Part shown: positions 1 to 64,000 of the stretch, in pieces
How positions within the stretch are numbered: position 1 is the stretch's first letter
Layout of the letters: every line of letters starts with the position of its first letter
IMG/VR virus record: IMGVR_UViG_3300044910_000908
Location: 17,068 to 81,067 of that record
Length of the DNA: 64,000 nt
Source of the DNA: a virus
Strand: one strand, 5' to 3'
The notes under the pieces: model-generated
Told to the model about the DNA's origin: nothing
The model's input: the letters and a program-made list of their open reading frames with translations, nothing else
Database searches by the model: none
Translations under genes and position numbers: made by a program

Positions 1-308
1 ATTTTTGCAAATGGTTGTAAATGTTCTTTAATCATTGCTGCAAAAGGAAAAATCAATTCATCTGATAATTCACTACATAATGCTTCAATATTATTCATTC
101 CATTTGCTAAATAATAACGAGCCATATCTTTATCTATTATAGTTGTTCTAACTTTTCCAGCATATTTCATGTGTATAGATAAAATACGATCCTGTTCATT
201 AAATTCTGTTTCAAATTCAGGTTTATATTTTTGCAAATCTGATTTTAATTGTTCATTAATTTCAAGTAAATTTTGAATATTAATATTAGCTCTTAAATCT
301 TGTTCCAT
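1..308 (-). CDS. Hypothetical protein, runs off the window edge
   Basis: ATG at 308 preceded by GGAG; frame MEQDLRANINIQ... stays open to position 1. Confidence 0.6.
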   Translation of the reverse strand, partial: MEQDLRANINIQNLLEINEQLKSDLQKYKPEFETEFNEQDRILSIHMKYAGKVRTTIIDKDMARYYLANGMNNIEALCSELSDELIFPFAAMIKEHLQPFAK

Positions 309-334
309 TTGGTAATCTCCTAATTAGTATAAAA

Positions 335-362
335 GTTCAGGGATAGTTTATTATCCCTGAAC
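335..362 (-). terminator. Intrinsic terminator-like hairpin
   Basis: GTTCAGGGATA/TATCCCTGAAC inverted repeat followed by a T run on the minus strand, downstream of ORF 381-1097. Confidence 0.65.
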
Positions 363-380
363 ATATTTATGTTTGTAAAA

Positions 381-1097
381 TTAGGCTGAAGTTTGAGAGA
401 ACATTCTGACTTCATGGCCTGATACAGAGATTAAAGCAGATGCATCACAGAATGTAATAATGACTTCTGAACCTGCTTCATTTAAAGCTGTTTTTAGCAA
501 TGGAGCAAATGTATCTAATGGAAGATAAGATGAAGATGAAGATGCATCTGAACTTAATTCTTCATAAGGAGTTGTTAATGAAGTGCTGAATACATCTTGA
601 TTGTTATCAGTAAATTCAACTACAACTTCATTCTTTTTCTTAAATAGGAAAGCAACATTTTCAGCACCCATTGCTTTACCACCATTTAATAACATTAAAG
701 CTTGTTCTTTACCAATAGTTACAGAACGAACTGGAGCATCATCAACATTTTTAGGATATTTAATTCGAGTTGGTGAAGTAGCTCTATATTGAACTGATGC
801 ATTAGAACCTTTGATATTTAGCATTGTAGCTTCATTTTTAGCATTAACATCAATATCAATAGATACATCAGAACCAAATAGTGCTAATCTAGATTTTAGC
901 ATTTTCAATCTTGTTAAACCTAATTTAGCATCTGTATCTAATTCTGGTAAATTTTTATCACTTAAAATTAGACAAGTATTATTTGTATTAATACCACTGA
1001 CTTTACCATCAGCAATAACAATAGCATCAATACCCACTAATTCGCAAACATCTAAAATAGTTTTCAACGCAGTAATATCAGTTGCACTTAATTTCAT
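381..1097 (-). CDS. Putative sliding clamp (gp45-like)
   Basis: 238 aa, two-repeat alpha/beta pattern, immediately downstream of the DNA polymerase gene; based on size and context, no diagnostic motif. Confidence 0.5.
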   Translation of the reverse strand: MKLSATDITALKTILDVCELVGIDAIVIADGKVSGINTNNTCLILSDKNLPELDTDAKLGLTRLKMLKSRLALFGSDVSIDIDVNAKNEATMLNIKGSNASVQYRATSPTRIKYPKNVDDAPVRSVTIGKEQALMLLNGGKAMGAENVAFLFKKKNEVVVEFTDNNQDVFSTSLTTPYEELSSDASSSSSYLPLDTFAPLLKTALNEAGSEVIITFCDASALISVSGHEVRMFSQTSA

Positions 1098-1145
1098 AAT
1101 TTATATCTCCTTCGACTATTAAAAATAATATTATATCACACTTTT

Positions 1146-2351
1146 TTAAAATTGAACAATAGAATTTACTCTAACTGTTTGAGGTGTAGGAACCTCTAAT
1201 CCCATTGCTTCAAATACACCTAATAATTTTGCATTAATCAATTTCTCCTCAGATACTTTCATATCTATTTCAAAATTCTCTAAAAACCATTGAGGAAATT
1301 TTGTTAAATCCGCAGGAAATGCAAGTGTTCTAAAACCAAATTCATTTTCCTTTAATTCAAATACTTTAACTTTATCACCATTCATTATTTTTGGATGAAT
1401 ACTATCTTTATATTCATCAATTAAAACATTATAATTTACTGATGCTCTAATATGTCCAGGAACTGTCATCTTTCCTTTTCCATTCTTAGATTTCATTGGT
1501 TTACCATCTAATTCTGCAAAATAAGCTGAAGTATATAATTCCAAATTATTAGCTGATTTAGATATTCCTAACAAAATTACTTCTGATGGTGAAATTTCTC
1601 CACTTGTAAATAATTCTTTTCGTTGTTCATTAATATAAGTAGATACGTCAGGATAAGACATACCATCTAATATCCTATCAACAACATTCTTTAAAAACTT
1701 CTGAATGACTTTAGGTGTATCAGACTTCTTAATTTCAGAACCCATAGCTTTCATTTTATTAGTTCTAAAACCTTCTAAATCTACAACTTTTGCCATATAT
1801 TTTTTACGAGCTTGAAATAATGCTCGTTCAGCAACAATCTCTCTTCCACAAACAATTAATTTATCATATCCTGGTTGACAACAAAATGCATCAATCATGA
1901 ATTGAGGAAAACTTTCATTTATACCATCAGCAACAGCATCAGCAATTAATACAGCTTCTTCAATATCATTTGCACCAGTAGCAAAATAGGCCGAATCGGT
2001 GTCAGAATAGATAATTGTATGATTGTTAGCATTGTAAATATTTTGTACAACTTTTTTATCTAAATTAAAACTCTTAACTAAATTGGCTTCTTCTCCTGAT
2101 ATTAAATATGCAGCAGTATTTGCCATATGAGAAGTAATAGCTCTACCTGTAAAAGTAACAGAAGCCCCAATCATCTCATCAACGCCCCATCGAAAACCTT
2201 TTGCTAGTAAAGCTCCATAAGCTGAATTTAAAGAAATCTTTTTTGTAAGTTGTAATAAATCATAATGTTCTACTTGATGTTTAGCTTCTTTAATTTGTTC
2301 AGCAATTTCAGGTGTATAAAATTTTCCATCTATTTCAATTAATTTTGACAT
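1146..2351 (-). CDS. Family B DNA polymerase, C-terminal subunit of a split gp43-like enzyme
   Basis: Motif B KISLNSAYG, motif C YSDTDS, ARKKY; lacks the exonuclease domain and motif A (DxxSLYP). Confidence 0.92.
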   Translation of the reverse strand: MSKLIEIDGKFYTPEIAEQIKEAKHQVEHYDLLQLTKKISLNSAYGALLAKGFRWGVDEMIGASVTFTGRAITSHMANTAAYLISGEEANLVKSFNLDKKVVQNIYNANNHTIIYSDTDSAYFATGANDIEEAVLIADAVADGINESFPQFMIDAFCCQPGYDKLIVCGREIVAERALFQARKKYMAKVVDLEGFRTNKMKAMGSEIKKSDTPKVIQKFLKNVVDRILDGMSYPDVSTYINEQRKELFTSGEISPSEVILLGISKSANNLELYTSAYFAELDGKPMKSKNGKGKMTVPGHIRASVNYNVLIDEYKDSIHPKIMNGDKVKVFELKENEFGFRTLAFPADLTKFPQWFLENFEIDMKVSEEKLINAKLLGVFEAMGLEVPTPQTVRVNSIVQF

Positions 2352-2378
2352 AATTCTCCCATATTTTAATATTATTCT

Positions 2379-2407
2379 ATTATATCATAATTTATTTGAT
2401 TTGTAAA
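2379..2407 (-). promoter_or_regulatory. Early (sigma70-type) promoter for the polymerase subunit
   Basis: TTTACA-N17-TATAAT on the minus strand just upstream of the ATG at 2351. Confidence 0.65.
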
Positions 2408-2496
2408 TAATTACATGTCACAGAATTACTTCATACAGTTCTAAACATATTCTCATCAATAATCTGGAATATGCATTTAAGTTCAAAGCGATTTTA

Positions 2497-3030
2497 TTAA
2501 TCTCTAACAACAATAACGTCTGGAATAGTGTGAACTAAATGATTAACAGCAACAAAATCAGTATCAACACCTGTTAAGTCATGGAGATATTTTAATGCTT
2601 TTAATAATTGTTCTTTACCATGTTCAGAGTTTACAACAATTTCATAAATTTCTAATGGTTCAGCAACTTGATAATTATATTTTTTTGAATATCGTTTTAA
2701 TCCACTAGGATATTTAATTCCTTCAAACAGTAATGTTTCAGCCCAACGAGGATACTGTTCTTCATCTAAAATAACCTGCAAAACTTGAGAAATAACATTA
2801 CTATGTGTAATTTCTTTATCAAAAAAAGTATAATTACTTTTTGATATTTGTATTGCTAAATCATGCAAAGCAAGATTATTGCCTAATTGTTTATCATATG
2901 TTTTTTCTTTTGGAGAACAGTATGAAACGCCAAAAAATAAATTACCATTTATGATTTGAGAAGCAATAGTTATTACACCATTTTTTTCAGCTTGCCGATG
3001 TCCCAATCTTGAAATTTTTACGTTACCCAT
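2497..3030 (-). CDS. Hypothetical protein
   Basis: 177 aa ORF with GAGG RBS. Confidence 0.6.
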   Translation of the reverse strand: MGNVKISRLGHRQAEKNGVITIASQIINGNLFFGVSYCSPKEKTYDKQLGNNLALHDLAIQISKSNYTFFDKEITHSNVISQVLQVILDEEQYPRWAETLLFEGIKYPSGLKRYSKKYNYQVAEPLEIYEIVVNSEHGKEQLLKALKYLHDLTGVDTDFVAVNHLVHTIPDVIVVRD

Positions 3031-3049
3031 TTTATATTTCCTCTGTTTA

Positions 3050-3553
3050 TTAATTATCTAATATTGTATCACTGCTATGTTTACAACCTTCATAATAACC
3101 ATTGCAATAATTTTCTCGTTGTATATCTTTTATTAATTGTTTTAATTCTTTTACACAATCAGTTGAATTACTAATTTTAACATTATTATCATATAAAAAT
3201 TGAATAATTTCTGCATGTGTAACAACTTTATATTCTGGTTGCGTCAATATTAAAGAAAAATCACATCCTTGCCCACCCAATCCAGCGTATTCAATCGTTA
3301 CTTCATTATCAAATATATTAAGAATATCACTGAAGAATTGATTTGCATTTTGTTCATCTAAACAACATTTTTGAACAGCAATTTCAAATGAAAATCCACT
3401 TTCCATTAAATGTAAAGTATGATAAATGCAACAAAATTTTAAAAATACTGTAGCATCATCCCAAAATTCTTTCCAAGCATCCCAATCTTCTTCTGTAATA
3501 TTAGGGTCAAATGTTAATGAATATTTTAAAGGAGTATTAATTAATAATTTCAT
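3050..3553 (-). CDS. Hypothetical protein
   Basis: 167 aa ORF in the minus-strand gene run. Confidence 0.55.
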   Translation of the reverse strand: MKLLINTPLKYSLTFDPNITEEDWDAWKEFWDDATVFLKFCCIYHTLHLMESGFSFEIAVQKCCLDEQNANQFFSDILNIFDNEVTIEYAGLGGQGCDFSLILTQPEYKVVTHAEIIQFLYDNNVKISNSTDCVKELKQLIKDIQRENYCNGYYEGCKHSSDTILDN

Positions 3554-3799
3554 CTATTTTTTAATCTTGTTAATACATCAACATTATTATTCATAATTAT
3601 AGTTAACAAATCAATACACAATTCTTCATATTCTTCTTTTTCAGAAGAAGAAATAATTTTATTATCAATTTTTTGACGAAGTTCAATATACCTGTCGACT
3701 TGTTCTTTTTGAATATTATTAATCATGTTATTGGGTTCCTTTATAAGAAAGATTAGGACTATTATAACATAATAGTCCTAAAATTGAAACAATTATTTT

Positions 3800-4885
3800 T
3801 TAGAAATTTTCCCAATAGATAACATCTGTTCCTACTGGTAGAATTCTATTAACACTGGTAGATTGAACAAAAACTTTGAAATTAGAATGGTCACCAGGTC
3901 TAACTCGAACATCAGAATATTTAGGTAATCCAATCATATCTCTAGCAACATCACCAGAATAAACATGTTTAGATGTTTTATCTTGAATAAGAATTAATTT
4001 ATTTGCTTGGATTTTATTTTCTTTTTTAACTAATTCATAAAATGAAGCTCCACGTTTCATAGAACGGCCCAATTTATGTTCTACAAAGTCTTTAATTGCG
4101 TGACCTTCTGCAGCAGTTTGAACTGTCCATTGTAGAATTTCTGAAGAAATATCAGTTAATACAGATTTAACTTCTGTAAGTGATACTTTATCAAGTGAAG
4201 TATAAAATGAAGAAGTTGAAGTTGCACCAGTTGCACGACTTCTGAAATAACCACCAATTGCTTGAGTTGTTACTTGAGAAGCTTGGTCAAGACCTTTAGT
4301 TGTTTGTTCCCATTCCTGAATATTGCCTTCAAAAATATCTAATGTTTTAGCTAATTTTTTACCATATCCTTTAGGAACTCGAAATACAAATGACCATCGA
4401 TCTGTTGCGTGTAATTGTTTGATTTTACTAGCTAAAGTTATTGCATTCCATTTAATTGAAGCATTTTCTTCACCATCTGTAATAATCATCAGAAGAAATG
4501 ATGTATTGATATCAGATGCTTCAGGTAATGCTTCAAACATTTCAATCAATTCACCAACGCTATCATAAAGTGGTGTTCCTCTACCATTAGCTTCATAGTT
4601 GCTTTCTGGAATTGGTTTTAAAACAGTGACAGATGAATTAATGATTTCTCGTTTAACAGTAGCTGACGCACCAGCACCACAATTAACAACTGATACAATA
4701 ACATCTTGGTTATGTTCTATTGCATTTTGTTTAATACTTGCTATATTGGTATTGTAATCTCTAGCTGCTGCTTTAGTGATACCTCTCATTGAGGCGCTAT
4801 GGTCCAATGAAAAGCCGATGAAAGTTTTGATATTAGGTTGATTTTCCATAAAATTCTCCAAAAAGTATAAAGTTATTTTTCTCAT
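3800..4885 (-). CDS. von Willebrand factor A (vWA) domain protein
   Basis: MIDAS-like DHSASM, GTPLYD, IITDGEENAS. Confidence 0.85.
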   Translation of the reverse strand: MRKITLYFLENFMENQPNIKTFIGFSLDHSASMRGITKAAARDYNTNIASIKQNAIEHNQDVIVSVVNCGAGASATVKREIINSSVTVLKPIPESNYEANGRGTPLYDSVGELIEMFEALPEASDINTSFLLMIITDGEENASIKWNAITLASKIKQLHATDRWSFVFRVPKGYGKKLAKTLDIFEGNIQEWEQTTKGLDQASQVTTQAIGGYFRSRATGATSTSSFYTSLDKVSLTEVKSVLTDISSEILQWTVQTAAEGHAIKDFVEHKLGRSMKRGASFYELVKKENKIQANKLILIQDKTSKHVYSGDVARDMIGLPKYSDVRVRPGDHSNFKVFVQSTSVNRILPVGTDVIYWENF

Positions 4886-4935
4886 AAAATTAGAAGGTTT
4901 TTAATCCTTCTAATTTATTTATAAAAAATATTATA

Positions 4936-5436
4936 TCACATTTTTGAAGAATGTAAATAATTTAAAATATCAAATTTAATTTTTGTCATTTCCCAATCAC
5001 CTGTATGTAAAATACCATTTCCACCCGCTTTATCCCATTCTTTAATATTCGTTTCTGCATCATCAATTAAAATATCACCTTTTGTATTAATCCAATGCTT
5101 TTTATTTCTTCCGCCTAATACAGTATGAACTTGAATATCAAAAGATAAATTTAATTTAACCCATTCTTTTTTATCATCTACTGCAGATAATAATTGTTGA
5201 GTTGGCAATGGAATAGCTGTTAAAACAAAAATATCATATTCATTTTTAAAAGACCAAATATAATCAAAGAATTCTTTAGCTCCAGGTAATACATCTAAAT
5301 GCAAAAATAAATTAGGAACTAATTCTAAACTACTCCAAGAAGTATGCGGAGAATAAGGTTGTCCAGTATGTTCTTTTACAAATTTATGGAAATCAGCAAA
5401 ACATCCATCAAGATCTAATGCAATTCTTCGTTTCAT
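4936..5436 (-). CDS. 5'(3')-deoxyribonucleotidase, HAD superfamily
   Basis: DLDGCFADF motif I, VLTA, ILIDD motif IV. Confidence 0.8.
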   Translation of the reverse strand: MKRRIALDLDGCFADFHKFVKEHTGQPYSPHTSWSSLELVPNLFLHLDVLPGAKEFFDYIWSFKNEYDIFVLTAIPLPTQQLLSAVDDKKEWVKLNLSFDIQVHTVLGGRNKKHWINTKGDILIDDAETNIKEWDKAGGNGILHTGDWEMTKIKFDILNYLHSSKM

Positions 5437-5636
5437 TTCATTTGTTCCTCTAATTTTTTATTAATTTCAGCAGCATATTCATGATAATCTGAGTATGGCA
5501 AATAATATTCTATTACTTTTAAAAATGCAGGAATATATTCTAAATCTTTATCAGCATCTCCTTTATATAAAGACAATTGTGTTTTAATATCTTTTTTTAA
5601 ATTTTCAACTATAACACCATCAATATAATTCATCAT
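5433..5636 (-). CDS. Hypothetical protein
   Basis: 67 aa ORF with GGAG RBS, 4-nt overlap with the next gene. Confidence 0.55.
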   Translation of the reverse strand: MMNYIDGVIVENLKKDIKTQLSLYKGDADKDLEYIPAFLKVIEYYLPYSDYHEYAAEINKKLEEQMK

Positions 5637-5650
5637 AAATTCTCCTATTA

Positions 5651-6190
5651 TTAAGATAATAATCCATTAAGAGAAACACAACCATTTGGCAATACATAAG
5701 TATTTGATTGTGTTACTATTTCCCATGTTTGGTGCAAAGGTTTTATTACTTCTATTTTATCAACTTTTAAATAACTTTGTATAGTTTGAATAATTTCTTC
5801 TTGATTATTTCTGATATGAGTTAAATGAACTATTTCATCACCTTCAGAAAGATTTCTAATTTTAATGAAATCATCTTCTCTTGAGGGATAATGTGCAAGT
5901 AGTTTATGGTCTCCAGTGAAACCATATTCGGAATCGTCTTCAAATACAACTTTATAGATAGTAGTTAAACCATTATAAAAAACATGTTCAACTAATTCAT
6001 CACCATCTTCTCCAATTACATAAATTGGTTGAGGTAATTCATAAATGCGTTTAGATAATTCTGAAAATTGACAATTTTGAAATTCAAAATTTAATTCTCT
6101 AAATAATTGAACAATACTAATAGCTCTACTATCAGCCAAATTTAATTTATTACAACAATCATATAAAGCACTTGTTCCACTAGCTTGCAT
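5651..6190 (-). CDS. Stand-alone Hint (intein-like) domain protein
   Basis: Block B FTGDHKLL, LSEGDEI, block F TWEIVT, block G-like YVLPNGCVSLN. Confidence 0.7.
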   Translation of the reverse strand: MQASGTSALYDCCNKLNLADSRAISIVQLFRELNFEFQNCQFSELSKRIYELPQPIYVIGEDGDELVEHVFYNGLTTIYKVVFEDDSEYGFTGDHKLLAHYPSREDDFIKIRNLSEGDEIVHLTHIRNNQEEIIQTIQSYLKVDKIEVIKPLHQTWEIVTQSNTYVLPNGCVSLNGLLS

Positions 6191-6206
6191 AAGTATCCTC
6201 TAGTTA

Positions 6207-7256
6207 TTAAAGAAATTTGGAAAAATCAATATCAGAAATGTCATTTACAATTGAATTAGATAGATAACTACTAATTTCAGTTTCTTGAGGAGCAACTTGA
6301 ACATTACTAGAATTAAAATGTTTTTCAATCCATGGTAATGGATGACTAATTTTTGCATTTTCAGAAGATAAACCGAGAGTTTTTAATTGTTTTGGTAATA
6401 GATAACCATCAATATAAGAAGTCAAAATTTCCTCATTTAAACCAATAATAGAACCATCTTTAAATAAATGTTGTGCCCAAATAATTTCTTGTTCAGCAGC
6501 GGATTTGAAAATATTTTTAGCTTTTTCTCTATTATCTCCTATAATTTGAATAAATTCTGGGTCATCTTTAGGAAGTAATTTCAATGTATGCTGAACAAAT
6601 GCTAAATGTTGAATTTCATCTCTAGCGATTAATTTTACAATTTTTCCAGAACCTTCTACTTTAGCTCTTTCAACGAATGAAAATGTTGATGCAAATGACA
6701 CATAAAAACGAATTGCTTCTAATGCATTAGCCGCTATTAATGCTAGATATAAATTTTCCTTATTAGGATTATTCACCATTTGATCATAGACTTTCGTGAC
6801 ATCATTTGCACAATCAGCTATTTCTTTTATATTAGGCATGTCATCTATAACAACTTTAGGGTCATTATAAATTGCTCTCAAAATATAAGTATAAGACATT
6901 GAATGAATACTTTCCATGAAAGACCACGTTAATAAACAATTTTCCATGGATGGATCTGTACAATGTGGCAAAAATACTAACGCTGGAGCTCTTCCTTGAA
7001 TGCTATCTAACAAAATCTGTCTTTTTAGATTTTCAGTAAAAACAAATTGTTCAACATCAGTTAATGAATTAAATGATCTTTTTTCTTGGCTCATATCTAT
7101 TTCATTTGGGCGCCAGAAAAAACTTTGCATTTTTTCATTTAATTTATCTAAAATTTCATATCTTGTAATCTCATATCGAGAAATACCATGACCACATTCT
7201 CCAAAAAATAATTTATCTGGATGAACTGACATTGTAAAAACTGAATTATTTGGCAT
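6207..7256 (-). CDS. nrdB: Ribonucleotide reductase class Ia beta subunit
   Basis: FFWRPNEI, LLDSIQG, ESIHSMSY (radical Tyr), EAIRFY, RDEIQH, VAPQETE. Confidence 0.97.
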   Translation of the reverse strand: MPNNSVFTMSVHPDKLFFGECGHGISRYEITRYEILDKLNEKMQSFFWRPNEIDMSQEKRSFNSLTDVEQFVFTENLKRQILLDSIQGRAPALVFLPHCTDPSMENCLLTWSFMESIHSMSYTYILRAIYNDPKVVIDDMPNIKEIADCANDVTKVYDQMVNNPNKENLYLALIAANALEAIRFYVSFASTFSFVERAKVEGSGKIVKLIARDEIQHLAFVQHTLKLLPKDDPEFIQIIGDNREKAKNIFKSAAEQEIIWAQHLFKDGSIIGLNEEILTSYIDGYLLPKQLKTLGLSSENAKISHPLPWIEKHFNSSNVQVAPQETEISSYLSNSIVNDISDIDFSKFL

Positions 7257-7274
7257 ATTATTTTCTCCTTATTA

Positions 7275-9533
7275 TTAAACTACACAAGCACCTGATTTAC
7301 AACCACCTTCTTCAATATTATCAGAAGAACCATCATTAACTTGATTGTAATACATAGTACACATTCCCATTTTATATGCAAATAATAAATCCTCAATCAA
7401 TCTTGACATTTTAATTTCACCTTTAGAAGGGTCATACGAAGTGTTGCATGAAATAAATTGATCATTATATTTCTGAAATACTGCAGTAGTTTTCAAGTAA
7501 TCTTTACTATCAACATTCCACAATGTTTCATATAAATGATTTAATTTGTTATATTCAGGAACAACTTGTGGTAATACTCCATCTTTAGAACCTTTAATAC
7601 TAATTAAATCTCTAGGAGGTTCAATACCATTTGTCTCATTAGAAATTTGAGATGATGTTTCACTTGGAAAAATTGTTGATAATGTTGCATTTCTAATACC
7701 ATATTTTTTCAAATCTTCTTTTAATTCATCCCATGGCATTAATGGAGCATTAACTGGAATTTTATTTAAATCTCTCGGAACAATACCATCATGATATTTT
7801 GTTCTTAATTCAATAGAACCAAATTCTTTTGCTAATTGATTAGATGCTTGAATTAAATAAAAATTCTGTTTCTCAATCATTGTTTCAGTCGCAAGTAATG
7901 CTTCATCTGTACCCCATTGTAATCTTCCTTTTGCTAACCAATGAGCATAACCAATTAAACCAATGCCTAATGGACGACATAATTTAGTAGCTCTTTCAGC
8001 AGCATCAATTGGATATTCTTGATAATCTAATAAAGCATCTAAAGCTCTAACACCCATTTCACAACAATCTTTTAAAATTCTTTCTTCTTTTTCAGATAAA
8101 TTCTTACTAAATTTACCCCAATTAGTAGCTAATAATGTACATAAATTTAATAATGAATTACCATCTCCAAGCGGAGTTGTTCGCTGTCCAATTTCCGTAC
8201 ATAAATTAGTCATATAAACTGGTTCATAATAAGGTGTTTGATAATTGACATTATCAGCATTAAAAATATAAATACGTCCAGTTTCATATCTTTCATTCAT
8301 TAATTTTGTAAAGTATTCAAATGCAGGAATAGTTTTCTTTACAACTTTATTTGAGTTTTCATATTTTTCATATAATTCTTCAAATTTTTCTAAATCTGGA
8401 GAATAAAAAGCTTCATATAAATCTGGAACTTCTTCAGGGCTAAATAATGTAATATTTCCACCTGTGATTAATCTTTTATACATTGTTCCATTAAGAGCAA
8501 CAACATAATCTAAAGTTCTAATACGAGTTTCTTCAGTTCCTTTATTGTTTTTTAATTCAATTAATTTTTCAAATTCTAAATGCCATCCAGGATAATTAAT
8601 AGAAGCTGAAGCCGACCTAATTCCACCTTGCGATACTGCTCTTAAAGAAGAATTCATTAATTTTAAATAAGGAATAACACCAGTTGTAATAGCATCTCCT
8701 TGTCTAACTTGTTGTCCTTCAGCACGTAATCTTCCAATATTTAAACCAATACCAGCTTTTCTTGAAGCATAATCAATAATAGCTGCTGATGTAGCTTTAA
8801 TAGAATTTAAGCTATCACCACAATCCATTAATGTGCAAGAAGAAAATTGTTTTACATTAGTTCTTAATCCAGCCATAATAGGTGTAGGAAGAGAAATATA
8901 ATGTTGGCTAACCAAATCATAAAATTTCTTGATGTATCCCATACGAGTAGCAATTGGGTACGCGCCAAATAATAATGCTGGAACTAAAATATAAGGGAAT
9001 TGAAATGTTTCATATACATGTTTAGTTTTTCTATTTTGAACTAAATATTTTTTACGCATTTGTTCTGAACCTGCATAACGAAATAAATCATCTCTATTAT
9101 GGTCAATCATATCATTTAAAATATTAAATTCTTCTTCATTATAAAATTCTAATAATTCTTTAGTATAAACACCTAATGCCACATTTTTCTTAACAACATC
9201 ATATAAATGAGGTGGTGTATTAGAACCAAATGCTTCTTTACGAATAGATAACCAATTTAATCTAGCAGCAACATGATCATAATTTGGAGTATCTTCATTA
9301 ATTAAATCTGCAGATGCTTTAATTAAAGTTTGGTGAATTGAAGAAGTTTTAATATTTGGAACGAAATGTGGATTAGCTGTCATTTCAATTTGAGAAACAG
9401 ATACGCCTTTAATTGGTGGAAAAATATCATCTCCATTACATGCCCAATTAATCACTTGATGAATTTTAGAAAGATCTAATAGTTCTTTTGTTCCATTTCG
9501 TTTAGTAACAAATATATTACTGGTTTGAGTCAT
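7275..9533 (-). CDS. nrdA: Ribonucleotide reductase class Ia alpha subunit
   Basis: ATP cone VTKRNG, PTPIMAG, QFSSC, TNLCTEI, PSETSS, C-terminal CKSGAC; uninterrupted. Confidence 0.97.
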   Translation of the reverse strand: MTQTSNIFVTKRNGTKELLDLSKIHQVINWACNGDDIFPPIKGVSVSQIEMTANPHFVPNIKTSSIHQTLIKASADLINEDTPNYDHVAARLNWLSIRKEAFGSNTPPHLYDVVKKNVALGVYTKELLEFYNEEEFNILNDMIDHNRDDLFRYAGSEQMRKKYLVQNRKTKHVYETFQFPYILVPALLFGAYPIATRMGYIKKFYDLVSQHYISLPTPIMAGLRTNVKQFSSCTLMDCGDSLNSIKATSAAIIDYASRKAGIGLNIGRLRAEGQQVRQGDAITTGVIPYLKLMNSSLRAVSQGGIRSASASINYPGWHLEFEKLIELKNNKGTEETRIRTLDYVVALNGTMYKRLITGGNITLFSPEEVPDLYEAFYSPDLEKFEELYEKYENSNKVVKKTIPAFEYFTKLMNERYETGRIYIFNADNVNYQTPYYEPVYMTNLCTEIGQRTTPLGDGNSLLNLCTLLATNWGKFSKNLSEKEERILKDCCEMGVRALDALLDYQEYPIDAAERATKLCRPLGIGLIGYAHWLAKGRLQWGTDEALLATETMIEKQNFYLIQASNQLAKEFGSIELRTKYHDGIVPRDLNKIPVNAPLMPWDELKEDLKKYGIRNATLSTIFPSETSSQISNETNGIEPPRDLISIKGSKDGVLPQVVPEYNKLNHLYETLWNVDSKDYLKTTAVFQKYNDQFISCNTSYDPSKGEIKMSRLIEDLLFAYKMGMCTMYYNQVNDGSSDNIEEGGCKSGACVV

Positions 9534-9559
9534 ATAAATTCCTTATAATTAAATAATTT

Positions 9560-10864
9560 TTAAAATTGAATAATTTGCTTTTGTTTGTTAATATTACAAA
9601 ATTCAGCATCGTTTGTGATTTGCGAAATAGGAGCCATGGCTCTTTTTAAAGCGGTTGTTTTATTTGTTTTATTTCTTTCAAAAACATTAAATTGGCAACA
9701 ACTTATTTCTATACCAAAGGTAGTAAAACGACCTAATTCTGAAGCTTCTTTTAAATGGATTTCAGCTTGAGTATTTCCAGCTATTTCAAAAAAATCTTCT
9801 TGATGATTTCTAATAGCTATAATATATTTCATCATTGCTTCAGTATTAATTGGCATATCAGGAAATAGTTTTTTTAATGTTGCAGTAGCACCAGGACCAG
9901 CAACAACATAATCAGCATTTTCATCTAAATTTCCATGTGTTAAACTTTTGTCTTTATTTTGTAATTTTTTAAAATCATCATAATATTCAGCATCTATTAA
10001 TTCAGAACTACCAATTCCTGGCATCCTAGCTAAGTTTGAAGAAAAATGATATCCATAATAATTTCCAATTCCTCTTTCAAGAGTTAAAAAATTAAAAGAT
10101 TGTTCCATTGTTGGTTTATTCTTAAAAAATGGCACCCATTTTTTAGATAAATATTTGACCCAATGAATCATATCAGATGGACGCATTTTTCTTTCTTGGT
10201 GTTCTTTTAATAAATTTAATTCAGTGATTAATTTATTACTGTTATTAATATTTAGTATGTCAATAGATGATGGATTTTCTCTACAATAATTTCTAGCAGC
10301 TATTTGCAAACTTGTTCTTAATTCTGTTGTTCCCCATATTTTTTCTTTATTAGCAAAAGCTTTTTCTACATTAGACATTAATGTAAATTCATAATCCATA
10401 TCTTTTTCTAATAAATCAAAATTGATATATTTTGAATTAGTTGGAATTAAATAATTTAAATCTTCAGCAGTTCCTGTAATAATATCTAAAGTTCTTGCTG
10501 GTCCATAAAATTTTACAATTGCAGAATTTATTAGTTTATCCTCAAAACTAACATTATCTTCATAATATAAATGGGAATTTAACCAAATAATTTCATCATG
10601 AAATGATCTATTTGGATGGAAGTATGGAACAGGTTTATTATCAACAACAAAACCATATCCAAATCCTTTTTGATGTTTATATAATTTTGAAATATAATCT
10701 TCAAAAGTTTTAGCTTGCTGTTTATTTATCCTTACTTCCCATTCCCGCTTATTGAATTCTTTTATAAAATTTGCTAATTGTTTTTTTACTGTTTTATCTG
10801 CAAATGACAATATTTTTTCATCAGACATATTTTTAATATCGTTGTTAGAAAGTAATGATGCCAT
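9560..10864 (-). CDS. aGPT-PPlase / amino acid:DNA transferase-like DNA base-hypermodification enzyme
   Basis: YFHPNRSFHDE, HhH-like RGIGNYYGY, YVVAGPGA and C-terminal IEISCCQF resemble the glycosylase-fold aGPT-PPlase family. Confidence 0.65.
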   Translation of the reverse strand: MASLLSNNDIKNMSDEKILSFADKTVKKQLANFIKEFNKREWEVRINKQQAKTFEDYISKLYKHQKGFGYGFVVDNKPVPYFHPNRSFHDEIIWLNSHLYYEDNVSFEDKLINSAIVKFYGPARTLDIITGTAEDLNYLIPTNSKYINFDLLEKDMDYEFTLMSNVEKAFANKEKIWGTTELRTSLQIAARNYCRENPSSIDILNINNSNKLITELNLLKEHQERKMRPSDMIHWVKYLSKKWVPFFKNKPTMEQSFNFLTLERGIGNYYGYHFSSNLARMPGIGSSELIDAEYYDDFKKLQNKDKSLTHGNLDENADYVVAGPGATATLKKLFPDMPINTEAMMKYIIAIRNHQEDFFEIAGNTQAEIHLKEASELGRFTTFGIEISCCQFNVFERNKTNKTTALKRAMAPISQITNDAEFCNINKQKQIIQF

Positions 10865-11618
10865 TTATTTTTTTTCTCCGTTTCCAAATTCTAGGTAAAC
10901 TATTAAAACCTTTATGAACGAGTTCAAATTCTTCGTTTATTATTTGTTTTGCTAATCGTTGGGTTTGTCTACCAGTTAAAATAGTAGTATCATATTTATA
11001 TTTTTCAAAATGGCCATAACACGAAGGTGAACTAAAGCTTGCAGTTTCTATTAAATAGTTAGTTGACAAATCCATACAACTTTTTATAAAATCAAATGGG
11101 TCCTCAAAATGTTCAAAGGTTTCTAAACACAATACAACATCAAACTTTTCATCTTTTGGAAATTCATAAAAATTAATATTTTTATTATCAGAATGTAAAG
11201 AACACCATTTTTCACAACAAGAAATCTGATGGTCTACATTATTGAATGTATAAACTTGTTTAAAATTTGATTGCAATAATTTTTCAGTTGTAAATCCTAA
11301 ACCATTAAAAATATCAATAATAGAATATTCAGATAAATCAATATTATTTTTCTTAAAATAATTATTGAGTGCCCAAATACTATTATTTGAAGATACAAAA
11401 AAGCACCAAATACATTCTAATAAGTAATCTGTGGTAGAATAGATAGAAAAATCTGTTCTTTTAGAATTTACCCATAATTCACCTAATTTATCTGAATTTA
11501 TTTTTAATGCATTATAAAGTTCTTTTTTTGAATTAGAATTTAATAAAATTTCATTATCTTTTAATTCCGGAACACAAGCAATAATATTATCTATAAAATT
11601 TTTATGACTAAGCTTCAT
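10845..11618 (-). CDS. Class I SAM-dependent methyltransferase
   Basis: IIDIFNGLG motif I, FDVVLCLETFEHF. Confidence 0.8.
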   Translation of the reverse strand: MKLSHKNFIDNIIACVPELKDNEILLNSNSKKELYNALKINSDKLGELWVNSKRTDFSIYSTTDYLLECIWCFFVSSNNSIWALNNYFKKNNIDLSEYSIIDIFNGLGFTTEKLLQSNFKQVYTFNNVDHQISCCEKWCSLHSDNKNINFYEFPKDEKFDVVLCLETFEHFEDPFDFIKSCMDLSTNYLIETASFSSPSCYGHFEKYKYDTTILTGRQTQRLAKQIINEEFELVHKGFNSLPRIWKRRKKINGIITF

Positions 11619-12006
11619 GTCTTACATTTTCCTTCTCAGTTAAATTATGATCTAAATGTATTACATTAAGCCAAGAACCACAATTTTGCTCAATTATATT
11701 TTTTTGAATAGGGTCATCTTCAAAATGACAATTAATTTTAATTCCAATATTTTTCAATTTATTCAAAACTTGAGCTTTATGCATTCCAGAACTTTCTCTA
11801 GTTTTTTCATGAAATTGCAAATTGTTAAAAAATACTTTATTAAAAATATTTCTTTTTTCTAGCATTGAAATTGTTTCAACGTATTCTTCAAAAGACCTAC
11901 CAGTAATAATAATATCATTAGGACCTGGATAAACTCCTTCGATAGAGTTATTAATAAAAATAACTCCATCGATATCGTAACTATTAATAGGGGAATGATT
12001 AAACAT
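11608..12006 (-). CDS. Minimal HAD-family phosphatase
   Basis: YDIDGVI, ITGR, conserved Lys (HK), HFEDD. Confidence 0.8.
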   Translation of the reverse strand: MFNHSPINSYDIDGVIFINNSIEGVYPGPNDIIITGRSFEEYVETISMLEKRNIFNKVFFNNLQFHEKTRESSGMHKAQVLNKLKNIGIKINCHFEDDPIQKNIIEQNCGSWLNVIHLDHNLTEKENVRHEA

Positions 12007-13218
12007 TTATTCTCCTATCAATCTCAAATAATCCATTCCACCGCTATTATATTCATCCCATGCAAATTTAATTGCATCTTCAGGAGTTGTTTGTTTACTA
12101 GTAATATCTGTTAATTGACGATTAGCTAATGCTTCGCATTCTTTATAAGATAAATCATAAGTTAATTGTTTAGGCGGAGATTTTTGAGTAAACGCAGAAG
12201 GTCCTCTTAAACAACCAATAATTCCCATTTCTTTTGCAACTTTAATATATCTTAAAGCATCAATTACAACACCACTAGAATTTTCTGAATCTTGAACAGA
12301 TAATTTAACATCTACAGTAATTGGAGCATCTCCAAAACCTCTAAGATGTAAATTAAAGTAAGCAATTTTATTATCTTTTAAATAAGGAATAAAAGTTGAA
12401 GGACCAGCAAATAAAGCATCGTCATCAACAGGAATTCCTCTTAAATCATTTTGTGCTCTAATAACATTTTCTTTTGATACTTTTTTATGTTTTAATCTTG
12501 TTTGAACCATCATATTATTAAAATCGGTATTACCTCCAACGTTTAATTGTTGATGATAATCAACTATCATACCTCGACTAAATGCTAGTTCTTGTAACAT
12601 TTGAGATAAAATAGAAGCTCCAAATTGAGATTTCATATCAGAACCAATATAAGGAATGCCAGCACTAATAAATTTTTCTTCCCATTTAGGATGATTTAAT
12701 GTTAATACAGGAATACAATTCAAAAATGAAATTTTATGTTCAATACATTTTTCAGCCCACCATTCAGTTGCATTTTGAGAACCTACTGGCAAGTAATTGA
12801 TAATAATTTCAACGCCTGTTTCTTTTAGAATTTTATCAATATCACAAACATCTTCATTAGAAATTCTGAAACCCATTCTTTCTGGTTGAGTTTGCATATA
12901 ATCAGAAACACCGTCTAATACTGGACCCATATTAACAATTGGGCCATCAGGAACATCTTTACAAAATACTCTAGCGCAATTAGGTTGAGCAAAAATAGCT
13001 TCGCCTACTGGACGACCAACTTTTCTTCTATCAACATCAAAAGCTGCTACTACTTGAATATCAGCAGGATGATAACCTCCAATTCTGTCAAACATAACAC
13101 CGGGAATAGAATTTCCTTCAGCATCTTCATCATGATCTTTATAATATTCAAGGCCTTGATAAAGAGAAGAAAAACAATTACCAACACCAACTACACAAAC
13201 TTTAATTTTTTTTGACAT
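12007..13218 (-). CDS. ino1: myo-inositol-1-phosphate synthase
   Basis: VGVGNCFSSLYQG NAD-binding motif, NYLPVGS, DMKSQFGA, QLNVGGNTDF, DSENS, KSPP. Confidence 0.95.
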   Translation of the reverse strand: MSKKIKVCVVGVGNCFSSLYQGLEYYKDHDEDAEGNSIPGVMFDRIGGYHPADIQVVAAFDVDRRKVGRPVGEAIFAQPNCARVFCKDVPDGPIVNMGPVLDGVSDYMQTQPERMGFRISNEDVCDIDKILKETGVEIIINYLPVGSQNATEWWAEKCIEHKISFLNCIPVLTLNHPKWEEKFISAGIPYIGSDMKSQFGASILSQMLQELAFSRGMIVDYHQQLNVGGNTDFNNMMVQTRLKHKKVSKENVIRAQNDLRGIPVDDDALFAGPSTFIPYLKDNKIAYFNLHLRGFGDAPITVDVKLSVQDSENSSGVVIDALRYIKVAKEMGIIGCLRGPSAFTQKSPPKQLTYDLSYKECEALANRQLTDITSKQTTPEDAIKFAWDEYNSGGMDYLRLIGE

Positions 13219-13256
13219 ATATAATCCTCTTTTTGTTTAAAACATTATTTACTTTT

Positions 13257-14294
13257 TTAAAATGTTACAATTTTATTAAATTGCTTAATTTCTGGTATAT
13301 TAGGTTTATTATTCCAATAATCCCATCTATGATATAGAGGTGCTAAATGAACATTTTTTGGACGTTCCATATAAGTGTTCATATAATCTATAGGTGATAT
13401 TATAAACATTTCTTGTGTTCTTGTAAACAGTTTCCAATTATTTTTTTCACATAATTGTTTTAATTTATTGTTAAAATATTCCATGATAATAGTTCTTTCT
13501 TTTTGAGAACCATAAAAAGGAGTATTTTCAAAAAATCCAGTTTTTGGAATTCTTCTAGATTCATCTTCAATAGGTAATAATTCAACTAATTCAATATTTT
13601 GAATATTTAAATCTAATAATTGGCGTTCATATTCTAATAATATTTCATCTATTTCTTTTTTTGGATCAGAATTTCTAAGTATATGATGTCTTATATCTAT
13701 ATTACCCCAATAACAAGTAATATAATTTAATTGAGTAATATCTATATTATTATCTTCTATTTCTTTTTTAATTGTTTTTCTTAAAACACCTTTTAAAGTT
13801 CTTCCATCTTTTCTCACAACCATTGCATTTGAATAAAATGTTGAAAAACTATGTGAATCACCAATTATCAATTTATCAGTATTAGGATTTAAATAATATT
13901 CTTTAACTTCTAAACATTTTTTTGAAATTGCTTCCCAATCTATAGCTTTCCAATAATCATCTGCTGTTTTTCTACTTGAACATAGAAATCCATAATCAGG
14001 CATTGGCATATCTAATGATATTAATTTTGCTGAAGTTGTTCCAATTCTTTCATAAAATTTAGCGTTTTCTATTGTAGCACCACCAAATAAATTTAAAGAA
14101 CCTTTAAATTCCATTCCATGATATAAATAAATTTCGTCATAATTATTCCAATCTTCATTATTATGTAAGACTTCAACTTGTTTATTCAATTCTTTAGATA
14201 ATTGACAAGCTCTTAAATGAGCCCATGCATTTTTATGAGAATATTTTGAATTAGTTAATTTTCCACTTACTAAATCTATAGCAATTTTAGTCAT
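13257..14294 (-). CDS. Fusion of a T4 beta-glucosyltransferase-like N-terminal domain and an SGNH/GDSL-like domain
   Basis: MTKIAI, DWNNYDEIYL, SLNLFGG and KLISLD parallel the T4 BGT N-domain as recalled; C-half has IGDSH, GNID and a late His (NVHL). Confidence 0.55.
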   Translation of the reverse strand: MTKIAIDLVSGKLTNSKYSHKNAWAHLRACQLSKELNKQVEVLHNNEDWNNYDEIYLYHGMEFKGSLNLFGGATIENAKFYERIGTTSAKLISLDMPMPDYGFLCSSRKTADDYWKAIDWEAISKKCLEVKEYYLNPNTDKLIIGDSHSFSTFYSNAMVVRKDGRTLKGVLRKTIKKEIEDNNIDITQLNYITCYWGNIDIRHHILRNSDPKKEIDEILLEYERQLLDLNIQNIELVELLPIEDESRRIPKTGFFENTPFYGSQKERTIIMEYFNNKLKQLCEKNNWKLFTRTQEMFIISPIDYMNTYMERPKNVHLAPLYHRWDYWNNKPNIPEIKQFNKIVTF

Positions 14295-14661
14295 TTAATT
14301 ATATCCAATTTTCATGATCATTGAATTGATCTATAAACAATTTTCCAATTTCAGAATAAAAACCTTCTGGGTCTTCCTTTCGTTTATCATCCAATAAAGT
14401 TTTATTATCAATAAATCCAGTAAATCGAATAATACTATCTCCTGTTGATGCATTTGCTGCATCATAAATTCCTGTTAATTCAATCATTTGGTTTAATCTC
14501 CAATTTCTCGTGCTTCTCTAATTGCTTTAAGCAAATCTTTAGCAAATTTTATATATTGTTCGCCAGAAATTGTTGTTTCATTAATAATTGAAGGTCCATA
14601 AATTTTACATAAAAATTGAGTAATATCAATATTATCAACATCTACACCTTCTTCATAATTC

Positions 14662-15426
14662 TTAATCACTGCTATCATAATTATCTCCTGTATATAATCT
14701 AACCATTGACATATTTTGTTCTTTTGAGTATTTTAAAAAAGCACTTAATATACTTTCATTAGGAGCTATTTTACAAGAAGTTCCCACAATCCCACCTTTC
14801 CATGAATTCTTTTTTGGTCCAACTTCTTTGGTATAAGTAATATCTACTTCTCGTTTAACAAAATCTTTTTTGAAATATTGTAACCAACACATTATACCAG
14901 AACCATGAGTCCAAACTCTTTCTTCCAAATAACATGTCACTATATTATCTTCACCATCATAATCTTTAAATTCTATTTTTACAGGTTTAATAGATTGTTT
15001 GATAATTTCTTTAGCACCAAAATCCCATTTTGCTCTTTTTTTAAAACAACTAAAGTCATTATAAATAATTCCTGCTAAAGAACCATCACCATGATATAAT
15101 GACCATTTTGCAAAATGCATTCGTTTCCATGGAATATCAAAAACTTTGCATTGACTTTGACCAAAGCCTTTTTCATCTTGAATTCCATAATAAATTAAAA
15201 AACTATCATCACATGTTGTAATATAATAACTACGAGGACATATTCTACCATAATACTTATTTGAATAACTATTCAATTCTTTTTCAATATGAGCTGGAAT
15301 TATCCAATTTGGAATTTTTAAAAAGTATTCTTTATTATGCCCATATTGAAAGAATATTTTTGCATATTCTCGTTCTTCAGTTCGAGATTTAATACCTATT
15401 CTAAATTCTTTCATTGAAATGACCAA
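14662..15426 (-). CDS. Hypothetical protein
   Basis: 254 aa ORF overlapping its neighbours. Confidence 0.6.
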   Translation of the reverse strand: MVISMKEFRIGIKSRTEEREYAKIFFQYGHNKEYFLKIPNWIIPAHIEKELNSYSNKYYGRICPRSYYITTCDDSFLIYYGIQDEKGFGQSQCKVFDIPWKRMHFAKWSLYHGDGSLAGIIYNDFSCFKKRAKWDFGAKEIIKQSIKPVKIEFKDYDGEDNIVTCYLEERVWTHGSGIMCWLQYFKKDFVKREVDITYTKEVGPKKNSWKGGIVGTSCKIAPNESILSAFLKYSKEQNMSMVRLYTGDNYDSSD

Positions 15427-15737
15427 GAAATATTTAATTCAGCATCTTGGTCATTTTCATAATTAACATCTGGAATTGAAAATGAACGTGCAGCTGTGTG
15501 TTCAGCTTTATAACCATTCTCTTTTAAAGTATTAATAATGCTAATTAAAGCTGAAGATGTCATTTCCCCAGTTATAACGTGTATATATGAATATTTTCCT
15601 TCTGTAGCATATTCCTGAATTTTATCTTCAATAACAGATAAATGTCTTTGAATGATTTGTTGTTCTTTATTTTGAATATGTTTATCGGCCAAATCCCTAG
15701 CAACAGTAGCTTTTAGCTCAAAAGGTTTAGTTATCAT
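15411..15737 (-). CDS. Hypothetical protein
   Basis: 108 aa ORF coupled to the upstream gene. Confidence 0.55.
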   Translation of the reverse strand: MITKPFELKATVARDLADKHIQNKEQQIIQRHLSVIEDKIQEYATEGKYSYIHVITGEMTSSALISIINTLKENGYKAEHTAARSFSIPDVNYENDQDAELNISWSFQ

Positions 15738-16063
15738 ATTTCAACATTCTCAACATTAATAGAACTCCATTTTTTTAATTTCTGGAATTTTGCATATTTA
15801 GCTTCATGTAAATCTTTATTAGATAATTCGTATTCTTGTTGAAGAAGAGAAATCATTGCTAAAGCGTCACCTAATTCTTCAACCAAATGTTGTTTATTTG
15901 TTTTACTAGGTTGATTAAAAGGATGATAAGAATCAATGCCAAATCGCTTGATTTTAGAAATCACCATAATACATTCAGCAAATTCTTCTTGAGCAATATT
16001 TAAGATTTCATTATCCATATAGTATATCCTCTTTAAATTATTTAAAAATAAATTATATACCAA
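15734..16063 (-). CDS. MazG-like nucleotide pyrophosphohydrolase
   Basis: QEEFAEC and EELGDAL acidic helices; true start probably the MDNE Met downstream of the early promoter. Confidence 0.7.
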   Translation of the reverse strand: MVYNLFLNNLKRIYYMDNEILNIAQEEFAECIMVISKIKRFGIDSYHPFNQPSKTNKQHLVEELGDALAMISLLQQEYELSNKDLHEAKYAKFQKLKKWSSINVENVEI

Positions 16064-16088
16064 TAAATGAATTTTGTAAATATTTTTA

Positions 16089-16484
16089 TTATAATAATTT
16101 TAAATGGCCTGTAATTTGATCAATTATCTCAGATGGTGCTGGACCTATAGCAAAACAAGTATATGTAGGTTCATTAAATTCAGTTAATCCTAAATCTTGA
16201 ATTAATGATTTGGGAACTAATGGATAATTATCTTCAGTAAATTTATACAATTCTAATAGTTCTTCTAATGAATCTACACCAACACATATCTTTTTATAAT
16301 TTGTTTCCATCCAAATTCTAACTTCGTTTGGGCATAATATTGTATAAACATTACTTTCAGAATTATCAAATTTTCCACAATTTAAAATTGCTTTTAAAGA
16401 AGCATGAGCTCCTTGAGCAATCATTTTACCTTTGCGCATATTTAAATCTTTACGCATTACAATCACTTGCTTAATAGAACTCAT
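16089..16484 (-). CDS. pth2: Peptidyl-tRNA hydrolase, Pth2 family
   Basis: KQVIVMRKDLNMRKGKMIAQGAHA, KKI, DLGLTE, TCFAIGP, ITGHLKLL. Confidence 0.92.
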   Translation of the reverse strand: MSSIKQVIVMRKDLNMRKGKMIAQGAHASLKAILNCGKFDNSESNVYTILCPNEVRIWMETNYKKICVGVDSLEELLELYKFTEDNYPLVPKSLIQDLGLTEFNEPTYTCFAIGPAPSEIIDQITGHLKLL

Positions 16485-16723
16485 TAATCATATCTCCAAA
16501 AATTATTATTTTTTATATTTATTTTTGAAAATATCATTAAAAATAGAAGTAAAATCAGATTTGTTTGGAGATGCTGAGTGGTAAAAATCATCTTTTATTT
16601 GAACATCTTCATTATCACAAGAAGAACAAATATATTTTAATCCTTTAATTAAGGTGGCATCCCTAATTTCACCTACATACTTATCGCATACAGAACAATA
16701 AATTTTTCGTGGGGTTGCAGACA

Positions 16724-17071
16724 TTATCTATATCCTCTTGTTGTATAATGTTCACCATATTGAACTCTTGATGCTGCACCTTCAACAACAAAATGTCCAT
16801 AACTTCCCATACATTGTTCATACAAATCTCTAAACACATATTCAGAAGCATAACCTTGATAATTAGTTTTTACTTCAGATTGAATAAAAGCTTGTTTATA
16901 ACATGATTCATAAGCTTTTCTCCAAGCTTGATAATTTACTCCAGAAGAGGAATTATGAGGATTAGGATACCAACCTGTATTATTTCCATATCTCCATTCA
17001 GGACCATACATATTTTCAGCAAAAACATTATTAACTGAAAATAATAAAATTGCTATTATTAGAGTTTTCAT
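16724..17071 (-). CDS. Secreted hypothetical protein
   Basis: Signal peptide MKTLIIAILLFSVNNVFA. Confidence 0.55.
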   Translation of the reverse strand: MKTLIIAILLFSVNNVFAENMYGPEWRYGNNTGWYPNPHNSSSGVNYQAWRKAYESCYKQAFIQSEVKTNYQGYASEYVFRDLYEQCMGSYGHFVVEGAASRVQYGEHYTTRGYR

Positions 17072-17358
17072 CTTCTTAATATCCTCAAATTATTGAATTA
17101 CTACTTGATTATCATGAACAAGAATTTGTGTTGGAAAACTTTCTACTAATTCGTATTGACCTAAATGATCATAACTAGAACAAATAGTAACCAATTCTAA
17201 TTTATTTAAATCAACACCAGCCATTTGTAATTGTAGCAAAGTGTTTAACATATCTTGAGCGTTCATCTGATATTCCTTTTTATCTTTTTCTGAATATGAT
17301 ATTATTATATTCCAATTTTTAAAAAAGTAAATAAGAAAATTAGAACTAGTTATCCTTT

Positions 17359-17868
17359 TTATCTAATAACATTAAATCCACGATTACGCATACAACTATC
17401 ATATGAACGTTTATAAGCTTCGTCAGATTTATACATTCCATATCCAGCGCCAGCAATACCTGCAGTACTTCCATACATTGCACCAGTTCCAGCATTGCCA
17501 TTAATAGCACCTATTGCTGCACCTGCTGCAGCTCCCAAAGCACCACCAACAAGAGTATCCTGAATAATTTCACCTGTTTGATTTGCAGATTGCGACGCTA
17601 ATTGCTCACATTCTGCATAAGCTCGTTGCATTTCATATGCACTATTTTGTTGTGGCTGAGGATAACCACCATATTGTTGTTGAGGATAACCTTGATTTTG
17701 ATATCCATATTGCTGCTGAGGATATCCTTGTTGTGGGTATCTATATTGTTGAGTTGGATAACCTTGAGAATAAGAATCTACAGTGGGACGATAGCCTCGT
17801 TGTTGGGCACATCCAACTAAAGAAAGTGAAATAATTGCAGTATTGATAATTAATTTTTTAGTGTTCAT
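17359..17868 (-). CDS. Glycine-zipper lipoprotein with GYPQQQY repeats
   Basis: Lipobox LVGC, tandem YPQQ repeats, GGALGAAAGAAIGA zipper, CMRNRG end. Confidence 0.8.
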   Translation of the reverse strand: MNTKKLIINTAIISLSLVGCAQQRGYRPTVDSYSQGYPTQQYRYPQQGYPQQQYGYQNQGYPQQQYGGYPQPQQNSAYEMQRAYAECEQLASQSANQTGEIIQDTLVGGALGAAAGAAIGAINGNAGTGAMYGSTAGIAGAGYGMYKSDEAYKRSYDSCMRNRGFNVIR

Positions 17869-17910
17869 TTGAGCATTCCTCTAATATAACATGTCATCTA
17901 TTATTTATTT

Positions 17911-18249
17911 TTAAATATCTAAAACATCGCTAATATACATATCTTCGTAATTAGTAGTATTAACCATGTCAGATCCTAATTCTTTTATGAAGTTTAATCC
18001 AAATTCATAAAAATCTTCATCAAAATCTTGTGTTTTATAAAAGAATTCAATACATCTTTCAATTCTAGCTGTTTCAGCTTCAAATGATAATTTAGTTCTT
18101 TTATGTAATAATCTAAGACCAGCAATAACTTCTACAGCTTTTTCTAATTGAACCATTGCTTTCTTAGTTTCAAACATCGGTTTTTCAACAAATTTTTTAG
18201 TCATTGTTTTAATCTCATCAGTTATTAAAAAATATATTTCATCGAACAA
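17911..18249 (-). CDS. Hypothetical protein
   Basis: ORF downstream of an early-type promoter. Confidence 0.5.
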   Translation of the reverse strand: MFDEIYFLITDEIKTMTKKFVEKPMFETKKAMVQLEKAVEVIAGLRLLHKRTKLSFEAETARIERCIEFFYKTQDFDEDFYEFGLNFIKELGSDMVNTTNYEDMYISDVLDI

Positions 18250-18290
18250 GGTATACTATAAACCTTTTTCCAGAAAAGTAAATCTATTTT

Positions 18291-18599
18291 TTAAACCGAG
18301 TTATCATTTTCTTCAGGAACAACAACAAATTTAATTCTATTAGGAGCAATTGTTTCAAGAAATGTCATTGTTGGTGTATTACACAAATAAGATGATGAAC
18401 ATAAAATTTGAGGGTCACCACCTACTTCCAATAAACACTCACCTAAATTTATTAATAATTCATCAAAAGGTGATTGTTTTAATACACGTTTAGTATATTT
18501 CTCAATCTCAGTTCTAAAAACACTTTTATCAATAAAACCAGTACTACTCAATACAGAATATAATTCTTCTTGCTCCTGTTGTAATATATCATCATTCAT
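18291..18599 (-). CDS. Hypothetical protein
   Basis: 102 aa ORF with GAGG RBS. Confidence 0.55.
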   Translation of the reverse strand: MNDDILQQEQEELYSVLSSTGFIDKSVFRTEIEKYTKRVLKQSPFDELLINLGECLLEVGGDPQILCSSSYLCNTPTMTFLETIAPNRIKFVVVPEENDNSV

Positions 18600-18726
18600 G
18601 CGATTCCTCTTCTTTTAAATAAATTCTGACAACTTTGCTTTACGAAGTTCTTGTTTAAGGTTTTTAATTTTATTATAATTAAAAAACCAACGTTTTAATT
18701 TTTTATATAGATTTAATAACATGACT

Positions 18727-19191
18727 TTATCTCCTATAAAATTCAACAACTGTAACATCTTCATTATTAAAAATCTTTTCAATCATTGGTTTAACAGTTC
18801 CATCCCAATCACCACCAGCTAATCCACATCCAATTTGAGGAAATCCAAATCTTAATCCAGAAAATTCCCTTCTAACATTTGATAATGCTTTATGCATTGC
18901 ATCATAATTAACAACAACTTCATTATATCTTAAAGCTGTTCTTTCTTGAATATAAGCATTAACAATAATCAATTTAGCATCAATAACAACATAAGTAAAT
19001 TGGCCATTTAATTTTTCTTCAACTGACAATTTAGAATTCAAATCCATTAAATGGGCTTTTGGCCATTTAGTTTTGATTTGTTTTGCAATACCAGCACCCA
19101 TTATTTTATTAGTATTGCAACCATGAACTAAAACATCAATTTCTTCGTTTTCAGCTAAGGTAATTAAATTACCTGTTATATACTTAATCAT
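18727..19191 (-). CDS. Macrodomain (ADP-ribose / Appr-1''-p processing) protein
   Basis: GNL, VHGCN, MGAGIA, PQIGCGLAGGDW. Confidence 0.9.
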   Translation of the reverse strand: MIKYITGNLITLAENEEIDVLVHGCNTNKIMGAGIAKQIKTKWPKAHLMDLNSKLSVEEKLNGQFTYVVIDAKLIIVNAYIQERTALRYNEVVVNYDAMHKALSNVRREFSGLRFGFPQIGCGLAGGDWDGTVKPMIEKIFNNEDVTVVEFYRR

Positions 19192-19433
19192 GTCGGCTTA
19201 TACCATCCAGTTTGTTGTTCAATTTCAGTAAATTCATAATTTTCATTCTTATCATATCTTCCTATTTCAAAAGCTCCACAATTAGTACATCTATATGGAG
19301 CTACTTGAATACAACAAGAACCATAACTTTCCCATTCTGCAAAAGAACTTGCTTTACAGTATGGACAACTCTCAGAAGGGAGAGAATTCGTTTCATGTAT
19401 TACTCTAAAGCCTTTCATAATAAATTCCCCCAC
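19188..19433 (-). CDS. Small zinc-ribbon protein
   Basis: CPYC and CTNC pairs. Confidence 0.55.
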   Translation of the reverse strand: MGEFIMKGFRVIHETNSLPSESCPYCKASSFAEWESYGSCCIQVAPYRCTNCGAFEIGRYDKNENYEFTEIEQQTGWYKPT

Positions 19434-19487
19434 TTCTGTTTTTACCTTGACTAAACTATATCACATTTTTAATTTAATTTAATTGAA

Positions 19488-20045
19488 CTACTTATCAAAT
19501 TTGAAATCAATAAATCCTATTAAATGCATACCACTACTAGAAGTGAAATCTAATTTACGGGTTTTAGAAGTAATACAATCACCATTTCTGTCTTGTTCTG
19601 CAGTTGTTGGAGCAGGAGAAGTGTTGCCTTCAATAGTTAAAAATCCGGTTTTTTTAATTTCCTTAACGATACCACAATGTCCTGTTCCACCAGTTCCTTT
19701 TTGATATAGGAAAATTGAACCAACTGTTGGTTCTTTACTAACATATTTTCTGCAATTTTTATAACTAACCATAACAGAAGGTGTTAATAATTTTTTAATA
19801 ATTGTATATGCTTCTTTATTTTCTTTATATGCTTCCATATAAACAGCTTTAGTAAAAGCTGCACAATAAGGCCATCCAGGAATCCAGCCTGTATTACCCA
19901 TAATGTCTAATAATTCATCAGATAATTCATTAGGATTTTTTAATGATTTTGATGACCATTTAGCATTAGGAATTGTTTCATATAATCCAACATATTTAGA
20001 ACCAATATTTAAAACATTTTTAATTGACATATATAATATCTCCAA
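19488..20045 (-). CDS. CHAP-domain peptidoglycan hydrolase (candidate endolysin)
   Basis: PYCAAF, GHCGIV, TIEGNT. Confidence 0.8.
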   Translation of the reverse strand: MEILYMSIKNVLNIGSKYVGLYETIPNAKWSSKSLKNPNELSDELLDIMGNTGWIPGWPYCAAFTKAVYMEAYKENKEAYTIIKKLLTPSVMVSYKNCRKYVSKEPTVGSIFLYQKGTGGTGHCGIVKEIKKTGFLTIEGNTSPAPTTAEQDRNGDCITSKTRKLDFTSSSGMHLIGFIDFKFDK

Positions 20046-20072
20046 TAATAACAGAAATATATATTTATGATG

Positions 20073-20582
20073 TTAAAAAAAATCACCTATAAATTTACCT
20101 GAGATATGTTTAAATAAATCATTAGGACCAATAACACAACATAATGGAATTTCTAATCCTGATTGAGTAAAATCTTTAGAAACTGGATGGCATAATGCAT
20201 TTGTTTTCTGTAGAATTGGATAATAAGAATAATAATCTTCTACAACATCTAGAACTTTTATTGTTGCTAATCTTGTTGTATTATCAACTGGATTCATTAA
20301 AAAAGCTGAATTTTCTACAATAGCACATTCATGAATTGGCAACCAATCTAATTGACTAGTATCATAGTCACTTACCATAATATGCCAAGTATATGGAATA
20401 AAAAATTCTAATCCATTAATTTCAATTTTAATTGCTGTTCCGTGATTTTCCTCTATAAATGTGATAGGAGATAAAGTAAAATCAAACATTGCAGCAGAAA
20501 ATGTCCAAAACCATTTTGGTAAGATTGGGGAATTATAACCATCAATAATATATGGTTTATGAAAATCTGGTAATATTAACAT
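20073..20582 (-). CDS. Hypothetical beta-rich protein downstream of uvsW
   Basis: 169 aa ORF with its own early promoter at 20611-20639. Confidence 0.6.
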   Translation of the reverse strand: MLILPDFHKPYIIDGYNSPILPKWFWTFSAAMFDFTLSPITFIEENHGTAIKIEINGLEFFIPYTWHIMVSDYDTSQLDWLPIHECAIVENSAFLMNPVDNTTRLATIKVLDVVEDYYSYYPILQKTNALCHPVSKDFTQSGLEIPLCCVIGPNDLFKHISGKFIGDFF

Positions 20583-20610
20583 ATTTTTAACATCCTCTGA
20601 ATAAAATTTT

Positions 20611-20639
20611 ATTATAATATAGTATTGTTAAAAAGTAAA
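20611..20639 (-). promoter_or_regulatory. Representative of the repeated early promoter TTTACT-N16/17-TATAAT
   Basis: Same motif in intergenic gaps at 36220-36248, 39151-39179, 41138-41165, 43472-43499, 52839-52866, 55227-55255, 63464-63492 and others; resembles T4 early promoters. Confidence 0.8.
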
Positions 20640-22034
20640 TTAAACTTTTAAACTATATTCACCAACAATTGGATATTCTGCTTCTTTATAATATTTCAAT
20701 CTATCTTTAAAATGTTTTTTACTCCATTTTAAGGATGAATATACATCGGCAACATGAGCAATATCTTTATCATCAGATTGTCGTAAACTCCTACCTATTG
20801 ATTGAATTGCGCGAACAAATGATTTTCCAGCATCAATCATCATTAAGTTCATTACTCTGTCAATAGAAATACCAGTTGAAGCAATACCAAAGGTTGCAAT
20901 AATAATTAATGAATGTTCTGTTTCAAACATATCATAATGTTCTTTCCTATCATCAGTAGAAGTTCCTCCATGTAAAAATACAGCGCCTTCTATCATATTA
21001 GCTAATTTTTCTCCAAATTGAATAGAATTTACTAACACCAAAGTATTCCCATATTTTTCACATTGATTAATAATTAAATCAGCTAATACATCTAATCTAT
21101 CATTATTTTTTGCAAGATATGATTTCTCTGCTGAATAATCAGGAAAATTTTCTTTGGCTTTTTCTTTTATTTCAAATGATTCTATTTCTACAGGAGTAAG
21201 ATAACCATTATCCATAAGCCATCTTGCAGACATTTGAGTAATAATATTTCCTATTGCTACCTTTAAAGATAAAACATCAGAGGGAGATTTAGGCATAGTT
21301 CCAGTAACACCATATTTAAATGGGATATTCTTTGCATGAGTTGTTAATAATTCTTTAGCCACATTAGCTTTTGCACCATGCGCCTCATCCCAAATGATTG
21401 CTTTAATATCTGTTATTTCTAAGACTTTCGGATTGTTTTGTAAACTTTGCCATGTAGATACAATATTTGCATGGTAAATATCTTTTTCACTTCCACAATA
21501 TTTCCCAACATCTAAACCACATTTTACATACCATTCAAATGTTTGATTAACTAAATCATTTGAAGGAACTATAGTAATAACATTATGATTTAAATTATTA
21601 AATGCCTTAGATATTGCAGCAGTAACAAGCGTTTTTCCAAAACCGGTAGATAATATTGCAAATCCATTTTGCGCTTCTAATATTTGATTGGTAGCTAATA
21701 CTTGATGTTCGCGTAATATAACACCATGTTCTGCAAATATATCTTTATTAATATTTTCAGGATATTCATAATATTTTCTTTTATCATCTAATTCAATAGT
21801 ATATCCTTCTTTTTCTAATATAGGAATAATATCAAATAATAAGTTATAATAAGTTTTATTATTTAAATCATAAAATCTTATTTTGCCATCCCATCGACCT
21901 AACTTAAATTTGGGGTGAAATTTATAACCGTCAACATAAGCCGAAAATTTGTTATTAAGTAATTGAGTAGTTTCTGTTGCTAAACCTTTTAAAGTACAGA
22001 ATACCTCATCATGTATTGTTATTTTACATATCAT
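20640..22034 (-). CDS. uvsW: SF2 DNA helicase, UvsW-like
   Basis: GRWDGKI, STGFGKT Walker A, DEAH, GVTGT, QSIGR. Confidence 0.9.
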   Translation of the reverse strand: MICKITIHDEVFCTLKGLATETTQLLNNKFSAYVDGYKFHPKFKLGRWDGKIRFYDLNNKTYYNLLFDIIPILEKEGYTIELDDKRKYYEYPENINKDIFAEHGVILREHQVLATNQILEAQNGFAILSTGFGKTLVTAAISKAFNNLNHNVITIVPSNDLVNQTFEWYVKCGLDVGKYCGSEKDIYHANIVSTWQSLQNNPKVLEITDIKAIIWDEAHGAKANVAKELLTTHAKNIPFKYGVTGTMPKSPSDVLSLKVAIGNIITQMSARWLMDNGYLTPVEIESFEIKEKAKENFPDYSAEKSYLAKNNDRLDVLADLIINQCEKYGNTLVLVNSIQFGEKLANMIEGAVFLHGGTSTDDRKEHYDMFETEHSLIIIATFGIASTGISIDRVMNLMMIDAGKSFVRAIQSIGRSLRQSDDKDIAHVADVYSSLKWSKKHFKDRLKYYKEAEYPIVGEYSLKV

Positions 22035-22489
22035 TATAGAACATCCTCTTCTAAAGAGGCAATTCTTATTTTAGTAATATTATTCATTTGCCAGTGAGCA
22101 ACATCTAATGCATCTAAAATTGCTTGAATTTTATATTTAATATGCTCAACTTCTAATAAACATTCACTAATTGTAATCCATTCTGGTTCTTGTTGAATAT
22201 ACATTTGCAAATCTTTTTTATCTAATTGTCGTTTAGAATTTTCTGTATATTTTTTCCAAAAAAAGCTTTCAGTATTTTCTTTAATTAACTTTAAACTATC
22301 GGTATAGGTTTTTAATTCATACGAAGCTTGTTTGAATTTACGAACTAATAATGGAAGTGTTTTACAAATATATTCAAGTTTTTTACCTTCCATATTAAAA
22401 AAATCTTGATGTTCTTCTATTAATAATTCATATTTTTCAATATATTTTTCAATATTGTCTAAGTTTTTTGTAATAGCTATAAATGACAT
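22034..22489 (-). CDS. uvsY: Recombination mediator, UvsY-like
   Basis: 151 aa helical protein between uvsX and uvsW, C-terminal WQMNNITKIRIA. Confidence 0.75.
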   Translation of the reverse strand: MSFIAITKNLDNIEKYIEKYELLIEEHQDFFNMEGKKLEYICKTLPLLVRKFKQASYELKTYTDSLKLIKENTESFFWKKYTENSKRQLDKKDLQMYIQQEPEWITISECLLEVEHIKYKIQAILDALDVAHWQMNNITKIRIASLEEDVL

Positions 22490-22702
22490 ATATCCTCGTT
22501 AAGAACCATAAAAACACTAATAAAATTCCAAATAAAAATTCATCACCGGTACTTGATAACAATTTAGGTAATATAATTATTGTTAAATAAAACAATATTG
22601 AAATTTTGCACAATTTAATAATCATATTATATCACATTATCTCTTAAAAGTAAATAGGCTAGAAAATTATTTATGATTCTCTAGCCTATTTCTTATTTCT
22701 GT

Positions 22703-22885
22703 TTACTCAACAACAACTTCATCAGAAGATGATGAACTACCTTCTAAAGTTTCTAAAGTTTCTTTTACTAATCTAATTGCTTTAGATTTTGAAGTCACTA
22801 CTTCTTCAACAATAGAACCAGTTTCATCAACAGCTGATACTACATAACCACCTTTTAATACATCAATACTAATTGAACCTTTCAT
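22703..22885 (-). CDS. Hypothetical protein
   Basis: 60 aa ORF with GAGG RBS, followed by a hairpin at 22652-22690. Confidence 0.55.
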   Translation of the reverse strand: MKGSISIDVLKGGYVVSAVDETGSIVEEVVTSKSKAIRLVKETLETLEGSSSSSDEVVVE

Positions 22886-22919
22886 TTGTTATTACCTCTC
22901 TTTTTATATTGTTAAAAAT

Positions 22920-23981
22920 TTATTCTTGTTCTTCATTTAATAATTCAGATAATTCTTCTTCTACTTGATTTACAACTTCTGTGTCCTGTTGTAATAACTT
23001 AGGATGACTGAATAATTTCTGAACCAATTCTTCATTCAATTGCTTACGTTGGAATTTAATATCTCCAGTTGGCAATGAACATGAATACCATGCTCCGCCT
23101 TTAGTCACAATACCATCTACTTCTAATGACTCAAGTAATCCTGAATAAGGAGACATACCAGTGGAATAAGGAACTTCAATTTCAACTTTAGAACCTAATT
23201 TAGCAAAACGAGTTTTAAAAGCTTCTACTCGCATACGAATACCAATAACTGCGCTATCTTCTCGTAATTTTAATCTTGTAATTAAACCAATAATTGAAGG
23301 GAAAAAACGTGTTGAATTAGTAATTGCCCATTCACCATCCCCTTTTAACGGGTCAGCTGGATAAACATGGTCGGTTAAAATAAAAGTAATCGGTAATCTA
23401 GCTATTCGAGATAAAATCATACGTAACATTGCTTTAGATCTTTTTGCTCTCTGACCCATGTCGCCTTTTACAACGCCTTCTTTATCATAATTAGTTTCTT
23501 CTGTTTCAGTAGAAAGCATTGCTAAACTATCTAAAAGCATTACAATTTTTGGAGCATCATAATTAAATCTTCCATATTCTTTTTCATAAGTTGAAAAGAA
23601 TTCAGAACATATAGAGTTGACATCTTCAATTGTTCCTACTTGTAAATATGTTAAATGTTCTTCATCTGTTTTTACTCCAAGTTTCCCAAGAAATTCCAAA
23701 TCAATAGCATTTTCACTATCCATTACCACAATATGTGCTCCAGCATCTTGAGCACTTTTAAGAATATTAGAAGAAAGAAATGATTTACCAGATCCACTTG
23801 GCCCAACAAAAGCAGTAATACGTCCTTCTGGAATACCTCGGAAAAAAGAACCTGATAAATTACGATTCAAAGCATAGTTACCAGTAGAATACCAGAAATT
23901 AGGCGCGCTAATTCCAACATTTACACCTTCAATTTTTTCTAAACCTTTTTTGAAATTTTTAAGAAATCCTAAACTTGCCAT
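22920..23981 (-). CDS. uvsX: RecA-like recombinase UvsX
   Basis: STGNYALN, GPSGSGKS, DSENA, LLDSLAML, GDMGQRAK, KTRF. Confidence 0.93.
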   Translation of the reverse strand: MASLGFLKNFKKGLEKIEGVNVGISAPNFWYSTGNYALNRNLSGSFFRGIPEGRITAFVGPSGSGKSFLSSNILKSAQDAGAHIVVMDSENAIDLEFLGKLGVKTDEEHLTYLQVGTIEDVNSICSEFFSTYEKEYGRFNYDAPKIVMLLDSLAMLSTETEETNYDKEGVVKGDMGQRAKRSKAMLRMILSRIARLPITFILTDHVYPADPLKGDGEWAITNSTRFFPSIIGLITRLKLREDSAVIGIRMRVEAFKTRFAKLGSKVEIEVPYSTGMSPYSGLLESLEVDGIVTKGGAWYSCSLPTGDIKFQRKQLNEELVQKLFSHPKLLQQDTEVVNQVEEELSELLNEEQE

Positions 23982-24010
23982 ATATAGCCTCCATTTTTTG
24001 AATAAAAGAT

Positions 24011-24038
24011 ATCAGGATAGAATTAATTCTATCCTGAT
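24011..24038. terminator. Perfect 28-bp palindrome, probable terminator after gp32
   Basis: ATCAGGATAGAATT/AATTCTATCCTGAT. Confidence 0.6.
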
Positions 24039-24049
24039 TTTGGGGAGAT

Positions 24050-24976
24050 TTATTCGTCTTCTGATTGAGAAGCTGTTTGAGCAGCTTTTTGTTTTGCTCT
24101 TTCTCGTAATTGTGCTAAGACGTTAGAGTTAGAAGCTGACGCTGCTGCAGGTTCTTCACTTTTTGAAGTTGTTTCTTCAGTAGTAGTTGTTGTTGAAGTA
24201 GCAGTTTTTTGCTGTTCTTGTTCAACTTGTTTAGGAGTCGCAGCTGCAACATTACCACCAGTTTTAGCAGCCAATAGAAGAGTTTCAACTTCTGACATTG
24301 ACATAGGACGTTGTCTATGAGTTTTCAAATCTAGCAATTCAATACCAGCAATTACATCTTCAGATAGAGCTGATTGTTTAGGTGCAAAGCTTGATGTTGT
24401 ATAGCTATTGTTTTCACCAGATTTTGTTTTCTTAAATCTGAAATGATAACCTTCGAAAAAGTCATAAGGTTCTTTTTCCAAATCACCAGATTGGAATGCT
24501 GCTTGAATGATTTTGTAAATTTGTGGACCAAAATCTACTAATTTTACCAATTGTTCTTGGTCATGTTCTACAGGTGATTCGATTACAATACCTTGACCAA
24601 TATATGATACTTTTTTGTAGAATTTTTTACCTTCTGCTTCCCATTTAGCTTTTCCTACTAAATCTCCAGCGGCTTCACATTCTTTTGCTTTAGCATAAAG
24701 TTCTGCAGAATGCGTACAACATGGGCAAGAGCTTTCGCCATACATTTTAAGACATGGAATACGTTTCTTTTCGCCATTAACCCATAGTTCATGGATAACG
24801 TTTTCAACTAAGAAACCCATTGGGTTGTTTTCATCAGCGTCAGGAAGGAAACGGAAGATTGAGGTAGAGTCCTCAGGTGCAGACCAGAAACGAAAATAAC
24901 GAGAAGATGAATTGTTTTCATTGCCAGTTGTTTTTTGAGCAAATGCTGCTTTTAATGCTTCTAATTTTGTTGTCAT
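24050..24976 (-). CDS. Single-stranded DNA-binding protein, gp32-like
   Basis: IFRFLPD, His/Cys zinc ligands (PCLKMYGESSCPCC), YTTSSF, low-complexity acidic tail; next to uvsX. Confidence 0.88.
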   Translation of the reverse strand: MTTKLEALKAAFAQKTTGNENNSSSRYFRFWSAPEDSTSIFRFLPDADENNPMGFLVENVIHELWVNGEKKRIPCLKMYGESSCPCCTHSAELYAKAKECEAAGDLVGKAKWEAEGKKFYKKVSYIGQGIVIESPVEHDQEQLVKLVDFGPQIYKIIQAAFQSGDLEKEPYDFFEGYHFRFKKTKSGENNSYTTSSFAPKQSALSEDVIAGIELLDLKTHRQRPMSMSEVETLLLAAKTGGNVAAATPKQVEQEQQKTATSTTTTTEETTSKSEEPAAASASNSNVLAQLRERAKQKAAQTASQSEDE

Positions 24977-25035
24977 AAATTTTATATCCTATAAAGTTGT
25001 TTAAAATCGTAAAGTTGTTTTCTTAAAATACAAGT

Positions 25036-25066
25036 TATTTATAAAAAACTTGTATATCTATTTATA
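25036..25066 (-). promoter_or_regulatory. Two tandem T4-type late promoter motifs (TATAAATA)
   Basis: Exact TATAAATA on the minus strand at 25036-25043 and 25059-25066, upstream of gp32. Confidence 0.55.
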
Positions 25067-25159
25067 TGAAATTTACATGGCCGTCACTCGCCTCCATTAA
25101 AATTAAATTTATATCATCAATTGAATTTACATTATATCACAAATTGATGTAAATGTAAA

Positions 25160-25600
25160 TTAAAATTTTGCAAAATGTCTATATTTTTTTGTGATGAGTT
25201 CTTCTTGACATTCTAGAACATCACGTTCTAATGATAAATGATTATCAACAATTGTGAATGGCTCTACAATTCCGGTGCATCTAGAATATTTTATTTTTTC
25301 ACTTACTATTATTTTATTTAATTTTTTAACTAATAATAAACCTAATATATTACTTCTAATTGCAGTATTAATGGTAATACAATCATCAATAACTTTAAAG
25401 TATTCTTTTCCAATACCTTGTAATGTTGTAATATTTGCATGTATAAAATTAACATATCCATGACTTTCTTGAATATTAGATAATTTGTTTATATGCCCAA
25501 TATAAATGTCATCTAAAAAGGAAATACCCTCAAGTATTTCAGGTAAAGTTTTAAAATCAACTTTTCTACCATGAATAAAATGATGACGCGGACTTATCAT
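25160..25600 (-). CDS. Hypothetical protein, paralog of the upstream gene
   Basis: Shares IRSNILGLL and DVLECQEELI with 25600-26028. Confidence 0.65.
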   Translation of the reverse strand: MISPRHHFIHGRKVDFKTLPEILEGISFLDDIYIGHINKLSNIQESHGYVNFIHANITTLQGIGKEYFKVIDDCITINTAIRSNILGLLLVKKLNKIIVSEKIKYSRCTGIVEPFTIVDNHLSLERDVLECQEELITKKYRHFAKF

Positions 25601-26028
25601 TATCTTGCTTGATGTTTATAACCATTAATAATTAATTCTTCCTGACATTCTAATATATCAAAAGTTGTTTGATATTTTTTAAGAATATTCATGGGTTTTT
25701 CATCAATAGGATTAGGTTTCCAAAATGAACGAGATATAAAATAAAAGCCATGTAAATATCTAACTTTTAGAATACTTAACATATGAGATTTAATATTATA
25801 TGGCAATTCTAAAGTTCCATGAATAGTTTTAAAATATCTAGAACCCATACCTTCAAGTGTTTGTAAATTTTGCAATCTAGATAAATCAACATTACCACGA
25901 ACTATTTTTGTTTTAAGACCTTTAAGATGAGTAATGATTTGATTTCTTTCACCGAAATCAAATACTAATCCTTCATGAATTTCCTCAGGAAGATTTTTTA
26001 ATTCAGATAATTTAGTTACGTAAATCAT
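25600..26028 (-). CDS. Hypothetical LRR-like protein, paralog of the downstream gene
   Basis: LQTLEGMG repeat-like units, IKSHMLSIL, DILECQEELI. Confidence 0.65.
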   Translation of the reverse strand: MIYVTKLSELKNLPEEIHEGLVFDFGERNQIITHLKGLKTKIVRGNVDLSRLQNLQTLEGMGSRYFKTIHGTLELPYNIKSHMLSILKVRYLHGFYFISRSFWKPNPIDEKPMNILKKYQTTFDILECQEELIINGYKHQAR

Positions 26029-26199
26029 ACTTTTATAATATAACCTAATTCAAATAATAAGAAAAATGCAGAAAGCAATGACATAACAATCATTAATATT
26101 TTTATACTGGTATCAAGACTACAATCACTTCTCCAAAATACAGCAAATACTACATAAATTATTAAGTTTAAAATTAAATATAAAAATAACATTTTTTAA

Positions 26200-27297
26200 T
26201 TAACCTCTTGTATTATTAATAATTCTAATACTATCTACTTCTGAATATCTAATACTTTGGGTAGAATAGTATTGATTAGTTACTACTTCTAGAGACATAG
26301 TTTTATCTTCACGTTGATGGATACGTTGTTCAAGCAAATATAATGGAGACATAAATTCAAATCCAATAATGTAATAATTATGTTGTCTCAAAATAGTAAC
26401 CCATTGTCTTCTAGATTTTGGGCTTAGATTTGTATTGTCAATAATAATATTTTTATTTTGTTTAATAAATTCATTGAATTTTTTTCTAGTATATTCATTG
26501 AATTTTTCTGCATGTTCATTACAATAATTCCAAGCTTGTTTATATAGTTCTTTTATATTTGTTGTATGTTCTGGAAATATGTTAGAATAATATTCAATTC
26601 TATAATTATCAAAACTAAAGATAACAGTATTAGCATCTTGCATTAATTTTTCAGAAACTGTGCTTTTTCCAGAACCAGAAGGACCAACCAAAATATAAGC
26701 AGTTAGACCTGAATTATGTTTTTGATCTTGTTCTTGGAGATATAGAGTTTCATTAACCCAATTAGTAACAAATGGAATTTTACTATCTTCAGTAATTCTC
26801 CCACCAGCATCTGATAATAGAACATCAGCAAACATTTGAAGATTTCCAGTCAATGCTCTTGTACTATCAATTCTAAAATCATTATAACATTTTCTACCAT
26901 AAGGCAAATGATTTTCAATCATCCATCTTACTTGACGAATTTGCAAATCAGTTAAACCAAAATTGTTATTAGATAATACATAATCTTCAAATATTCTAGC
27001 AGATACTAGTTCATGTCCAGCATATGATTTATGCTGACCACGTTTTTCTGTAAATTTTTCTACTTCACATTTTGGTTTACCAACATCATGAAATAGAAGA
27101 GCCAATTGAGAAAGTAGTCTTTCATTTTCACTTCTATTTAGAAAGAAGTGTTCTTTATAAAAACGAAGTGTCATTTGTGTATGGACGGCAGTATTTTCTT
27201 CTCTATGATAAGGAGAATTTTCCTGAGTCATGAGCATGTGATGCCAGTATGATGTTTTAGTAAAGTTATGATAGATGTCTTCAAATTGTGTAGTCAT
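26200..27297 (-). CDS. HD-domain phosphoesterase fused to polynucleotide kinase (HD-Pnk RNA end-healing enzyme)
   Basis: YHRE..VHT, FHDVGKP, GHE in the N-half; GPSGSGKS and IIIDNTN in the C-half. Confidence 0.85.
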   Translation of the reverse strand: MTTQFEDIYHNFTKTSYWHHMLMTQENSPYHREENTAVHTQMTLRFYKEHFFLNRSENERLLSQLALLFHDVGKPKCEVEKFTEKRGQHKSYAGHELVSARIFEDYVLSNNNFGLTDLQIRQVRWMIENHLPYGRKCYNDFRIDSTRALTGNLQMFADVLLSDAGGRITEDSKIPFVTNWVNETLYLQEQDQKHNSGLTAYILVGPSGSGKSTVSEKLMQDANTVIFSFDNYRIEYYSNIFPEHTTNIKELYKQAWNYCNEHAEKFNEYTRKKFNEFIKQNKNIIIDNTNLSPKSRRQWVTILRQHNYYIIGFEFMSPLYLLEQRIHQREDKTMSLEVVTNQYYSTQSIRYSEVDSIRIINNTRG

Positions 27298-27340
27298 TTT
27301 ATGTCCTCTGGTGAAATCATAAATACATCATATCACAACT

Positions 27341-27799
27341 ATGGAGAAAAGTAAAATGAAAAATTATTCAATTGATGCATCAGTTCCTAATAGATTATGT
27401 CTTCCTATTCTTGAACAATTTCCTGATGTTCCTATTATGGGTGAAATTGTTTTTTTTAATCAATACCCTAGAGAAGGCATTTATATTTTTGTTGGTGATG
27501 GTTGGAAGCCGTTATTTTCAACAGAAAATAACATTTGGGCAGCTCCAATTGTTGCAGAACCTGAACAAGTCATTTTTGAATTGAATGTTGAGTATAATAC
27601 TGATGGCAAATCGATTGTTGTATATAAGGATAGGGTAAGATTACTCCCTACAGAATTTGCTGAAGTTGCTAATAATCTCATTGCATGGAAAGGAGATGAC
27701 CTTATTGGTGGAGAAGTTTTTGAATTCCAAATCTTTAATAAAAAAATACATTCGGTATTTGACATTAAAGCCTTTAATAGACGCAAGGGTATATGCTAG
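27341..27799 (+). CDS. Hypothetical protein, only credible plus-strand gene
   Basis: 152 aa non-overlapping ORF, GGAG RBS before the second Met, CATAAATA upstream. Confidence 0.7.
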   Translation: MEKSKMKNYSIDASVPNRLCLPILEQFPDVPIMGEIVFFNQYPREGIYIFVGDGWKPLFSTENNIWAAPIVAEPEQVIFELNVEYNTDGKSIVVYKDRVRLLPTEFAEVANNLIAWKGDDLIGGEVFEFQIFNKKIHSVFDIKAFNRRKGIC

Positions 27800-27890
27800 A
27801 GTCACTGGTTTTGTGTAACCTATTATAACATATTGGTGACTTTTATAAAGGTCGCCATGATAATCTCTGTTCTTATTCATTCTTCTAATT

Positions 27891-27928
27891 AAAATGGCTT
27901 ATTCTTTTATTTAAAGATAAGCCATTTT
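27891..27928. terminator. Terminator-like hairpin
   Basis: AAAATGGCTTAT/ATAAGCCATTTT inverted repeat followed by Ts. Confidence 0.6.
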
Positions 27929-27953
27929 TGTTTTTAAAGTCTTCTCTTACGAA

Positions 27954-28134
27954 AAAGTACACAACTATATTACGGCCTTGTTTTTTGATAAAATTTTTCT
28001 GATTTGCCGGAGCTCATGTTATTGATTTAATTCCTGTTATCCAAGAAAGTACACAACTAATGCTATCCCCTGTATTTTTATTTAAAATGATATTTTTCGT
28101 AAAATTTTTTGGCGAGATTTTTTCGTAAAATTTT
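27954..28134. repeat. Paired direct repeats in a long non-coding gap
   Basis: AAAGTACACAACTA at 27954 and 28046; TTTTTCGTAAAATTTT at 28093 and 28119. Confidence 0.85.
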
Positions 28135-28435
28135 ATAAGCAGAGGAAAAATTCTTTTTTATAAATTACTTGAAAAAGACATGTTATGCGAAATTCGTTAT
28201 CTTTATGTCATGTGATAAATTATATCAATTTTAAAAACCTGGTATTCATGGCGTTATTTCTAGAAGAATAGGTATAATAACTATAAGGTCGATTTCTGCA
28301 TGTATAGCCATGATTATCTGACAGGAGTTTTTATTTTTATGTATAGAATAGTGTCTTTTTTAATATTTTTTAGATAAAAATAAAGGAGAGATTTTTTAGG
28401 TCTCTCCTTATTTACATGTTATAAAAGATTAAATG

Positions 28436-31147
28436 TTATTTAAGTTCATCTTCTACTATTCCAACAATTACTTCAGCTATACCAGCAAATTTATTTGTGA
28501 TTTCACCTAGTAATTCAGGATCCATTTTTTCTTTCATTTGTTGTCTAAAAGATTTCATACCTGCATTAATACTAATATAAACTGCATTAATTTTTTCATT
28601 ACTAAATTGATTAATCCATAATGCAAATACAATTTCTCTCATAAAGTTTTCTAATAAACTTACTTTAGAAGATGGGTCAGCTACAATTTTATCATCTTTT
28701 AAAATTTTAACATTATAATCATCTTTAAGAATATATTTGTCAGCACTTTCTTGGTCAACAATTTTATGCATAATTAAATCAGTTAAATCTTCTCTAAATT
28801 TACTCAAATCTACATTGTTTATGAAATTAATGAAATCACTATTTTCAGCAGCTGAAGTTGTGGCAGCTGCATCAAAATGTTCTTCAACAATATCCATTAA
28901 ACTTGAAGAGCGAGTATTAACTGCTTTTTTATAGAAAATATTTTCACCAATATCAATATCGGAACTATTCATAATCCAAGCTTTTAAATCATTCATAAAT
29001 TCATCAGATTCTAAACCGCCATGTTTAACAAAAATAAATGATAAATTACGTTTAAAATTTTTAAATATTTTATCTCTAACTCCATCTTCAACTTTTGCTA
29101 ATTCTTTTGCTGATAAATTATCTAATTGTTTTCTTCTTATAGAATTTATTGCTCTTTGTAAAGATTTGCTAAGCCCATAATAGAACATTGTGTATTCACG
29201 TGGAGATATCCAGACATCAGTTCCTAAATCTATATGGAATGGACGTTCTTTTAATGGAATAGTATGTTGTTTAGATTGAAATTTATTAGCAAATTTCTTA
29301 ATAATATCTAATGATATTTCTTGAGTAATATCTTCAGTTTTTGGAACTTTTTTATCTTTTAAATATTCCATTGTTGCATTCCAATCTGCACCTGCATCAA
29401 CAATATCTAATACATCACGCATATGTTTAGTTAATTCTTGAGCACCAACATCATGAGGATTAATCGCAGCTATCATCATTGCTTCTTCTGGCAATTTTAA
29501 TAATTCACCATGTTCTGAACTAGGACCAAAATTCTTTTCTAATAATACTCTACGAATTGCATTAAAAACTTTTGGACTATTTCTATTTAATTCATCAAAG
29601 AAAATTAAGTATTTAACTTTACGTTTTTTATATTCTTCAATTTTTTCCTGATAATCATCTGGATTATCTTGTTTTAATGTATAAAAATAAACTTTATCTT
29701 CTTCATGAATTTTTTCTAGTATTTGTTGATATAAACTAGGAATAGAAAAAGAAGTTTCAATTTTACCTGAACCATCTTTTTTTGGTATTGGCAAACCAAC
29801 AACATCTTCTGCGTTAATAGTAGATACATCTATATCAATAAATCTTAAATTCATTTTTTTTGCTATTGAAGTAGCTTGAGCTGTTTTACCAATACCTGGA
29901 GGACCAGCTATAACTGGAACATAAGTTCGATATTTAGAACCAAGTTTTTCGCGCATTTCAATTTGATGTTTTAAAGTATCTTTCCATTCAGTAATATCAT
30001 TAACAGCACTATGACTAACTTCAATATTAGAAGTTTGTTTAATCAATTCAGCAGTTGCTTTTAATACTTTGTTAACAAGTTCAGAATGACTTCCAGATAA
30101 ATAATTTCTAAAATTTAATTTCACATTTGATAATAAATTTTTAGCATCTTTTTCATCCTTAACAGGTAATGCTTCATTAATATAAAGCAATAATTGTTCC
30201 CATCTACGAGGAGATGTTCTAACTTCACTTTCAATATCTTCATGACTAATATCTTCATCTTCTAAAATATGATGAAATTTATTAATAATTTGAGGTTTTA
30301 ATTTAATATGTTCATCCTTCTCAAATTTATATACTAACCAAGAAAACCATTCACCTTTTTTAGGAGCTTCCATTTCAACATGTTCAAATTGTGTATTTGT
30401 AGGAATTTCATCAACACCTTGATCACCTAAATTAGTAGCATATACAATATATGTATTTTTTGGAATAGTATGAGCACCTATTTTACCATTTAATATTCCA
30501 CGTAACATATTACGAATACGCATAGATGTTTGTCTAAAAAATTCATCTAAAAATAAAATAACATTGTAAGAATTTCTAACTTCTTTAAATTCATCAGGTA
30601 TTGTTGTTTCATTACCACCAAAATATTCAAACAATTCAATAATATCTTTACCAGATCTATAAATTGCTGATAAATATTCACTATCTGGAATTTTACGAGC
30701 ATGCTTAATTAATGAATATAAATTACTATCAGCTAATTCAACTTTATATTCATCACCAGTTAATTGAGTATTTCCACCCTTCTTATTATCTGACAAACCA
30801 TCAAAAACAATAAATGGGATATTAATAATATGTTCTTCAACAATATGTGGAGCTTCAATAACAATTAATTCAATACCTAATAATCTTGAAAATAAAGTGA
30901 TACGCTGAGTTTTTCCAGTTCCAGGCTCCCCACTTAAAAGAATTCCATGATATTGATCAAATGCTTGATTATTATCCATACTATCAAAAATATTTTCAAA
31001 TAATTCTATAGTTTGTTCCATTCCAACAGTTGATGGAACAAATTCTTGTATATCTTCTTGTTTACTCATATCATCATTTTCCTGTGTTTTTTTAGGACGG
31101 GCCATTTCGTTAAGCAATTGTTGTTTTAAATTTGATTTTTTTTCCAT
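28436..31147 (-). CDS. Tandem (two-module) MoxR-like AAA+ ATPase
   Basis: GEPGTGKT/LFLDEFFR and GPPGIGKT/IFFDELNR, each followed by an SPR sensor motif. Confidence 0.85.
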   Translation of the reverse strand: MEKKSNLKQQLLNEMARPKKTQENDDMSKQEDIQEFVPSTVGMEQTIELFENIFDSMDNNQAFDQYHGILLSGEPGTGKTQRITLFSRLLGIELIVIEAPHIVEEHIINIPFIVFDGLSDNKKGGNTQLTGDEYKVELADSNLYSLIKHARKIPDSEYLSAIYRSGKDIIELFEYFGGNETTIPDEFKEVRNSYNVILFLDEFFRQTSMRIRNMLRGILNGKIGAHTIPKNTYIVYATNLGDQGVDEIPTNTQFEHVEMEAPKKGEWFSWLVYKFEKDEHIKLKPQIINKFHHILEDEDISHEDIESEVRTSPRRWEQLLLYINEALPVKDEKDAKNLLSNVKLNFRNYLSGSHSELVNKVLKATAELIKQTSNIEVSHSAVNDITEWKDTLKHQIEMREKLGSKYRTYVPVIAGPPGIGKTAQATSIAKKMNLRFIDIDVSTINAEDVVGLPIPKKDGSGKIETSFSIPSLYQQILEKIHEEDKVYFYTLKQDNPDDYQEKIEEYKKRKVKYLIFFDELNRNSPKVFNAIRRVLLEKNFGPSSEHGELLKLPEEAMMIAAINPHDVGAQELTKHMRDVLDIVDAGADWNATMEYLKDKKVPKTEDITQEISLDIIKKFANKFQSKQHTIPLKERPFHIDLGTDVWISPREYTMFYYGLSKSLQRAINSIRRKQLDNLSAKELAKVEDGVRDKIFKNFKRNLSFIFVKHGGLESDEFMNDLKAWIMNSSDIDIGENIFYKKAVNTRSSSLMDIVEEHFDAAATTSAAENSDFINFINNVDLSKFREDLTDLIMHKIVDQESADKYILKDDYNVKILKDDKIVADPSSKVSLLENFMREIVFALWINQFSNEKINAVYISINAGMKSFRQQMKEKMDPELLGEITNKFAGIAEVIVGIVEDELK

Positions 31148-31178
31148 TATAACACCTAATAAGTCCTTTGTAAAATTT

Positions 31179-31376
31179 TTAATTACCTTTTTTAATTTTA
31201 TGATATAGCTTAGGATTTCTAGAACGAATATCCTTTAAATGTTCTATAAACTCTGGCGTCCAGTCTTCTTTCGAAATGCCGATTGGTCTTTCAATATCAT
31301 CAGAAGAACTATCTTCTTCAAATAATACACTCTCATTTGCTAATTTGTTTTGATTATGAAAAAAATTCAATTTCAT
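31179..31376 (-). CDS. Hypothetical protein
   Basis: 65 aa ORF with AAGGA RBS. Confidence 0.5.
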   Translation of the reverse strand: MKLNFFHNQNKLANESVLFEEDSSSDDIERPIGISKEDWTPEFIEHLKDIRSRNPKLYHKIKKGN

Positions 31377-31485
31377 TGTCTACTTCCTTTAAAAATTATG
31401 TTTATTTTTTATTTATCTTATTCCAAACTTTAAACAAAAAAATAGGGAATTAAATTAATTCCCTATTTCATTTAAAAAATTTTTA

Positions 31486-31728
31486 TTACTCTGTTTTTGC
31501 GATTTCTTCACCAACAACTTCTTCAACAGTTTTAACTTCAACAATTGGTTCCTCTACTTTAACTTCTTCTTTAACAATAACAACTTCTTCTTTTTTCTCA
31601 ACTTTAGGTTGTTTTTCTTTCTTTTCAGATTTAACTTCACCTAATTTTGCTTGTAATTGTTCAGCAACTCCAGCTAAAGTTTCATTATCTTTTACAACTT
31701 TTAATAATTTTTCATAATCTTGTGACAT
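31486..31728 (-). CDS. Glu/Lys/Val-rich hypothetical protein
   Basis: 80 aa ORF with GGAG RBS, followed by a hairpin at 31440-31468. Confidence 0.55.
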   Translation of the reverse strand: MSQDYEKLLKVVKDNETLAGVAEQLQAKLGEVKSEKKEKQPKVEKKEEVVIVKEEVKVEEPIVEVKTVEEVVGEEIAKTE

Positions 31729-31770
31729 TATATAATCTCCATATTAAATTTTTATTAACCAAAAATATAT

Positions 31771-32496
31771 TTATAAAATTACTAAACTAGTTCCACAATT
31801 TGGACAGAATTTAGAGCTTTGTTTATTTTTTCTACCACATGTTGAGCATATAGGATTATCTTTTACAGTGATAGGTTTTTCAATTTTTGTATTATGAATT
31901 GATTGACCTTTTAATTTTAGTATAATACTATCAGTATTTAATTCATATTGTTTAATATTTGTCACAACTGAAAACTCTTGATTAGAAATTCCACCTGGAA
32001 CAGTTATACCATCATTAGAATTACTGGAATAACTAACAGCACGCAAAATTGGATTGCTATGATAGTTGTTGCAAGTAATTGGCGGAATGTAATATGGTTG
32101 TGGTCCATATAATGGTGCTGGAACATGAAGAGGATATGTTATTTTTTCAAATTGGTAATCAATTTTTATTAAACCATCTTCTAATTGATTACCTCTAAAA
32201 TTTTCTATTTCAGAAGTTTTTTCAATAAATTTGAATTTATTTCCTTGATTTAAATTATTATTTTTTATAAATCTTTCTATTTCAATAGTTTCATTGGCAT
32301 TAATTATTAATTCATGATTATCTAATACAGAATTTCCATCAATAAATATTTTTACTTTACAAGAAACAGAATTCAGATTTTTTAATATGATTGAATAAGT
32401 AGAACCAAATGGTAAATAAACTTCTTCACCATTATATTCTCTTAAAATATTTCCATTGCATTTTAAAGACACAACAAATTTTTTATGATATACCAT
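31771..32496 (-). CDS. Hypothetical protein with C-terminal zinc ribbon
   Basis: CSTCG...FCPNCGT. Confidence 0.75.
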   Translation of the reverse strand: MVYHKKFVVSLKCNGNILREYNGEEVYLPFGSTYSIILKNLNSVSCKVKIFIDGNSVLDNHELIINANETIEIERFIKNNNLNQGNKFKFIEKTSEIENFRGNQLEDGLIKIDYQFEKITYPLHVPAPLYGPQPYYIPPITCNNYHSNPILRAVSYSSNSNDGITVPGGISNQEFSVVTNIKQYELNTDSIILKLKGQSIHNTKIEKPITVKDNPICSTCGRKNKQSSKFCPNCGTSLVIL

Positions 32497-32795
32497 GTTA
32501 TTTCTCCTTTTTGAAACGGCATACAGAGTAAATGCCCAAAATGTTTAAAACTCTGTTAAAAAATTAAGACCTTCGATATAATGAAGGTCTTAATTAAAAT
32601 ATATTTATAAAATTAATAATAAAACAATAATAGAAATTACAGCGCTTGTCAATAATGTTCCTACATCAAATGAAGCTGGAGCTTGTTGAATATTAACAAT
32701 ACTTGATTTAGTTTCAACAATTGGCAAATCTTGATATTCTCTAGCAATTAACGCCTTCTTTTCTTTCTTTAATTTATCAAATTCCTTTTTCAACA

Positions 32796-33095
32796 TTATT
32801 TAATCTCCGTTGTTAATTGTTCTTGTTTCATTTTTGTTACTGCTAATTCCACAGCTAAAGCCACAACAGACATACCAACGCTCATTTGGGCTGCACCTAA
32901 TTCTGCTAAAATTGTAGCAATAACAACTTCACGTTTAGCGGAACCAGTAATTAAATTTGGGTCTGCAGCTACTTGAGCAACTAATCTTTTAGCAATAGGA
33001 AGAACAACTTTTAATTCTTCATTTAAAGCTTTGTTAAATAGAACTGCTAAAAATTCACCCAAATCTCCAAAAAATTTTAATAACCATGCTTTCAT
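32796..33095 (-). CDS. Possible holin-like (LL-H type) protein
   Basis: GSAKR...VELAVTKMK pattern resembles the C-domain of LL-H family holins. Confidence 0.4.
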   Translation of the reverse strand: MKAWLLKFFGDLGEFLAVLFNKALNEELKVVLPIAKRLVAQVAADPNLITGSAKREVVIATILAELGAAQMSVGMSVVALAVELAVTKMKQEQLTTEIK

Positions 33096-33189
33096 GAGTA
33101 TTCTCCTAATGTATTATAAAATAGTATTTATTAAACAAAAAAGGACAATCTTTTTCAAGACTGTCCTTTTTGAGGTTTATAAGGAGATT

Positions 33190-35049
33190 TTATTTTTTAA
33201 AACCTTTTAGAGAAGTTGCATTTTCAGCATTATTGTGATTTGCTGATTTACCAGGTGCTGCTTGGTCGCCGTTACCATGGCCGTTATTATCATGTTTTGA
33301 GTCATGGTCATTATCATGATGATTTTTATATTCATGATGATTTTCTTTATGACCACCAGTACTTACTGAAGGTTGATTAACATAAACTATTTTTTCGATT
33401 ACTCTATCTACTGGAACTTCGATATATGTTTCAACAATTCTATCTACTGGAACTTCAACCAAAACTTCTTTAATAACCACTTTCATTTGAGCTTCAATTA
33501 ATGCTGCTTGTGTATCACTCAATGTTGTTTGACTAGATACCAAATCAGTTGAACACATTTTCAAATTAGTTGAAAGATTGCCATTATTAAATTCACTATT
33601 TACCAAATCACTTGATACTTTAGCTAATGAAGTTTCTGTTGTTGTTAATTGATTTTGCAATGCAGCTAATTGTGCTTTCAATGCTGCATTTTCTGCATTC
33701 AAATCAGTTTCAACTTGTCTTAAACTTGCAAGTTGAGTATCTTCTGCACCAACTTCACAACTATAAGGATCAGCAGCTGTATCAATACATTGTTTGATTT
33801 TCAGAACTACTGGGTCTACCCAACTTAGCAAGCTAATATCATTAGAAAGTTGATATTCTACTGAAGCAATTGTTCCATTATTTACTAGTGAAGCATTAGG
33901 GAAAGCATGTTTTTCAACAAAGCTATCATCACCTAATTGACCAGAAGAAGCAGCTCCAATACTATGATAACCACGACTACTTACAACAGTGAATGTTTCA
34001 TTACTAGCACCTACATATTGAACATTAGTTCCAGCTTCTTGGACTGGTGTAGCATAATCAGTTCTAAGATAACCACCTGAACCGATATAATTATGCCATC
34101 CCCAAGCACTTACAGAACCATTATTGTTGATTGCGAATGCTCCATTATTTGAACCAACTACAAAATCAACTCCAAATGCTCCTTGAACTTTAACTAATGA
34201 AGGATTACCAGCTTTACCAACATCAACATTAATCCAACCTGATTGATAAACATCTCCATTAGTTGTAACAATGTAACCCATACTTGCACCAACTGCAACA
34301 GCTTTAGCAACAACATTTGGTACTTTTACTGGTGTAACAACATCATCAAAGTTTCCTAAACCTAATTGACCTTTATCATTATGACCCCAAACATAAACAG
34401 AACCATCTGAACTTAAAGCTCTGAAATGTTCAAGATTAACTAGTGGATTAGTTGTTTGACCTTTGCCTGCAAATCTATAACCAGCCGCGATTGATGTGAT
34501 ATTTTCTGGAAGATTTGCAACAACTGTTGGAGTATGAGATGTGTTAAAATCCCATTCATAAACAACTCCTGAACCTTTAACATCACCTTCTTTCAGCATT
34601 AACATTTTAGTGCCACCAACTGCAACATCAATAACACCAGAGATGTTAACAGCTTGTGGAACAGTTGAAACATAGCTATCAGTTGGAGTGCCTTGAACTA
34701 GATTAGATACTGCACCCCAGAAGTAGACTGAACCATCTTCTTTTAATGCAACTGAGCGATTACCTGCAGCTGCAACATATTTTACACCAACCAGACCAGT
34801 ATGAACTGGAACTTTATATTTCACGTCTCTGTTCATTAAGAATGAACCACCTGAGTAGATAGGTTCTCTTGAAGCCATCGCACCTACTTGATTTAGTCTA
34901 TTATTACCTGCGGCATAGACATCGCCACTATCATTTACAAATACGTTATGATTAAATCCACCTGCAACTTTTGTTTGAATTGCTTGTGCATTCATTGAGA
35001 AGGTAGCAACGATTGCAGCTACCAATACTTTATTATATGTTGTTTTCAT
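33190..35049 (-). CDS. Secreted RCC1/BLIP-II repeat beta-propeller protein with coiled coil and His/Asn-rich tail
   Basis: Signal peptide; repeats such as DGSVYVWGHNDKGQLGLG; heptad region; EVPVDR twice; HDNNGHGNG tail. Confidence 0.85.
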   Translation of the reverse strand: MKTTYNKVLVAAIVATFSMNAQAIQTKVAGGFNHNVFVNDSGDVYAAGNNRLNQVGAMASREPIYSGGSFLMNRDVKYKVPVHTGLVGVKYVAAAGNRSVALKEDGSVYFWGAVSNLVQGTPTDSYVSTVPQAVNISGVIDVAVGGTKMLMLKEGDVKGSGVVYEWDFNTSHTPTVVANLPENITSIAAGYRFAGKGQTTNPLVNLEHFRALSSDGSVYVWGHNDKGQLGLGNFDDVVTPVKVPNVVAKAVAVGASMGYIVTTNGDVYQSGWINVDVGKAGNPSLVKVQGAFGVDFVVGSNNGAFAINNNGSVSAWGWHNYIGSGGYLRTDYATPVQEAGTNVQYVGASNETFTVVSSRGYHSIGAASSGQLGDDSFVEKHAFPNASLVNNGTIASVEYQLSNDISLLSWVDPVVLKIKQCIDTAADPYSCEVGAEDTQLASLRQVETDLNAENAALKAQLAALQNQLTTTETSLAKVSSDLVNSEFNNGNLSTNLKMCSTDLVSSQTTLSDTQAALIEAQMKVVIKEVLVEVPVDRIVETYIEVPVDRVIEKIVYVNQPSVSTGGHKENHHEYKNHHDNDHDSKHDNNGHGNGDQAAPGKSANHNNAENATSLKGFKK

Positions 35050-35539
35050 GGTATTTCTCCTCGGTTAATCTCATCGGATTTATATTCGTTCTTTCTGAAT
35101 ATGGTTATACTATATACCTTTTGGACAAAATGTAAACAGAAATTTATGTTAACTACATTACACTTTAATACATTCAAAACTAGCTGAAATATCCGAATTA
35201 CTTTTCTTAATTAATTCAACAATTTGAGTTCCACCAACTTGACATAATTCATTTGAATGAAATTCTTGCTGCATTAAATCAACATTGGTATTAAATTTTC
35301 CAGCTAATACATAAAAGACAATTAATACATACATTTTTTATTACTCCTCAGCATAACACTTATAACCAAACCATTTACATGTAAATGATATGGGATCTTT
35401 TTCTTGGATAACTGATTGATTATCAGATGATGGTTCTTTTTCTGATAATAAGAAATGACTAATTAATGGAGGACCTAACACAAATCCTAATAAAAAAATA
35501 ATCATATATTTCATAAAACTATCCATATTTAATTCTCCT

Positions 35540-35752
35540 TTATATGTTAGAGCATTTAACGCCAACTCCTTGGTCACTAATAATTTGTTGATCTATTCCA
35601 TTTGGTTCATAAGAAAATAAATAACCACCTTTGCAAACAGTATTATTTGCTTGACCAGGAACTGTTATTCCAAACATTGGTAATGCAATTGAAGTTAAAA
35701 TTCCTACAATAGCAATAACAATCATCAATTCTATTAATGTAAAACCTTTCAT
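35540..35752 (-). CDS. Short type IV prepilin-like protein
   Basis: MKG/FTLIELMIVIAIVGIL class III signal with Glu5; only 70 aa. Confidence 0.85.
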   Translation of the reverse strand: MKGFTLIELMIVIAIVGILTSIALPMFGITVPGQANNTVCKGGYLFSYEPNGIDQQIISDQGVGVKCSNI

Positions 35753-36248
35753 TATTTAACTTCCTCTAATTGTAATCTATCAAAAAATAAAATCCATATT
35801 CTAATAAAACCTATTAGATAAGGAACAACAATAAAACATCCAACTGAAAATATACTGTTAACAAAAATTAAATATATCATCCATAAAACTGTTAACAAAA
35901 ATGTCATTGTTAAACTATCATGTAATAAAGTTTTCATGACTATTCCCCAAATCTGTTTTTCTTCTGAATATGGTAATATCATAATACTTTATTTCTGAAA
36001 AGTAAATAATTAAAAAAGTATCTACTTATCAGATTTTTTATATTGTTTACACTCTTCTTTAGGTTTATCTTCAAACATATAACACCAATTACGTGTTGAA
36101 TAATTTAATTTATAATATTCACAATTAGAACATTGTTCTGGAACTTCTTCAAATAACGAAAAAGATAATTCTTCAAAAACTTTATTGCTCATATCATCAT
36201 CTCCAAATACTATAAATTTATTATATCATAAAAAGATAAAAAAGTAAA

Positions 36249-37058
36249 TTAAATTTTTTCAATTTTTTCAATAGATTGTGGTCTTATATTGGTTAGTGTA
36301 TATATTCCATTATCATAATTAGGGTCTCTAAAGAACCTCTGAACTTGTGGTAAATCTTTTACTGAAATTGTAATTAAGAACCACTCAACTTCTTTCCCTG
36401 TCCTAATGTCAATATCTTGTTTATTTTTATTTGCTGCATATTTTAATTGTTTAATTAAAATATTTCTAACAACTTCTTCTGAAATAGCTAAATATATACG
36501 TTCAGGATGATTTGCTAATTTAGAATGTGTTTTAGGAACTAATCCAATTGTTCTAATTTTTTCAATATATTTGGAATTAGTAATATGATATAAAAATTCA
36601 GGAGCAAATTTCATATCTAATTCTATATCATATTTTGCTTCAAGATTGATCTCAATGTACTTAACTTTATCAAATTCTTTCAATGAATTCAATATTTTTT
36701 CAACAGAAATTGTTTTTCCTAATTGAAAAATTTCTCTTTTATTTTTATCATAAGCTTCATATAAAGAAATAAACCAACCATAATAGTTAGCTAATTTAAA
36801 AATTCCAGAAATTAAATCTTCATCTATCTTATTACTTTCGCATATAATACAAATTGTATTAGCTTCTCCAAATTTAGAATATTGCTTTTTGAATTTAAGA
36901 AAATCCCATTTTCGTAATAATCCAGAAATTGTAGAACTAATTGGATATGTTCTTATTAAACTTTCATTTAATAAAAGCTCCTCCTTATAAAATTCTTTAA
37001 ATTTTTTAAAGTGTTTAATACCTTCATCTTCATTAATAGTTATAGTTGGCCATTCCAT
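36249..37058 (-). CDS. ADP-ribosyltransferase-fold protein (Tpt1/KptA-like C-domain)
   Basis: LYHIT, IRTIGLVPK, RIYLA, IRPQSI. Confidence 0.6.
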   Translation of the reverse strand: MEWPTITINEDEGIKHFKKFKEFYKEELLLNESLIRTYPISSTISGLLRKWDFLKFKKQYSKFGEANTICIICESNKIDEDLISGIFKLANYYGWFISLYEAYDKNKREIFQLGKTISVEKILNSLKEFDKVKYIEINLEAKYDIELDMKFAPEFLYHITNSKYIEKIRTIGLVPKTHSKLANHPERIYLAISEEVVRNILIKQLKYAANKNKQDIDIRTGKEVEWFLITISVKDLPQVQRFFRDPNYDNGIYTLTNIRPQSIEKIEKI

Positions 37059-37081
37059 AATATGTTTAATCTCTATTTGCG

Positions 37082-37585
37082 TTAAGTTAATATATGAGCT
37101 GATCCTGCGTTAAAATAAAGATATTCTATTTCAATATTATTAAGATGTCTAGACATTTCTCCAGTAAATCTTTTAATTAATAATACATCATATGGACCAA
37201 AATCAGATAATTCCCAAGAACGAAAATTAGCAATAGCATTCAATTTATTATTTCTAATTAAAAATTGTAATGATGATAAACATGAAGGAGAGTAAGCATT
37301 TCCTAAAAATTGAATAATCGCTCTTCTAGAAAAATTATCTTTTAATAATTCTACTGTGCATTTTGGTAATCCTTTAGACCACCAAAAACTATAATTATTA
37401 TATCTTTCAGTATCTTTGTATTCTAAAACTTGATTTATTTCTTGATAATGTTTATCTTCCCAATCAAAATAATAATTAATACTTTCATATCTAAAAGCAA
37501 TAGAAAAATTAATTATTTCTGAATAATTAGGATTTAATATTGAAGGTTCTAATGAATTAAATTGCTCAATTAAAATATTTGTCAT
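37082..37585 (-). CDS. Minimal thymidylate synthase / dNMP-modifying enzyme-like protein
   Basis: SRRAII, PSC, LQFLIR, FRSWE, GPYD, GSAHI. Confidence 0.75.
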   Translation of the reverse strand: MTNILIEQFNSLEPSILNPNYSEIINFSIAFRYESINYYFDWEDKHYQEINQVLEYKDTERYNNYSFWWSKGLPKCTVELLKDNFSRRAIIQFLGNAYSPSCLSSLQFLIRNNKLNAIANFRSWELSDFGPYDVLLIKRFTGEMSRHLNNIEIEYLYFNAGSAHILT

Positions 37586-37735
37586 TATTATAAAATTTTA
37601 TCAAAAAAATATTTATTCTTCCCTTTATGTAAGTAGATGATTTCCTCAATCACTCTAATCTCAAGGCCTTGATAGCATGAGGTGTTTTTCCAAAACAGGT
37701 TTTTAGAACTTAAAAAAGAGAAGAATAAATCAAAA

Positions 37736-38245
37736 CTAAAGTAAATTATAAGTCATATTAAATTCAGATCTTGCGATTCGATATACTTCATCATCAGTTA
37801 CTATGAGAGCATCACCTTCTTTTACTGTCATCGGTTCATTCCATACCGCCATAAACATAATGCTAATAGGTTTATTATTTACTCCAACTTTAGTAAGTAT
37901 AATTTCACCAACACTTGCAGCTTTTGCTAAAACTGTTAAATGCTTTTGACACAAAACTGTTTGCTGATTTTTTGCAAATTCAAAAAATTCCTGCTGTGAA
38001 TAAATTCCTCGTGGTTCCAATTGAGATTTAAGTTCTTCAGTCCAAAAGAAAACATTTCTAGCTTCAGGTTTAACTTTATAAACTGTCCATTCACCTAAAT
38101 TTTCAACAGGAATTTCATCGTATAATTTAGGAAATTTATTTGCTTTTACCAAATATTGTTCAGCTGGTGTATTATTATCATTACGAGCAACAACCATATC
38201 ACCTTCTTCTGCAGGACTTGATTTTGTTTCAATTTCTGTATTCAT
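37736..38245 (-). CDS. Hypothetical protein (PGDYG-like)
   Basis: EEGDMVV and KEGDALI..VYRIARSEFNMTY motifs. Confidence 0.45.
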   Translation of the reverse strand: MNTEIETKSSPAEEGDMVVARNDNNTPAEQYLVKANKFPKLYDEIPVENLGEWTVYKVKPEARNVFFWTEELKSQLEPRGIYSQQEFFEFAKNQQTVLCQKHLTVLAKAASVGEIILTKVGVNNKPISIMFMAVWNEPMTVKEGDALIVTDDEVYRIARSEFNMTYNLL

Positions 38246-38260
38246 GTTTTATCCTAAAAA

Positions 38261-38743
38261 TTATTTAGCTAGTGAAAATTGTTTCAATGCAATTAAAAAT
38301 TGTTTTTCTTCATTTGACAATTCCGTATCTTCTATAATTCCAATAATTTCATCATGTCCATATAACCTTTCAGGAACAATGACTCCAATACTTGTTAATG
38401 CATTACCAATTCCAGGTTCGTTAAATGTATCAAATGGCAAACCTGATTTTTTCACAAGTTCGAGAAAACTTACTAAATGTTCTGTCATACCACCATTCAA
38501 AACAATCATAGTTTTGAAATTATCAGCCCAATCATGTAATGCATATTGAAGTGCATCTTGTTTTTGATATTTTCTAAACAATTCATGAACAACATGAGCT
38601 GCTTGAATACCGTTTTGAATGCTTGATAGATACATGTTATTGATAAAATATGCTCTCATTGTTTTTATTCTCCAAAAATATTTAAATCGTTTGCTATTTC
38701 TAATAATATATCTCCATGACACCTTTGAGGTGCGCAAAAACAT
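38261..38743 (-). CDS. Phage Pth2-like protein
   Basis: YLSSIQNGIQAAH, KTMIVLNGG, FNEP, LTSIG; true start probably MRAYF. Confidence 0.55.
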   Translation of the reverse strand: MFLRTSKVSWRYIIRNSKRFKYFWRIKTMRAYFINNMYLSSIQNGIQAAHVVHELFRKYQKQDALQYALHDWADNFKTMIVLNGGMTEHLVSFLELVKKSGLPFDTFNEPGIGNALTSIGVIVPERLYGHDEIIGIIEDTELSNEEKQFLIALKQFSLAK

Positions 38744-38946
38744 ACTAAGTTCTTATTCTTTAATTCTTTCATTGCAAGCGTTATTAGTTCAGGATGTTCA
38801 TTTAAATAATTTTCATATTTTTCTATCACTTCATCTCGTGAACCATCTTTCCCAATAACAAAAGGATTTCCAAATTTACTTCCTCTCCCAATATAAACAT
38901 CATCTTTAGAAATGACATCTTTATGTTTGTTTAAAACTCTACACAT
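38665..38946 (-). CDS. DUF4326 family protein
   Basis: VYIGRGSKFGNPF, LVCFCAPQRCHGDIL. Confidence 0.85.
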   Translation of the reverse strand: MCRVLNKHKDVISKDDVYIGRGSKFGNPFVIGKDGSRDEVIEKYENYLNEHPELITLAMKELKNKNLVCFCAPQRCHGDILLEIANDLNIFGE

Positions 38947-39286
38947 TTTCTATTAATTGTTTAATCTCTTTACGAGAAATTTCTTTTCCATTTAATCTGA
39001 ATTCATCTGAGGCCATACCCCATTTTCCATGAGAAGTGTATAAAAACATACCAGTAAATTCGTCAATAAAAAGATTATGGGTTTCAAAATATTGTTTTAA
39101 TTCAGTAAGTGAATGCATCGTAATATCTCCAAGTCATCAAATTTAGAATAATTATATATTAGTTTGTTAAAAAAGTAAAATTTATTTTCATCACTCCGCT
39201 ATTCTTTTCAAAAATCGTAATGGGCTTGATGAATGAAAGTGAATAGCGGTTTTTCTTCTTTATTTAAAATTCTTGCAGCTTCTTTT

Positions 39287-40021
39287 TTACTTAGAAAACT
39301 TAGCCATTATTTGAGCTACTGCAATAGGAACAGTTGCTGAACCTCTTCCTCTAAAACAAGTATAAAGTTCTTCAAATTTATATCTTAAATCAGTATATGC
39401 TGGAGTTGGATTACATTCATAAATTTTAGCCATATTTGAAGCAGCATTTCTAACTAAATTAGCGGCTGGCCATACTTGACCACTAGTCCCAACTACTAAC
39501 ATAACTAATGAATTATCAGCTGCAGTTTCTGCTAATTTAAAATCTTGCTCATTTAAATCTTCTCCAAACCAAACCACATTAACTCGCATATTAGCACCAC
39601 AACAAGAACATATAGGAACTTCTGCTAATTCCCAATATTCTGCTTCATTAGTAGTATATTCGCAAGTTTGACATCTTAATGCTTTTAAATCTCCATGTAA
39701 TTCAATTACATTTTTTGAACCTGCTTGTTGATGAAGTCCATCAATATTTTGGGTAATTAAAAGAAAATCATGTCCTTGTTTTTCTGCCCATTCTTCTAAT
39801 TTTACTAATTCTTCATGGGCTCTATTAGGTTTAATTGTTTTAAGATTATCATATCTTTGTTTATAAAAATCCCAAACTAATTGTGGATTTTTTTGAAATC
39901 CTCTTGGAGAAGCAACATCTTCCACTCTATGATTTTCCCATAAACCATTATTATCCCTAAACGTTGGAACACCACTTTCTGCTGATACTCCTGCACCAGT
40001 AAATACTGTTATATATGACAT
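39287..40021 (-). CDS. cobB: Sir2/CobB NAD-dependent deacylase
   Basis: TGAGVSAESGVPTFR, TQNIDGLH, ELHG, zinc Cys pairs, VVWFGE, VGTS. Confidence 0.93.
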   Translation of the reverse strand: MSYITVFTGAGVSAESGVPTFRDNNGLWENHRVEDVASPRGFQKNPQLVWDFYKQRYDNLKTIKPNRAHEELVKLEEWAEKQGHDFLLITQNIDGLHQQAGSKNVIELHGDLKALRCQTCEYTTNEAEYWELAEVPICSCCGANMRVNVVWFGEDLNEQDFKLAETAADNSLVMLVVGTSGQVWPAANLVRNAASNMAKIYECNPTPAYTDLRYKFEELYTCFRGRGSATVPIAVAQIMAKFSK

Positions 40022-40519
40022 TTTTCTTATAACTCCTTATCTAATTCAAAACATTCATTTATTGCTTTACATATAATAGGGAAAGCTCGAGGAATATATT
40101 CTATTAAAAACATTATTGAAACAAAAACATTTACTCCTGGAATGAGCGCCAAAAAAGCATTCCACATTAAATCTCTACGAGTTCTAATTGCTATACTAAG
40201 AGCAAATGCTTTATCTGTCAAAATCACCCAAATTGCTATGATGTTAATCAAGTAAGATAATGCCATTATGAAATTCATTTTACACCTTCAAAATTAATTG
40301 AGAATGGAGCATAATGGAACAATAGATACCAACAATAAACAACAAATACGTAAAATATAAGTGTCCAAAACTTAGTAGCAAAAGTATTTGGAACTCCTCC
40401 AATATTATACTGCCCAAGATTATTGACAGCAGCCAAATATCCTGCAACTACCAAATAAAGACAAATTGCCAAACAAAACAACCAACCTAATATCTGGAAA
40501 AACATTATTTATACTCCAA

Positions 40520-41101
40520 TTATTTTTTTCTAAAATCTAAAATTTGTATCTCTTTTTCTAACACTAAACAATTTTCCATTATTGGAGCATTGACAACTTT
40601 AAAGTTTTCCGAATTATCATCTTCCTGAATAACTTGTCTAACAACCATATGTAAATGACCTAATGCATTAAACCCAACTAATTCACTCCCATCTTCATTT
40701 GGTTTGGCGCCCCAAAAATCATCCTTCTTTGAAATCTCCACAATATCTCTTGTTCCAGTTTCAATTAATGCATCACGATATTTTTTATGCTGAGCAGCTT
40801 TGAGACGTAAACACCAATACATAATTTGAACTCTATCGTCATCAAAACCTCTATACGTATGCGTTTTCCGATACTTTTTGGATACCATCTTAGCACCCAT
40901 ACCACTTTTCTGTTCTAATATCTCTTGCTGAATTTCAGGATGAAACACAAATCTCATCATTTGATAAAGATTTTCTGTTGATGGAACTAAAATGTCTTTA
41001 GACAATCTTATCGGAAATCCTCCAGTCATATTACCGAATTCACCCCATTTATCTTTTGCTCTAGAAAAAGCACATACCTCTTCAACTTTATAAGTATTCA
41101 T
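40520..41101 (-). CDS. NADAR family protein
   Basis: FGNM, STENLYQ, LIETG, IVE, DDFWG, GFNALG. Confidence 0.88.
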   Translation of the reverse strand: MNTYKVEEVCAFSRAKDKWGEFGNMTGGFPIRLSKDILVPSTENLYQMMRFVFHPEIQQEILEQKSGMGAKMVSKKYRKTHTYRGFDDDRVQIMYWCLRLKAAQHKKYRDALIETGTRDIVEISKKDDFWGAKPNEDGSELVGFNALGHLHMVVRQVIQEDDNSENFKVVNAPIMENCLVLEKEIQILDFRKK

Positions 41102-41179
41102 CTTTTTATCTCCACTTTCAATTTTTTATAAAGTTTTATTATAACATATTTTTAGAAAAAGTAAATACTTCCACTTTAG

Positions 41180-41560
41180 TTATTGAATTCCCAATACTTT
41201 TTTATCTTCTGCTGATAGTTTTTCTAAAACTTTTTCTAATTTTTGTTTTTCTTCAGATACATTTTCAATGGTTTCATTTAATTGTTTAATTTTAACAATT
41301 GCATTTGCATAAGATGATTTTCCACTAGAATACAAAGTATTTACTGTAGTAGCTCCTTTACAATCTACATATACAACTGGAACGTTTCTTGTCTTTATAT
41401 CTAACTCTCCAGCATAGCCAAGATAACAGCCTTCTGGTAATTTTTGAGAAACAAAATCAGCAGAAGCTTTAATTTGCGCTTCTTTTTGTGCAACTTGTTC
41501 AGGAGTAAGGGGATCACAACCTATCAACAACAGTAATGATAAAAGTGTTAGTATTTTCAT
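41180..41560 (-). CDS. Lipoprotein
   Basis: Lipobox LLIGC. Confidence 0.6.
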   Translation of the reverse strand: MKILTLLSLLLLIGCDPLTPEQVAQKEAQIKASADFVSQKLPEGCYLGYAGELDIKTRNVPVVYVDCKGATTVNTLYSSGKSSYANAIVKIKQLNETIENVSEEKQKLEKVLEKLSAEDKKVLGIQ

Positions 41561-41750
41561 TTTTTAACCTCCAAACATTGTCCCCAATCATATTTTTTTA
41601 ATTCTTTGCTAAATTGTTCATTTGCACTTCTACATAATTCTGCAGATGAAAAACCATCAATAGTTAATGGCCCACCAGTTGCTGATTGAGCAAAACCAGT
41701 TGAAAGATACAGCACTAAAACCCAAGTAGTCATTTTTTTCTCCGTATTGA

Positions 41751-42410
41751 TTATTCTTTAATTTCTTCAATTCTTATAAACTCATTTCTGGCTAAATTAC
41801 TTTTAAATTTTTCAGCTTTCTCAAGTGTATCAAAATTTCTAATTTCAACCTGATCACGATTTTTAAATAAAACAATAAATGTAGATGCTGTATATTCACC
41901 AATAATATCATATTCTTTTACTTTATCATGTGATAATACCCTACCAGTTACATCAAATCTGATAGTAGCAAGTTCATTTTTATTTTTTGGGCTTGAATAA
42001 ACACCAATCCATTGAGCAGTAGTAGAAAATCTTGAGTCATTAACAAATTCAATAATTTTTACTTTAAAACCATTTCTCAATTTATACAATTTATTTCTTT
42101 CTATTTGTTCTAAATCATTAGGCCTTTGTTCATCATCATCAATAATTTTCATTAATGAACCATAATCAAAATCAAGTCGATATTTTATAGTAGATCCAAC
42201 TGATACTCCATAAACTTTGTTTTTTACAGGTGCATATCTACCAACTGTAACACCATTAAGTGAATACCAAAGAGTTTGGGAATGTTTGTTATAAAAAATC
42301 TGTCTAGAACTTTCAATAGGAAGTCCATTGATTTTAATCACTTGATGAGTAACATAAGAATTGAAATCAGTTTTTTTAATTGTTATTGAATTTGCTGTTA
42401 TCTTTTTCAT
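41751..42410 (-). CDS. Hypothetical protein
   Basis: 219 aa ORF with RBS and early promoter. Confidence 0.6.
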   Translation of the reverse strand: MKKITANSITIKKTDFNSYVTHQVIKINGLPIESSRQIFYNKHSQTLWYSLNGVTVGRYAPVKNKVYGVSVGSTIKYRLDFDYGSLMKIIDDDEQRPNDLEQIERNKLYKLRNGFKVKIIEFVNDSRFSTTAQWIGVYSSPKNKNELATIRFDVTGRVLSHDKVKEYDIIGEYTASTFIVLFKNRDQVEIRNFDTLEKAEKFKSNLARNEFIRIEEIKE

Positions 42411-42479
42411 TTTACTATCTCCATCATCATTTTTAATATAGATAAATTATATAATATTTTTAATCAATCGTAAATAAAT

Positions 42480-42947
42480 TTAATTTCTATCTTCAAATTC
42501 AGCTTTAAGTTTTAAGTATTCTTGGTATTTTTTATTGCGTCTGAGTTCTGCTGCTTTTTTTACTTTTTCCTGTTCAATTCTTTCTCGTTCTTCTTCTTGC
42601 TTTCTAAACTTTTCGGTATTTTGCAAGGCAAGAGTTACAATTGTTTTGCTGGAGTCAATCAGAAATTGTTCTAAAATTTCTAATGGAACCAAAACATATT
42701 CGTTATAGTCTTCATAACTTCCATAACTGCCAATCTGATATGACCATTTTAATGAAACGTAATCACCTTCATCATCTAAATACTCTACCGAAACTTCATC
42801 TTCAAAATATGAATAGTGGGATACACTATCATACCCTTTGATTTTTCGCAACTTAGCAAATTGGAAAAAATATTGTTGGCCAAATAACAATCCGAGGTCA
42901 TTTACTTCACGAGCCGCTTTAATTTTTTCTTTTAATGTAATAGTCAT
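42480..42947 (-). CDS. Hypothetical protein
   Basis: 155 aa ORF with coiled-coil C-terminus. Confidence 0.6.
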   Translation of the reverse strand: MTITLKEKIKAAREVNDLGLLFGQQYFFQFAKLRKIKGYDSVSHYSYFEDEVSVEYLDDEGDYVSLKWSYQIGSYGSYEDYNEYVLVPLEILEQFLIDSSKTIVTLALQNTEKFRKQEEERERIEQEKVKKAAELRRNKKYQEYLKLKAEFEDRN

Positions 42948-42968
42948 ATTATTTTCTCTTTATTTAAT

Positions 42969-43460
42969 TTATAATCCCACGAACCTCATATTACACACAG
43001 TAGAACAAAATGTATATCGACCTTCAATTCTCGCATCTTCTTCTTTTATTTTCGTACCACATTCGGCACACTCGCACATCCCATCAAACTCTTCATAAAA
43101 TAATTCTGGACTAGTAGATGCCAGTTTCCAACTTGGAAACTGTTTAACAGTTGGGTCAACAACTCTACCATCAGGATATTCACACCACCAATGTTCCTGT
43201 TTTCCCCACATTGGACAATGATAATATCCTCTAACCAATCTTAACTCGTCATCCTCTGTACATAACTGTTCGGAATACTCTCTACACTTCCCTCTATACA
43301 TCAAATAATAATTTTCTGTAGTTGGGCCAATATTTTTTTCCATAGAATTATGTAATTCTAAAAATTCTTCATTGGGCATATTGTTCAACAATTCTTTTAT
43401 TATATCAAGATTATGTGTCATACATCTACTCCAAACTGGTATTTTTATCACTCTCGTCAA
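42969..43460 (-). CDS. Transglutaminase/papain-like triad protein with C-terminal zinc finger
   Basis: GKC, EHWW and VVDPT (Cys-His-Asp), then CAEC..FCSTVC. Confidence 0.5.
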   Translation of the reverse strand: MTRVIKIPVWSRCMTHNLDIIKELLNNMPNEEFLELHNSMEKNIGPTTENYYLMYRGKCREYSEQLCTEDDELRLVRGYYHCPMWGKQEHWWCEYPDGRVVDPTVKQFPSWKLASTSPELFYEEFDGMCECAECGTKIKEEDARIEGRYTFCSTVCNMRFVGL

Positions 43461-44564
43461 TTTTTGTAATAATTATATACTAATTCTAGCCAAAGTAAAT
43501 ATTAAAATTAGACATATTTAACATTTTTGCAATGCTCATTTAATATTAAGTTCTTCCTCAATTTTGTGTAAGAATAAACATGCTGTAGCATGTAAATCAC
43601 GTAGTTCTTTTTCTATTTCGCTTGCTTTTTTGAATGTGTATTGGTATTCTTTATTATCCGTATCAGCGTACATATTAGCATAAGTACTTGCAATTTGCCG
43701 ATGATAATTTGCTCGTTCAATGATATGATCAGCTAGTTTATTGCAGGTATCAAGTTTCATTTACCTACTCCAAAATGTTCTTGAATGTTGTTTTCATATG
43801 GTGTAGGAGCAAATGGATCACTATTCTGCGCAATAACACTAATACATTCTTTTATTATTAAATCAGCAAATTCTTCAAGATTTTGCTTATCTTGCTCTGT
43901 TTGAGCGCACCATTCCAATCCTGCCTCTGCTATTAAAGTAGTTACTATCTGGTTCATTCTAAATCCTCTATTAATTTAAGAGCAATATCATATCGATATT
44001 CATATTGTAAATTTCTCATCTCGCAACCGCAAAATAAATCTCCATCTTGAGGACCCATACATCCACAAGCTCTAGAAAACGGTTTTTCAAATAGTTCATC
44101 AGGGTTATTAAAGAACTCTAATCCTCTAATAAAATTATCGCATAAATTAACTAATAATTCTGGAGTCAGCTGTTTAACATTAGGCTTTTCAAGTTGTCTA
44201 AGTTTATCTGTGAGTTCTTTAGCTTGAAGTAATTCAACATTTGTAAATTTTAAAAACATTTTTTATTCCTCAACTTTTTTAAATAAATCAATATCCATAA
44301 TTTTTACTAGTTTAAATTCTAGTAATTCACGTTTTAGATCTGGAATTGGAGTATAATAGCCATGATCATAATTTGGATTTCCATCGTATATTGTATATCT
44401 AGACAAAATTTTAGTTAAGAAAATAAGTTGATTTGTTTCATCAATATGAAATTCAGAAGCATCATAACTATTTCCATCTTCATAAAGAAAATAACCTTCA
44501 TTTAAATATTTTTGAACATTTTTAGCCCAATTTAAAACAAAAGCCCAACGTTTATCATGCTTGT

Positions 44565-45104
44565 TCATTTTGATCTCTTCTTATTAGTGATTAAAAATTG
44601 TTGTTTATTTTTTTCCCAGTGACTTGGCCAGAAGTAGTTACAGTGTGAACAACATCTCATATTCTCAGCAGGTTCCAAAAACCTTTCATACCTGGCATAA
44701 TGAACTGGATTTTTGACATATAATCTGGCGCGATGGGTAACAACAACTCGTTCCTTCAGAACCTCATCTTCCCACCATTCTGGCATACTTGAATTAGTGA
44801 GAGGATTATCAGACATAATCTGAAAATGTTTTTGAAGTTGCAGAGTATTTTTTTCTACATTAAATCCACGTTCAATACATTCTTCACGAATACGCTTTGT
44901 ATATAACCATAAAGCATATTCATGACCTTTCCACATTAGAACTGCGGGATGATTTCGCCAACGTGCATTAGGATTAATTAACAAAATGTCTAAAATTTGG
45001 CGACTTTCAGTCAACTGCTTATTAAGTCGTTTATTATCCAAATACTCAGCGGTAGCAGAAAAACTATATTCGTTTAAAAACGTTTGCATCGTAAAAATCT
45101 CCAA
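44565..45104 (-). CDS. Pyrimidine-dimer DNA glycosylase / endonuclease V-like protein
   Basis: MQTFL, LDNKRLNKQLTE, WRNHPAVLMWKG. Confidence 0.8.
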   Translation of the reverse strand: MEIFTMQTFLNEYSFSATAEYLDNKRLNKQLTESRQILDILLINPNARWRNHPAVLMWKGHEYALWLYTKRIREECIERGFNVEKNTLQLQKHFQIMSDNPLTNSSMPEWWEDEVLKERVVVTHRARLYVKNPVHYARYERFLEPAENMRCCSHCNYFWPSHWEKNKQQFLITNKKRSK

Positions 45105-45158
45105 TTCATCTTTTTTAAATTATGAAATATTATAATACAATTTACCGTAAATGTAAAA

Positions 45159-45878
45159 TTATTTTTCCAATTCTTCTTTTAGAATTCTATTGACTTCAGC
45201 AGGAATAAATTTACCTTGACCAGCTTTCATAATTCTACCAACAAAAAATCCAATAACCTTTTGATTACCTTCTTTATATTGTTGAACTTCTTTTGGATTT
45301 TCAGACATTAATTGATTTACTACACTAACAATAACAGAACTATTATCCTGTTGTTCTAATCCTAATTTTTCTAAAATTAAATAAACATATTCATCATTTA
45401 TTTTCATTTCATCTAGCATTGGCCTAATGTCTTTTACAACTAATAGTTTATTAGAAATTAATGATAATAATTCAAACAATTTATGTGGTTCAAATTGATA
45501 TTGGCTAATAACTAATTCTACAAATAATGAAGCTAATATTTTTCTTTCAACTTGTATCCATTTATCTAATACAATAAACAAGTTAAGATAATAAGCATAA
45601 AGTTCAAATAGCGTATTTTTCTTATCTAATGGAGTCAATTCAGAATAATCTGGAAGATAATCAACAATTAATCCACCAATTCTAATAAGTTCATCTTTAG
45701 AAGCTTCTGGCAATAATTCAGCATACACTTGTAATAAAGTGCTCATTGTTTGTAATTGCTTGTAATTATCAACAACATTAAATGCTGCTGAACAACTATT
45801 AACAGAAGTCAATTGCTGAGAAAAAGATAATTGAGTATCTGATTTGTTAGATAAAATTTCTTGTTTTAAACTAGTCAT
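45159..45878 (-). CDS. GatB/YqeY C-terminal domain protein
   Basis: ENPKEVQQYKEGNQKVIGFFVGRIMKAGQGK..PAEVNRIL matches the GatB tail; no GatB catalytic domain. Confidence 0.8.
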   Translation of the reverse strand: MTSLKQEILSNKSDTQLSFSQQLTSVNSCSAAFNVVDNYKQLQTMSTLLQVYAELLPEASKDELIRIGGLIVDYLPDYSELTPLDKKNTLFELYAYYLNLFIVLDKWIQVERKILASLFVELVISQYQFEPHKLFELLSLISNKLLVVKDIRPMLDEMKINDEYVYLILEKLGLEQQDNSSVIVSVVNQLMSENPKEVQQYKEGNQKVIGFFVGRIMKAGQGKFIPAEVNRILKEELEK

Positions 45879-46653
45879 CTTCAGGTATATAATCTAAATT
45901 GTTTGAAATTTCAGTTCCAATAACTTCCTGAATGTTAATTTCAGCAATTTGTTTGAAACATTTTTGTGCATCTTTTCTCGACGTAAAAGAACTAACAACT
46001 AATCTTGAAGTATTTTCATCAATTTCACTCCAAATTACTTTATCATTGTTCTCAATATCAGCAAGAACTTTATTACCATATCTAATGTAGTAAGGCATTT
46101 TATTTTCCTTATATTTTAATTTTGTTGTCTTCAAATTTTAATAAAATTGGAGAATGTCGTACAGGAGTAGAACTATAACTTGTTGAAATAATGTCAATAT
46201 AATCAACATTTGATCCGTATATTGCAGGATGAGAACAGAAATTATTAACAGGTCCATATTTTTGTACAAACAAAAATACAGGTTCATGGTAATTAGAATG
46301 AAATTTACATTCTACCTGTTCGCCTTCCTCAAGGTTTCCAGCTAAGAAAAAATCTTCTCCTAAATACAGGATACTTTCATCTTGTTCAAAAGCCGGCTGT
46401 GATCTAACCTTTGATAATTTTGAATTCAACACTTTCACTAGCATCTTTATTCTCCAACTTTTTTAATTTCCATTAATTCTTGTTGAACTTGAGGTTTTTC
46501 TATTTCTCCAGGAATTTCAATAATATTATGATTTTTAATATTATATTCTGAAAATATAAAAGCTGCGAGTAACATAAACACTGTAGCAATTACCATAATA
46601 ATACTTGTGATGAAAACTTCTTTTAAACTATTTTTATTTTGCTGTTGCATATC

Positions 46654-47472
46654 TTAAACTCCTTCAAAAATTTGACCTTCATTATTTAAAAAATAAGTAA
46701 CACCTGTTTTATGATTAATGATTGACAATAGAGCATCATCTTTATATCTATTATGTTTCATAAAACATGCTCCTGTATCCATATAAACATGTTTTTCCAA
46801 TCGTAATACTTTCATATCTTCTTTATCTAAGAAATGAGGAGTATGTCCTACATAAGTAGTGGATAATTCAGAAGAATGATATCTAAAAGGATTATCATTA
46901 ATGAAATAATCACTTTCATAATCTTTGTAAATATTTCTACCCCATATTATTTCTTCTTCTTCGGTTGAAGTAAAATTCCAAGTATCAACATCTTTATTAC
47001 TAACTCCAAAAATACTTTTAAAATTCAATAATTCAGCATGACAGACATTGAACCGATTTTCATTTTCACCAACAACCATTATAGTCGGAATATTTTCAGA
47101 CATCCAAATAGCAATTTCTGTTAATTCATCATCATTTTCAGAAAAAATCCAATTGCCACCATTTGATAACCATAAATCGTAATCATTAGGACTTTTAAAA
47201 ACAATTGAATTAATCATCATATCCTCATGATTTCCTTTTACAAAATACCAATTATCTCGAATTCGAAATTCTCTTAAAAGTTCAATTGACTTTGGTCCTC
47301 TATCAACCAAATCACCAACTGAAAATAGTCTGTCATTAGAATTAAAACCAATATGATCTAATAATACCAGTAATTCGTCAAACATACCATGCAAATCACC
47401 AACAATATAATCATTGCCTAATGAATTAGATGGTAAATATAAAAGTTTAGGAGATACTTTAAGACCGTTCAT
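46654..47472 (-). CDS. Ser/Thr protein phosphatase-like metallophosphoesterase (NinI/PphA type)
   Basis: GDLHG, GDLVDRGP, GNHE, GHTP, DTGA. Confidence 0.92.
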   Translation of the reverse strand: MNGLKVSPKLLYLPSNSLGNDYIVGDLHGMFDELLVLLDHIGFNSNDRLFSVGDLVDRGPKSIELLREFRIRDNWYFVKGNHEDMMINSIVFKSPNDYDLWLSNGGNWIFSENDDELTEIAIWMSENIPTIMVVGENENRFNVCHAELLNFKSIFGVSNKDVDTWNFTSTEEEEIIWGRNIYKDYESDYFINDNPFRYHSSELSTTYVGHTPHFLDKEDMKVLRLEKHVYMDTGACFMKHNRYKDDALLSIINHKTGVTYFLNNEGQIFEGV

Positions 47473-47861
47473 TTTATTCCTCTCAATATTTCAATTTCTT
47501 GTTCTGATAACCCTAGTTGAACTGCTTTTAATAAGACTTTTTCTTGTCGTTCTTTTAATTCAGCTTCTTCTTTTATTTTTTTCTCTTGTAATTTATCTTC
47601 ATTAGAAGGTAATATTGGGCTACAACGATAATACCAATTGTTTTTAATTAAATACCCTTTGAGTGGAATAACATCAGCATCGCAACCTTGAATACCAGCT
47701 CTTTTTGCTAATCTTAATGCTGTTGCTTTACAATCACAAACATATTGAACATACATCCTGCCTCGTCCTTCAGATAAATCTGTATTATTCCATACTCCCC
47801 AAACATCTTGTTCAGCTTCAATTTTGGGAAATTGATCGTTTTCAACCATTATATTATCCAT
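47469..47861 (-). CDS. Hypothetical protein
   Basis: 130 aa, NTDLSEGRG motif. Confidence 0.6.
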   Translation of the reverse strand: MDNIMVENDQFPKIEAEQDVWGVWNNTDLSEGRGRMYVQYVCDCKATALRLAKRAGIQGCDADVIPLKGYLIKNNWYYRCSPILPSNEDKLQEKKIKEEAELKERQEKVLLKAVQLGLSEQEIEILRGIK

Positions 47862-47870
47862 TTCAATATC

Positions 47871-48578
47871 CTAGATTTTATAAAAAATACAGCAATAAAT
47901 TTTTGATGTTAAATCTAATCTCCCATCTTTCAAATAAAGACTTGAACTTATAGATGGAGTAACTAATATGATTGAATTTAAATCATAATTTTTCTCAACT
48001 TGTTCAGAATACATATCAAAGAATTGTTCTTTATTTTTCTTAATTATTCGTTTAACATATACTCCTGAAATTCTTTCAACACTTTTTGAATAGTAATTCA
48101 ATAATGTAATATTATTAAAATCAAGTTGTCCAGAAGTATCAGATTTATCTAAAACAATATCATCAATACATGTATAAAAGAATACACTCATAACATCTAT
48201 ATTCAAATCATCATGTCTTTTGTTTATATCTTTAAGAAAATCAACATTACCTTTAGCTGTTTGACCATTACTATAATGCTTGAATTCAACTGATAAATCA
48301 GGAAATTGTTGTTTATCTACATTATCATTTTCAAATATTGCTAAATCAATACTACCCTGTAATGAACTATAAAAGGGTTTAAACTCACGAATATATTGAT
48401 GTTCATTAACATTGTTCATATCGAGATAATGTGTTAAATTATCAGCCAAATATAATTCAGCTTTAGAACGCATCAGATTAGTTATTTCTCGTTTACCTAT
48501 TCTGGTATTGAGATTGGTTTTAATATTTTCTATTAATTCTTCTTTTAAATGTGAGTTCATCTTCTTAATTGTATCCAT
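47871..48578 (-). CDS. Putative PD-(D/E)xK nuclease
   Basis: REF...IDLAI...SVEFK...DFLKDINK. Confidence 0.5.
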   Translation of the reverse strand: MDTIKKMNSHLKEELIENIKTNLNTRIGKREITNLMRSKAELYLADNLTHYLDMNNVNEHQYIREFKPFYSSLQGSIDLAIFENDNVDKQQFPDLSVEFKHYSNGQTAKGNVDFLKDINKRHDDLNIDVMSVFFYTCIDDIVLDKSDTSGQLDFNNITLLNYYSKSVERISGVYVKRIIKKNKEQFFDMYSEQVEKNYDLNSIILVTPSISSSLYLKDGRLDLTSKIYCCIFYKI

Positions 48579-48701
48579 ATCTTCTAATGTATGGATAAAT
48601 TATAAATCAATTTTGAGGAAAAGTAAATACTTATTTTTGATATGTTGATAACAAAAAAGAGGAATTTTAAAATTCCTCTTTTAATGTCTTTTTCTTAAAG
48701 A

Positions 48702-48974
48702 TTATTTATGTTGCTGTTTTTTAAATAATCTATCTAATTTTTCGTTAACGTCTGCGGAATATTGAGCAGCACGATTTGCTGCTTGTTCAGCTCTACTTGC
48801 TTTAACTTGAGCATCTTGAGCTGCCATTTTAGCATCATTTGCACTCAAATTAGCTGCATCAACACGACCACTTACACTATCAATTTGACTTTGTAAATTT
48901 TCAATATCACTAGTTGATGCACAACCAAACATAACAATTGACATTACTAAAATCATTAAACTTTTTACTACCAT
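48702..48974 (-). CDS. Lpp/OprI-family alanine-zipper outer-membrane lipoprotein
   Basis: Lipobox MFGC, Ala heptads, NEKLDRLFKK and terminal Lys. Confidence 0.88.
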   Translation of the reverse strand: MVVKSLMILVMSIVMFGCASTSDIENLQSQIDSVSGRVDAANLSANDAKMAAQDAQVKASRAEQAANRAAQYSADVNEKLDRLFKKQQHK

Positions 48975-48998
48975 TCTATTTCTCCTAAAAATATAAAA

Positions 48999-49439
48999 TT
49001 ATTTAGCTTCTGCTCTCGCATAAAGCATTTTTGGTGCTTTTTCAAAATACAAAAATAAAGCAGGACATAACCATCCAGGAATATTAGGCAATTCAATATT
49101 TGGATGGTTCCAAACATACCAATTACCAACAATATCTCCTAAATACATTTTTCCTTCTTTAACCCATTTTCCTTCTAATTGATAACCTTCAAAAGGTTTA
49201 TCACTAAAAATTAATTTAAAACCTTTATCAGCATCTTTAATTGGTTGAGTAATATAATCAGTCACTAAATCAGTTCCAGATACTAATGCTTCATACTTCA
49301 AACCTACTCGTTCATCGTCAAATACCCAAACATCTTGTCCTTCTATCTGATTTCCTTCACCATCATCCATAACATAAGCTGTTCCAGATAATCGATAAGG
49401 ATAAATTTCTAACATCTTTGTTTTCTTTCTTCCAAACAT
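48999..49439 (-). CDS. Conserved hypothetical protein (DUF6717-like)
   Basis: WVFDDERVGL, GWLCPALFLYF. Confidence 0.6.
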   Translation of the reverse strand: MFGRKKTKMLEIYPYRLSGTAYVMDDGEGNQIEGQDVWVFDDERVGLKYEALVSGTDLVTDYITQPIKDADKGFKLIFSDKPFEGYQLEGKWVKEGKMYLGDIVGNWYVWNHPNIELPNIPGWLCPALFLYFEKAPKMLYARAEAK

Positions 49440-49455
49440 ATAATGACTCTATTAT

Positions 49456-49559
49456 TGGAGCTCGAGAGAGGATTTGAACCTCCGACCGGCTGATTGTTCA
49501 ATACTCTCTTTAGAAAGCATTCAACAAATCAGCTGCTCTACCAACTGAGCTACTCGAGC
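49456..49559 (-). tRNA. tRNA-Thr(UGU) interrupted by a 28-nt insert after the anticodon
   Basis: GCTCGAG/CTCGAGC acceptor, D arm GCTC-AGTTGGTA-GAGC, GCTGA/TCAGC anticodon stem, T loop TTCAAAT, encoded CCA; removing 49496-49523 gives a canonical 76-nt tRNA. Confidence 0.9.
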
Positions 49560-50292
49560 AATATTTTTTATTTATAATATTTTAAAAGTAATGTAATAAC
49601 CATTAACTTTCATTTACTCCACGTTTAGTTAATTCTTTTTTAATCAACGCGTTTCTTTTCTTTTTATTGCCGTAAGCTGCTTGCAATTTATCAATTTTCA
49701 TTGTTGCTAATACTTGACCATGTTTTGAAACTTTTGCTGACATTAACTTCTCCTCTTTGTTGTAATAAAATATTTCTTAATATTCTTTATATAGCAGAAA
49801 ACATTAAGAAATATTCTACATATTTCCTGTTGAAGTGTTTAACTTTTCTTTTATAAGAAGTTTTATCTTCTTCAACTTTTGGTTTATTAAATTGATGACA
49901 ATGTTTTGCCACAAAATTATTTATTATTGGTTTGTTTTTCTTTTTCATATTTAATTTCTCCTATTATAACAATCTGATTGCCAATGACCATTATTATTTA
50001 TATGACATATTTTTTCACTTGACATATTAGGTAATTTTACATCCATAACATAACCAAGTGATACTATCAATATCAATAATGTAAGTAGTATTAATTTTAT
50101 TGTAAATTTATCCATCTTTGCATTCTCTTTGCCAAACAACGTGATTACTATTATTTCCTTTAACATATACAACACACTGTTGTAATCCTGCTTTTGCCAT
50201 TTGTTCATTTTCTGTTTTGCTTATATTGTCTGATATAAGCAAATAAATTAGAAAGAAAATTATACAAAAAATTAAATAATTATTTTTATCCA

Positions 50293-50727
50293 TTAAACAA
50301 TTCTCGCTTCTTCAAATTTAACTAATAATTTGCCAATACTATCATTATTCTGTTTAACTAAATAATATCCATAATAATAATCGCATATACCATCAATAAT
50401 TCCTTTATCTAATTGTGTTCCTATTTCATAGGGTGGTTCAACATTATTTTCTTCAAACCATTTTTTTCGTTCTTTTTGTAAATAATCATTAGCTATATAA
50501 TCTAAATCATCCAATGCGTTTACAAATTGTAAATCTACATCCCAACCATAATGGGTATCTAAATATTTCCCAATTTCATATCCATCGGATATTGAAGAAT
50601 ATCGATAACCATCTATCAGTATAGATAAATCGCATCCATGCTCTTTTGAAAAAGGTTCAAATGCTTTTTGTAGTAATTCAATTGTTTCTGTTGGTGCTTT
50701 AGGATATTTATCCATTGGATGTGTCAT
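50293..50727 (-). CDS. Hypothetical protein
   Basis: 144 aa ORF. Confidence 0.55.
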   Translation of the reverse strand: MTHPMDKYPKAPTETIELLQKAFEPFSKEHGCDLSILIDGYRYSSISDGYEIGKYLDTHYGWDVDLQFVNALDDLDYIANDYLQKERKKWFEENNVEPPYEIGTQLDKGIIDGICDYYYGYYLVKQNNDSIGKLLVKFEEARIV

Positions 50728-50938
50728 ATTTATTTCCTCGTTTTAACTTTAAATAAGGTTGGACCTTCAATTAATACTTTTTCACATTTAAAATTTATCT
50801 GACTTGACGATAAATTAGTAAATACAACTTTTTCGTCTGATAAACATTTACTTTGGCTAATTGTAATTTCTTCTTCTGTTGGTTTTCTTTCAACAGAGGA
50901 ACATCCAACAACTAATAAAATTAATATTAAATATCTCA

Positions 50939-51448
50939 TTATAAATATTTTTTAATAAATTCAAATTTTACTTCATTGCTATTAACATCAATATAAGAAC
51001 AATTAAATTTATTTAAAATACTTTTAATTTCTTCAGATAATTCTTGTGATTGAGCTTCATCTTGATTTCTACCAATTTGCTGATATTCATGTGTTCTATG
51101 TAAAAAGAAATTAATGTTCTCATAAGAATTAAAAATTTCAGAAGTTAATTCAGCAAGTAAAGGATAATAAGATAATTCCTTTGATTGATAAGCAATATTC
51201 ATAATTAAAGGACTATCAGTAATTACATAATCCACCTTACCTTGCAATCTTAATAATCTTCTATGTTGCTTAGCAAAAATATATAACTGGTCAGAAAATA
51301 AATTCTGACGTTCTTCCCATACTGCATCCTTAGCATATTCAGTAATCTCCTCTACATTATATCCTGCTATTTTCATATCAGCAAAAATGCGAGCTCTTAA
51401 AGTTGATTTACCACTACCAGGAGCCCCGATTAGATTAATGATTTTCAT
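50939..51448 (-). CDS. P-loop nucleotide kinase (NadR/Ttd14 AAA-like)
   Basis: INLIGAPGSGKST, EYAK, VITDSPL, GRNQ. Confidence 0.75.
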   Translation of the reverse strand: MKIINLIGAPGSGKSTLRARIFADMKIAGYNVEEITEYAKDAVWEERQNLFSDQLYIFAKQHRRLLRLQGKVDYVITDSPLIMNIAYQSKELSYYPLLAELTSEIFNSYENINFFLHRTHEYQQIGRNQDEAQSQELSEEIKSILNKFNCSYIDVNSNEVKFEFIKKYL

Positions 51449-52873
51449 ATACTACCCTAATATGCTTGTTAAAATATTTTCAGGAATACTGCTGTCATCA
51501 ACAGAACAAACTCCTTCATAATTAAAATGAACTGGAGTATTATCATTGTAATAATATTCTCCGCCTTTCCATCCTTCAAAGTGATGATTAACAGCATCTT
51601 TAAGATAATCTAACATTTGTTGGATAGTAATATCATTTTCATTTGGTGGAAAACTTACATGATCATAATATCCTCTATGAGCATGTGGATAACCAAATCC
51701 AAAAGCACAAACTTTATCTTTTGGCTGAGTTTCTAAAAGCATTCTTAATTCTTTTATAGTCATTTAATCATCCTCTCCTCTATCCCAATTCAAATTAAGT
51801 GCCTCTTGATAACCATCCATAAATATTCCATTTCTCCATTCATCAAATTGGGCAAAATCGATTTTGCGCTGTTTAACTAATTCAAACACCGTTTCAGGAG
51901 TCATTTGTTTAATTTCAAAATCATAAAATGAACCATCTGATAATGTTATTTGTATACAACTCATTTCTATATCCTCTTATTAATCTATGAGTATATAATA
52001 TACCAAAACTATTAAAAAGTAAATATTTAAATTTGATATTTGAATTTACTTAACAATTTATTTGCTTCTTCTTTATTATTTTCCAATACTGCTTTTAGAT
52101 CTTGCTCATGTTTTGCTTCTAAAATATTTAATTGTTCTTTAAGCTTTAATCCAGCTTCTTCAGGAATAATGAATTGAGGTCTAAATAACGCATTTCCATA
52201 ACTTCCGATTTTTACTAAACCATCATCTCTCACTTCATCAATAACACCGCATAATAAATATGGAAATCTATCATACTTCCAAAATGCCATTAAATTTTTA
52301 TCCATTAGATTTTACCTCTTCAAAATAAAAATGCAACGTTTGTTCTTTAGAAATTTGTTTATAACATCTTGCAATGTCACAACGAAAACTATCCATTCTG
52401 AATAAACATAATTGACATTTTTCATTTAAAGTAGATGAAACCATTTTTACTAATGGTCCACCACCTACGTAGTGTGCTTCACCAATTTTGAAACCATTAA
52501 CTGTTATATCTTCTGACATGTTATATTCTCTTCATCTGTTTGTGTAAATAAAAAAGCTTCTGATTTACTATCATTATACATCACAATCTCGTAAAAGTAA
52601 ATATCTTTTTTATTTAAAACACCTCTAAAAGACTTATCAATATTCAGCATTTGCGGTAAATTTGCAACTTGATTAAAGAATTTTACAACTCTATCTCTAT
52701 AAGTTTCTGAACTATCTTGAGCTAATTTGATTGTTACTCTGGTGGGAGTAATAGTCAATTTAAATCGACTATTACCTTTATCTTGAATTTCTAATGTTTT
52801 CATCTTTTTATATACTCTTTTTTCATCGAATTTGAAATATTATACACTAAATCCCAAAAAAGTAAAACTATTT

Positions 52874-54064
52874 TTAATAAAATCTCAAAATTGTTTTATA
52901 GGTATTGGCTAATGGAGCAGGCATAGTCATTAAAACTTTATTAACCGTTTCTACTTTTACATTATTATCCTGTAAATATTGTAGAACTTGTTCATATTGA
53001 ATTAATGGATAATTTTCATCAGTTGTAGTTTCAGGGTAAAATGAATGAAAATTTAATATTAACCATTCATTATTGGCTATGGCATTGTCAATCCACTTCT
53101 CAATCAACCCTACTGGTGTCCATTTATCAACACTAATTCTATTGATATTGGTTCTATCCACTATTGGTAAAATATTATTCATTCCATCAATATTTAACAT
53201 TGCTAAATAATTACTTTTTACAACATTAGCAACTCTATCATTATGAATACCATTAGGATAAGCGAATACTGAATTCCCCTTAGTATTGTTAGATGTTAAG
53301 TAATTTTTAGTAGTGGAAATAATAGAACTTAATTTAGTAGCTGATACAGTTTTAAGATTGTATTTTACTGAATGTCCGCCAATTTCCCAATTTGAACTAT
53401 TAATCTGATTGAATTCTGTAGTTGATATAAATGGAGATGTATTAAAAACATTCTCATCAATATAAATACTTGTGTCAATATTATAACTTTGAGATAATTG
53501 TAAAGCATCCATTATTGTTTCATTGCCATCATCTATAGTTATTGAAACAATTGGATTAGTTCCTGTGCTAGGAATAATTTCTAAATTTGAAATTTGTGCT
53601 GAAATTCTGGATCCGCCTCTATCTCGCAATCTCCACATAAATGAATTAATTTGAGATGCATTAGGAGAACCGTATTTGTATAATTCACTAAAAGGAATAA
53701 CCACATTTATCCATTGATTATTAGTAGGAGATTGAATATGCCAACTTAAATCAATTTCATATGTATTATTAAAATCAGTTCCAGAACTTGAAAACATTAA
53801 AGAAAATTCATCTAATTGGGACCAATCAGAAACTTTAATTCTTGCTCTAATACCTGATTTTTCGATAGAAATAGGAGTATCATAATAAGAAAAAACTCCA
53901 GAATATTCCATCCATCCTGTAGTGTTTAAAGAAATAATATTAGAAGTTGTATTAACTGAATACGACGTGTAATCATAATATTGATATAATTCCTGTTTTA
54001 CAATTTTACTATATGTTAATGTTGGCAATAACATTAACATAATAAATACTATTTTTTTAATCAT
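52874..54064 (-). CDS. Secreted polysaccharide deacetylase (CE4/NodB) with N-terminal beta domain
   Basis: Signal peptide; SITIDDG, EIGGHS, FAYPNG, LNFH. Confidence 0.85.
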   Translation of the reverse strand: MIKKIVFIMLMLLPTLTYSKIVKQELYQYYDYTSYSVNTTSNIISLNTTGWMEYSGVFSYYDTPISIEKSGIRARIKVSDWSQLDEFSLMFSSSGTDFNNTYEIDLSWHIQSPTNNQWINVVIPFSELYKYGSPNASQINSFMWRLRDRGGSRISAQISNLEIIPSTGTNPIVSITIDDGNETIMDALQLSQSYNIDTSIYIDENVFNTSPFISTTEFNQINSSNWEIGGHSVKYNLKTVSATKLSSIISTTKNYLTSNNTKGNSVFAYPNGIHNDRVANVVKSNYLAMLNIDGMNNILPIVDRTNINRISVDKWTPVGLIEKWIDNAIANNEWLILNFHSFYPETTTDENYPLIQYEQVLQYLQDNNVKVETVNKVLMTMPAPLANTYKTILRFY

Positions 54065-54165
54065 ATATTCTAATCTCCTTTATTAATATCTCGTAAAATT
54101 AATCTTCTAAATTTCTTATCAACATCATGAGACCAAACTCTATGATTTAAAATAAGAATGCTCTG

Positions 54166-54271
54166 CTGACACGGAGGGACTCGAACCCCCAACCCTCTGA
54201 TTAAGTGAAGAACTCTCTATCCATGAAAGTTCTTGGGTCAGTCAGATGCACTGCCATTGTGCTACATGTCA
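54166..54271 (-). tRNA. tRNA, most likely Asn(GUU) (alternative Lys-CUU), interrupted by a 34-nt insert; no encoded CCA
   Basis: TGACATG/CGTGTCA acceptor (U1-A72, G73), GCAC/GTGC D stem, TCTGA/TCAGA anticodon stem, T loop TTCGAGT; removing 54205-54238 gives loop CU-GUU-AA. Confidence 0.85.
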
Positions 54272-55258
54272 GCAGAGCATTCTTTATATACTTTTATTTA
54301 TTAAAAATCCGGGGACTCCAGTTTGAGCATTGTTAAGAGGCTTGAAGTCCAATTGTTATTTTATTTATTCAATAAAATTAATCTTAAAACAAACTCTGCC
54401 TTTAAATGATTTCCACCAAGTAATAACAAAACTATCAGCTTTTTCAATTTGCTCTTTTTCAGATTAAGCTCTATGCTTAAACTTATCAACAAAAATGTCA
54501 ATACCTTTAAGAAATAAAAATACACTGAAAAGACCAATATATGTTCCTATACATATCAACCCTAGACCCAAACTAGTAACTTCTGGCCATATTTGTTCTG
54601 GATGATACCCACCTATTACTATAATTCCAAGACAAATGATGGGCCAAATTAACAAACAAAATACGAATACAGATAAAAGTGATAGTTTAAAAGCTCCAAC
54701 GAAAACTTGTCTAACATATTTACAAAAATTTTCACTAGGATAGACATGATCAAAACTAGCTAATTTATAATGTAAGGAAGATTTTTTAAAATTTAAAGTT
54801 TTCATTTTATATTACTCATTTTGTAAAAGGTTTTTTCAGTTATTGTAAAACTGCCATTCGTCAATAACTTTTTTTGCATTCCATATTTTTTCATCAACTC
54901 ATAAACATTTATTGTTGTATCAGTTTCTGCTTGATTGCCAAATTCTTTTAACTTAAACCAACTAATATGAACAACTTTCCAAGCATAATAGAAAAAATGA
55001 TTAATATAAATTATATCCTTTTCTCTTTCAGTCAACTCCAAATCTTCTAATAAAGATTGATATTGAATATCAACTTCACCATAAGGGAATCCAACTGAAT
55101 CAGAATTATTCATTATATAATAACTTCTAGCAACTGAAATAATTTTTGATAATTTTGTTTCTTCAGTAGCAGCAATTTTAAAAGCAGTCTCAACGTTCAT
55201 CACTTATCTCCAATTTGTTAAGATAAATTATATAATACTTCTCGTTAAAAGTAAACAA

Positions 55259-55585
55259 TTATTTTTCTTTACCTGCATTTAAATTAAATACATCTTCAAT
55301 TCTACTATCAACAAAAGCTTCTTCAAGTTTATATCTCCAAACAGCAAAACCAGCCTCTTTTAAATCTTCAACTAATTTAATTGTTCTTACACTTAAATCA
55401 TCTCTATCTTGAGAATGACCTGTCATGAATGTATCATATTTAGAACGTTCTTCAGTATCATTTTCTCGTTTCTTCATTAATAAATCAGCTACTTTGAAAT
55501 TATGTTTCTTTGCAAGTTGTGAAGCTTCTTGCAATCTTTCATCAAAAACTGGTTCAATTGTAATATGACATTCTAGATACAGCAT
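55259..55585 (-). CDS. Hypothetical protein
   Basis: 108 aa, ECHITIEP and RYKLEE motifs. Confidence 0.6.
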   Translation of the reverse strand: MLYLECHITIEPVFDERLQEASQLAKKHNFKVADLLMKKRENDTEERSKYDTFMTGHSQDRDDLSVRTIKLVEDLKEAGFAVWRYKLEEAFVDSRIEDVFNLNAGKEK

Positions 55586-57459
55586 TTAATTCTCCTCTTA
55601 TTTCCATTGATGTTTTCTTTTAGATTGAGTTTTCCAGCTTTTATCATTATAACTATGTTTTTCTCTATCCCAGCTATCAGGTGGAATAGCTTTATTTCTG
55701 TATTTCACATTTAAATCTAAATCAATAATATCAATATCTTTAATAGCTTCTTTATTGCTTCTAAATGTTTTGATATTAATATAATGACCCCATGTTTTTT
55801 TCTTTCTACCATGGCGACGATTATGATGTTTTTTATTATCTTGTTTTTTACGTTCTTTCAAGAATTCCAAATATTGGATATCGATATATTCTTTAGGGAA
55901 CCAATTTCCATCTTCATCATGAACAGAATAATAAGTTCTATAAATGAAAGAATTTAATGGTTGTTCATGAGTTCTATAAATCCAATCCCAATCTTTAAAA
56001 TCATTTTTTATATAATAATAATTATATTGGAAATGTTTAAAAAATTGTTTCCAGTTTTCAAAATAATAAAATTTAATATGATTACTAACAGTATAATAAA
56101 CATAAATGCCATTTTGATTTTGAATTTTCATTGTAAGGGTCTCCATATTGTTAAGTAAAATTACCTAACGGAAACCTTCATTTTTTAGATGTAATATTTT
56201 TTTCATATTTTATTTAATTCCGAATTCTTCTTCAATCATTTTTCTATTATAAACAAATTTTCTATTTTCAGCAATATGCATTTTATCTCGATTTAATTCT
56301 AATTCTTCTTCATTATCAAAATTAAACGAAAACCAAGTTGTTGTATCATCTTCTTCTTTATTATCTGTTTTGTTTAATGCTATCATGATAAATTCCTTAA
56401 TAATTTAAATTCTTAAATAAATTTTATCACAAATTTTTAAAAAATAAAATTATTAATGTTAAAACTGTTTGTTATTTAACGTTAAATTAGCAGCAATTAT
56501 TGCTAATTCTTGCGGAGAAATAGTTTCTGCCCAATGGATAAAATCTGCAAGTGAATGAATCCATAACAACCATCTATGGTTAATTTCATCTACTTGCGAT
56601 AAGGTTGGTGTTAATTGATGTCTAATTACATCACACCGCTTAAAGATACCATCTTCAGCAATTTCTCCTTCTGTATCTTCTGATAAAGCAATCCAATCGC
56701 CTCTTTTAAAATATTTAAATAATCCAGTAGATGTTTCAATTTCTTGACCAGATAACAATGCTTTCAAAACCATAGCCACTGTTGCAGGTGATGTTTCAGA
56801 TTGTTTATTCAACATAACATTTCTCCAATATTTTCAACATGGATAATATTATAAACAGTTTTTCTGCAAAAGTAAATAACTATTTAAAATAATCTGGAAC
56901 TTTATTTTCCTGTATTTCTTCATTACAAAATCTATAGATATCGTCATGAGAATTTGGATAAAAATTTCTAATCAATTTATCTTCTAAATGTTTAATAGCA
57001 TGGTTCCAAATAAATTTTGCTTGATGTTCTGAAACGGTAGAACCTTCTAAATATTTTGAATAAACTTCTTCAAATTTCATGCTAATATCCTCGTTTTTCC
57101 CAACCATTTTCTACCCGTTTTTTCATCAATCAAAATTTCAGTCTCTGTACCCACCAATTGTCTAGACTTACGGTCAAAAACCATCCCATACTGCACACTA
57201 TACTTCACACTCCTTGCATAACTCCTTGTCTCCGCTACTATCACCCACCCAACAACAATAATCAACAACCACATTACAATCATAATAACATCAATCATAC
57301 AAATGCAGCAAATACGCCAAACATTTGGAAAATGCCTACTAAAATTTCAACAGAACCTTCACATCTATGTCCTTGATTATATCTAAAATTACCAATATAA
57401 ATTAACATAAATCCTAATAAAACTAATCCTAAAAATAAATAAAGCATAAAAATTTCTCG

Positions 57460-57729
57460 CTAGTCGTGATAATGGTGATGTCTATGATAATCGTGATGGT
57501 GGTCCCAATCTCTTCTTCTACGATGAGGTCTCGTATCTCTATATACATCATATCGTTCTACATAATGAGGAGTAGTATAATATGGTTGAGGAGTATATTG
57601 GAAATAAGCATAAGGATTTACAACAACAGGAGGTCGATAATAAGGATTACCAAAACCTAAATAAACATCAACATCTGCTAATAATGAAGGAGATATTGAC
57701 AATAGTAATAACATTAATATTTTTTTCAT
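57460..57729 (-). CDS. Secreted Pro/Tyr-rich protein with His-rich tail
   Basis: Signal peptide and low-complexity body. Confidence 0.6.
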   Translation of the reverse strand: MKKILMLLLLSISPSLLADVDVYLGFGNPYYRPPVVVNPYAYFQYTPQPYYTTPHYVERYDVYRDTRPHRRRRDWDHHHDYHRHHHYHD

Positions 57730-57730
57730 T

Positions 57731-58318
57731 TTATAAATCCTTCAAAATTAATCGTAAGTGAGCTTTATCATTTCCATATGACCAAATCCTATCATCAAAA
57801 TCTGCATCATAAGAACCATGATGTAATTTAACAGATTTTTCAACAATTGTTTTATTTTTTAAATCAATAATATCAACAATAATATCAGTATCTTTACTTA
57901 AAGATGTCCATAATTTTCTTGCTCCAAAAAATTGTTCTAAATCGCCTAAAATATTAAATTTTAATTTTTTAACAAAATATCGATATAACTGTTTAGCAAT
58001 TCCTTTACCTTGTTGTGTATTAATAACTTGAATTAAATCAACATTTTTTAAATTATTTACATTAGGAAAATGTTCATCTGATAAATCACATTCAACAATA
58101 ATTTTATAGTTAGTATCTTCTTGTTCTTGAATAATTTTATAATGATTTTCCATTTGGATTAATTCAAAAACAAAATCTCCAACTTTAAAATCATCTAATT
58201 TTAAATATTTGTTTTGTTTAACAAAATTAGATAATATTCCTAATGATGATTGGGAAATATAATCTCCCTCTCGTGCTATAGACATTTCTGTTAAATTGAA
58301 GATTTCTTTAACAAGCAT
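57731..58318 (-). CDS. GNAT-like acetyltransferase
   Basis: VINTQQGKGIAKQLY acetyl-CoA motif A, GARKLW. Confidence 0.6.
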   Translation of the reverse strand: MLVKEIFNLTEMSIAREGDYISQSSLGILSNFVKQNKYLKLDDFKVGDFVFELIQMENHYKIIQEQEDTNYKIIVECDLSDEHFPNVNNLKNVDLIQVINTQQGKGIAKQLYRYFVKKLKFNILGDLEQFFGARKLWTSLSKDTDIIVDIIDLKNKTIVEKSVKLHHGSYDADFDDRIWSYGNDKAHLRLILKDL

Positions 58319-59173
58319 TTATTTTAAAGCAGCAATCATTTCATTAACTTCTTTTAAATCTTCATCATAAAAACGTGACCAAACTTTAACTACTTTCATT
58401 GCATGTTTAGCAATCGCTTTAATTTCTTTAGCCCATTCTTTAATACCTTCTTTTAAGGTTGTTCTTAAAGCTGGAGATTTTTCTGTAATAGAAATTTTAG
58501 TATGTTCTTCAACTAATTGTTTTACTTGTTCTTCTAATTCAGGAACCATTTCAACTAACTTTTCTAAAATTGCGCTATAATCAACTTTTTCTGATTTAAC
58601 AGTAGTTTTTTTAGCTAATGTTAATGTTGCAGAAACAGTATCAACAATACGAGTTAATACTTCATCATCTGCATTAAACAATTCAACAACTTCTTCTTTA
58701 ATATTTTCATTCAATTCACCTTGAACTTTTTGCAATTGTTCAATACTTTTTTGTAATTTCTTATATTTAGAAATCAATTTAGTAAATTTACCACTTGTAT
58801 TACCAGTTAATGTCACAATGACTTTTTCAACTTGTCCTTTTGTTTTCTTTTCTTCATATTCTAACTCAGTTTTTCTGCTTTCAGAAATTGTTGCAGAATC
58901 AAAAAGCTTTTTAATTTTTTTTGCTTCAGGTAGCCAAGATTCCACATTAACTCTACCATCATATTTATAAAACTCATTATTCAACGGAGTTATAATTTCT
59001 TGTTGAAATTTTCTATAATAAGGATTGTTCTTATTCTTTTTAACTTCATTATAAATCAATGTCATTTCTGATTGTGGATTCTTTTTTACCCACTCTGACA
59101 TCGTCATGTTTTTTGATAACTTTCTTGTTTGTGATGGAAAAATTTCACGTAATAACATTTTATTATACTCCAA
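58319..59173 (-). CDS. Coiled-coil hypothetical protein
   Basis: 284 aa ORF with AATAAATA upstream. Confidence 0.6.
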   Translation of the reverse strand: MEYNKMLLREIFPSQTRKLSKNMTMSEWVKKNPQSEMTLIYNEVKKNKNNPYYRKFQQEIITPLNNEFYKYDGRVNVESWLPEAKKIKKLFDSATISESRKTELEYEEKKTKGQVEKVIVTLTGNTSGKFTKLISKYKKLQKSIEQLQKVQGELNENIKEEVVELFNADDEVLTRIVDTVSATLTLAKKTTVKSEKVDYSAILEKLVEMVPELEEQVKQLVEEHTKISITEKSPALRTTLKEGIKEWAKEIKAIAKHAMKVVKVWSRFYDEDLKEVNEMIAALK

Positions 59174-59894
59174 ATACTATTTAAATAATTATTTATTCTA
59201 TTCAGAGATAATTAATGGTTTTTTATCACACTCTTCTTGCCAAACTTTAAAATACTCTCCTCGTCCTGGAACTAAAAAAGAACATTCTTTTAAACCTTTT
59301 TCATATCTAAACATATCATAATCATAATCTTGTTTAATCCATAAACCTACAAATATTGCTATTATAAAAACAATAATTATTATTGTTTTTTCAGTTGGAC
59401 CTAATTTATTAAAATCATTACTATTTGACATTTATTTCTCCCATAAGTTTTTCCACCATTGATTAGTTTCAACATTTAAAGTTGCTTGATGTTGTATTTG
59501 AAAATCAAACCAAAAATCTTTAATTCTACAACAATCTTCTAATGATAATCTATTATGATCTATCATATCATGAAATAACCAACAATGTTTAAATACATTT
59601 AATTCTTCAGGATTTATACCAATCTCATTATGAATACATTCTCCACCAATATATCCTAAACCATTTGAAAGATATTGTGTTGAACAATACAAAATAATAT
59701 CATCTTCTTTATGTTCTTCTACATCATTCTCGTTAATTAATCCATAAATTTTTACAGATAATTCAAAATCATCCAAAGGATTATCATTATCATTTAATTG
59801 ATTTAATAATTGTGATTTATAAAATTCAAAAACTTTAACAATAGTTTGTTCTATTTTTATTAATCTTTCGTTTAAAGTTTCTAAATACTTATAA

Positions 59895-60533
59895 TCAATT
59901 GTCATTTTTTAACCTATTAGGTATTATTGGTTTATTCATCCAATGATCGTCTGTGACAACGTGGTTCTTTCTAACATATTTGGCAACACTATGTTTAAAT
60001 GCTGATATATGAAAAATATCTTTTAATCTAATTACAAATCCTTCTTGTTTTTCAAAATTCATTGTATTAATTAATTCATTTATAATATCTTCATTATACA
60101 TTCCATCATATAATACTGGAACTGTTGTTAATCCTAAGTTTCTACATTCTTCAACAGTATCATCCCAATGACAACATAAATCATTAGAATACGTTGAAAA
60201 TACTTCAAAATAAGAAGTTAAATTATCGTAAGGAATACTGTGTTGAGCATAAAGATTTTCACCACAAAATCTTAAACTTTCATGAACTTGATATGCAATT
60301 AAAGGAACAACATTGCCTTTAATCCAATTTCGAGAAGGATGATTATTACTATCAATAGAACGAGCGTGAAGATAACCATCAGCATAAATCGTGGTATTTT
60401 CGCCATCTCGTTTTTCAGAAATGATAATATGTTTATTTTTAAAATGGTCCATATTCCTCAGAACTTTATCATCTGATGTAGCACCAGGTGATTGAGGAAT
60501 ATGGAATGTTCTTTGATATTTAATTCTGTCCAT
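59895..60533 (-). CDS. ATP-dependent RNA ligase (Rnl2-like nucleotidyltransferase domain)
   Basis: EKRDGEN motif I, GEN, FEVF, EGFV, AKYVR. Confidence 0.85.
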   Translation of the reverse strand: MDRIKYQRTFHIPQSPGATSDDKVLRNMDHFKNKHIIISEKRDGENTTIYADGYLHARSIDSNNHPSRNWIKGNVVPLIAYQVHESLRFCGENLYAQHSIPYDNLTSYFEVFSTYSNDLCCHWDDTVEECRNLGLTTVPVLYDGMYNEDIINELINTMNFEKQEGFVIRLKDIFHISAFKHSVAKYVRKNHVVTDDHWMNKPIIPNRLKNDN

Positions 60534-61000
60534 TACAAACTTTTCAACAAATTTTCAGGTTTAACCATTTCTTTATTGATATAAAAATGGCCGTGGGAAA
60601 ATACAACTTTTTTATCATTTACTTCAAGCATAATTCCACGATTTTTAAAAGGAATATGCTTTGTATTCAAGACATCTTTCAAAGATTTCAAATCAGTGAA
60701 TGATAATTTTTTAGAAGAATCACCTCTTCTTTTACCAGAAGAAACTTCTTCATGTTCTCCATTTTTACGCATTTCTTTTAATTCTTTATTAAGAGCAATT
60801 AATTTTTCATCCATCGCTCTATGGGTTTCTTTAACAAGTTTATAAGTTGAAATTGCTACTTCATCATTTGGATTATCTTTTTTATATGCTCTAGCAACTT
60901 CTAATTCTTTATTAACAACTAGTTTTTGTTTAGCAAATTCTGCTTTTGCTGCCAATTTTTCTTTGTATGTTTGAGTTTTCATCTTAATTCTCCAATTCAT
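60533..61000 (-). CDS. Basic hypothetical protein
   Basis: 155 aa Lys-rich ORF downstream of an early-type promoter. Confidence 0.55.
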   Translation of the reverse strand: MNWRIKMKTQTYKEKLAAKAEFAKQKLVVNKELEVARAYKKDNPNDEVAISTYKLVKETHRAMDEKLIALNKELKEMRKNGEHEEVSSGKRRGDSSKKLSFTDLKSLKDVLNTKHIPFKNRGIMLEVNDKKVVFSHGHFYINKEMVKPENLLKSL

Positions 61001-61110
61001 CTTTTTGAGGGGTTTTTAATTCAGTATTTTCTGAACTTGGATATATAATATACTATCTATCGGAAAAGTAAACAATTATTTTCAAAAAAGTGTTAATTAC
61101 TTAACAAAAT

Positions 61111-61184
61111 TGGAGCAGATTGTGAGAATCAAACTCACTTCTCTTGGGCGGAAACCAAGGGCACAATCAATATACCAAATCTGC
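61111..61184 (-). tRNA. tRNA-Gly(UCC) with atypical D and T loops
   Basis: GCAGATT/AATCTGC acceptor, U73, CCA, CTTGG/CCAAG stem with TT-TCC-GC loop. Confidence 0.8.
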
Positions 61185-61226
61185 ATATTTAAAATTAATT
61201 GTAGCATATTTTTACTATTTATAAAT

Positions 61227-61261
61227 GAATCTCGGCGCTCTACCAATTGAGCTACACCTGC
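61227..61261 (-). pseudogene. Isolated 5' half of a tRNA (Gly-like)
   Basis: GCAGGTG TA GCTC AATTGGTA GAGC G CCGAG ATTC, then sequence breaks into TATAAATA; no matching 3' half seen. Confidence 0.75.
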
Positions 61262-62180
61262 ATTATTATTTTAAAGTTAATTCATATCCTCTAATATAAC
61301 TTTTAATTTTTCTTTCACGCCATTCTAATAAAACATAAGGTAAATCAAAATACTCATTGTTTTGATTATTTATAACAATAATTCTACCATACCAATATTT
61401 ATTAGTAAATAATCTTGTTATTTTCCAAATAGCAATATCAAATAATGCATTCATTATTCCCATTAACGTCCAAATTAAACATGGAATTGCTATTAAACAA
61501 GTTAAAAACCAATAATACAGTTTCAGATATTTCATTATTAATTTACTTGGTATAATCTAATAGCAGTAGTTTTTGAGGCACTAATACCTGCACTATCAAA
61601 TACTGATACAACTTGTTTTTCGTGTGTAATAATCGAAGTATAAGCTTCATTTGCTTCTGCATAAGAATCAAATTCTACAACATCTTGCGCAACAGAAGTA
61701 TGACCAGTTTCAGATACAGCAACAGTTTTTACTAAAATTTTATGTTTCATTTCTTCTTCCTCATTATGTTTTTTGAATATGTGTTAATTATAAAGAACTA
61801 GTTATCAAAATTTATAGAAATTTGGCTATATCAAGCTCAATCATAATTTCATACTCATACCATCTATGACGAGAAAAATTATGTTCTTTAAACTCTTTAA
61901 AATGATTAATGACTTTAGGACTATATTTCAACTCCTCTAACTTAACCAAAAGCGCATCAAGATATGTGATGATATTATTCTTAGCCCAAGAACTCAATAT
62001 CTCTCGTTGAGATTTTTGAACCTCTTCTTCAATAGTAAAATCAGAATTATAAATCCCTTCAGGAGTAATAATACCAGCTTTTACTAGAAGTCGTCTTTTA
62101 TCTTCAACTGTTAATTTATTTATTTGCTCAATAATCAAATCTATTTTGTTATCATCAATCATATTATTTCCTATCAAAAA

Positions 62181-62257
62181 TGGTACTACCGGTCAGAGTC
62201 GAACTGACACTGTCTGGAATCTAAATCCAGTGCCTCTGCCAATTGGGCTACGGTAGC
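62181..62257 (-). tRNA. tRNA-Leu(UAG) with short variable loop
   Basis: GCTACCG/CGGTAGT acceptor, A73, CCA, CTGGA/TCCAG stem with TT-TAG-AT loop, T loop TTCGACT. Confidence 0.9.
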
Positions 62258-63114
62258 ATTTTAATCTTCAATTTCTATTAAATCTAATTCCCAATTTTCA
62301 TAGGAACTTCCATCTGCATTCCAAACATATTCCCAATCTTCAGCATAAAAACAAGATTCTAAACAAACATCTTGAAAAGAAACATTTATCCAATGCCCAT
62401 TTCTCATTCTAACTTTTACAGGTTGTTTAGAATTTAATATTCTATTCAAAAGTGTATATGTAAAAAAACTAAATTCGTTTTTATCTCTCAACAATTTTTC
62501 ATTTAACATATTATAGAATCCTTAAATTCTTCATATAGATAATTGTCTTCAATAGCTTCAATTAATGTATGACCATTACAAATAATTCTATCACCTTGAC
62601 AATTATTCATAATAAATTCTGAATATTCTTCATAATATTCATCATTATCAAACTTTGTTTCAAATTCTTCTGTTGTCATATTAAATTGTCCTATTGAACT
62701 ATTTCACATTCACCATGAACTTCAACAAATTTATCTATGATGGTCGTTAATTCAGGACTGAATCCATAATCTTTGCCCATACCAATATACAACTCTTTGT
62801 ATTTAGCTTCATAAAATGGAACAAATCGATCTTTTTCCATTATTGTAATAGATTCATTATATCCATAACCTATCTCTTCTGCAAAAACTGCTAAATCACC
62901 AATGTCATACATTTATTTAACTCCTATATTTGTTTATTAAAATTTTGGAAATATTAACAATTCATGAGGTATTGTTAATAATATTGTTATTATATTAATA
63001 ACTGTAAATATTATTCTGCTTGATTGGGACATTGAAGACATAGATACTCCTATCAAACTTATGAATCCCCACCAAAATAAAACATTTCCCATTTTCTGTT
63101 TTCCTAAATTTATT

Positions 63115-63441
63115 TTAAAGACTTTTAACAATTTTAAATATTCGTATTCCATCTGAAACACTTAACCCATCTTTATGCATTTTATTTTTCAATTTTACTG
63201 CTTTTTTCAAATACTCGCAATGGGCATGCCCGTTCCAATCATGGGTATTATTTTTTATTTCATATTCCCAACTGCATCCATCAACATGGTTCCAAGTGCA
63301 AAGCATTCCGTGTAACTGAATTGCAAGTTTTTCGTCATCTGAAAGAGCTTGTTCATGCTTCAACTGCTCTTTCAATAAAGCAATCTCATTTTCTTTTTCT
63401 AATATTTTTTGCTCTATGCTAGTCATCGTCTTAATCCTCAA
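63115..63441 (-). CDS. Hypothetical protein
   Basis: LH..LC..NH.DGC.W.YE motif; early promoter upstream. Confidence 0.6.
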   Translation of the reverse strand: MRIKTMTSIEQKILEKENEIALLKEQLKHEQALSDDEKLAIQLHGMLCTWNHVDGCSWEYEIKNNTHDWNGHAHCEYLKKAVKLKNKMHKDGLSVSDGIRIFKIVKSL

Positions 63442-63510
63442 GTGGTTTTTAAATTATGATTAAATTATAATACTGTTCTCTTCAAAAGTAAACTTAATTT
63501 TAAAAACTAC

Positions 63511-63837
63511 TTAACATTTTTCAACATCAAACTTATAACCTAATTTCTTTGCTATAATTTGTTTTGTTTCTTCATTCCCTTCCTTTATAGCTAGTTCCAA
63601 ATTATAAGATGGGAATGCTGAAATACCACCACATTTTATACATTCTCCTGCGATAAAGGTAGTATGATATCCCCCACCTAATTGCATATAACTATATTCT
63701 TTATCACCGTTAGTTCTAATTTCTCCATAACAATCGCAAAGTTTGCCAACATTCGGCTTGCTTACTAATTCTTTTGCTTTTTTGAAAAATTTACTAAACC
63801 ACATTTTATTCTCCATATTTCTGATATCAATGTTCAT
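63511..63837 (-). CDS. Hypothetical zinc-binding protein
   Basis: CDC and CIKC pairs. Confidence 0.5.
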   Translation of the reverse strand: MNIDIRNMENKMWFSKFFKKAKELVSKPNVGKLCDCYGEIRTNGDKEYSYMQLGGGYHTTFIAGECIKCGGISAFPSYNLELAIKEGNEETKQIIAKKLGYKFDVEKC

Positions 63838-64000
63838 TTCTTCACTTCAAAAACAATTTCACATCCACAACCAAACCATTTCCAGTTATCTAAATAGCTG
63901 AAATTAATTAAATCTCGTCTTCGCACTTCATATATTTCATATGCCAATTTTTCACTTCTATGAACATTCAACTTTCTAGCAAGATATACTTTCACCTTAA

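Follow-up and report, generated by a model that had tools for sequence, protein, structure and literature searches.

Thymidine hypermodification in phages M6, ViI, PaMx11, PhiW-14 and SH-Ab 15599 relies on a dUMP hydroxymethylase, a 5-hmdU DNA kinase, an amino-acid:DNA transferase (aGPT-Pplase2/ADDT) and tailoring enzymes. The T-even phages glucosylate 5-hydroxymethylcytosine (hmC) by means of gp42, gp56 and alpha- and beta-glucosyltransferases. RB69 and Stenotrophomonas phage DLP3, with their arabinosyl-hmC / glycosyl-5-hydroxycytosine pathways, have gene 42-type enzymes, no glucosyltransferase and their own precursor supply (PMC6024577; PMC13326640); genes 42 and 56, but no glucosyltransferase, are on record for the Aeromonas phages 44RR, 31 and 25 (PMC2993671). 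Here we describe a cassette from a T4-like jumbo phage of lakes, found in a window of 64,000 nucleotides (the whole stretch of DNA analysed) on an 81-kb contig that represents about 23% of the phage genome. Five intact, closely spaced genes occupy the minus strand at 9560-14294, upstream of nrdA, and the coordinates, abutments and overlaps given for these co-oriented genes in a preliminary description were all reproduced, matching the ORF list of the window exactly:

13257..14294, minus strand, 345 aa: P5, a domain like the N-terminal domain of T4 beta-glucosyltransferase (BGT) plus an SGNH fold
12007..13218, minus strand, 403 aa: MIPS, myo-inositol-3-phosphate synthase of the Ino1 family (PF01658, TIGR03450)
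11608..12006, minus strand, 132 aa: small, capless HAD phosphatase (HAD motifs, phrog_415)
10845..11618, minus strand, 257 aa: class-I SAM methyltransferase, probably an O-methyltransferase (PF08241)
9560..10864, minus strand, 434 aa: P1, all-helical HhH-DNA-glycosylase fold (PF18723, Glu-x3-Cys)
7275-9533: nrdA, then nrdB, both downstream of the cassette

MIPS-HAD-methyltransferase are thus placed between P5 and P1. P5 and MIPS are 38 nt apart, with an AGAGGA ribosome-binding site preceding MIPS; MIPS and HAD abut (12007/12006), and the next two junctions overlap by 11 nt (11618/11608) and 20 nt (10864/10845). The cassette was matched at at least 99% identity in lake metatranscriptome contigs spanning gene junctions, which we grade as weak evidence. 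Genes related to tRNA (PTH2, Thg1, tRNAs) are plentiful on the contig.

On balance, we lean towards reading the five genes as one post-replicative DNA-hypermodification module, with a proposed cyclitol route acting on a 5-hydroxymethyl-pyrimidine; judging from sequence, the cassette would most likely put a phage-made, O-methylated cyclitol onto 5-hydroxymethylcytosine of DNA. Post-replicative transfer to a 5-hydroxymethyl pyrimidine would be shared with the thymidine systems, as are an HhH-glycosylase-fold enzyme with the Glu-x3-Cys motif that is essential there, a small-molecule nucleophile (a hydroxyl in ViI), clustered tailoring enzymes and nearby nucleotide-metabolism genes. Unlike those systems, the cassette has a P1 of PF18723 and not PF18724, no kinase, a linked hydroxymethylase of dCMP type, its own co-substrate synthesis (MIPS, HAD) and an extra BGT-N/SGNH protein that has no counterpart there. 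The T-even phages resemble it in their gp42-type dCMP hydroxymethylase, in the likeness of the P5 N-domain to that of beta-glucosyltransferase and in the presumed result, hmC with a bulky polyol that keeps nucleases off; they differ in that the cassette has no evident GT-B donor domain or UDP-sugar use, carries an SGNH domain instead, adds the Cys/Glu HhH enzyme and would attach a cyclitol by an ether instead of a glycosidic bond. A phage-coded precursor supply that includes a small HAD-type sugar phosphatase recalls RB69 and DLP3, whereas the phosphosugar isomerases, GT-B glycosyltransferases and nucleotide sugars of those phages are replaced here by a cyclase as the supply enzyme, with no glycosyltransferase.

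The P1 protein matches PF18723 over the cut-off (28.9 bits), as do 54/54 members of its family. With its AF2 model (pLDDT 90.9), the best match of the VIA structural search was 8z2m_A, the PaMx11 gp46 5-PmdU glycinyltransferase (Z 8.4, 240 residues aligned), followed by Qng1/DUF2419 (Z 8.3) and then by about 18 HhH glycosylases. The motif E386-I-S-C-C390 aligns with gp46 E243-T-I-L-C247 and gp50 E-H-T-L-C, and E386 and C390 are invariant among 58 homologues of 23-60% identity; in the sister clade the Cys and Glu are essential, and the nucleophile of ViI gp247 is a serine hydroxyl (PMC8989533; PMC11472151). For a helical protein the Z of 8.4 is on the low side, which counts against our preferred reading; Foldseek with the P1 model gave no match, and profile comparisons with gp46 and gp50 scored weakly. 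Membership in the characterised transferase family PF18724/ADDT was rejected, since the sequence assigns P1 to PF18723 (the former aGPT-Pplase clade 1 or 'HMUDK_hel', of PaMx11 gp50 type, named '5-hmdU DNA kinase helical domain' in Pfam). Of the earlier reading of P1 as aGPT-PPlase/transferase-like, the glycosylase-like fold and the Glu/Cys motif therefore stand and the clade does not; the clade is uncharacterised and the transferase role of P1 is putative, which also weighs against our reading.

The near tie between Qng1 and gp46 would suit a different class of substrate, namely free nucleotides or RNA/tRNA, with P1 akin to the queuosine-nucleotide hydrolase Qng1 or acting on hm-dCMP before replication. 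Such a role might also explain the neighbourhood of the cassette (nrdA/nrdB, a MazG-type NTP pyrophosphatase and a 5'-nucleotidase) and the tRNA-related genes of the contig. We nevertheless hold it to be highly improbable: PF18723 occurs solely with DNA hypermodification systems, the Cys/Glu motif of P1 is shared with enzymes of demonstrated activity on DNA, and the N-terminal domain of P5 is like that of a DNA glucosyltransferase.

For P5, the preliminary call of a BGT-like/SGNH fusion was borne out by the AF2 model (pLDDT 92). The N-terminal domain, at about residues 1-135, is structurally similar to the DNA/acceptor-binding domain found at the N terminus of T4 BGT, with a TM of 0.64 over 121 aa to an Atlas cluster that is 100% PF09198; BGT is absent from the BFVD and PDB match lists, the likeness being a single Atlas structural match. 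The C-terminal domain (about 136-333) has an SGNH/GDSL hydrolase fold (Foldseek probability 1.0; VIA Z 13.2, rmsd 3.5, 166 residues aligned). Among 56 homologues of 28-42% identity, G145-D-S-H148, D200, R202, H204, R207, E243, R247, R267 and H316 are invariant; the SGNH DxxH block is without its usual Asp, which we count against our reading. P5 is present in 3/3 of the Aeromonas phages 44RR, 31 and 25. In 44RR2.8t and 31 it forms a single 795-aa protein with P1 (ORF233c, hypothetical, PHROG 17781; 37% identical to P5 and 55% to P1), therefore P5 and P1 work jointly. These phages, with genes 42 and 56 and no glucosyltransferase, thus hold a direct homologue of both proteins, albeit fused, uncharacterised and lacking MIPS, HAD and methyltransferase genes. 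A Na+:solute symporter (SSF 6e-53) precedes the fusion in 44RR, and a UDP-galactopyranose mutase (5e-54) precedes P5 in phage 25; therefore, the sugar or polyol co-substrate would have varied supply routes.

The same data bear on whether the two proteins have exchanged roles, P5 being the catalyst (of activation or transfer) through SGNH Ser147/His316 and P1 only docking DNA or flipping the base, with target and adduct unchanged. In thymidine systems the PF18723 domain lies beside the activating kinase or in one protein with it (PaMx11 gp49/gp50), the Pfam name implies docking for the relatives beside 5-hmdU kinases, and the fusion partner of P1 in 44RR, namely P5, could by analogy be the enzyme. 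Aeromonas phage 25 and Tenacibaculum PTm5 also have P5 but neither P1 nor MIPS, which counts against our own reading, and the many invariant Arg and His of P5 would fit an anionic substrate. Moreover, M6 gp55, probably a member of the clade of P1, is dispensable for the in-vitro reaction (PMC8989533), a further point against our reading. This exchange of roles is unlikely: a Glu-x3-Cys kept by all of 58 homologues, some of them only 23% identical, would be odd in a docking domain, and P1 is the sole candidate group transferase besides P5 in type-C cassettes. To our knowledge, SGNH enzymes carry out acyl transfer and hydrolysis and do not form ethers.

The calls of MIPS, HAD phosphatase and SAM methyltransferase held. 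MIPS matches PF01658 over the cut-off (3.3e-21), shares 65% identity with the ino1 annotated in Stenotrophomonas Menderavirus phages, and has relatives on more than 520 viral contigs. Like bacterial and archaeal Ino1, it aligns with TIGR03450 along its full length (1.4e-94, residues 5-363); unlike them, it reaches 317 bits where the equivalog cut-off is 638, a point against our reading, and it is found among DNA-modification genes instead of those for mycothiol, phospholipid or osmolyte synthesis. The HAD protein resembles the phosphatase domain of T4 polynucleotide kinase (phrog_415 'polynucleotide kinase', 1.6e-8), and its motifs D11-x-D13, T35, K77 and E96-D97-D98 are invariant. In HAD families a capless build usually goes with macromolecular substrates. 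The low MIPS score, this PNK-phosphatase-like build and the exchangeable sugar-supply modules beside P5 might indicate that DNA is modified with something other than free myo-inositol, such as an inositol phosphate, a different cyclitol or sugar from a diverged MIPS, or a phosphodiester link trimmed on DNA by HAD. We find this quite unlikely, given the end-to-end alignment of MIPS, the high conservation of its family (57% mean column identity) and a cassette without a nucleotidyltransferase or other activating enzyme for the phosphodiester route. The methyltransferase (PF08241 7.9e-6, over cut-off; weak UbiG 5.9e-8) has a single relative (46% identity) among 5.8 billion proteins, and its nearest Atlas clusters are viral Methyltransf_11 families. 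Its slot is occupied by FkbM (PF05050) in 58 loci and by a weak P2-like gene in L133 and L136, and in one case (P0061) P1 is fused to a methyltransferase. The gene of the window is lineage-specific by sequence, in a slot conserved across most cassettes, which suggests non-homologous replacement; the proposed methylation thus keeps its slot, usually filled by FkbM, and not its gene.

The P5-MIPS-HAD-P1 arrangement is kept in more than 100 viral contigs (non-redundant, syntenic loci, from uncultured phages), and is for this reason far beyond chance. The suggested co-occurrence of ino1 with the P1 family was found in 62 non-redundant P1-anchored P5-MIPS-HAD-(MTase)-P1 loci; where flanks were good, P1 and P5 occur together in 39/39 and HAD in 38/39. 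HAD adjoins MIPS in 24/26 well-flanked MIPS-anchored loci. Lipid or compatible-solute genes, which the preliminary description had named as the opposing case, were not seen beside viral MIPS in the 26 well-flanked loci; instead, 25/26 lie within DNA-base-modification clusters. These are of three kinds (TET/JBP-ADDT-kinase, FolE-QueC-QueE and P5/P1), with MIPS-HAD inserted between ADDT and kinase, between FolE and QueC, or between P5 and P1. MIPS-HAD pairs are thus found in 7-deazaguanine clusters as well, for which no inositol chemistry is obvious; this counts against our reading. O-methyl-inositols are compatible solutes, and MIPS, HAD and the methyltransferase might form an auxiliary metabolic unit yielding free (methyl-)inositol as osmolyte, signal or precursor while P5 and P1 act separately on hmC DNA. 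Early regions of T4-like phages do mix unrelated small genes, and the MIPS-HAD pair appears mobile because the window MIPS is closest (83-86% identity) to copies in type-B loci, of different context. Even so, such a unit is very unlikely: the pair separates partner genes in DNA-modification clusters of three unrelated kinds, lipid or osmolyte neighbours were not seen, and the genes of the window abut or overlap.

As to the target, a modified pyrimidine had been proposed, and a dCMP-type hydroxymethylase is indeed linked to the cassette. A divergent thymidylate-synthase (TS)-family protein is present in 5/5 large cassette genomes (three 100% complete), and the cassette-adjacent form is 58-61% identical to T-even gp42. 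At the gp42-D179 position all TS homologues of cassette genomes have Asp, whereas ThyA and the PaMx11 dUMP hydroxymethylase have Asn; within the flanks fetched, a gp42-like gene occurs in 15/39 and 3/7 type-C loci. Because these linked homologues are gp42-like with Asp at the specificity site, 5-hmC is a likelier target than 5-hmU. On the 81-kb contig (about 23% of the genome) we found no TS-family gene, ADDT or TET, which counts against our reading; hmC is by analogy the putative target base in this phage. In cassette-bearing genomes we found neither an hmU kinase nor TET nor a T4 glucosyltransferase. The preliminary description had recognised no activating kinase, and the cassette comes without one in complete genomes too, so that substitution has no evident driving force, again to the detriment of our reading.

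The analysis established what the genes encode, how their products fold, which catalytic residues are conserved, the synteny, the fusion and the link to dCMP-hydroxymethylase genes; we infer the chemical steps and their order, the target base in this phage, the role of P5, the protective role and the existence of the base. MIPS would cyclise host glucose-6-phosphate to inositol-3-phosphate, and the small HAD would take off the phosphate while the compound is still free or, as the capless and PNK-like build of the enzyme suggests, once the compound is attached to DNA. P1 would flip out a 5-hydroxymethyl-pyrimidine, most likely 5-hmC supplied by a gp42-type dCMP hydroxymethylase coded elsewhere in the genome. 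Cys390 would attack C6, with Glu386 as the acid, and a cyclitol hydroxyl would take the place of the oxygen that leaves the 5-methylene, so that cytosine would carry the cyclitol through an ether bond. The BGT-like domain of P5 may dock on the same flipped base in cooperation with P1, and its SGNH domain may activate the hydroxymethyl group, in place of the kinase of thymidine systems, or acylate or de-acylate the adduct. The methyltransferase would then O-methylate the cyclitol. The original proposal of a phage-made inositol compound coupled to a modified pyrimidine and then tailored fits all that was testable, its chemistry being conjectural. In the literature searched we found no publication describing the cassette and no inositol-bearing DNA base, the latter counting against our reading.

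Such a bulky base would shield the DNA against restriction and against other nucleases, in the manner of glucosyl-hmC in T4. The recurrence of this five-gene cassette beside hydroxymethylcytosine genes points to a putative sugar-alcohol decoration of phage DNA.

The five-gene cassette is a real, widespread and conserved module, and it probably represents a variant of phage DNA hypermodification. The ORF listing places five open reading frames exactly where the preliminary description had located them, all on the minus strand and with the last four abutting or overlapping as it had said; we name them P5 to P1 in the order of transcription.

Genes of the cassette and the two genes that follow it
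13257-14294, minus strand, P5 (BGT-N-like and SGNH protein), 345 aa
12007-13218, minus strand, MIPS (myo-inositol-phosphate synthase), 403 aa
11608-12006, minus strand, HAD (capless phosphatase, P3), 132 aa
10845-11618, minus strand, methyltransferase (P2), 257 aa
9560-10864, minus strand, P1 (predicted HhH-glycosylase-fold protein), 434 aa
7275-9533, minus strand, nrdA, directly after the cassette
6207-7256, minus strand, nrdB, after nrdA

The spacer between P5 and MIPS measures 38 nt and holds an AGAGGA ribosome-binding site; this gap is too short for a leader RNA, and no Rfam family was found within the cassette. Scanning for promoters and terminators gave no useful signal in DNA of 28% GC (68 sites seen, 76 expected). 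Every gene of the window lies on one strand. The source is an 81-kb IMG/VR viral contig with a CheckV completeness of 23%, the remainder of which is a T4-like replication module, and the nearest relatives of its NrdA (about 48% identity) are from jumbo myoviruses of 285-358 kb. This DNA is also present in lake and freshwater metagenomes from many studies, and a megablast search of the cassette region against 50,697 phage records gave no match. Three lake metatranscriptome runs yielded contigs over the cassette at an identity of at least 99%, with DNA carry-over possible, and one metatranscriptome contig of 2,122 nt spans three gene junctions, which, given the same possible carry-over, is no proof of transcription. 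In the metatranscriptome contigs of runs X6, X8 and X10 the word depth over 12000-13220, the MIPS piece, was 2-3x that of its flanks, against a flat profile in the DNA run. The difference, contig-based and not rankable, hints weakly at a higher MIPS RNA level.

Several neighbours deserve mention in their own right. An Acb3 (CBASS inhibitor) homologue (PF25187, 3.4e-34) is encoded at 14662-15426 (minus strand), upstream of the cassette at a distance of two small ORFs, and therefore an anti-defence gene adjoins a presumed DNA-protection module. Elsewhere on the minus strand are a peptidyl-tRNA hydrolase PTH2 (16089-16484, 3e-32), a weak Macro domain (18727-19191, 9e-4) and a 5'-deoxynucleotidase NT5C (4936-5436, 6.5e-7). 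Directly 3' of nrdB, a 179-aa ORF (5651-6190, minus strand) has a weak, below-cut-off match to the intein-splicing domain PF14890 (5e-4) and may be a free-standing Hint-like remnant; the nrdA of PTm5 carries an intein. ARAGORN called only a tRNA-Gly (61111-61184) and a tRNA-Leu (62181-62257) in the window, and two further minus-strand Rfam tRNA matches without an ARAGORN call, at 49459-49559 (101 nt, 59.5 bits) and 54166-54271 (106 nt, 54.2 bits), could be tRNAs interrupted by an insert or an intron.

The AlphaFold model of P1 is all-helical (pLDDT 90.9). Its best structural match is 8z2m_A, the 5-PmdU glycinyltransferase gp46 of phage PaMx11 (Z 8.4, rmsd 4.9, 240 residues aligned with VIA-align), a Z that is modest given a helical protein and a match that surfaced only with the exhaustive aligner; Foldseek against the PDB returned noise only. 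Behind it come the queuine-salvage hydrolase Qng1/DUF2419 and then about 18 HhH DNA glycosylases, with 20 entries at Z 4-8, and P1 is accordingly modelled with an HhH DNA-glycosylase-like fold, at modest Z. At the sequence level, P1 scores 28.9 bits against PF18723 (HMUDK_hel, named in Pfam for the helical domain of 5-hmdU DNA kinase; the former aGPT-Pplase clade 1), whose curated cut-off is 25. All of the relatives compared (54/54, best 5e-11) match this family and none matches PF18724 (ADDT, aGPT-Pplase clade 2), for which there was no sequence match in P1 or anywhere in the contig. In PaMx11, gp46 matches PF18724 (1.6e-27), and gp50, which adjoins the kinase gp49, matches PF18723 (5.6e-41). 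Of the earlier assignment of 9560-10864 to aGPT-PPlase, HMM and structural comparison thus upheld the glycosylase-like fold and a Glu/Cys motif, while membership of the ADDT family gave way to PF18723.

This motif reads E386-I-S-C-C390 in P1, against E243-T-I-L-C247 in gp46 and E-H-T-L-C in gp50, and E386 and C390 are invariant among 58 homologues with identity down to 23%. The register between P1 and gp46 was set by the motif and a weak hhalign alignment to gp50, not by residue-level structural alignment; the hhalign values for the P1 family (E 0.29 with gp46; E 0.008, probability 5%, with gp50) are too weak for homology and served the register only. Proven transferases have as their catalytic signature a Cys that is essential and, four residues before it, a Glu (PMC8989533), and the signature residues of gp46 are Glu243, Thr244 and Cys247 (PMC11472151). 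P1 is thus like the amino-acid:DNA transferases of PF18724 in its modelled fold and its Glu/Cys motif, but differs from them in its Pfam family and in that searches for a partner 5-hmdU DNA kinase, weak as negatives, were empty. Searches of PDB sequences with P1, P5, HAD and P2, and with family profiles of P1 and HAD, gave nothing useful.

MIPS matches PF01658 (3e-21; 75.9 bits, cut-off 27) and, over residues 5-363 of 403, TIGR03450 (1.4e-94), where its 317 bits lie below the equivalog cut-off of 638. By its catalytic domain and this full-length match, it is predicted to belong to the myo-inositol-3-phosphate synthase family, below equivalog level. In HAD, the motifs D11, D13, T35, K77 and E96-D97-D98 are all invariant across relatives, a cap domain would not fit within its 132 aa, and its only library match is a phage 'polynucleotide kinase' PHROG, that is, of the PNK phosphatase type. 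P2 is a class-I SAM methyltransferase (26.9 bits to the Pfam family Methyltransf_11, cut-off 21.2; TM 0.7-0.8 to Methyltransf_11 clusters in the Atlas), with a single relative among 5.8 billion proteins.

Neither P5 nor any of 52 relatives gave a Pfam match, PF09198 included, even with E values as high as 1 allowed. Its AlphaFold model is confident (pLDDT 92), and residues ~136-333 take an SGNH/GDSL fold (Z 13.2 to 2hsj, rmsd 3.5, 166 residues aligned with VIA), which many GDSL esterases also match. The SGNH blocks G145-D-S-H (I), G197-N-x-D200 (III) and H316 (V) are invariant; the GDSH motif, D200 and H316, together with a set of Arg/His residues, are so across 56 homologues. The Asp of the block V DxxH is missing, position 313 being K, G, R or Q across homologues, and the nearly invariant E310 may replace it. 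Residues 1-135 align over 121 aa, at TM 0.64, with an Atlas cluster consisting 100% of the T4 beta-glucosyltransferase family (PF09198). In structural searches of the PDB and BFVD with P5, matches to the SGNH domain prevailed and BGT was not listed, and we regard the modelled BGT-like N-terminal domain as a lead, not proof. Unlike T4 beta-glucosyltransferase, a GT-B enzyme with a C-terminal UDP-glucose-binding Rossmann domain, P5 has the SGNH fold as its C-terminal half.

A P1-family scan of IMG/VR gave 78 loci, and by tblastn with the window proteins nearly all of these carry P5, MIPS, HAD and P1 together, in the order P5-MIPS-HAD-x-P1 or MIPS-HAD-P1-P5. After deduplication, 39 P1-anchored loci were well flanked (at least 3 kb around MIPS); P1 and P5 are present in all 39 and HAD in 38. 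The P2 methyltransferase of the window is not recurrent, its slot holding an FkbM-family methyltransferase in 58 loci, and in one case an FkbM domain is joined to a P1 homologue in a single protein; on these sequences, the methyltransferase function is retained through non-homologous replacement. In Aeromonas phages 44RR2.8t and 31, P5 and P1 are fused as one protein of 795 aa (PHROG 17781), preceded by a sodium:solute symporter and with no MIPS there. The fusion and the varying neighbour genes therefore argue that P5 and P1 act together and that different genes can stand in for one another in providing them with a small, sugar-like molecule. The main rival explanation of the mechanism exchanges the roles that we favour for the two, with P5 as the catalyst and P1 as its docking partner.

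Some further loci carry features of their own. In Aeromonas phage 25 (L166, 2776-6047), a UDP-galactopyranose mutase (5e-54), a 358-aa protein of unknown function and a stand-alone P5 homologue stand in a row, a hint that hmC is decorated with a galactofuranose-type group in this cultured phage. Of the 46 well-flanked loci of the P5/P1 type (type C below), 14 have a homologue of C5-cytosine DNA methyltransferase immediately after the cassette (12/39 P1-anchored, 2/7 MIPS-anchored). It does so for example after P1 in the fetched loci L023 (12854-14068), L137 and L140-L148, and is found beside a dCMP hydroxymethylase. The jumbo phage locus L091 encodes a Thg1-type tRNA-His guanylyltransferase homologue (13347-14138, 3e-27), a Cpn10-domain protein of 243 aa (12695-13426) and an NAD-dependent DNA ligase (1644-3527).

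Relatives of MIPS are encoded by more than 520 viral contigs, and in the 80 MIPS loci that we fetched, MIPS and HAD are nearly always paired, in one of three contexts.

Gene contexts of viral MIPS-HAD
Type A: TET/JBP, ADDT, MIPS, HAD, P-loop kinase
Type B: GTP cyclohydrolase I, MIPS, HAD, QueC-like, radical-SAM QueE
Type C: P5/P1 type, often gp42-like, P5, MIPS, FkbM, HAD, P1, C5-methylase

These contexts account for 25 of the 26 non-redundant well-flanked MIPS loci. Lipid or compatible-solute neighbours of ino1 would have spoken against a role in DNA modification, and no lipid or osmolyte genes were seen near MIPS in the fetched viral loci. Among cultured phages, Cr30 has type A, RP13 a variant of it, and Mendera/IME-SM1 type B. 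The window MIPS is nearest to type-B copies (83-86% identity), which indicates that the MIPS-HAD pair moves between contexts. In loci L092-L095, L001 (Mendera), L120 and L123, which hold 7-deazaguanine clusters, the pair is flanked by GTP cyclohydrolase I on one side and a QueC-like gene on the other; inositol and 7-deazaguanine bases have no obvious chemical connection.

The recurring neighbours of the cassette are a thymidylate-synthase (TS)-family protein, dCMP deaminase, dUTPase, C5-cytosine methylase and NrdA/B. A divergent TS-family protein is encoded in all five large cassette genomes (three complete), and the cassette-adjacent form is 58-61% identical to the T-even dCMP hydroxymethylase gp42. 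At the position of gp42 D179, where the residue is established in this family as setting the preference for cytosine or uracil, the proteins of all five genomes have Asp, whereas ThyA and the PaMx11 dUMP hydroxymethylase have Asn. P5 is carried by all three of the Aeromonas phages 44RR, 31 and 25, for which Petrov et al. (PMC2993671) recorded genes 42 and 56 and no glucosyltransferase. The gp42-like enzymes with Asp and these gene 42/56 phages carrying P5 therefore make 5-hmC the likely target. The 81-kb contig, about 23% of the genome, contains no TS-family gene or dCMP hydroxymethylase. A MazG-type NTP pyrophosphohydrolase 1.4 kb upstream of the cassette (15734-16063, minus strand; phrog_4856 6.6e-21, weak PF03819) might be an hmC-phage dCTPase of the gene 56 kind.

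That no activating kinase could be recognised holds beyond the window: searches of the five cassette genomes for the PF18748 5-hmdU kinase and the type-A kinase, run without a positive control, were empty. ADDT, TET/JBP and T4 BGT were likewise without a match there, as were kinase, TET/JBP, ADDT and BGT in the contig of the window; with most controls silent, all of these are weak negatives. One candidate for the missing hm-base activator was dropped, as it occurs in only one of the five cassette genomes:

26200-27297, minus strand, PNK-like protein, 365 aa, C-terminal half a T4-PNK-type P-loop kinase (AAA_33 4e-21; PDB 1ly1, 1ltq)

In the sister clade, the Cys adds to pyrimidine C6, the activated 5-CH2-O leaves, and the nucleophile, a serine hydroxyl in ViI, joins the exocyclic methylene (PMC8989533). 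By analogy with this chemistry, from which we infer every step that follows, MIPS and HAD would provide a cyclitol, the methyltransferase would O-methylate it, and P1 would link hmC, at its 5-methylene, to a hydroxyl of the cyclitol. The BGT-like domain of P5 would dock on the flipped base, and P5 may activate the hydroxymethyl group, or else acylate or de-acylate the adduct. This scheme is weakest where it lacks an activation step, where it relies on a still unproven PF18723 activity, and where it leaves the presence of MIPS-HAD within 7-deazaguanine clusters puzzling. We propose only tentatively, judging it somewhat more apt to be wrong than right, that the product is an undescribed base, an O-methylated cyclitol ether-linked on 5-hydroxymethylcytosine, made without a kinase by a PF18723 Cys/Glu HhH enzyme and a BGT-N/SGNH enzyme, with MIPS-HAD as a portable co-substrate unit for three unrelated systems (hmC, TET/ADDT thymine and 7-deazaguanine). 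Such portability, if real, would entail an entire family of DNA bases that bear cyclitols. A literature search found nothing relevant on an inositol-bearing DNA base.

Hypermodified DNA affects how phages fare in their arms race with nucleases, those of restriction and CRISPR among them, and such modifications have yielded tools for labelling DNA and for epigenetic sequencing. Lake viromes and those of other environments commonly contain the module (hundreds of contigs), and since parts of it are present in cultured phages, the question is directly testable. The proposed base could account for how the long-known Aeromonas phages 44RR, 31 and 25 manage with hmC genes yet no glucosyltransferase. 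If our proposal is true, the PF18723 clade and the BGT-N/SGNH enzyme type would each gain a first function. Among natural DNA bases, a cytosine with a cyclitol would form a class of its own and a new one, carrying a carbocyclic polyol through an ether rather than a glycoside or amine.

What the first reader, a model, noticed from the sequence alone, without database searches (positions are those of the whole stretch)
13257..14294. T4 beta-glucosyltransferase acceptor domain apparently fused to an SGNH domain
Seen: N-terminal MTKIAI...DWNNYDEIYL...SLNLFGG...KLISLD, then GDSH, GNID and a late His. Known (from recall): T4 BGT begins MKIAI, has DVNDYDRLIVVNSSINFFGG and a catalytic Asp in YYLFTD, while its C-domain binds UDP-glucose; SGNH domains act as esterases or O-acyltransferases (OatA, PatB, AlgX). 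Inference: the nucleotide-sugar donor domain has been replaced by an acyl-transfer domain, making a possible DNA-directed O-acyltransferase for a hydroxymethyl base or its inositol adduct.
Basis: partly seen in the sequence, partly recalled or inferred. Interest (0 to 1): 0.72.

Follow-up and report, generated by a model that had tools for sequence, protein, structure and literature searches.

The report
Half-glucosyltransferase, half-SGNH phage DNA modifier
A T4-like phage gene joins the DNA-facing half of T4 beta-glucosyltransferase to an esterase/acyltransferase-type domain, and it probably works on newly made phage DNA to build a base modification that nobody has yet described.

Summary
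The ORF is real: 13257-14294, minus strand, 345 aa. Residues 2-95 are remotely but specifically homologous to the N-terminal lobe of T4 beta-glucosyltransferase (BGT): hhalign 95.6-96.1%, against 1.0% or less for 19 controls. Residues about 136-325 carry near-invariant GDSH, GNID, E310 and H316. Their only recurrent Pfam matches are three SGNH/GDSL families, and these are weak.

This is not a one-off chimera. It is a large viral family (2314 clusters; at least 592 IMG/VR loci) with no Pfam model, and two literature searches found no description.

It is the constant gene of two cassette types. Type A, as here: inositol-1-phosphate synthase, HAD, methyltransferase and a HMUDK_hel-type protein. 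Type B: a PLP enzyme like phage M6 gp52 plus unknowns. In Aeromonas phages 44RR/31 it is fused to the HMUDK_hel protein. Those phages have gp42 and gp56 but no glucosyltransferases.

It ends in the same C-terminal peptide as this phage's DNA polymerase, and the two tails change together across lineages.

Best reading: a replisome-tethered enzyme doing Ser/His ester chemistry on a 5-hydroxymethyl pyrimidine in DNA, perhaps as the activating step. The chemistry is inferred. The structure-comparison tools were off.

This scan had already noted the same architecture on other DNA.

The parts
13257..14294 (-). Whole ORF (345 aa plus stop), called TGT in this report. Member of PHROG 13881; no Pfam family.
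   Evidence: ORF; no Pfam hit; phrog_13881 E 1.5e-70. AF2 model mean pLDDT 92.2, pTM 0.88.
13890..14294 (-). N lobe, residues 1-135. Rossmann-like, with strands 4-8, 40-42, 54-58 and 90-94. Remote homologue of the N-terminal lobe of T4 beta-glucosyltransferase.
   Evidence: hhalign of residues 2-95 against BGT 1-98: 95.6%, 96.1%. Controls 1.0% or less. Secondary structure; coordinates.
14235..14240 (-). S19-H20, at the start of helix 1 of the N lobe. Near-invariant; candidate acceptor-side catalytic or binding pair.
   Evidence: S19 114/125 and H20 118/125. Lies opposite the BGT S20-E22 loop in the hhalign alignments. The catalytic role is inferred.
14010..14018 (-). S93-L94-D95 after strand 4. 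Aligns with the BGT LFT-D100 segment in one of the profile alignments.
   Evidence: A1 against A7 extends to SLDMPMPD / TDIRLPF. D95 is D in only 63/125 and E in 13/125.
13320..13889 (-). C lobe, residues 136-325. SGNH-like alpha/beta domain with five predicted parallel strands: 141-145, 158-161, 191-195, 233-237 and 288-290.
   Evidence: Secondary structure. Recurrent weak Pfam hits to SGNH-clan families in 9-11 of 125 members. ESM Atlas leads: features 0.91 to a Lipase_GDSL cluster, TM 0.48/0.69 to an SGNH esterase cluster.
13851..13862 (-). GDSH (145-148), SGNH block I-like, directly after the first strand of the C lobe. S147 is the candidate nucleophile.
   Evidence: G145 125/125, D146 124, S147 124 (+1 T), H148 125. 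The only stretch aligned with E. coli TesA GDSLS, at Prob 1.0%.
13695..13706 (-). GNID (197-200), SGNH block III-like, followed by the near-invariant R202-H203-H204.
   Evidence: G197 122, N198 100, D200 125, R202 123, H203 116, H204 122 of 125.
13347..13367 (-). E310 to H316 (ME-x-P-x-S-V-H). Candidate catalytic His with a Glu six residues upstream; no Asp at His-3.
   Evidence: E310 124/125, S314 113, H316 123. Coordinates.
13260..13277 (-). C-terminal hexapeptide NKIVTF, the same type of tail as the phage's polymerase. Candidate sliding-clamp docking peptide.
   Evidence: In the 81-kb record, 5 of 100 ORFs of 100 aa or more end in [ILVM][ILVM][QTSEN]F: RNase H-like KSIIQF, PolB C-half NSIVQF, HEL KQIIQF, methyltransferase NGIITF and this ORF. 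Tails co-vary across genomes.
12007..13218 (-). Next gene downstream: myo-inositol-1-phosphate synthase, 403 aa, 38 nt after the target.
   Evidence: Pfam Inos-1-P_synth E 3.3e-21. Defines cassette type A, which 47 of the 81 TGT loci show. Gap.
11608..12006 (-). 132-aa protein whose only match is PHROG 415 'polynucleotide kinase'. I read it from recall as HAD/PNK-phosphatase-like and call it HAD; no call shows HAD membership. It abuts the synthase gene.
   Evidence: phrog_415 E 1.6e-8; no Pfam hit. Present in 24 of 25 type A loci with 5 kb or more downstream.
10845..11618 (-). SAM methyltransferase, 257 aa, ending NGIITF. It occupies the slot held by an FkbM methyltransferase in relatives.
   Evidence: Pfam Methyltransf_11 E 7.9e-6. 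Tail. FkbM in 20 of 25 type A loci.
9560..10864 (-). HEL: 434-aa HMUDK_hel-family protein with no Walker A by my reading of the translation. Ends KQIIQF. Fused to the target's family in Aeromonas phages.
   Evidence: Pfam HMUDK_hel 28.9 bits (cut-off 25). phrog_17781 positions 370-788 of 795, while the target covers 10-335. Translation; Atlas; fusions.

Best explanation
The gene encodes a two-lobe enzyme that works on phage DNA at or just behind the replication fork.

The N lobe descends from the same stock as the acceptor (DNA, 5-hydroxymethylcytosine) lobe of T4 beta-glucosyltransferase. It presents the 5-CH2OH group of a flipped-out hydroxymethyl pyrimidine. The C lobe has replaced the UDP-sugar lobe with an SGNH-like Ser/His domain (S147, H316, E310, D200). 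The C-terminal NKIVTF peptide docks the enzyme on the same partner as the polymerase tail, most likely the sliding clamp.

Proposed chemistry (inferred): S147 picks up an acyl group from a small ester or thioester donor and passes it to the hydroxymethyl oxygen, with H20 helping to deprotonate it.

The enzyme is the one constant gene beside variable 'supply' genes (inositol-phosphate synthase plus phosphatase here; a PLP enzyme elsewhere). It is also fused to a HMUDK_hel protein, much as the P-loop kinase domain accompanies that domain in 5-hmdU DNA kinases. For these reasons I think the ester most likely serves as a leaving group. That would be the job the kinase does in thymidine hypermodification, after which the HMUDK_hel/ADDT-like partner installs the final group (inositol-derived here, then O-methylated).

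Shown: the architecture, its conservation, the gene linkage, the fusions, and the shared, co-varying tails.
Inferred: DNA as the substrate, hmC as the acceptor, acyl chemistry, and the activating role.
For: Architecture:
- BGT N-lobe homology at 95.6-96.1% hhalign probability, against 1.0% or less for 19 controls.
- A BGT HMM searched against 1611 sequences (452 of them family members) gave 213 hits at E<=10, of which 171 are family members.
- SGNH-clan families are the only other recurrent Pfam hits. The motif residues are near-invariant.
- The AF2 model is confident, and its C lobe is a five-strand alpha/beta domain with GDSH right after strand 1.

DNA-directed:
- The tail is shared with the PolB C-half and the RNase H-like protein: 5 of 100 ORFs in the record.
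- Across 81 loci the family ends in F/Y within the last two residues in 78/81, HEL in 31/37 and PolC in 6/6. The small-molecule enzymes do not: MIPS 9/50, HAD 3/47, PLP enzyme 0/20.
- Tails co-vary within genomes. In the 8 related loci with a complete PolC, PolC ends ASALF or ATALF and TGT ends ALF; TGT/HEL pairs are NTLF/SCLF x10, EDFF/DSFF x4 and LLEF/LLEF x2.
- T4 gp43 ends SLDFLFG. That this tail binds the gp45 clamp is established knowledge, from recall.

Linkage:
- 25 of 25 type A loci with enough flank have HEL, and 24 of 25 have HAD.
- The operon is tightly coupled, with gaps of 38, 0, -11 and -20 nt.
- Fusions exist: TGT+HMUDK_hel (44RR/31 ORF233c, P0372) and FkbM+HMUDK_hel+TGT (P0121, P0370, P0371).
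- HEL belongs to the HMUDK_hel family, with Atlas neighbours that carry the kinase domain or ADDT.
- The type B PLP enzyme is homologous to M6 gp52 of the 5-NedU pathway (Table 1 of PMC8989533, passages seen).

Acceptor base:
- Aeromonas phage 31 carries gp42 and gp56. Phages 44RR, 31 and 25 lack glucosyltransferase genes (PMC2993671, passages seen).
- A 167-aa ORF in the window matches the T4 gp42 region that I recall as holding its catalytic Cys (E 6e-8).
- True BGT-family genes sit inside three TGT cassettes.
Against: - SGNH membership is weak. The query itself has no Pfam hit, and only 9-11 of 125 members give weak hits.
- hhalign against E. coli TesA aligns only 12 residues, at 1.0%.
- Profile searches of PDB sequences found neither BGT nor any SGNH protein.
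- The canonical block V Asp (His-3) is missing, and the block III Asn is displaced by one position.
- No gene for an acyl donor (acyl-CoA ligase, carrier protein) was seen in either cassette type.
- The many invariant Arg/His residues (R202, H203, H204, R207, R247, R267) would fit a phosphate-bearing ligand as well as DNA.
- D95, the proposed BGT D100 equivalent, is not well conserved.
- The record (81 kb, CheckV 23% complete) has no PF00303-detectable hydroxymethylase and no recognisable clamp gene. The acceptor base and the clamp partner are therefore inferred from relatives.
- Type B cassettes have no HEL (0 of 21), so the 'activate, then HEL substitutes' scheme cannot be general as stated.
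- Ser-His geometry and superposition on BGT were not testable.
Confidence: 0.45

Rival explanations
1. Same architecture and DNA substrate, but the SGNH-like lobe is not an acyl-transfer module. It binds a phosphate-bearing or polyol donor (inositol phosphate, an activated inositol, or an amino-acid derivative). The enzyme then transfers that group, or a phosphoryl group, straight onto the hydroxymethyl oxygen. On this reading it is the bond-forming transferase, or a new kind of base kinase.
For: - Near-invariant basic and His residues line the C lobe: R161 95, R202 123, H203 116, H204 122, R207 120, R247 125, R267 125 of 125.
- No P-loop 5-hmdU kinase domain was found in the cassettes, although HMUDK_hel and M6 gp52-like proteins are present.
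- In the fusions the enzyme sits beside HMUDK_hel, as the kinase domain does in an Atlas kinase cluster.
- In type B it is the only cassette protein with a polymerase-like tail.
- The SGNH motifs deviate from canon.
Against: - G145 and H148 are invariant and D146 and S147 nearly so (124/125). With H316 and the Pfam SGNH hits, this points to Ser/His ester chemistry.
- From general knowledge, I know of no SGNH-fold enzyme that does phosphoryl or polyol transfer.
- The same invariant residues occur in type A and type B cassettes, which supply chemically different small molecules. That argues against the C lobe binding those molecules.
Confidence: 0.2
2. A late-acting decorating O-acyltransferase. 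It adds an acetyl or other acyl group to the adduct already on the base (inositol, sugar or amino-acid derived), in the way that I recall PatB, OatA and AlgX acylate sugars.
For: - SGNH-type motifs.
- From recall, the known SGNH O-acyltransferases act on sugar hydroxyls.
- The cassette makes a polyol.
Against: - The enzyme is constant while the adduct-supplying genes differ completely between type A and type B.
- Its N lobe is homologous to the BGT lobe that handles the bare hydroxymethyl base.
- It is the first gene of the operon and is fused to the base-recognition-type HMUDK_hel protein.
Confidence: 0.15
3. A hydrolase rather than a transferase. It would be an esterase that removes a protecting or activating ester from a DNA-bound intermediate, or from a small-molecule precursor.
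For: From general knowledge, most SGNH proteins are hydrolases. The motif set is compatible with this.
Against: A BGT-type acceptor lobe, a polymerase-like tail and fusion to HMUDK_hel suggest group transfer onto DNA. No partner that would first make an ester was identified in the cassettes.
Confidence: 0.1
4. Not DNA-directed. The enzyme would modify a host envelope polysaccharide, a lipid or a virion glycan, and the resemblance to BGT would be generic Rossmann-fold likeness.
For: - From recall, SGNH enzymes of phages are known as O-antigen deacetylases.
- From recall, FkbM methyltransferases and inositol point to glycan or lipid chemistry.
- Aeromonas phage 31 has a solute symporter next door.
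Against: - 19 control profiles, several of them Rossmann-like, score 1.0% or less against 95-96% for BGT.
- The tail is shared and co-varies with the polymerase.
- The gene sits among replication and nucleotide-metabolism genes, next to NTP pyrophosphatases.
- It is fused to a HMUDK_hel domain.
- I noticed no signal peptide or membrane segment when reading the translation; I ran no predictor.
Confidence: 0.05

Closest known systems
T4 beta-glucosyltransferase (Pfam PF09198 T4-Gluco-transf; GT-B fold)
   Same: The N-terminal ~95 residues align with BGT 1-98 (MKIAI strand, xYDxI strand, NxFGG loop, strand 4). hhalign gives 95.6-96.1%. Both are encoded by T4-like phages. In relatives the gene co-occurs with gp42/gp56.
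   Different: - There is no detectable UDP-glucose lobe. The BGT invariants GGSFR.G.R and RVWE have no counterpart.
- The C lobe is SGNH-like instead.
- The protein carries a polymerase-type C-terminal tail, which T4 BGT (ending KKAIDL) lacks.
- BGT D100 has only a poorly conserved counterpart.
- True BGT-family genes co-exist with it in three cassettes, so it is a paralogous offshoot and not an orthologue.
SGNH/GDSL hydrolases and O-acyltransferases (TesA; PatB, OatA and AlgX from recall)
   Same: The order of motifs matches: GDS after strand 1, a Gly/Thr loop, G-N-x-D after strand 3 and a C-terminal His. The predicted fold is five-stranded alpha/beta. Weak hits to Lipase_GDSL, Lipase_GDSL_2 and SGNH occur in 9-11 of 125 members.
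   Different: - It is below every Pfam threshold.
- There is no Asp at His-3; E310 lies at His-6.
- The block III Asn is shifted.
- Extra invariant residues are present: H148, R202-H203-H204, E243, R247 and R267.
- It is welded to a DNA-glucosyltransferase-type lobe, and by my reading of the translation it has no signal peptide.
Thymidine hypermodification pathways: 5-hmdU DNA kinase plus amino acid:DNA transferase plus PLP or radical-SAM enzymes (phages M6, ViI, SP10, PhiW-14)
   Same: Both involve post-replicative modification of a hydroxymethyl pyrimidine. A HMUDK_hel-family protein is a neighbour or fusion partner. A homologue of M6 gp52 (PLP) sits in type B cassettes. The logic of 'activate, then substitute' is taken from PMC8989533 (passages seen).
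   Different: No P-loop kinase domain and no recognisable ADDT/aGPT-Pplase was found in the cassettes. The constant enzyme is this BGT-N/SGNH protein. The supply genes make inositol phosphate rather than use amino acids (type A). The base is probably hmC rather than hmU, judging from gp42 in relatives.
Arabinosyl-5-hydroxycytosine system of RB69 and DLP3
   Same: It is another case of a gp42-homologue-positive T4-like phage that lacks T4 glucosyltransferases and turned out to make a different hypermodification. The cassette likewise combines precursor-supply enzymes with DNA-acting transferases (PMC13326640: abstract and passages seen).
   Different: That system uses ordinary GT-B arabinosyltransferases and UDP-arabinose. 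It has no SGNH-like enzyme (0 occurrences of 'SGNH' in that paper), no HMUDK_hel protein and no inositol synthase.
C-terminal clamp-binding peptides of T4/RB69 gp43 (and gp33, gp55)
   Same: A short hydrophobic-aromatic C-terminal tail is shared with the phage's own polymerase and changes together with it. Some family members end in a PIP-box-like QSSLNSFFE.
   Different: Here the tail is carried by base-modifying enzymes (this ORF, HEL, and the methyltransferase of this phage). Binding to a clamp is not shown, and no clamp gene was recognisable in the 81-kb record.

Membership tests
T4 beta-glucosyltransferase family (PF09198) | Scores above the Pfam gathering threshold for T4-Gluco-transf | tested here: not met
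   The query has no hit at E<=1. Only 4 of 125 family members give weak hits, best E 0.0024. For comparison, a true BGT-like ORF in locus L074 scores 30.6 bits against a cut-off of 27.
T4 beta-glucosyltransferase family (PF09198) | N-terminal acceptor lobe homologous to BGT residues 1-100 | tested here: met
   hhalign 95.6% (E 1.3e-8) and 96.1% (E 3.6e-9). 19 controls score 1.0% or less. Structural superposition was not possible.
T4 beta-glucosyltransferase family (PF09198) | C-terminal UDP-glucose-binding Rossmann lobe with the conserved Arg/Glu set | tested here: not met
   Alignments to full-length BGT profiles end at BGT residue 98-106. The BGT invariants R191, G193, R195, R269 and E272 have no aligned counterpart.
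T4 beta-glucosyltransferase family (PF09198) | Catalytic Asp after strand 4 (BGT D100; its role as catalytic base is from recall) | tested here: inconclusive
   D95 aligns with D100 in A1 against A7, but A2 against A7 stops before it. D95 is D in 63 and E in 13 of 125.
SGNH/GDSL hydrolase superfamily | Block I GDS with a nucleophilic Ser right after strand 1 | tested here: met
   GDSH at 145-148 follows strand 141-145. G 125, D 124, S 124 of 125.
SGNH/GDSL hydrolase superfamily | Block II Gly and block III GxND (oxyanion Gly and Asn) | tested here: inconclusive
   T166 122, G169 106. G197-N198-I199-D200 has D 125/125, but the Asn lies one position earlier than in GxND (N198 100/125).
SGNH/GDSL hydrolase superfamily | Block V DxxH (catalytic His with Asp at His-3) | tested here: not met
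   H316 is 123/125, but position 313 is R/Q/K/G. The nearest invariant acid is E310, at His-6.
SGNH/GDSL hydrolase superfamily | Significant sequence or profile match to SGNH families | tested here: inconclusive
   Lipase_GDSL 11, Lipase_GDSL_2 9 (best E 2.1e-4) and SGNH 9 of 125 members, all weak. TesA hhalign 1.0%. PDB profile searches gave 0 relevant hits. Atlas leads only.
SGNH/GDSL hydrolase superfamily | Ser-His(-acid) geometry in the three-dimensional structure | not testable with these tools
5-hmdU DNA kinase / amino acid:DNA transferase hypermodification systems | P-loop 5-hmdU DNA kinase domain and an ADDT (aGPT-Pplase) transferase in the cluster | tested here: not met
   HEL has only the HMUDK_hel match, and I saw no Walker A in its translation. 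The type B unknowns c12 and c20 have no Pfam hit at E<=10 and no hhalign match to M6 gp51. HEL against M6 gp51 gives 0.1%.
5-hmdU DNA kinase / amino acid:DNA transferase hypermodification systems | HMUDK_hel domain protein linked to the modifying enzyme | tested here: met
   Pfam 28.9 bits against a cut-off of 25. Present in 25 of 25 type A loci. Fusions.
Sliding-clamp clients with a C-terminal docking peptide | C-terminal peptide of the same type as the cognate polymerase's, co-varying with it | tested here: met
Sliding-clamp clients with a C-terminal docking peptide | Physical binding to the clamp | not tested

The most novel reading that the evidence does not exclude
This enzyme family is the functional replacement for the 5-hydroxymethyl-pyrimidine DNA kinase. 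It would activate hmC (or hmU) in nascent DNA by O-acylation instead of phosphorylation, while riding on the sliding clamp. The HMUDK_hel/ADDT-like partner would then displace the ester with myo-inositol made by the phage's own synthase, and the product would be O-methylated. The result would be the first cyclitol-modified DNA base. The same activating enzyme would feed an amino-acid branch in type B phages. The pathway would also explain what the gp42-positive, glucosyltransferase-negative Aeromonas phages 44RR, 31 and 25 do with their hmC.
Probability: 0.2. Interest if true: 0.92.

Novelty: new variant of a known kind. Interest (0 to 1): 0.78.

Why it matters
[quoted passage not shown] RB69 has since been explained (PMC13326640, abstract seen). 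This family, fused to a HMUDK_hel protein in 44RR/31, is a concrete candidate for the Aeromonas phages. It can be tested in cultured phages.
- **Abundance.** The family is very common in environmental T4-like phages: 2314 clusters at 90% identity, and at least 592 IMG/VR loci. It has no Pfam family, and two searches found no paper on it.
- **A new design for DNA-base modifying enzymes.** It keeps a glucosyltransferase acceptor lobe and swaps in a different catalytic lobe. Linkage to a phage-encoded inositol-phosphate synthase points to a DNA modification chemistry not yet seen.
- **Coupling to replication.** The polymerase-type tails suggest that base hypermodification is physically tied to the replisome.
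- **Practical relevance.** New hypermodified bases and their enzymes matter for resistance to restriction and CRISPR, and for DNA-labelling tools, much as T4 BGT is used for hmC mapping.

Tried and rejected
**Structural comparison.** Model coordinates are not exposed.

**Sequence-only links to solved structures.** Profile searches of PDB sequences with A1, A2 and the C-lobe profile A8 gave nothing relevant: 0 hits, 3 chance hits and 0 hits.

**SGNH link by other routes.**
- hhalign against single-sequence E. coli TesA aligned only the GDS block, at 1.0%.
- A profile search with the C lobe alone was swamped by the family itself (2314 hits, best 120 listed, none with a Pfam domain). It gave no bridge to annotated SGNH proteins.
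- I tried to collect diverse SGNH proteins through the genome search. That failed because loci of other tools cannot serve as a centre.

**HEL as an aGPT-Pplase/ADDT transferase** (a lead from earlier notes). Pfam shows only HMUDK_hel. hhalign against M6 gp51 gave 0.1%. The Atlas lists ADDT only among lower-ranked neighbour clusters. I kept 'HMUDK_hel family, possibly ADDT-related'.

**Type B unknowns c12 and c20 as kinase, ADDT, HEL or MIPS analogues.** No Pfam hit at E<=10, no PHROG, no PDB hit, and no hhalign match to HEL, MIPS or M6 gp51.

**Clamp partner.** PF09116 found nothing in the record, and nothing in the 14 control genomes either, so that search is uninformative. T4 gp45 BLASTP against the two ORFs flanking the clamp-loader genes was negative.

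**Hydroxymethylase in the record.** PF00303 was negative. Only a 167-aa TS-like ORF was found, and the ORF next to it does not match gp42.

**Promoter and terminator scan of 9000-16500.** No more sites than in shuffles.

**Literature.** No paper holds 'SGNH' with 'DNA hypermodification', or 'beta-glucosyltransferase' with 'SGNH' and 'phage'. A search for inositol with phage DNA hypermodification gave only papers where inositol appears in the names of homologues. Searches on 44RR2.8t with 'modified base' and on the synthase with 'phage genome' gave nothing useful. The Iyer et al. 2013 paper that defined HMUDK and aGPT-Pplase is not held, and what I say of it is second-hand through PMC8989533. 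The role of BGT Asp100 is from recall; one search found no held paper on it. Supplementary files were not opened.

Full report
**1. What is there**

One search lists a single 345-aa ORF at 13257-14294 on the minus strand. The window is AT-rich, about 28% G+C. It belongs to a T4-like phage: it encodes the C-terminal half of a family-B polymerase, NrdA and NrdB, and UvsW-, UvsX- and gp32-like proteins. The window is part of an 81-kb IMG/VR record that CheckV rates 23% complete.

The ORF has no Pfam family. It belongs to PHROG 13881 (E 1.5e-70), and it also matches positions 10-335 of the 795-position PHROG 17781.

**2. A large, conserved family, not a one-off chimera**

- A word-indexed search found 132 full-length relatives, none with a Pfam domain.
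- An exhaustive HMMER search of 1.84 billion representatives found 402 at E<=0.001.
- A profile of the C lobe alone found 2314 clusters at 90% identity.

Both lobes are present in nearly all full-length members. Conservation over 125 diverse members:
- C lobe: G145 125/125, D146 124, S147 124, H148 125, T166 122, G197 122, D200 125, R202 123, H204 122, R247 125, R267 125, E310 124, H316 123.
- N lobe: S19 114, H20 118, N68 116, G72 115.

An AlphaFold2 model built on 45 sequences is confident, with mean pLDDT 92.2 and pTM 0.88. It shows two alpha/beta lobes and a disordered tail.

**3. The N lobe**

I fetched T4 b-gt from NC_000866 and seven other annotated phage BGTs at 31-61% identity, and aligned them as A7.

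| Comparison | Probability | E-value |
|---|---|---|
| Family (125 seqs) vs T4 BGT alone | 73.6% | 2.9e-5 |
| Family vs 8 BGTs | 95.6% | 1.3e-8 |
| Family vs 11 BGT-family sequences | 96.1% | 3.6e-9 |

In each case the match covers query residues 2-95 against BGT 1-98.

Controls with the same family profile: T4 alpha-glucosyltransferase 0.8%, E. coli TesA 1.0%, and 17 unrelated profiles built from neighbouring genes, several of them Rossmann-like, at 0.8% or less.

A BGT HMM searched against 1611 sequences (452 family members plus neighbours) returned 213 hits at E<=10, and 171 of them are family members. Four of 125 members also touch Pfam T4-Gluco-transf weakly.

Results against: BLASTP of the single pair is not significant (E 0.089). 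Profile-versus-sequence searches of the PDB do not find BGT.

The alignment never extends into the UDP-glucose lobe of BGT. With the shallower family profile A1 it runs on to SLDMPMPD / TDIRLPF and puts D95 opposite BGT D100. But D95 is D in only 63 and E in 13 of 125 members. H20 is far better conserved.

**4. The C lobe**

The motifs GDSH, a T/G loop, GNID and a late His follow the order of SGNH blocks I, II, III and V. GDSH sits right after the first strand of a five-strand alpha/beta domain.

In a Pfam scan of 125 members at E<=1, only four families were hit by more than one member: Lipase_GDSL (11), Lipase_GDSL_2 (9, best E 2.1e-4), SGNH PF19040 (9) and T4-Gluco-transf (4). The ESM Atlas gives leads in the same direction.

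The link is weak, however:
- hhalign against TesA aligns only 12 residues.
- PDB profile searches are empty.
- There is no Asp at His-3.
- The block III Asn is shifted by one position.
- Several extra invariant Arg/His residues are unusual for SGNH proteins.

I rate 'SGNH-like fold with a Ser/His centre' as probable, not proven.

**5. Gene context**

I called ORFs in 80 IMG/VR loci plus the window and clustered them. All cassette genes lie on one strand. Of 81 loci, 51 have at least 5 kb downstream of the gene.

- **Type A (25 loci).** The gene, then inositol-1-phosphate synthase, HAD (24/25), an FkbM methyltransferase (20/25) and a HMUDK_hel protein (25/25).
- **Type B (21 loci).** The gene, then an unknown 405-aa protein, sometimes an unknown 368-aa protein (9/21), and a PLP enzyme (19/21). 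HEL and the synthase are absent (0/21).
- **Other (5 loci).** Four have synthase-HAD-HEL upstream of the gene, and one has HEL only.

Both types run on into an NTP-pyrophosphatase-like gene, the polymerase N-half and NrdB/NrdA. A small DUF6378 gene lies just upstream in 45 of 77 loci.

The window is type A. Gaps between its genes are 38, 0, -11 and -20 nt. A different class of methyltransferase (Methyltransf_11) fills the FkbM slot.

The type B PLP enzyme is homologous to M6 gp52, the PLP enzyme of the 5-NedU thymidine hypermodification pathway. hhalign gives 31.6% and E 5e-4 over 195 columns, with shared PFP....YD.KAW and FWN.G motifs. Its role comes from Table 1 of PMC8989533 (passages seen).

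**6. Fusions**

- The target covers positions 10-335 and HEL positions 370-788 of PHROG 17781.
- Aeromonas phage 31 ORF233c (795 aa) is that fusion. So is 44RR ORF233c (P0141).
- P0372 is TGT plus HMUDK_hel. P0121, P0370 and P0371 are FkbM plus HMUDK_hel plus TGT.

HEL has no Walker A by my reading of its translation. It matches Pfam HMUDK_hel above threshold. In the Atlas it resembles HMUDK_hel clusters over nearly its whole length. One such cluster also carries the 5-hmdU kinase domain (TM 0.62), and clusters with ADDT appear lower in the list.

**7. Tails**

In the 81-kb record, 5 of 100 ORFs of 100 aa or more end in [ILVM][ILVM][QTSEN]F. They are the RNase H-like protein, the PolB C-half, HEL, the methyltransferase and the target. 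My rough estimate from residue frequencies is about 0.1 expected by chance; this is my own arithmetic, not a tool result.

Across the loci, the share of proteins ending in F or Y within the last two residues is:
- Target 78/81, HEL 31/37, PolC 6/6.
- MIPS 9/50, HAD 3/47, FkbM 1/30, c12 5/27, PLP enzyme 0/20.
- NrdB also ends in LF(D) (30/30), which I recall as its NrdA-binding tail. A terminal F alone is therefore not specific.

The tails change together within genomes:
- In all 8 related loci with a complete PolC, PolC ends ASALF or ATALF and the target ends ALF. In the window, PolC ends SIVQF and the target IVTF.
- Target/HEL pairs are NTLF/SCLF (10), NSLF/NALF (4), EDFF/DSFF (4) and LLEF/LLEF (2).

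Some members end in a PIP-box-like QSSLNSFFE. T4 gp43 ends SLDFLFG. That this peptide docks on gp45 is established knowledge, from recall. One BGT-like ORF inside a cassette (L012) also ends NNLLEF.

**8. Which base?**

- Aeromonas phage 31 has an annotated gp42 dCMP hydroxymethylase, a gp56 dCTPase and a split gp43. It has no inositol-phosphate synthase. A sodium:solute symporter sits directly upstream of the fused gene.
- Petrov et al. 2010 state that 44RR, 31 and 25 have genes 42 and 56 but lack glucosyltransferase genes. For such phages, naming RB69 and JS98, they say it was unknown whether other modifications of Hm-dCMP exist (PMC2993671, passages seen).
- In the window, a 167-aa ORF (37082-37585) matches PHROG 160 thymidylate synthase (E 7e-10) and the T4 gp42 region that I recall as holding its catalytic Cys (E 6e-8). 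A MazG-like NTP pyrophosphatase lies at 15734-16063.
- Three cassettes also hold true BGT-family genes.

Together these point to a hydroxymethyl pyrimidine, probably hmC, as the substrate. The incomplete record has no full hydroxymethylase detectable with PF00303.

**9. How it most likely works**

*Shown:* the architecture, its conservation, the cassette linkage, the fusions, and the shared, co-varying tails.

*Inferred:*
- The enzyme is tethered to the replisome, most likely to the clamp.
- It binds a flipped hydroxymethyl pyrimidine with its BGT-like lobe.
- It uses S147/H316 to esterify the hydroxymethyl oxygen.

Three observations make me favour an activating role, in which the ester is a leaving group for substitution by the cassette-specific nucleophile. 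It is the one constant enzyme beside variable supply genes. It sits beside HMUDK_hel, as the kinase domain does. And the cassettes contain downstream-type enzymes (HMUDK_hel, an M6 gp52-like PLP enzyme) but no kinase.

Alternatives are direct transfer of a phosphate-bearing or polyol donor, late decoration of the adduct, or hydrolysis.

Weak points:
- No donor-supplying gene is evident.
- Type B cassettes lack HEL.
- SGNH membership is weak.
- No geometry could be checked.

**10. Comparison and novelty**

The protein is not a member of the BGT family: the donor lobe and the Pfam threshold both fail. It is not a canonical SGNH protein either: block V fails. It works like a hybrid of the two. 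It sits in a pathway whose logic resembles thymidine hypermodification, but with a different core enzyme.

Two full-text searches found no paper describing such an enzyme. Earlier notes of this scan describe the same architecture, and the clamp-type tails, on other genomes. I checked both points independently here and I agree.

**Verdict:** a real, widespread, undescribed variant of phage DNA-base modifying enzymes. The chemistry is open, and it is directly testable in cultured Aeromonas phages.

Noticed in passing
window 14662-15426 (-): A 254-aa ORF two small ORFs upstream of the target matches Pfam Acb3 (CBASS inhibitor) at E 3.4e-34, 119 bits.
   Followed up: no
window 37082-37585 (-): A 167-aa ORF with a thymidylate-synthase-type core. 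It matches PHROG 160 (E 7e-10) and the T4 gp42 region that I recall as holding its catalytic Cys (E 6e-8). It is much shorter than gp42 (246 aa) and is invisible to PF00303. The upstream ORF 37736-38245 does not match gp42. It could be a truncated, split or minimal C5-pyrimidine-modifying enzyme.
   Followed up: partly
window 15734-16063 (-); related loci, cluster 1 (DUF6378) and cluster 6: NTP-pyrophosphatase-like genes flank the cassettes. The window has a MazG-like ORF (phrog_4856, E 6.6e-21). A DUF6378 gene lies just upstream of the target in 45 of 77 loci. An NTP-PPase/dUTPase-like 155-aa gene lies between the cassette and the polymerase N-half. This suggests that a canonical dNTP is removed.
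   Followed up: partly
window 10845-11618 (-) compared with loci L045:3404-4441 and L074:3353-4375: The slot between HAD and HEL is filled by non-orthologous enzymes in different phages. Here it is a Methyltransf_11 enzyme with a polymerase-type tail. In 20 of 25 type A loci it is an FkbM methyltransferase without the tail. In L045 a true BGT-family glycosyltransferase fills this slot, and in L074 one sits there next to FkbM.
   Followed up: partly
L001 6390-7913 (Aeromonas phage 31 ORF234c): A sodium:solute symporter (Pfam SSF, E 7e-53) sits directly upstream of the fused TGT-HEL gene. This phage has no inositol-phosphate synthase. It may import the precursor that other phages synthesise.
   Followed up: partly
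window 1146-2351 (-); related loci, cluster 5: The family-B DNA polymerase is split. Only the C-terminal half is in the window. In relatives the N-terminal half (exonuclease plus the start of the polymerase domain) lies after the cassette. Aeromonas phage 31 is annotated with gp43 and gp43-B.
   Followed up: no
window 26200-27297 (-): A 365-aa protein with a C-terminal PNK/zeta-toxin-type P-loop kinase domain (AAA_33, E 4.7e-19) and an unknown N-terminal 200 aa. I did not test whether it could be a DNA-base kinase.
   Followed up: no
L012:8031-9236 (+): A 401-aa BGT-like ORF (weak Pfam T4-Gluco-transf hit, 17.6 bits; BGT HMM E 1.1e-6) ends in NNLLEF. This resembles the LLEF-type tails of TGT and HEL seen in two other loci.
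   Followed up: no
L002 (record bases 1-17100, left of the window): This stretch encodes an NAD-dependent DNA ligase, a Thg1-like tRNA-His guanylyltransferase homologue, a Cpn10 (GroES) fusion-length protein, the gp44 and gp62 clamp-loader subunits, and an RNase H-like 5'-3' exonuclease ending KSIIQF. The 329-aa ORF in the position where T4 has gene 45 has no family hit.
   Followed up: partly

Follow-up and report, generated by a model that had tools for sequence, protein, structure and literature searches.

How does a tRNA whose anticodon loop is interrupted by a hairpin become a tRNA that can be read, if it does so at all? This question is raised by a tRNA-Thr(UGU) gene in a stretch of 64,000 nt of viral DNA (IMG/VR record IMGVR_UViG_3300044910_000908, positions 17,068 to 81,067), which was analyzed as a whole and is called the window here. 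Two of the four tRNA genes in the window are interrupted, and their source is a large lake phage. To our knowledge, textbooks describe bacterial tRNA introns only as self-splicing elements, with protein-dependent tRNA splicing confined to archaea and eukaryotes. The features discussed below are collected in Table 1.

Table 1. Interrupted and uninterrupted tRNA genes and candidate processing enzymes in the window
Feature	Coordinates	Strand	Basis or remarks
Interrupted tRNA-Thr(UGU)	49456..49559	-	104 nt including encoded CCA; Rfam, ARAGORN intron mode, joined exons compared with natural genes
tRNA-Thr 5' exon, nt 1-36, anticodon UGU at its end	49524..49559	-	blastn alignment ends
tRNA-Thr hairpin insert, 28 nt	49496..49523	-	11 helix positions, UAAA loop, 2-nt 3' overhang AC
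tRNA-Thr 3' exon, nt 37-73 plus CCA	49456..49495	-	Exon comparison with natural genes
Second interrupted tRNA, probably Asn(GUU), without encoded CCA	54166..54271	-	Rfam 54.2 bits; ARAGORN Asn(gtt) i(34,34)
34-nt insert of second tRNA (Asn reading)	54205..54238	-	CUUUC/GAGAG top, 7-nt loop
3' flank of second tRNA, pairs with its 5' flank	54153..54165	-	Fold
5' flank of second tRNA	54272..54284	-	Fold; with acceptor stem, a continuous helix of ~20 bp
tRNA-Gly(UCC), uninterrupted	61111..61184	-	ARAGORN, Rfam
tRNA-Leu(UAG), uninterrupted	62181..62257	-	ARAGORN, Rfam
ATP-dependent RNA ligase, nucleotidyltransferase domain only, 212 aa, KRDG	59895..60533	-	PF09414 7.3e-24
HD domain plus P-loop polynucleotide-kinase-like protein (HD-Pnk; end healing)	26200..27297	-	AAA_33 4.7e-19, HD 0.0012
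Calcineurin-type metallophosphoesterase, possible 3'-end healing	46654..47472	-	PF00149 3.3e-12

The tRNA-Thr gene and its exact 28-nt insertion were observed directly. An earlier note, made from the sequence alone, had described an otherwise canonical tRNA with CCA, and the Rfam model RF00005 matched the gene at 59.5 bits over model positions 1-71 (gathering score 29). The alignment left a block of unaligned nucleotides within the anticodon loop, which has 35 nt as encoded and the usual 7 nt only once 28 nt are removed. The insert proved to lie exactly where the note had placed it, as 28 nt between positions 36 and 37, and both this boundary and the proposed Thr(UGU) identity were borne out independently by the ends of blastn alignments and by comparison with natural genes. 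When the gene was compared with phage records using blastn, 39 of the 40 listed rows stopped at query nt 36; a tRNA annotation was present on 25 of the listed rows and read tRNA-Thr in 23 of these. Natural genes were sought with both halves of the anticodon arm and a free gap of 0-30 nt, which returned at least 119 metagenome loci. The gap was 0 in all 94 matches from the 93 loci examined, and ARAGORN called tRNA-Thr(tgt) in 90 of this set. Joined in silico, the exons of the window gene were identical at 70 of 76 positions to the best natural uninterrupted tRNA-Thr(UGU) among the matches listed. A nearest-neighbor isotype classifier of tRNA bodies (184 of 378 correct in leave-one-out trials; 55 of 55 at scores of at least 0.6) also returned Thr, at a score of 0.50 that lies under the reliable level of 0.6. 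The codon ACA makes up 42% of the Thr codons of this phage. In intron mode, ARAGORN reported a 28-nt intron in the tRNA-Thr; in default mode the program found two tRNAs in the window, both uninterrupted, and missed two of the four genes. An artefact of assembly has a negligible probability as the origin of the insert, given that the same architecture is present in independent assemblies of other samples and that a 5.1-kb stretch was recovered at 0.96 of sampled words in a run from another sample and study.

The predicted fold of the tRNA-Thr (-44.4 kcal/mol, z -5.59, equaled by none of 200 shuffles) agrees with the structure drawn in the earlier note. The 9-bp hairpin (stem AAUGCUUUC/GAGAGUAUU, loop UAAA) is present in the minimum-free-energy fold, and the anticodon is buried, with GUU (G35, U36 and the first insert nucleotide) paired to the terminal AAC of the insert; with U34-A37 added in the centroid fold, this becomes the UGUU/AACA pairing that had been suggested. 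Both insert junctions are located inside the helix. Neither fold contains two 3-nt bulges 4 bp apart, in line with the remark that no bulge-helix-bulge (BHB) motif was apparent.

The geometry of this helix, also a direct observation, resembles that of a site for RNase III. The Escherichia coli enzyme leaves 2-nt 3' overhangs with 5'-phosphate and 3'-OH ends, acts on substrates of about two helical turns with a minimum helix of 11 bp, releases a 28-nt product from R1.1-type sites, and recognizes a distal box UA/UG in which UG is stringently required (PMC1540722); determinants of the E. coli enzyme may not be those of the host of this phage. When the upper stem of T7 R1.1 (NC_001604, about 5859-5888) was compared with the window hairpin, in which pairs 7-11 are C-G, U-A, U.G, U-A and C-G, the two matched at pair 7 (C-G), pair 9 (U.G), pair 10 (U-A) and pair 11 (C-G). 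Both have a tetraloop, with 11 nt on its 5' side and 13 nt on its 3' side. In the register with a 2-nt overhang, 10 of the 11 positions of the window hairpin are paired and the overhang AC pairs with G35-U36; the 11-bp distance from cut to loop and the 2-nt 3' overhang follow from junctions that were fixed independently and from the pairing of the insert. Counting the 5-bp stem of the anticodon arm, another 3-5 pairs and the 11 positions, the helix extends over about two turns, or about 20 bp, and contains a single bulged U and a single G.G mismatch. The window hairpin departs from the E. coli determinants in this G.G mismatch, at pair 2, and in an A-U pair where the proximal box prefers G-C.

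We hypothesize that the hairpin is cut out by RNase III of the host and that the ATP-dependent RNA ligase of the phage (59895-60533) reseals the anticodon loop, a proposal to which we assign an even chance. In the precursor tRNA-Thr(UGU), the 28-nt hairpin would copy an R1.1-type site and extend the anticodon arm to a helix of about 20 bp. Host RNase III would cut one strand directly after U36, where the insert begins, and the other directly before A37, where it ends. The hairpin freed in this way would be 28 nt long and have a 3' overhang of 2 nt, and a 3'-OH and a 5'-phosphate would remain in the anticodon loop. The phage ligase would then seal U36 to A37 with no healing step, and the outcome would be a 76-nt tRNA reading ACA. 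We infer the cutting, the rejoining and the enzymes responsible from the sequence. The earlier note had left a choice between a short protein-spliced intron and an unspliced decoy tRNA. The former is favored here, narrowed to two cuts of the RNase III type and subsequent sealing by an RNA ligase, because removal of 28 nt restores Thr(UGU), the junctions fall in the R1.1 register, ligase and end-healing genes are present, and the sole Arg tRNA of another phage (record G001) is interrupted; the decoy is less favored.

Inserts of 27-29 nt were observed in seven tRNA genes from four phage lineages with almost no common proteins: the Thr gene of the window, Lys, Arg, Leu and a putative Asn gene in record G002, and one Arg gene each in G001 and G006. 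In every one of them, 11 positions separate the junction from the loop and the 3' overhang is 2 nt long, with the junction fixed independently of the RNase III model in only three of them (Thr, Lys and Leu) and with alternative readings for the others (UCG with blunt cuts for the three Arg genes; GGU or GUA for the putative Asn gene). Among the 11 positions 9-10 are paired, and pairs 8-10 are U-A, U.G and U-A in every case, so that the distal box (U-A then U.G, at pairs 10 and 9) is found in all seven short inserts and in T7 R1.1. For the proximal box, the published preference is G-C at the first position and any pair but G-C at the second; pair 3 is A-U, U-A or U.U in all seven and never G-C, and pair 4 is G-C in only two of the seven, with the boxes assigned to pairs 1-4 by our reading of the text of the RNase III paper. 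The terminal two insert nucleotides pair fully with the terminal two nucleotides of the 5' exon in six cases and at one of two positions in the seventh. In an alignment of five of the seven anticodon arms, 89.9% of cells pair, against 42-61% in slid controls; both partners change in 5 of the 14 pairs, and the pair between nt 35 and the last insert nucleotide covaries (G:C, U:A, C:G).

Two longer inserts share this hairpin top, which reads CUUUC-loop-GAGAG in both interrupted genes of the window, and belong to the same family. One is in the second interrupted tRNA of the window, which is probably Asn(GUU): its nearest neighbor by tRNA body was Asn(gtt) (score 0.57), and it has G73 and a U1-A72 pair, which we take to be a mark of Asn tRNAs. 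The fold of 54152-54285 reached -62.5 kcal/mol (z -6.56), and a pattern scan for uninterrupted relatives of this tRNA found none. The other is in a Leu gene of record G004. Both inserts are 34 nt long and match the R1.1 register at the 3' junction only, 10 nt past the wobble G, their 5' junctions lying 3 nt (window) and 4 nt (G004) beyond the expected RNase III cut, as counted by hand. The hairpin top at pairs 8-10 is invariant in all nine members. Since the 34-nt inserts fit only at the 3' junction, the RNase III model fully explains seven of the nine.

The tRNA complements of the carriers bear on whether the interrupted genes yield functional tRNAs. Record G001 (98% complete) encodes 23 uninterrupted tRNAs that cover 18 amino acids, without Arg and Val, and its gene with a 28-nt interruption is Arg(UCU), the sole Arg tRNA there; the tRNA clusters of G002 that were examined contain no uninterrupted gene for Lys, Asn(GUU) or Arg, each of which is present in interrupted form. 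Such cases argue against the possibility that the tRNA stays unspliced and that the 104-nt RNA, or halves of it made by RNase III, acts as a decoy or sponge for an anticodon nuclease or other defence, or as a store of tRNA halves. The burial of the anticodon in a helix and the fact that no spliced form was seen would suit a decoy, as would the report that phage tRNAs counter tRNA-targeting defences (PMC10264068). Against it, the loop residues U33 and A37 are retained, the joined arm is a common natural tRNA-Thr arm, and a decoy would have no need for inserts placed so that their removal leaves an exact 7-nt loop in different isoacceptors. We consider an unspliced role unlikely.

The distribution of the inserts invites another explanation, that a selfish palindromic DNA element inactivated the tRNA genes and left decaying pseudogenes. 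The insert of the window and that of the G002 Lys gene are identical at 24 of 27 aligned positions in phages that have 1 of 139 ORFs in common; near-identical inserts in phages so nearly unrelated indicate horizontal spread, and in G001 and G002 GIY-YIG homing endonuclease genes are located among the clustered tRNA genes. Decay is nonetheless hard to reconcile with the tRNA bodies, which are intact at 46-60 bits, with the paired changes that distinguish the acceptor, D and T stems of the G001 and G006 Arg genes while their inserts differ by 1 nt, or with the compensatory changes in the insert stems. This origin is thus very improbable, and excision of the hairpin by RNase III is preferred.

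A candidate gene for the second step of the proposed splicing was observed in the window. The ligase matches PF09414 (Rnl2-like), including the motif I lysine in KxDG, and phrog_24030 'RNA ligase' at 9.5e-63 over profile positions 133-341 of 342 only; no close relative was found by sequence among solved structures. PF09414 was found in the window, G001, G005 and G006, and the T4 Rnl1-type domain PF09511 in G001, G004 and G006; no Rnl1-type ligase gene was found in 81 kb of the window phage (23% of its genome). Two further proteins are candidates for end healing. The kinase part of the HD-Pnk protein resembles T4 Pnk (1ly1/1ltq) and CthPnkp (4mde) and matched the kinase region of TIGR04075 at 1.4e-10, far under the cut-off, and the metallophosphoesterase gave a weak match to the phosphatase region of Pnkp. 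Both would be superfluous for ends made by RNase III and hint at 2',3'-cyclic-phosphate chemistry. Phages, however, commonly carry end-healing enzymes for the repair of tRNA.

No candidate for the cutting enzyme was found in the phage records searched. RNase III (PF14622, PF00636) was not found in the seven phage records G000-G006, and neither the archaeal splicing endonuclease (PF01974; controls positive in four archaea) nor Tpt1 (PF01885) was found in five phage records. Matches to any of G001, G002 and G004 were obtained for 19 of 139 window-genome ORFs and to all three for none, and 3 of 183 G002 ORFs matched both G001 and G004, these being two GIY-YIG DNA endonucleases and one DUF7487 protein. 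No phage nuclease that co-occurs with the inserts was found by tblastn, which can miss remote homologues, with 23% of the window genome covered. A host factor in excision is plausible, because the carriers have almost no common proteins and neither RNase III nor PF01974 is present in the records searched.

These genes also bear on the chance that the insert is a genuine intron that some other phage or host endonuclease removes, one that binds the CUUUC/GAGAG top. The window encodes an HD-Pnk-like protein, a metallophosphoesterase and a ligase, the invariance of pairs 8-10 in nine of nine inserts goes beyond the apparent need of a purely structural site, and the 34-nt inserts, with fixed 3' but shifted 5' distance, would suit two separate rulers. 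On the other hand, the junctions of the 28-nt class are staggered by 2 nt inside one unbroken helix, which is the mark of RNase III rather than of nucleases that cut loops or bulges; no protein is common to all carriers, with PF01974 and Tpt1 absent from five of five records; and the invariant U-A/U.G is the published distal box of RNase III (PMC1540722). An enzyme of this kind appears to us quite unlikely, and RNase III remains the preferred candidate.

Contigs assembled from sequencing runs and wider surveys were searched for spliced products and for relatives of the locus. Four lake metatranscriptome runs contain 62-68% of sampled words, and Logan contigs from three of these and from one DNA run were compared with 49000-62500. 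No joint that skips 28 or 34 nt was listed, a result in which contigs cannot show absence, and the joints listed at tRNAs connect unrelated tRNA-like pieces, mostly in the DNA run. Mature tRNA is rarely captured by standard libraries. The exact tRNA-Thr body with a gap of 30-60 nt gave 0 matches in viral_contigs, the neighboring 396-aa protein as query led to no related locus, and blastn of 48900-50300 returned only a 56-nt chance-like match. A pattern joining the D-arm to the T-loop with 50-66-nt spacing matched more than 118 loci, 111 of which were parsed; this mixed set included numerous tRNA-Tyr introns of eukaryotic type on contigs of giant viruses and some phage hairpin inserts without an obvious 2-nt-overhang fit. 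No count of inserts was drawn from it, because the junctions could not be placed reliably with the weak isotype classifier. Two motif scans were set aside: in a tighter scan 14 of 18 loci were chance matches outside tRNAs, and in cellular genomes 49 of 51 fell outside tRNAs, the other two being unrelated archaeal introns.

Taken together, excision by host RNase III, sealing by a phage RNA-repair ligase and mobility of the hairpins may amount to a third, undescribed route of tRNA splicing in bacteria and phages, a broader claim that we advance tentatively and hold at somewhat short of an even chance. If true, a new class of intron would be built on two ordinary enzymes, RNase III and a ligase, and phage 'RNA repair' ligases would serve routine tRNA maturation beyond damage repair. 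The hairpins would be mobile, with near-identical copies in different tRNAs of phages that have almost no common genes, and the tendency of standard tRNA finders for bacteria to miss phage tRNAs would be explained.

The closest parallel for the hairpin is R1.1 itself. As described for R1.1 and its minimal substrate muR1.1 by Pertzev and Nicholson (2006, PMC1540722), 11 positions separate the cut from the tetraloop and the 3' cut lies 13 nt past the loop, and the R1.1 product, like the piece predicted to be excised here, has 28 nt and a 2-nt 3' overhang. R1.1 differs in that it lies between mRNAs, is merely cut and, in its natural form, is cut on one strand only, whereas the phage hairpin lies inside an anticodon loop, so that its flanks need rejoining; pair 8 is U-A in the phage insert and A-U in R1.1, and the proximal-box pairs differ. 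For the interruption, the nearest relatives are the tRNA introns of Lak megaphages, called enigmatic by Devoto et al. (2019, PMC6784885), for which the present model is a candidate explanation. The background given in the earlier note on group I/II and BHB introns holds, but these introns were missed in it. By their description, they also interrupt the anticodon region, with highly conserved non-ribozyme inserts that include one in tRNA-Thr(TGT), and their boundaries are defined by intron-free alleles, as here; the Lak Thr insert differs in being described as possibly tRNA-encoding, in an account that offers no mechanism (PMC6784885). No paper giving a mechanism for such phage tRNA hairpin mini-introns was found in the literature.

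Archaeal and eukaryotic tRNA introns, which are processed by EndA/TSEN with RtcB or Trl1, are likewise short, anticodon-adjacent and anticodon-pairing, and depend on a protein endonuclease and a ligase, as is predicted here. In contrast, the phage insert is without a BHB motif, lies at 36/37 instead of 37/38 and has junctions within a helix with a 2-nt stagger; no EndA-family gene was found in the phage records, and the expected ends are 5'-phosphate and 3'-OH, not cyclic phosphate and 5'-OH. Group I introns in bacterial and phage tRNAs also interrupt the anticodon loop of a bacterial-type tRNA gene. They are self-splicing ribozymes of a few hundred nucleotides, and such an intron was rejected for this locus, where the insert is 28 nt long and Rfam down to E = 1 matches only the surrounding tRNA. 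In phage T4, Pnkp and Rnl1 reseal tRNA-Lys that has been cut by PrrC. In this setting of anticodon-loop repair (PMC7824862), a phage ATP-dependent ligase joins a 3'-OH to a 5'-phosphate in the anticodon loop, as is predicted here, and genes for kinase/phosphatase and ligase activities are present in the window as well. The T4 break, however, is host damage in which nothing is lost, whereas the break proposed here would be programmed by the phage and would discard 28 nt.

The 28-nt insert in tRNA-Thr(UGU) (tRNA 1) is real, and the observation in the earlier note is confirmed. The coordinates, insert sequence and 9-bp stem that it gave were all found to be correct by sequence and fold, and the 3' end of the insert does pair with the anticodon as described there. 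In its predicted fold, the 104-nt RNA is a cloverleaf whose anticodon arm is long (-44.4 kcal/mol, z -5.59); none of 200 shuffled sequences did as well. Several positions of the 28 extra nt would leave a 7-nt loop, with AAC, UAC, UGC or UGU as the anticodon, and the placement was decided by three independent tests. Using blastn against 50,697 phage records, matches were obtained in 133; among the matches listed, the alignment stopped at query nt 36, directly after UGU, in 39 of 40, and 23 of the 25 with a tRNA annotation were tRNA-Thr (the other two, tRNA-Gly). Metagenomes were then scanned for the two halves of the anticodon arm separated by a free gap of 0-30 nt, which returned at least 119 loci. 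In the 93 of these that were examined, all 94 matches had a gap of 0, 90 were called tRNA-Thr(tgt) by ARAGORN, and the best of these were identical to the in-silico joined exons at 70 of 76 positions. Lastly, a crude nearest-neighbour comparison of tRNA bodies ranked Thr first, with a score (0.50) under the classifier's reliable level. Together, these tests identify tRNA 1 as a tRNA-Thr(UGU) that is ordinary except for exactly 28 nt inserted between U36 and A37. ACA accounts for 42% of the phage's Thr codons. The phage is also present in lake metatranscriptome assemblies, whose contigs carry no informative joint and weigh neither way.

The 81-kb IMG/VR record containing the window is rated 23% complete by CheckV, which makes it a jumbo-phage fragment. 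The window has a G+C content of ~28%, codes on the minus strand over ~89% of its length, and carries T4-like replication genes (gp32, a RecA/UvsX-like protein, UvsW, a family-B polymerase and ribonucleotide reductase). It also carries several unusual cargo genes, listed in the table, of which the 5-hmdU DNA kinase-like protein hints at DNA hypermodification. Rfam detected four tRNAs, all on the minus strand, including both interrupted genes. ARAGORN in default mode reported just Gly(UCC) and Leu(UAG), both ordinary genes; in intron mode it recovered inserts of 28 and 34 nt in tRNAs 1 and 2, with arbitrary placement that led to a 'Val(aac)' label for tRNA 1.

Locations of features in the window and in other virus records (G001-G006; L-numbers are loci cut from the records)
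Feature	Location	Strand	Remarks
Interrupted tRNA 1	window 49459-49559	minus	Rfam 59.5 bits; long unaligned block in anticodon loop
Interrupted tRNA 2	window 54166-54271	minus	Rfam 54.2 bits; long unaligned block in anticodon loop
tRNA 2 with flanks	window 54153-54284	minus
Ligase	window 59895-60533	minus	PF09414 domain
Unannotated ORF	window 60533-61000	minus	155 aa
5-hmdU DNA kinase-like protein	window 9560-10864
Myo-inositol-1-phosphate synthase domain	window 12007-13218
RCC1-repeat protein	window 33190-35049		619 aa
Adjoining Sir2 and NADAR domain proteins	window 39287-41101
GatB/YqeY domain protein	window 45159-45878		free-standing
Interrupted tRNA-Arg(UCU), G002	L034 4886-4989		28-nt insert
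Other insert kinds, G001	L032 (G001:84000-103500) 973-1363		42 and 47 nt
Other insert kinds, G004	L035 (G004:185000-198500) 843-975, 8817-8983, 10735-10890		37, 80 and 82 nt
tRNA-like stretch, G005	L010 740-860		476-kb record
GIY-YIG gene, G002	L340 18064-18789
GIY-YIG gene, G002	L339 5118-6059
GIY-YIG homologue, G001	near G001:98200

Both window inserts share a hairpin top, CUUUC-loop-GAGAG, which has no further occurrence in the 64-kb window (2 matches observed vs 0.36 expected). Scanning IMG/VR for this top followed by a T-loop gave 16 loci, in five of which, with four distinct sequences, the motif lies within an interrupted tRNA; two further members, with tops one pair different, came from the tRNA clusters of carrier records. 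Seven inserts are short (27-29 nt): those of tRNA 1 (Thr), of four G002 genes (Lys, Arg, Leu and probable Asn), and of one Arg gene each in G001 and G006. Two are of 34 nt, in tRNA 2 and in a Leu gene of G004. The probable Asn gene of G002 is also present in G003. The carrier records range from 28 to 42% G+C and are not close relatives; a search with the 139 ORFs of the window's genome gave matches in G001, G002 or G004 for only 19 (tblastn, E <= 1e-5). G002 accounts for just one of these 19, and its Lys insert is identical to that of tRNA 1 at 24 of 27 aligned positions. Among 185,579 prokaryote species, one genome each, the motif scan gave 51 matches, of which the two in tRNAs were unrelated introns in archaeal MAGs. 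Within the reach of these scans, the family is limited to phages.

Other kinds of interruption were also seen. The related jumbo phages G001 and G004 contain further tRNA inserts without the CUUUC/GAGAG hairpin, the two longest (80 and 82 nt, G004) being in tRNA-Ile(UAU)-like genes. In a tRNA-like stretch of G005, the acceptor stem and T arm are good and CCA is present; a CUUUC-loop-GAGAG hairpin and other helices replace its D and anticodon arms, and it was not called a tRNA by Rfam at the gathering threshold. The interrupted Arg(UCU) gene of G002 would have C at position 33 once its insert is removed, where U is near-universal in tRNAs. Many IMG/VR contigs, some labelled GVMAG (giant virus), have tRNA-Tyr(GUA) introns of eukaryote style directly after position 37 (e.g. 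L053, L064, L067, L086, L093 and L099). Seg-like GIY-YIG homing endonuclease genes lie in or beside the tRNA clusters of G002 and G001, and such enzymes may move tRNA-cluster DNA between phages.

Several lines of evidence argue that the interrupted genes encode working tRNAs and against their decay. ARAGORN found 26 tRNA genes in G001 (98% complete), of which 23 are uninterrupted and cover 18 amino acids; neither Arg nor Val is among them, and one of the three interrupted genes, that with the 28-nt insert, reads Arg(UCU). In the tRNA clusters examined, interrupted genes are the sole source of Lys, Asn(GUU) and Arg in G002. Between G001 and G006, the Arg genes differ by paired changes in the acceptor, D and T stems, and their inserts by 1 nt.

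When the seven short inserts are placed in a register with a 2-nt 3' overhang, 9-10 of 11 helix positions are paired. Counting from the junction, pairs 8, 9 and 10 are U-A, U.G and U-A in all seven, with C-G at pair 7 in six and at pair 11 in five. The two overhanging nucleotides pair with the final two of the 5' exon, fully in six inserts and at one of two positions in the seventh. In an alignment of five arms, 89.9% of cells are paired vs 42-61% in slid controls, and 5 of 14 pairs have double-sided changes. The pair formed by tRNA nt 35 and the last insert nucleotide changes with the anticodon, being G:C in Thr, U:A in Lys and C:G in Arg. The helix thus continues past the 5' junction, which places both junctions within double-stranded RNA. 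Applied to the probable Asn gene, this register shifts the insert one nucleotide earlier, to 35/36, suggesting that the hairpin rather than the tRNA position determines the cuts. The junction was fixed independently of this model in only three of the seven (Thr, Lys and Leu); the Arg genes could alternatively read UCG with blunt cuts, and the probable Asn gene GGU or GUA.

No protein is common to all carriers by tblastn of ORFs, and only three G002 ORFs match both G001 and G004: two GIY-YIG DNA endonucleases and one DUF7487 protein. A conserved recognition motif with no candidate enzyme common to its carriers points to a conserved host enzyme, a description that RNase III fits. A domain search detected no RNase III domain in the window's genome or in G001-G006, three of these records being 98-100% complete, and neither an archaeal-type splicing endonuclease nor Tpt1 was found in the phage records searched. 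For joining, the window ligase, which has a KRDG motif, is located among tRNA genes; PF09414 ligases also occur in G001, G005 and G006, and T4 Rnl1-type ligases, the type that reseals anticodon loops in T4, in G001, G004 and G006. The window ligase ORF covers just positions 133-341 of 342 in the phage RNA-ligase family phrog_24030, and the 155-aa ORF that ends at its start has no match in Pfam, PHROGs or NCBIfam; the region 59895-61000 (minus strand) may be a split or rearranged ligase gene.

In the mechanism we propose, RNase III would excise the insert, leaving directly ligatable ends to be joined by the ligase. The window also encodes an HD-Pnk-like protein and a metallophosphoesterase, which could alternatively indicate a chemistry other than RNase III-type ends; under RNase III excision they would serve ordinary tRNA repair. 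Judged wholly on sequence geometry and gene content, RNase III excision with ligase sealing is the most likely mechanism, and we consider the chances of its being correct to be about even. A full-text literature search found no paper on hairpin introns in phage tRNAs or on any part played by RNase III in splicing tRNAs. The conserved introns that Lak phages carry in their tRNAs are termed enigmatic, with no mechanism proposed, in passages of Devoto et al. 2019 (PMC6784885), and jumbo-phage RNA ligases are regarded as repair enzymes in passages of Iyer et al. 2021 (PMC7824862).

The 34-nt inserts fit the proposed mechanism only in part. They share the hairpin top of the short inserts, and on the 3' side their junction keeps the short-insert register, falling 10 nt after the wobble G. 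Body similarity supports Asn for tRNA 2 (score 0.57) and Leu(UAA) for the G004 gene (score 0.61). With these readings, the 5' junctions by hand count precede the wobble U by 11 and 12 nt rather than by 8, and thus lie 3 and 4 nt farther out than the expected RNase III cut. Both inserts have unpaired nucleotides on the 5' side at this junction. Cutting by RNase III can be restricted to a single strand by internal loops, as stated in passages of PMC1540722; one tentative reading is therefore that RNase III makes the 3' cut alone in the 34-nt inserts, with the 5' end made by something else. CCA is not encoded in tRNA 2, and its flanks, 13 nt on either side, pair with each other, extending the acceptor stem to a ~20-bp helix (-62.5 kcal/mol and z -6.56 for the fold with flanks), a length sufficient for an RNase III processing stem in its own right. 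The arms of this flank helix resemble the stem of the tRNA 1 insert.

The short inserts can be compared with R1.1, an RNase III processing site of phage T7. According to passages of Pertzev and Nicholson (PMC1540722), E. coli RNase III substrates typically have two helical turns, the distal box consists of U-A and then U.G, the latter stringently required, and the upper stem-loop of R1.1 yields a product of 28 nt. The full anticodon arm of tRNA 1 folds into ~20 bp with one bulge and one mismatch. When the boxes are mapped to pair numbers from the text of that paper, the antideterminant against G-C reported there falls at pair 3, where G-C never occurs among the short inserts, and the preferred G-C falls at pair 4, where it occurs in only two of seven. 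In the T7 genome, the natural R1.1 upper stem reads CAUUC-GCAA-GAGUG, with 8 nt after it completing the 28-nt product; the tRNA 1 insert reads CUUUC-UAAA-GAGAG, with 8 nt after it up to the 3' junction. The two have pairs 7, 9, 10 and 11 in common, and their loops, both distances and products are of equal length.
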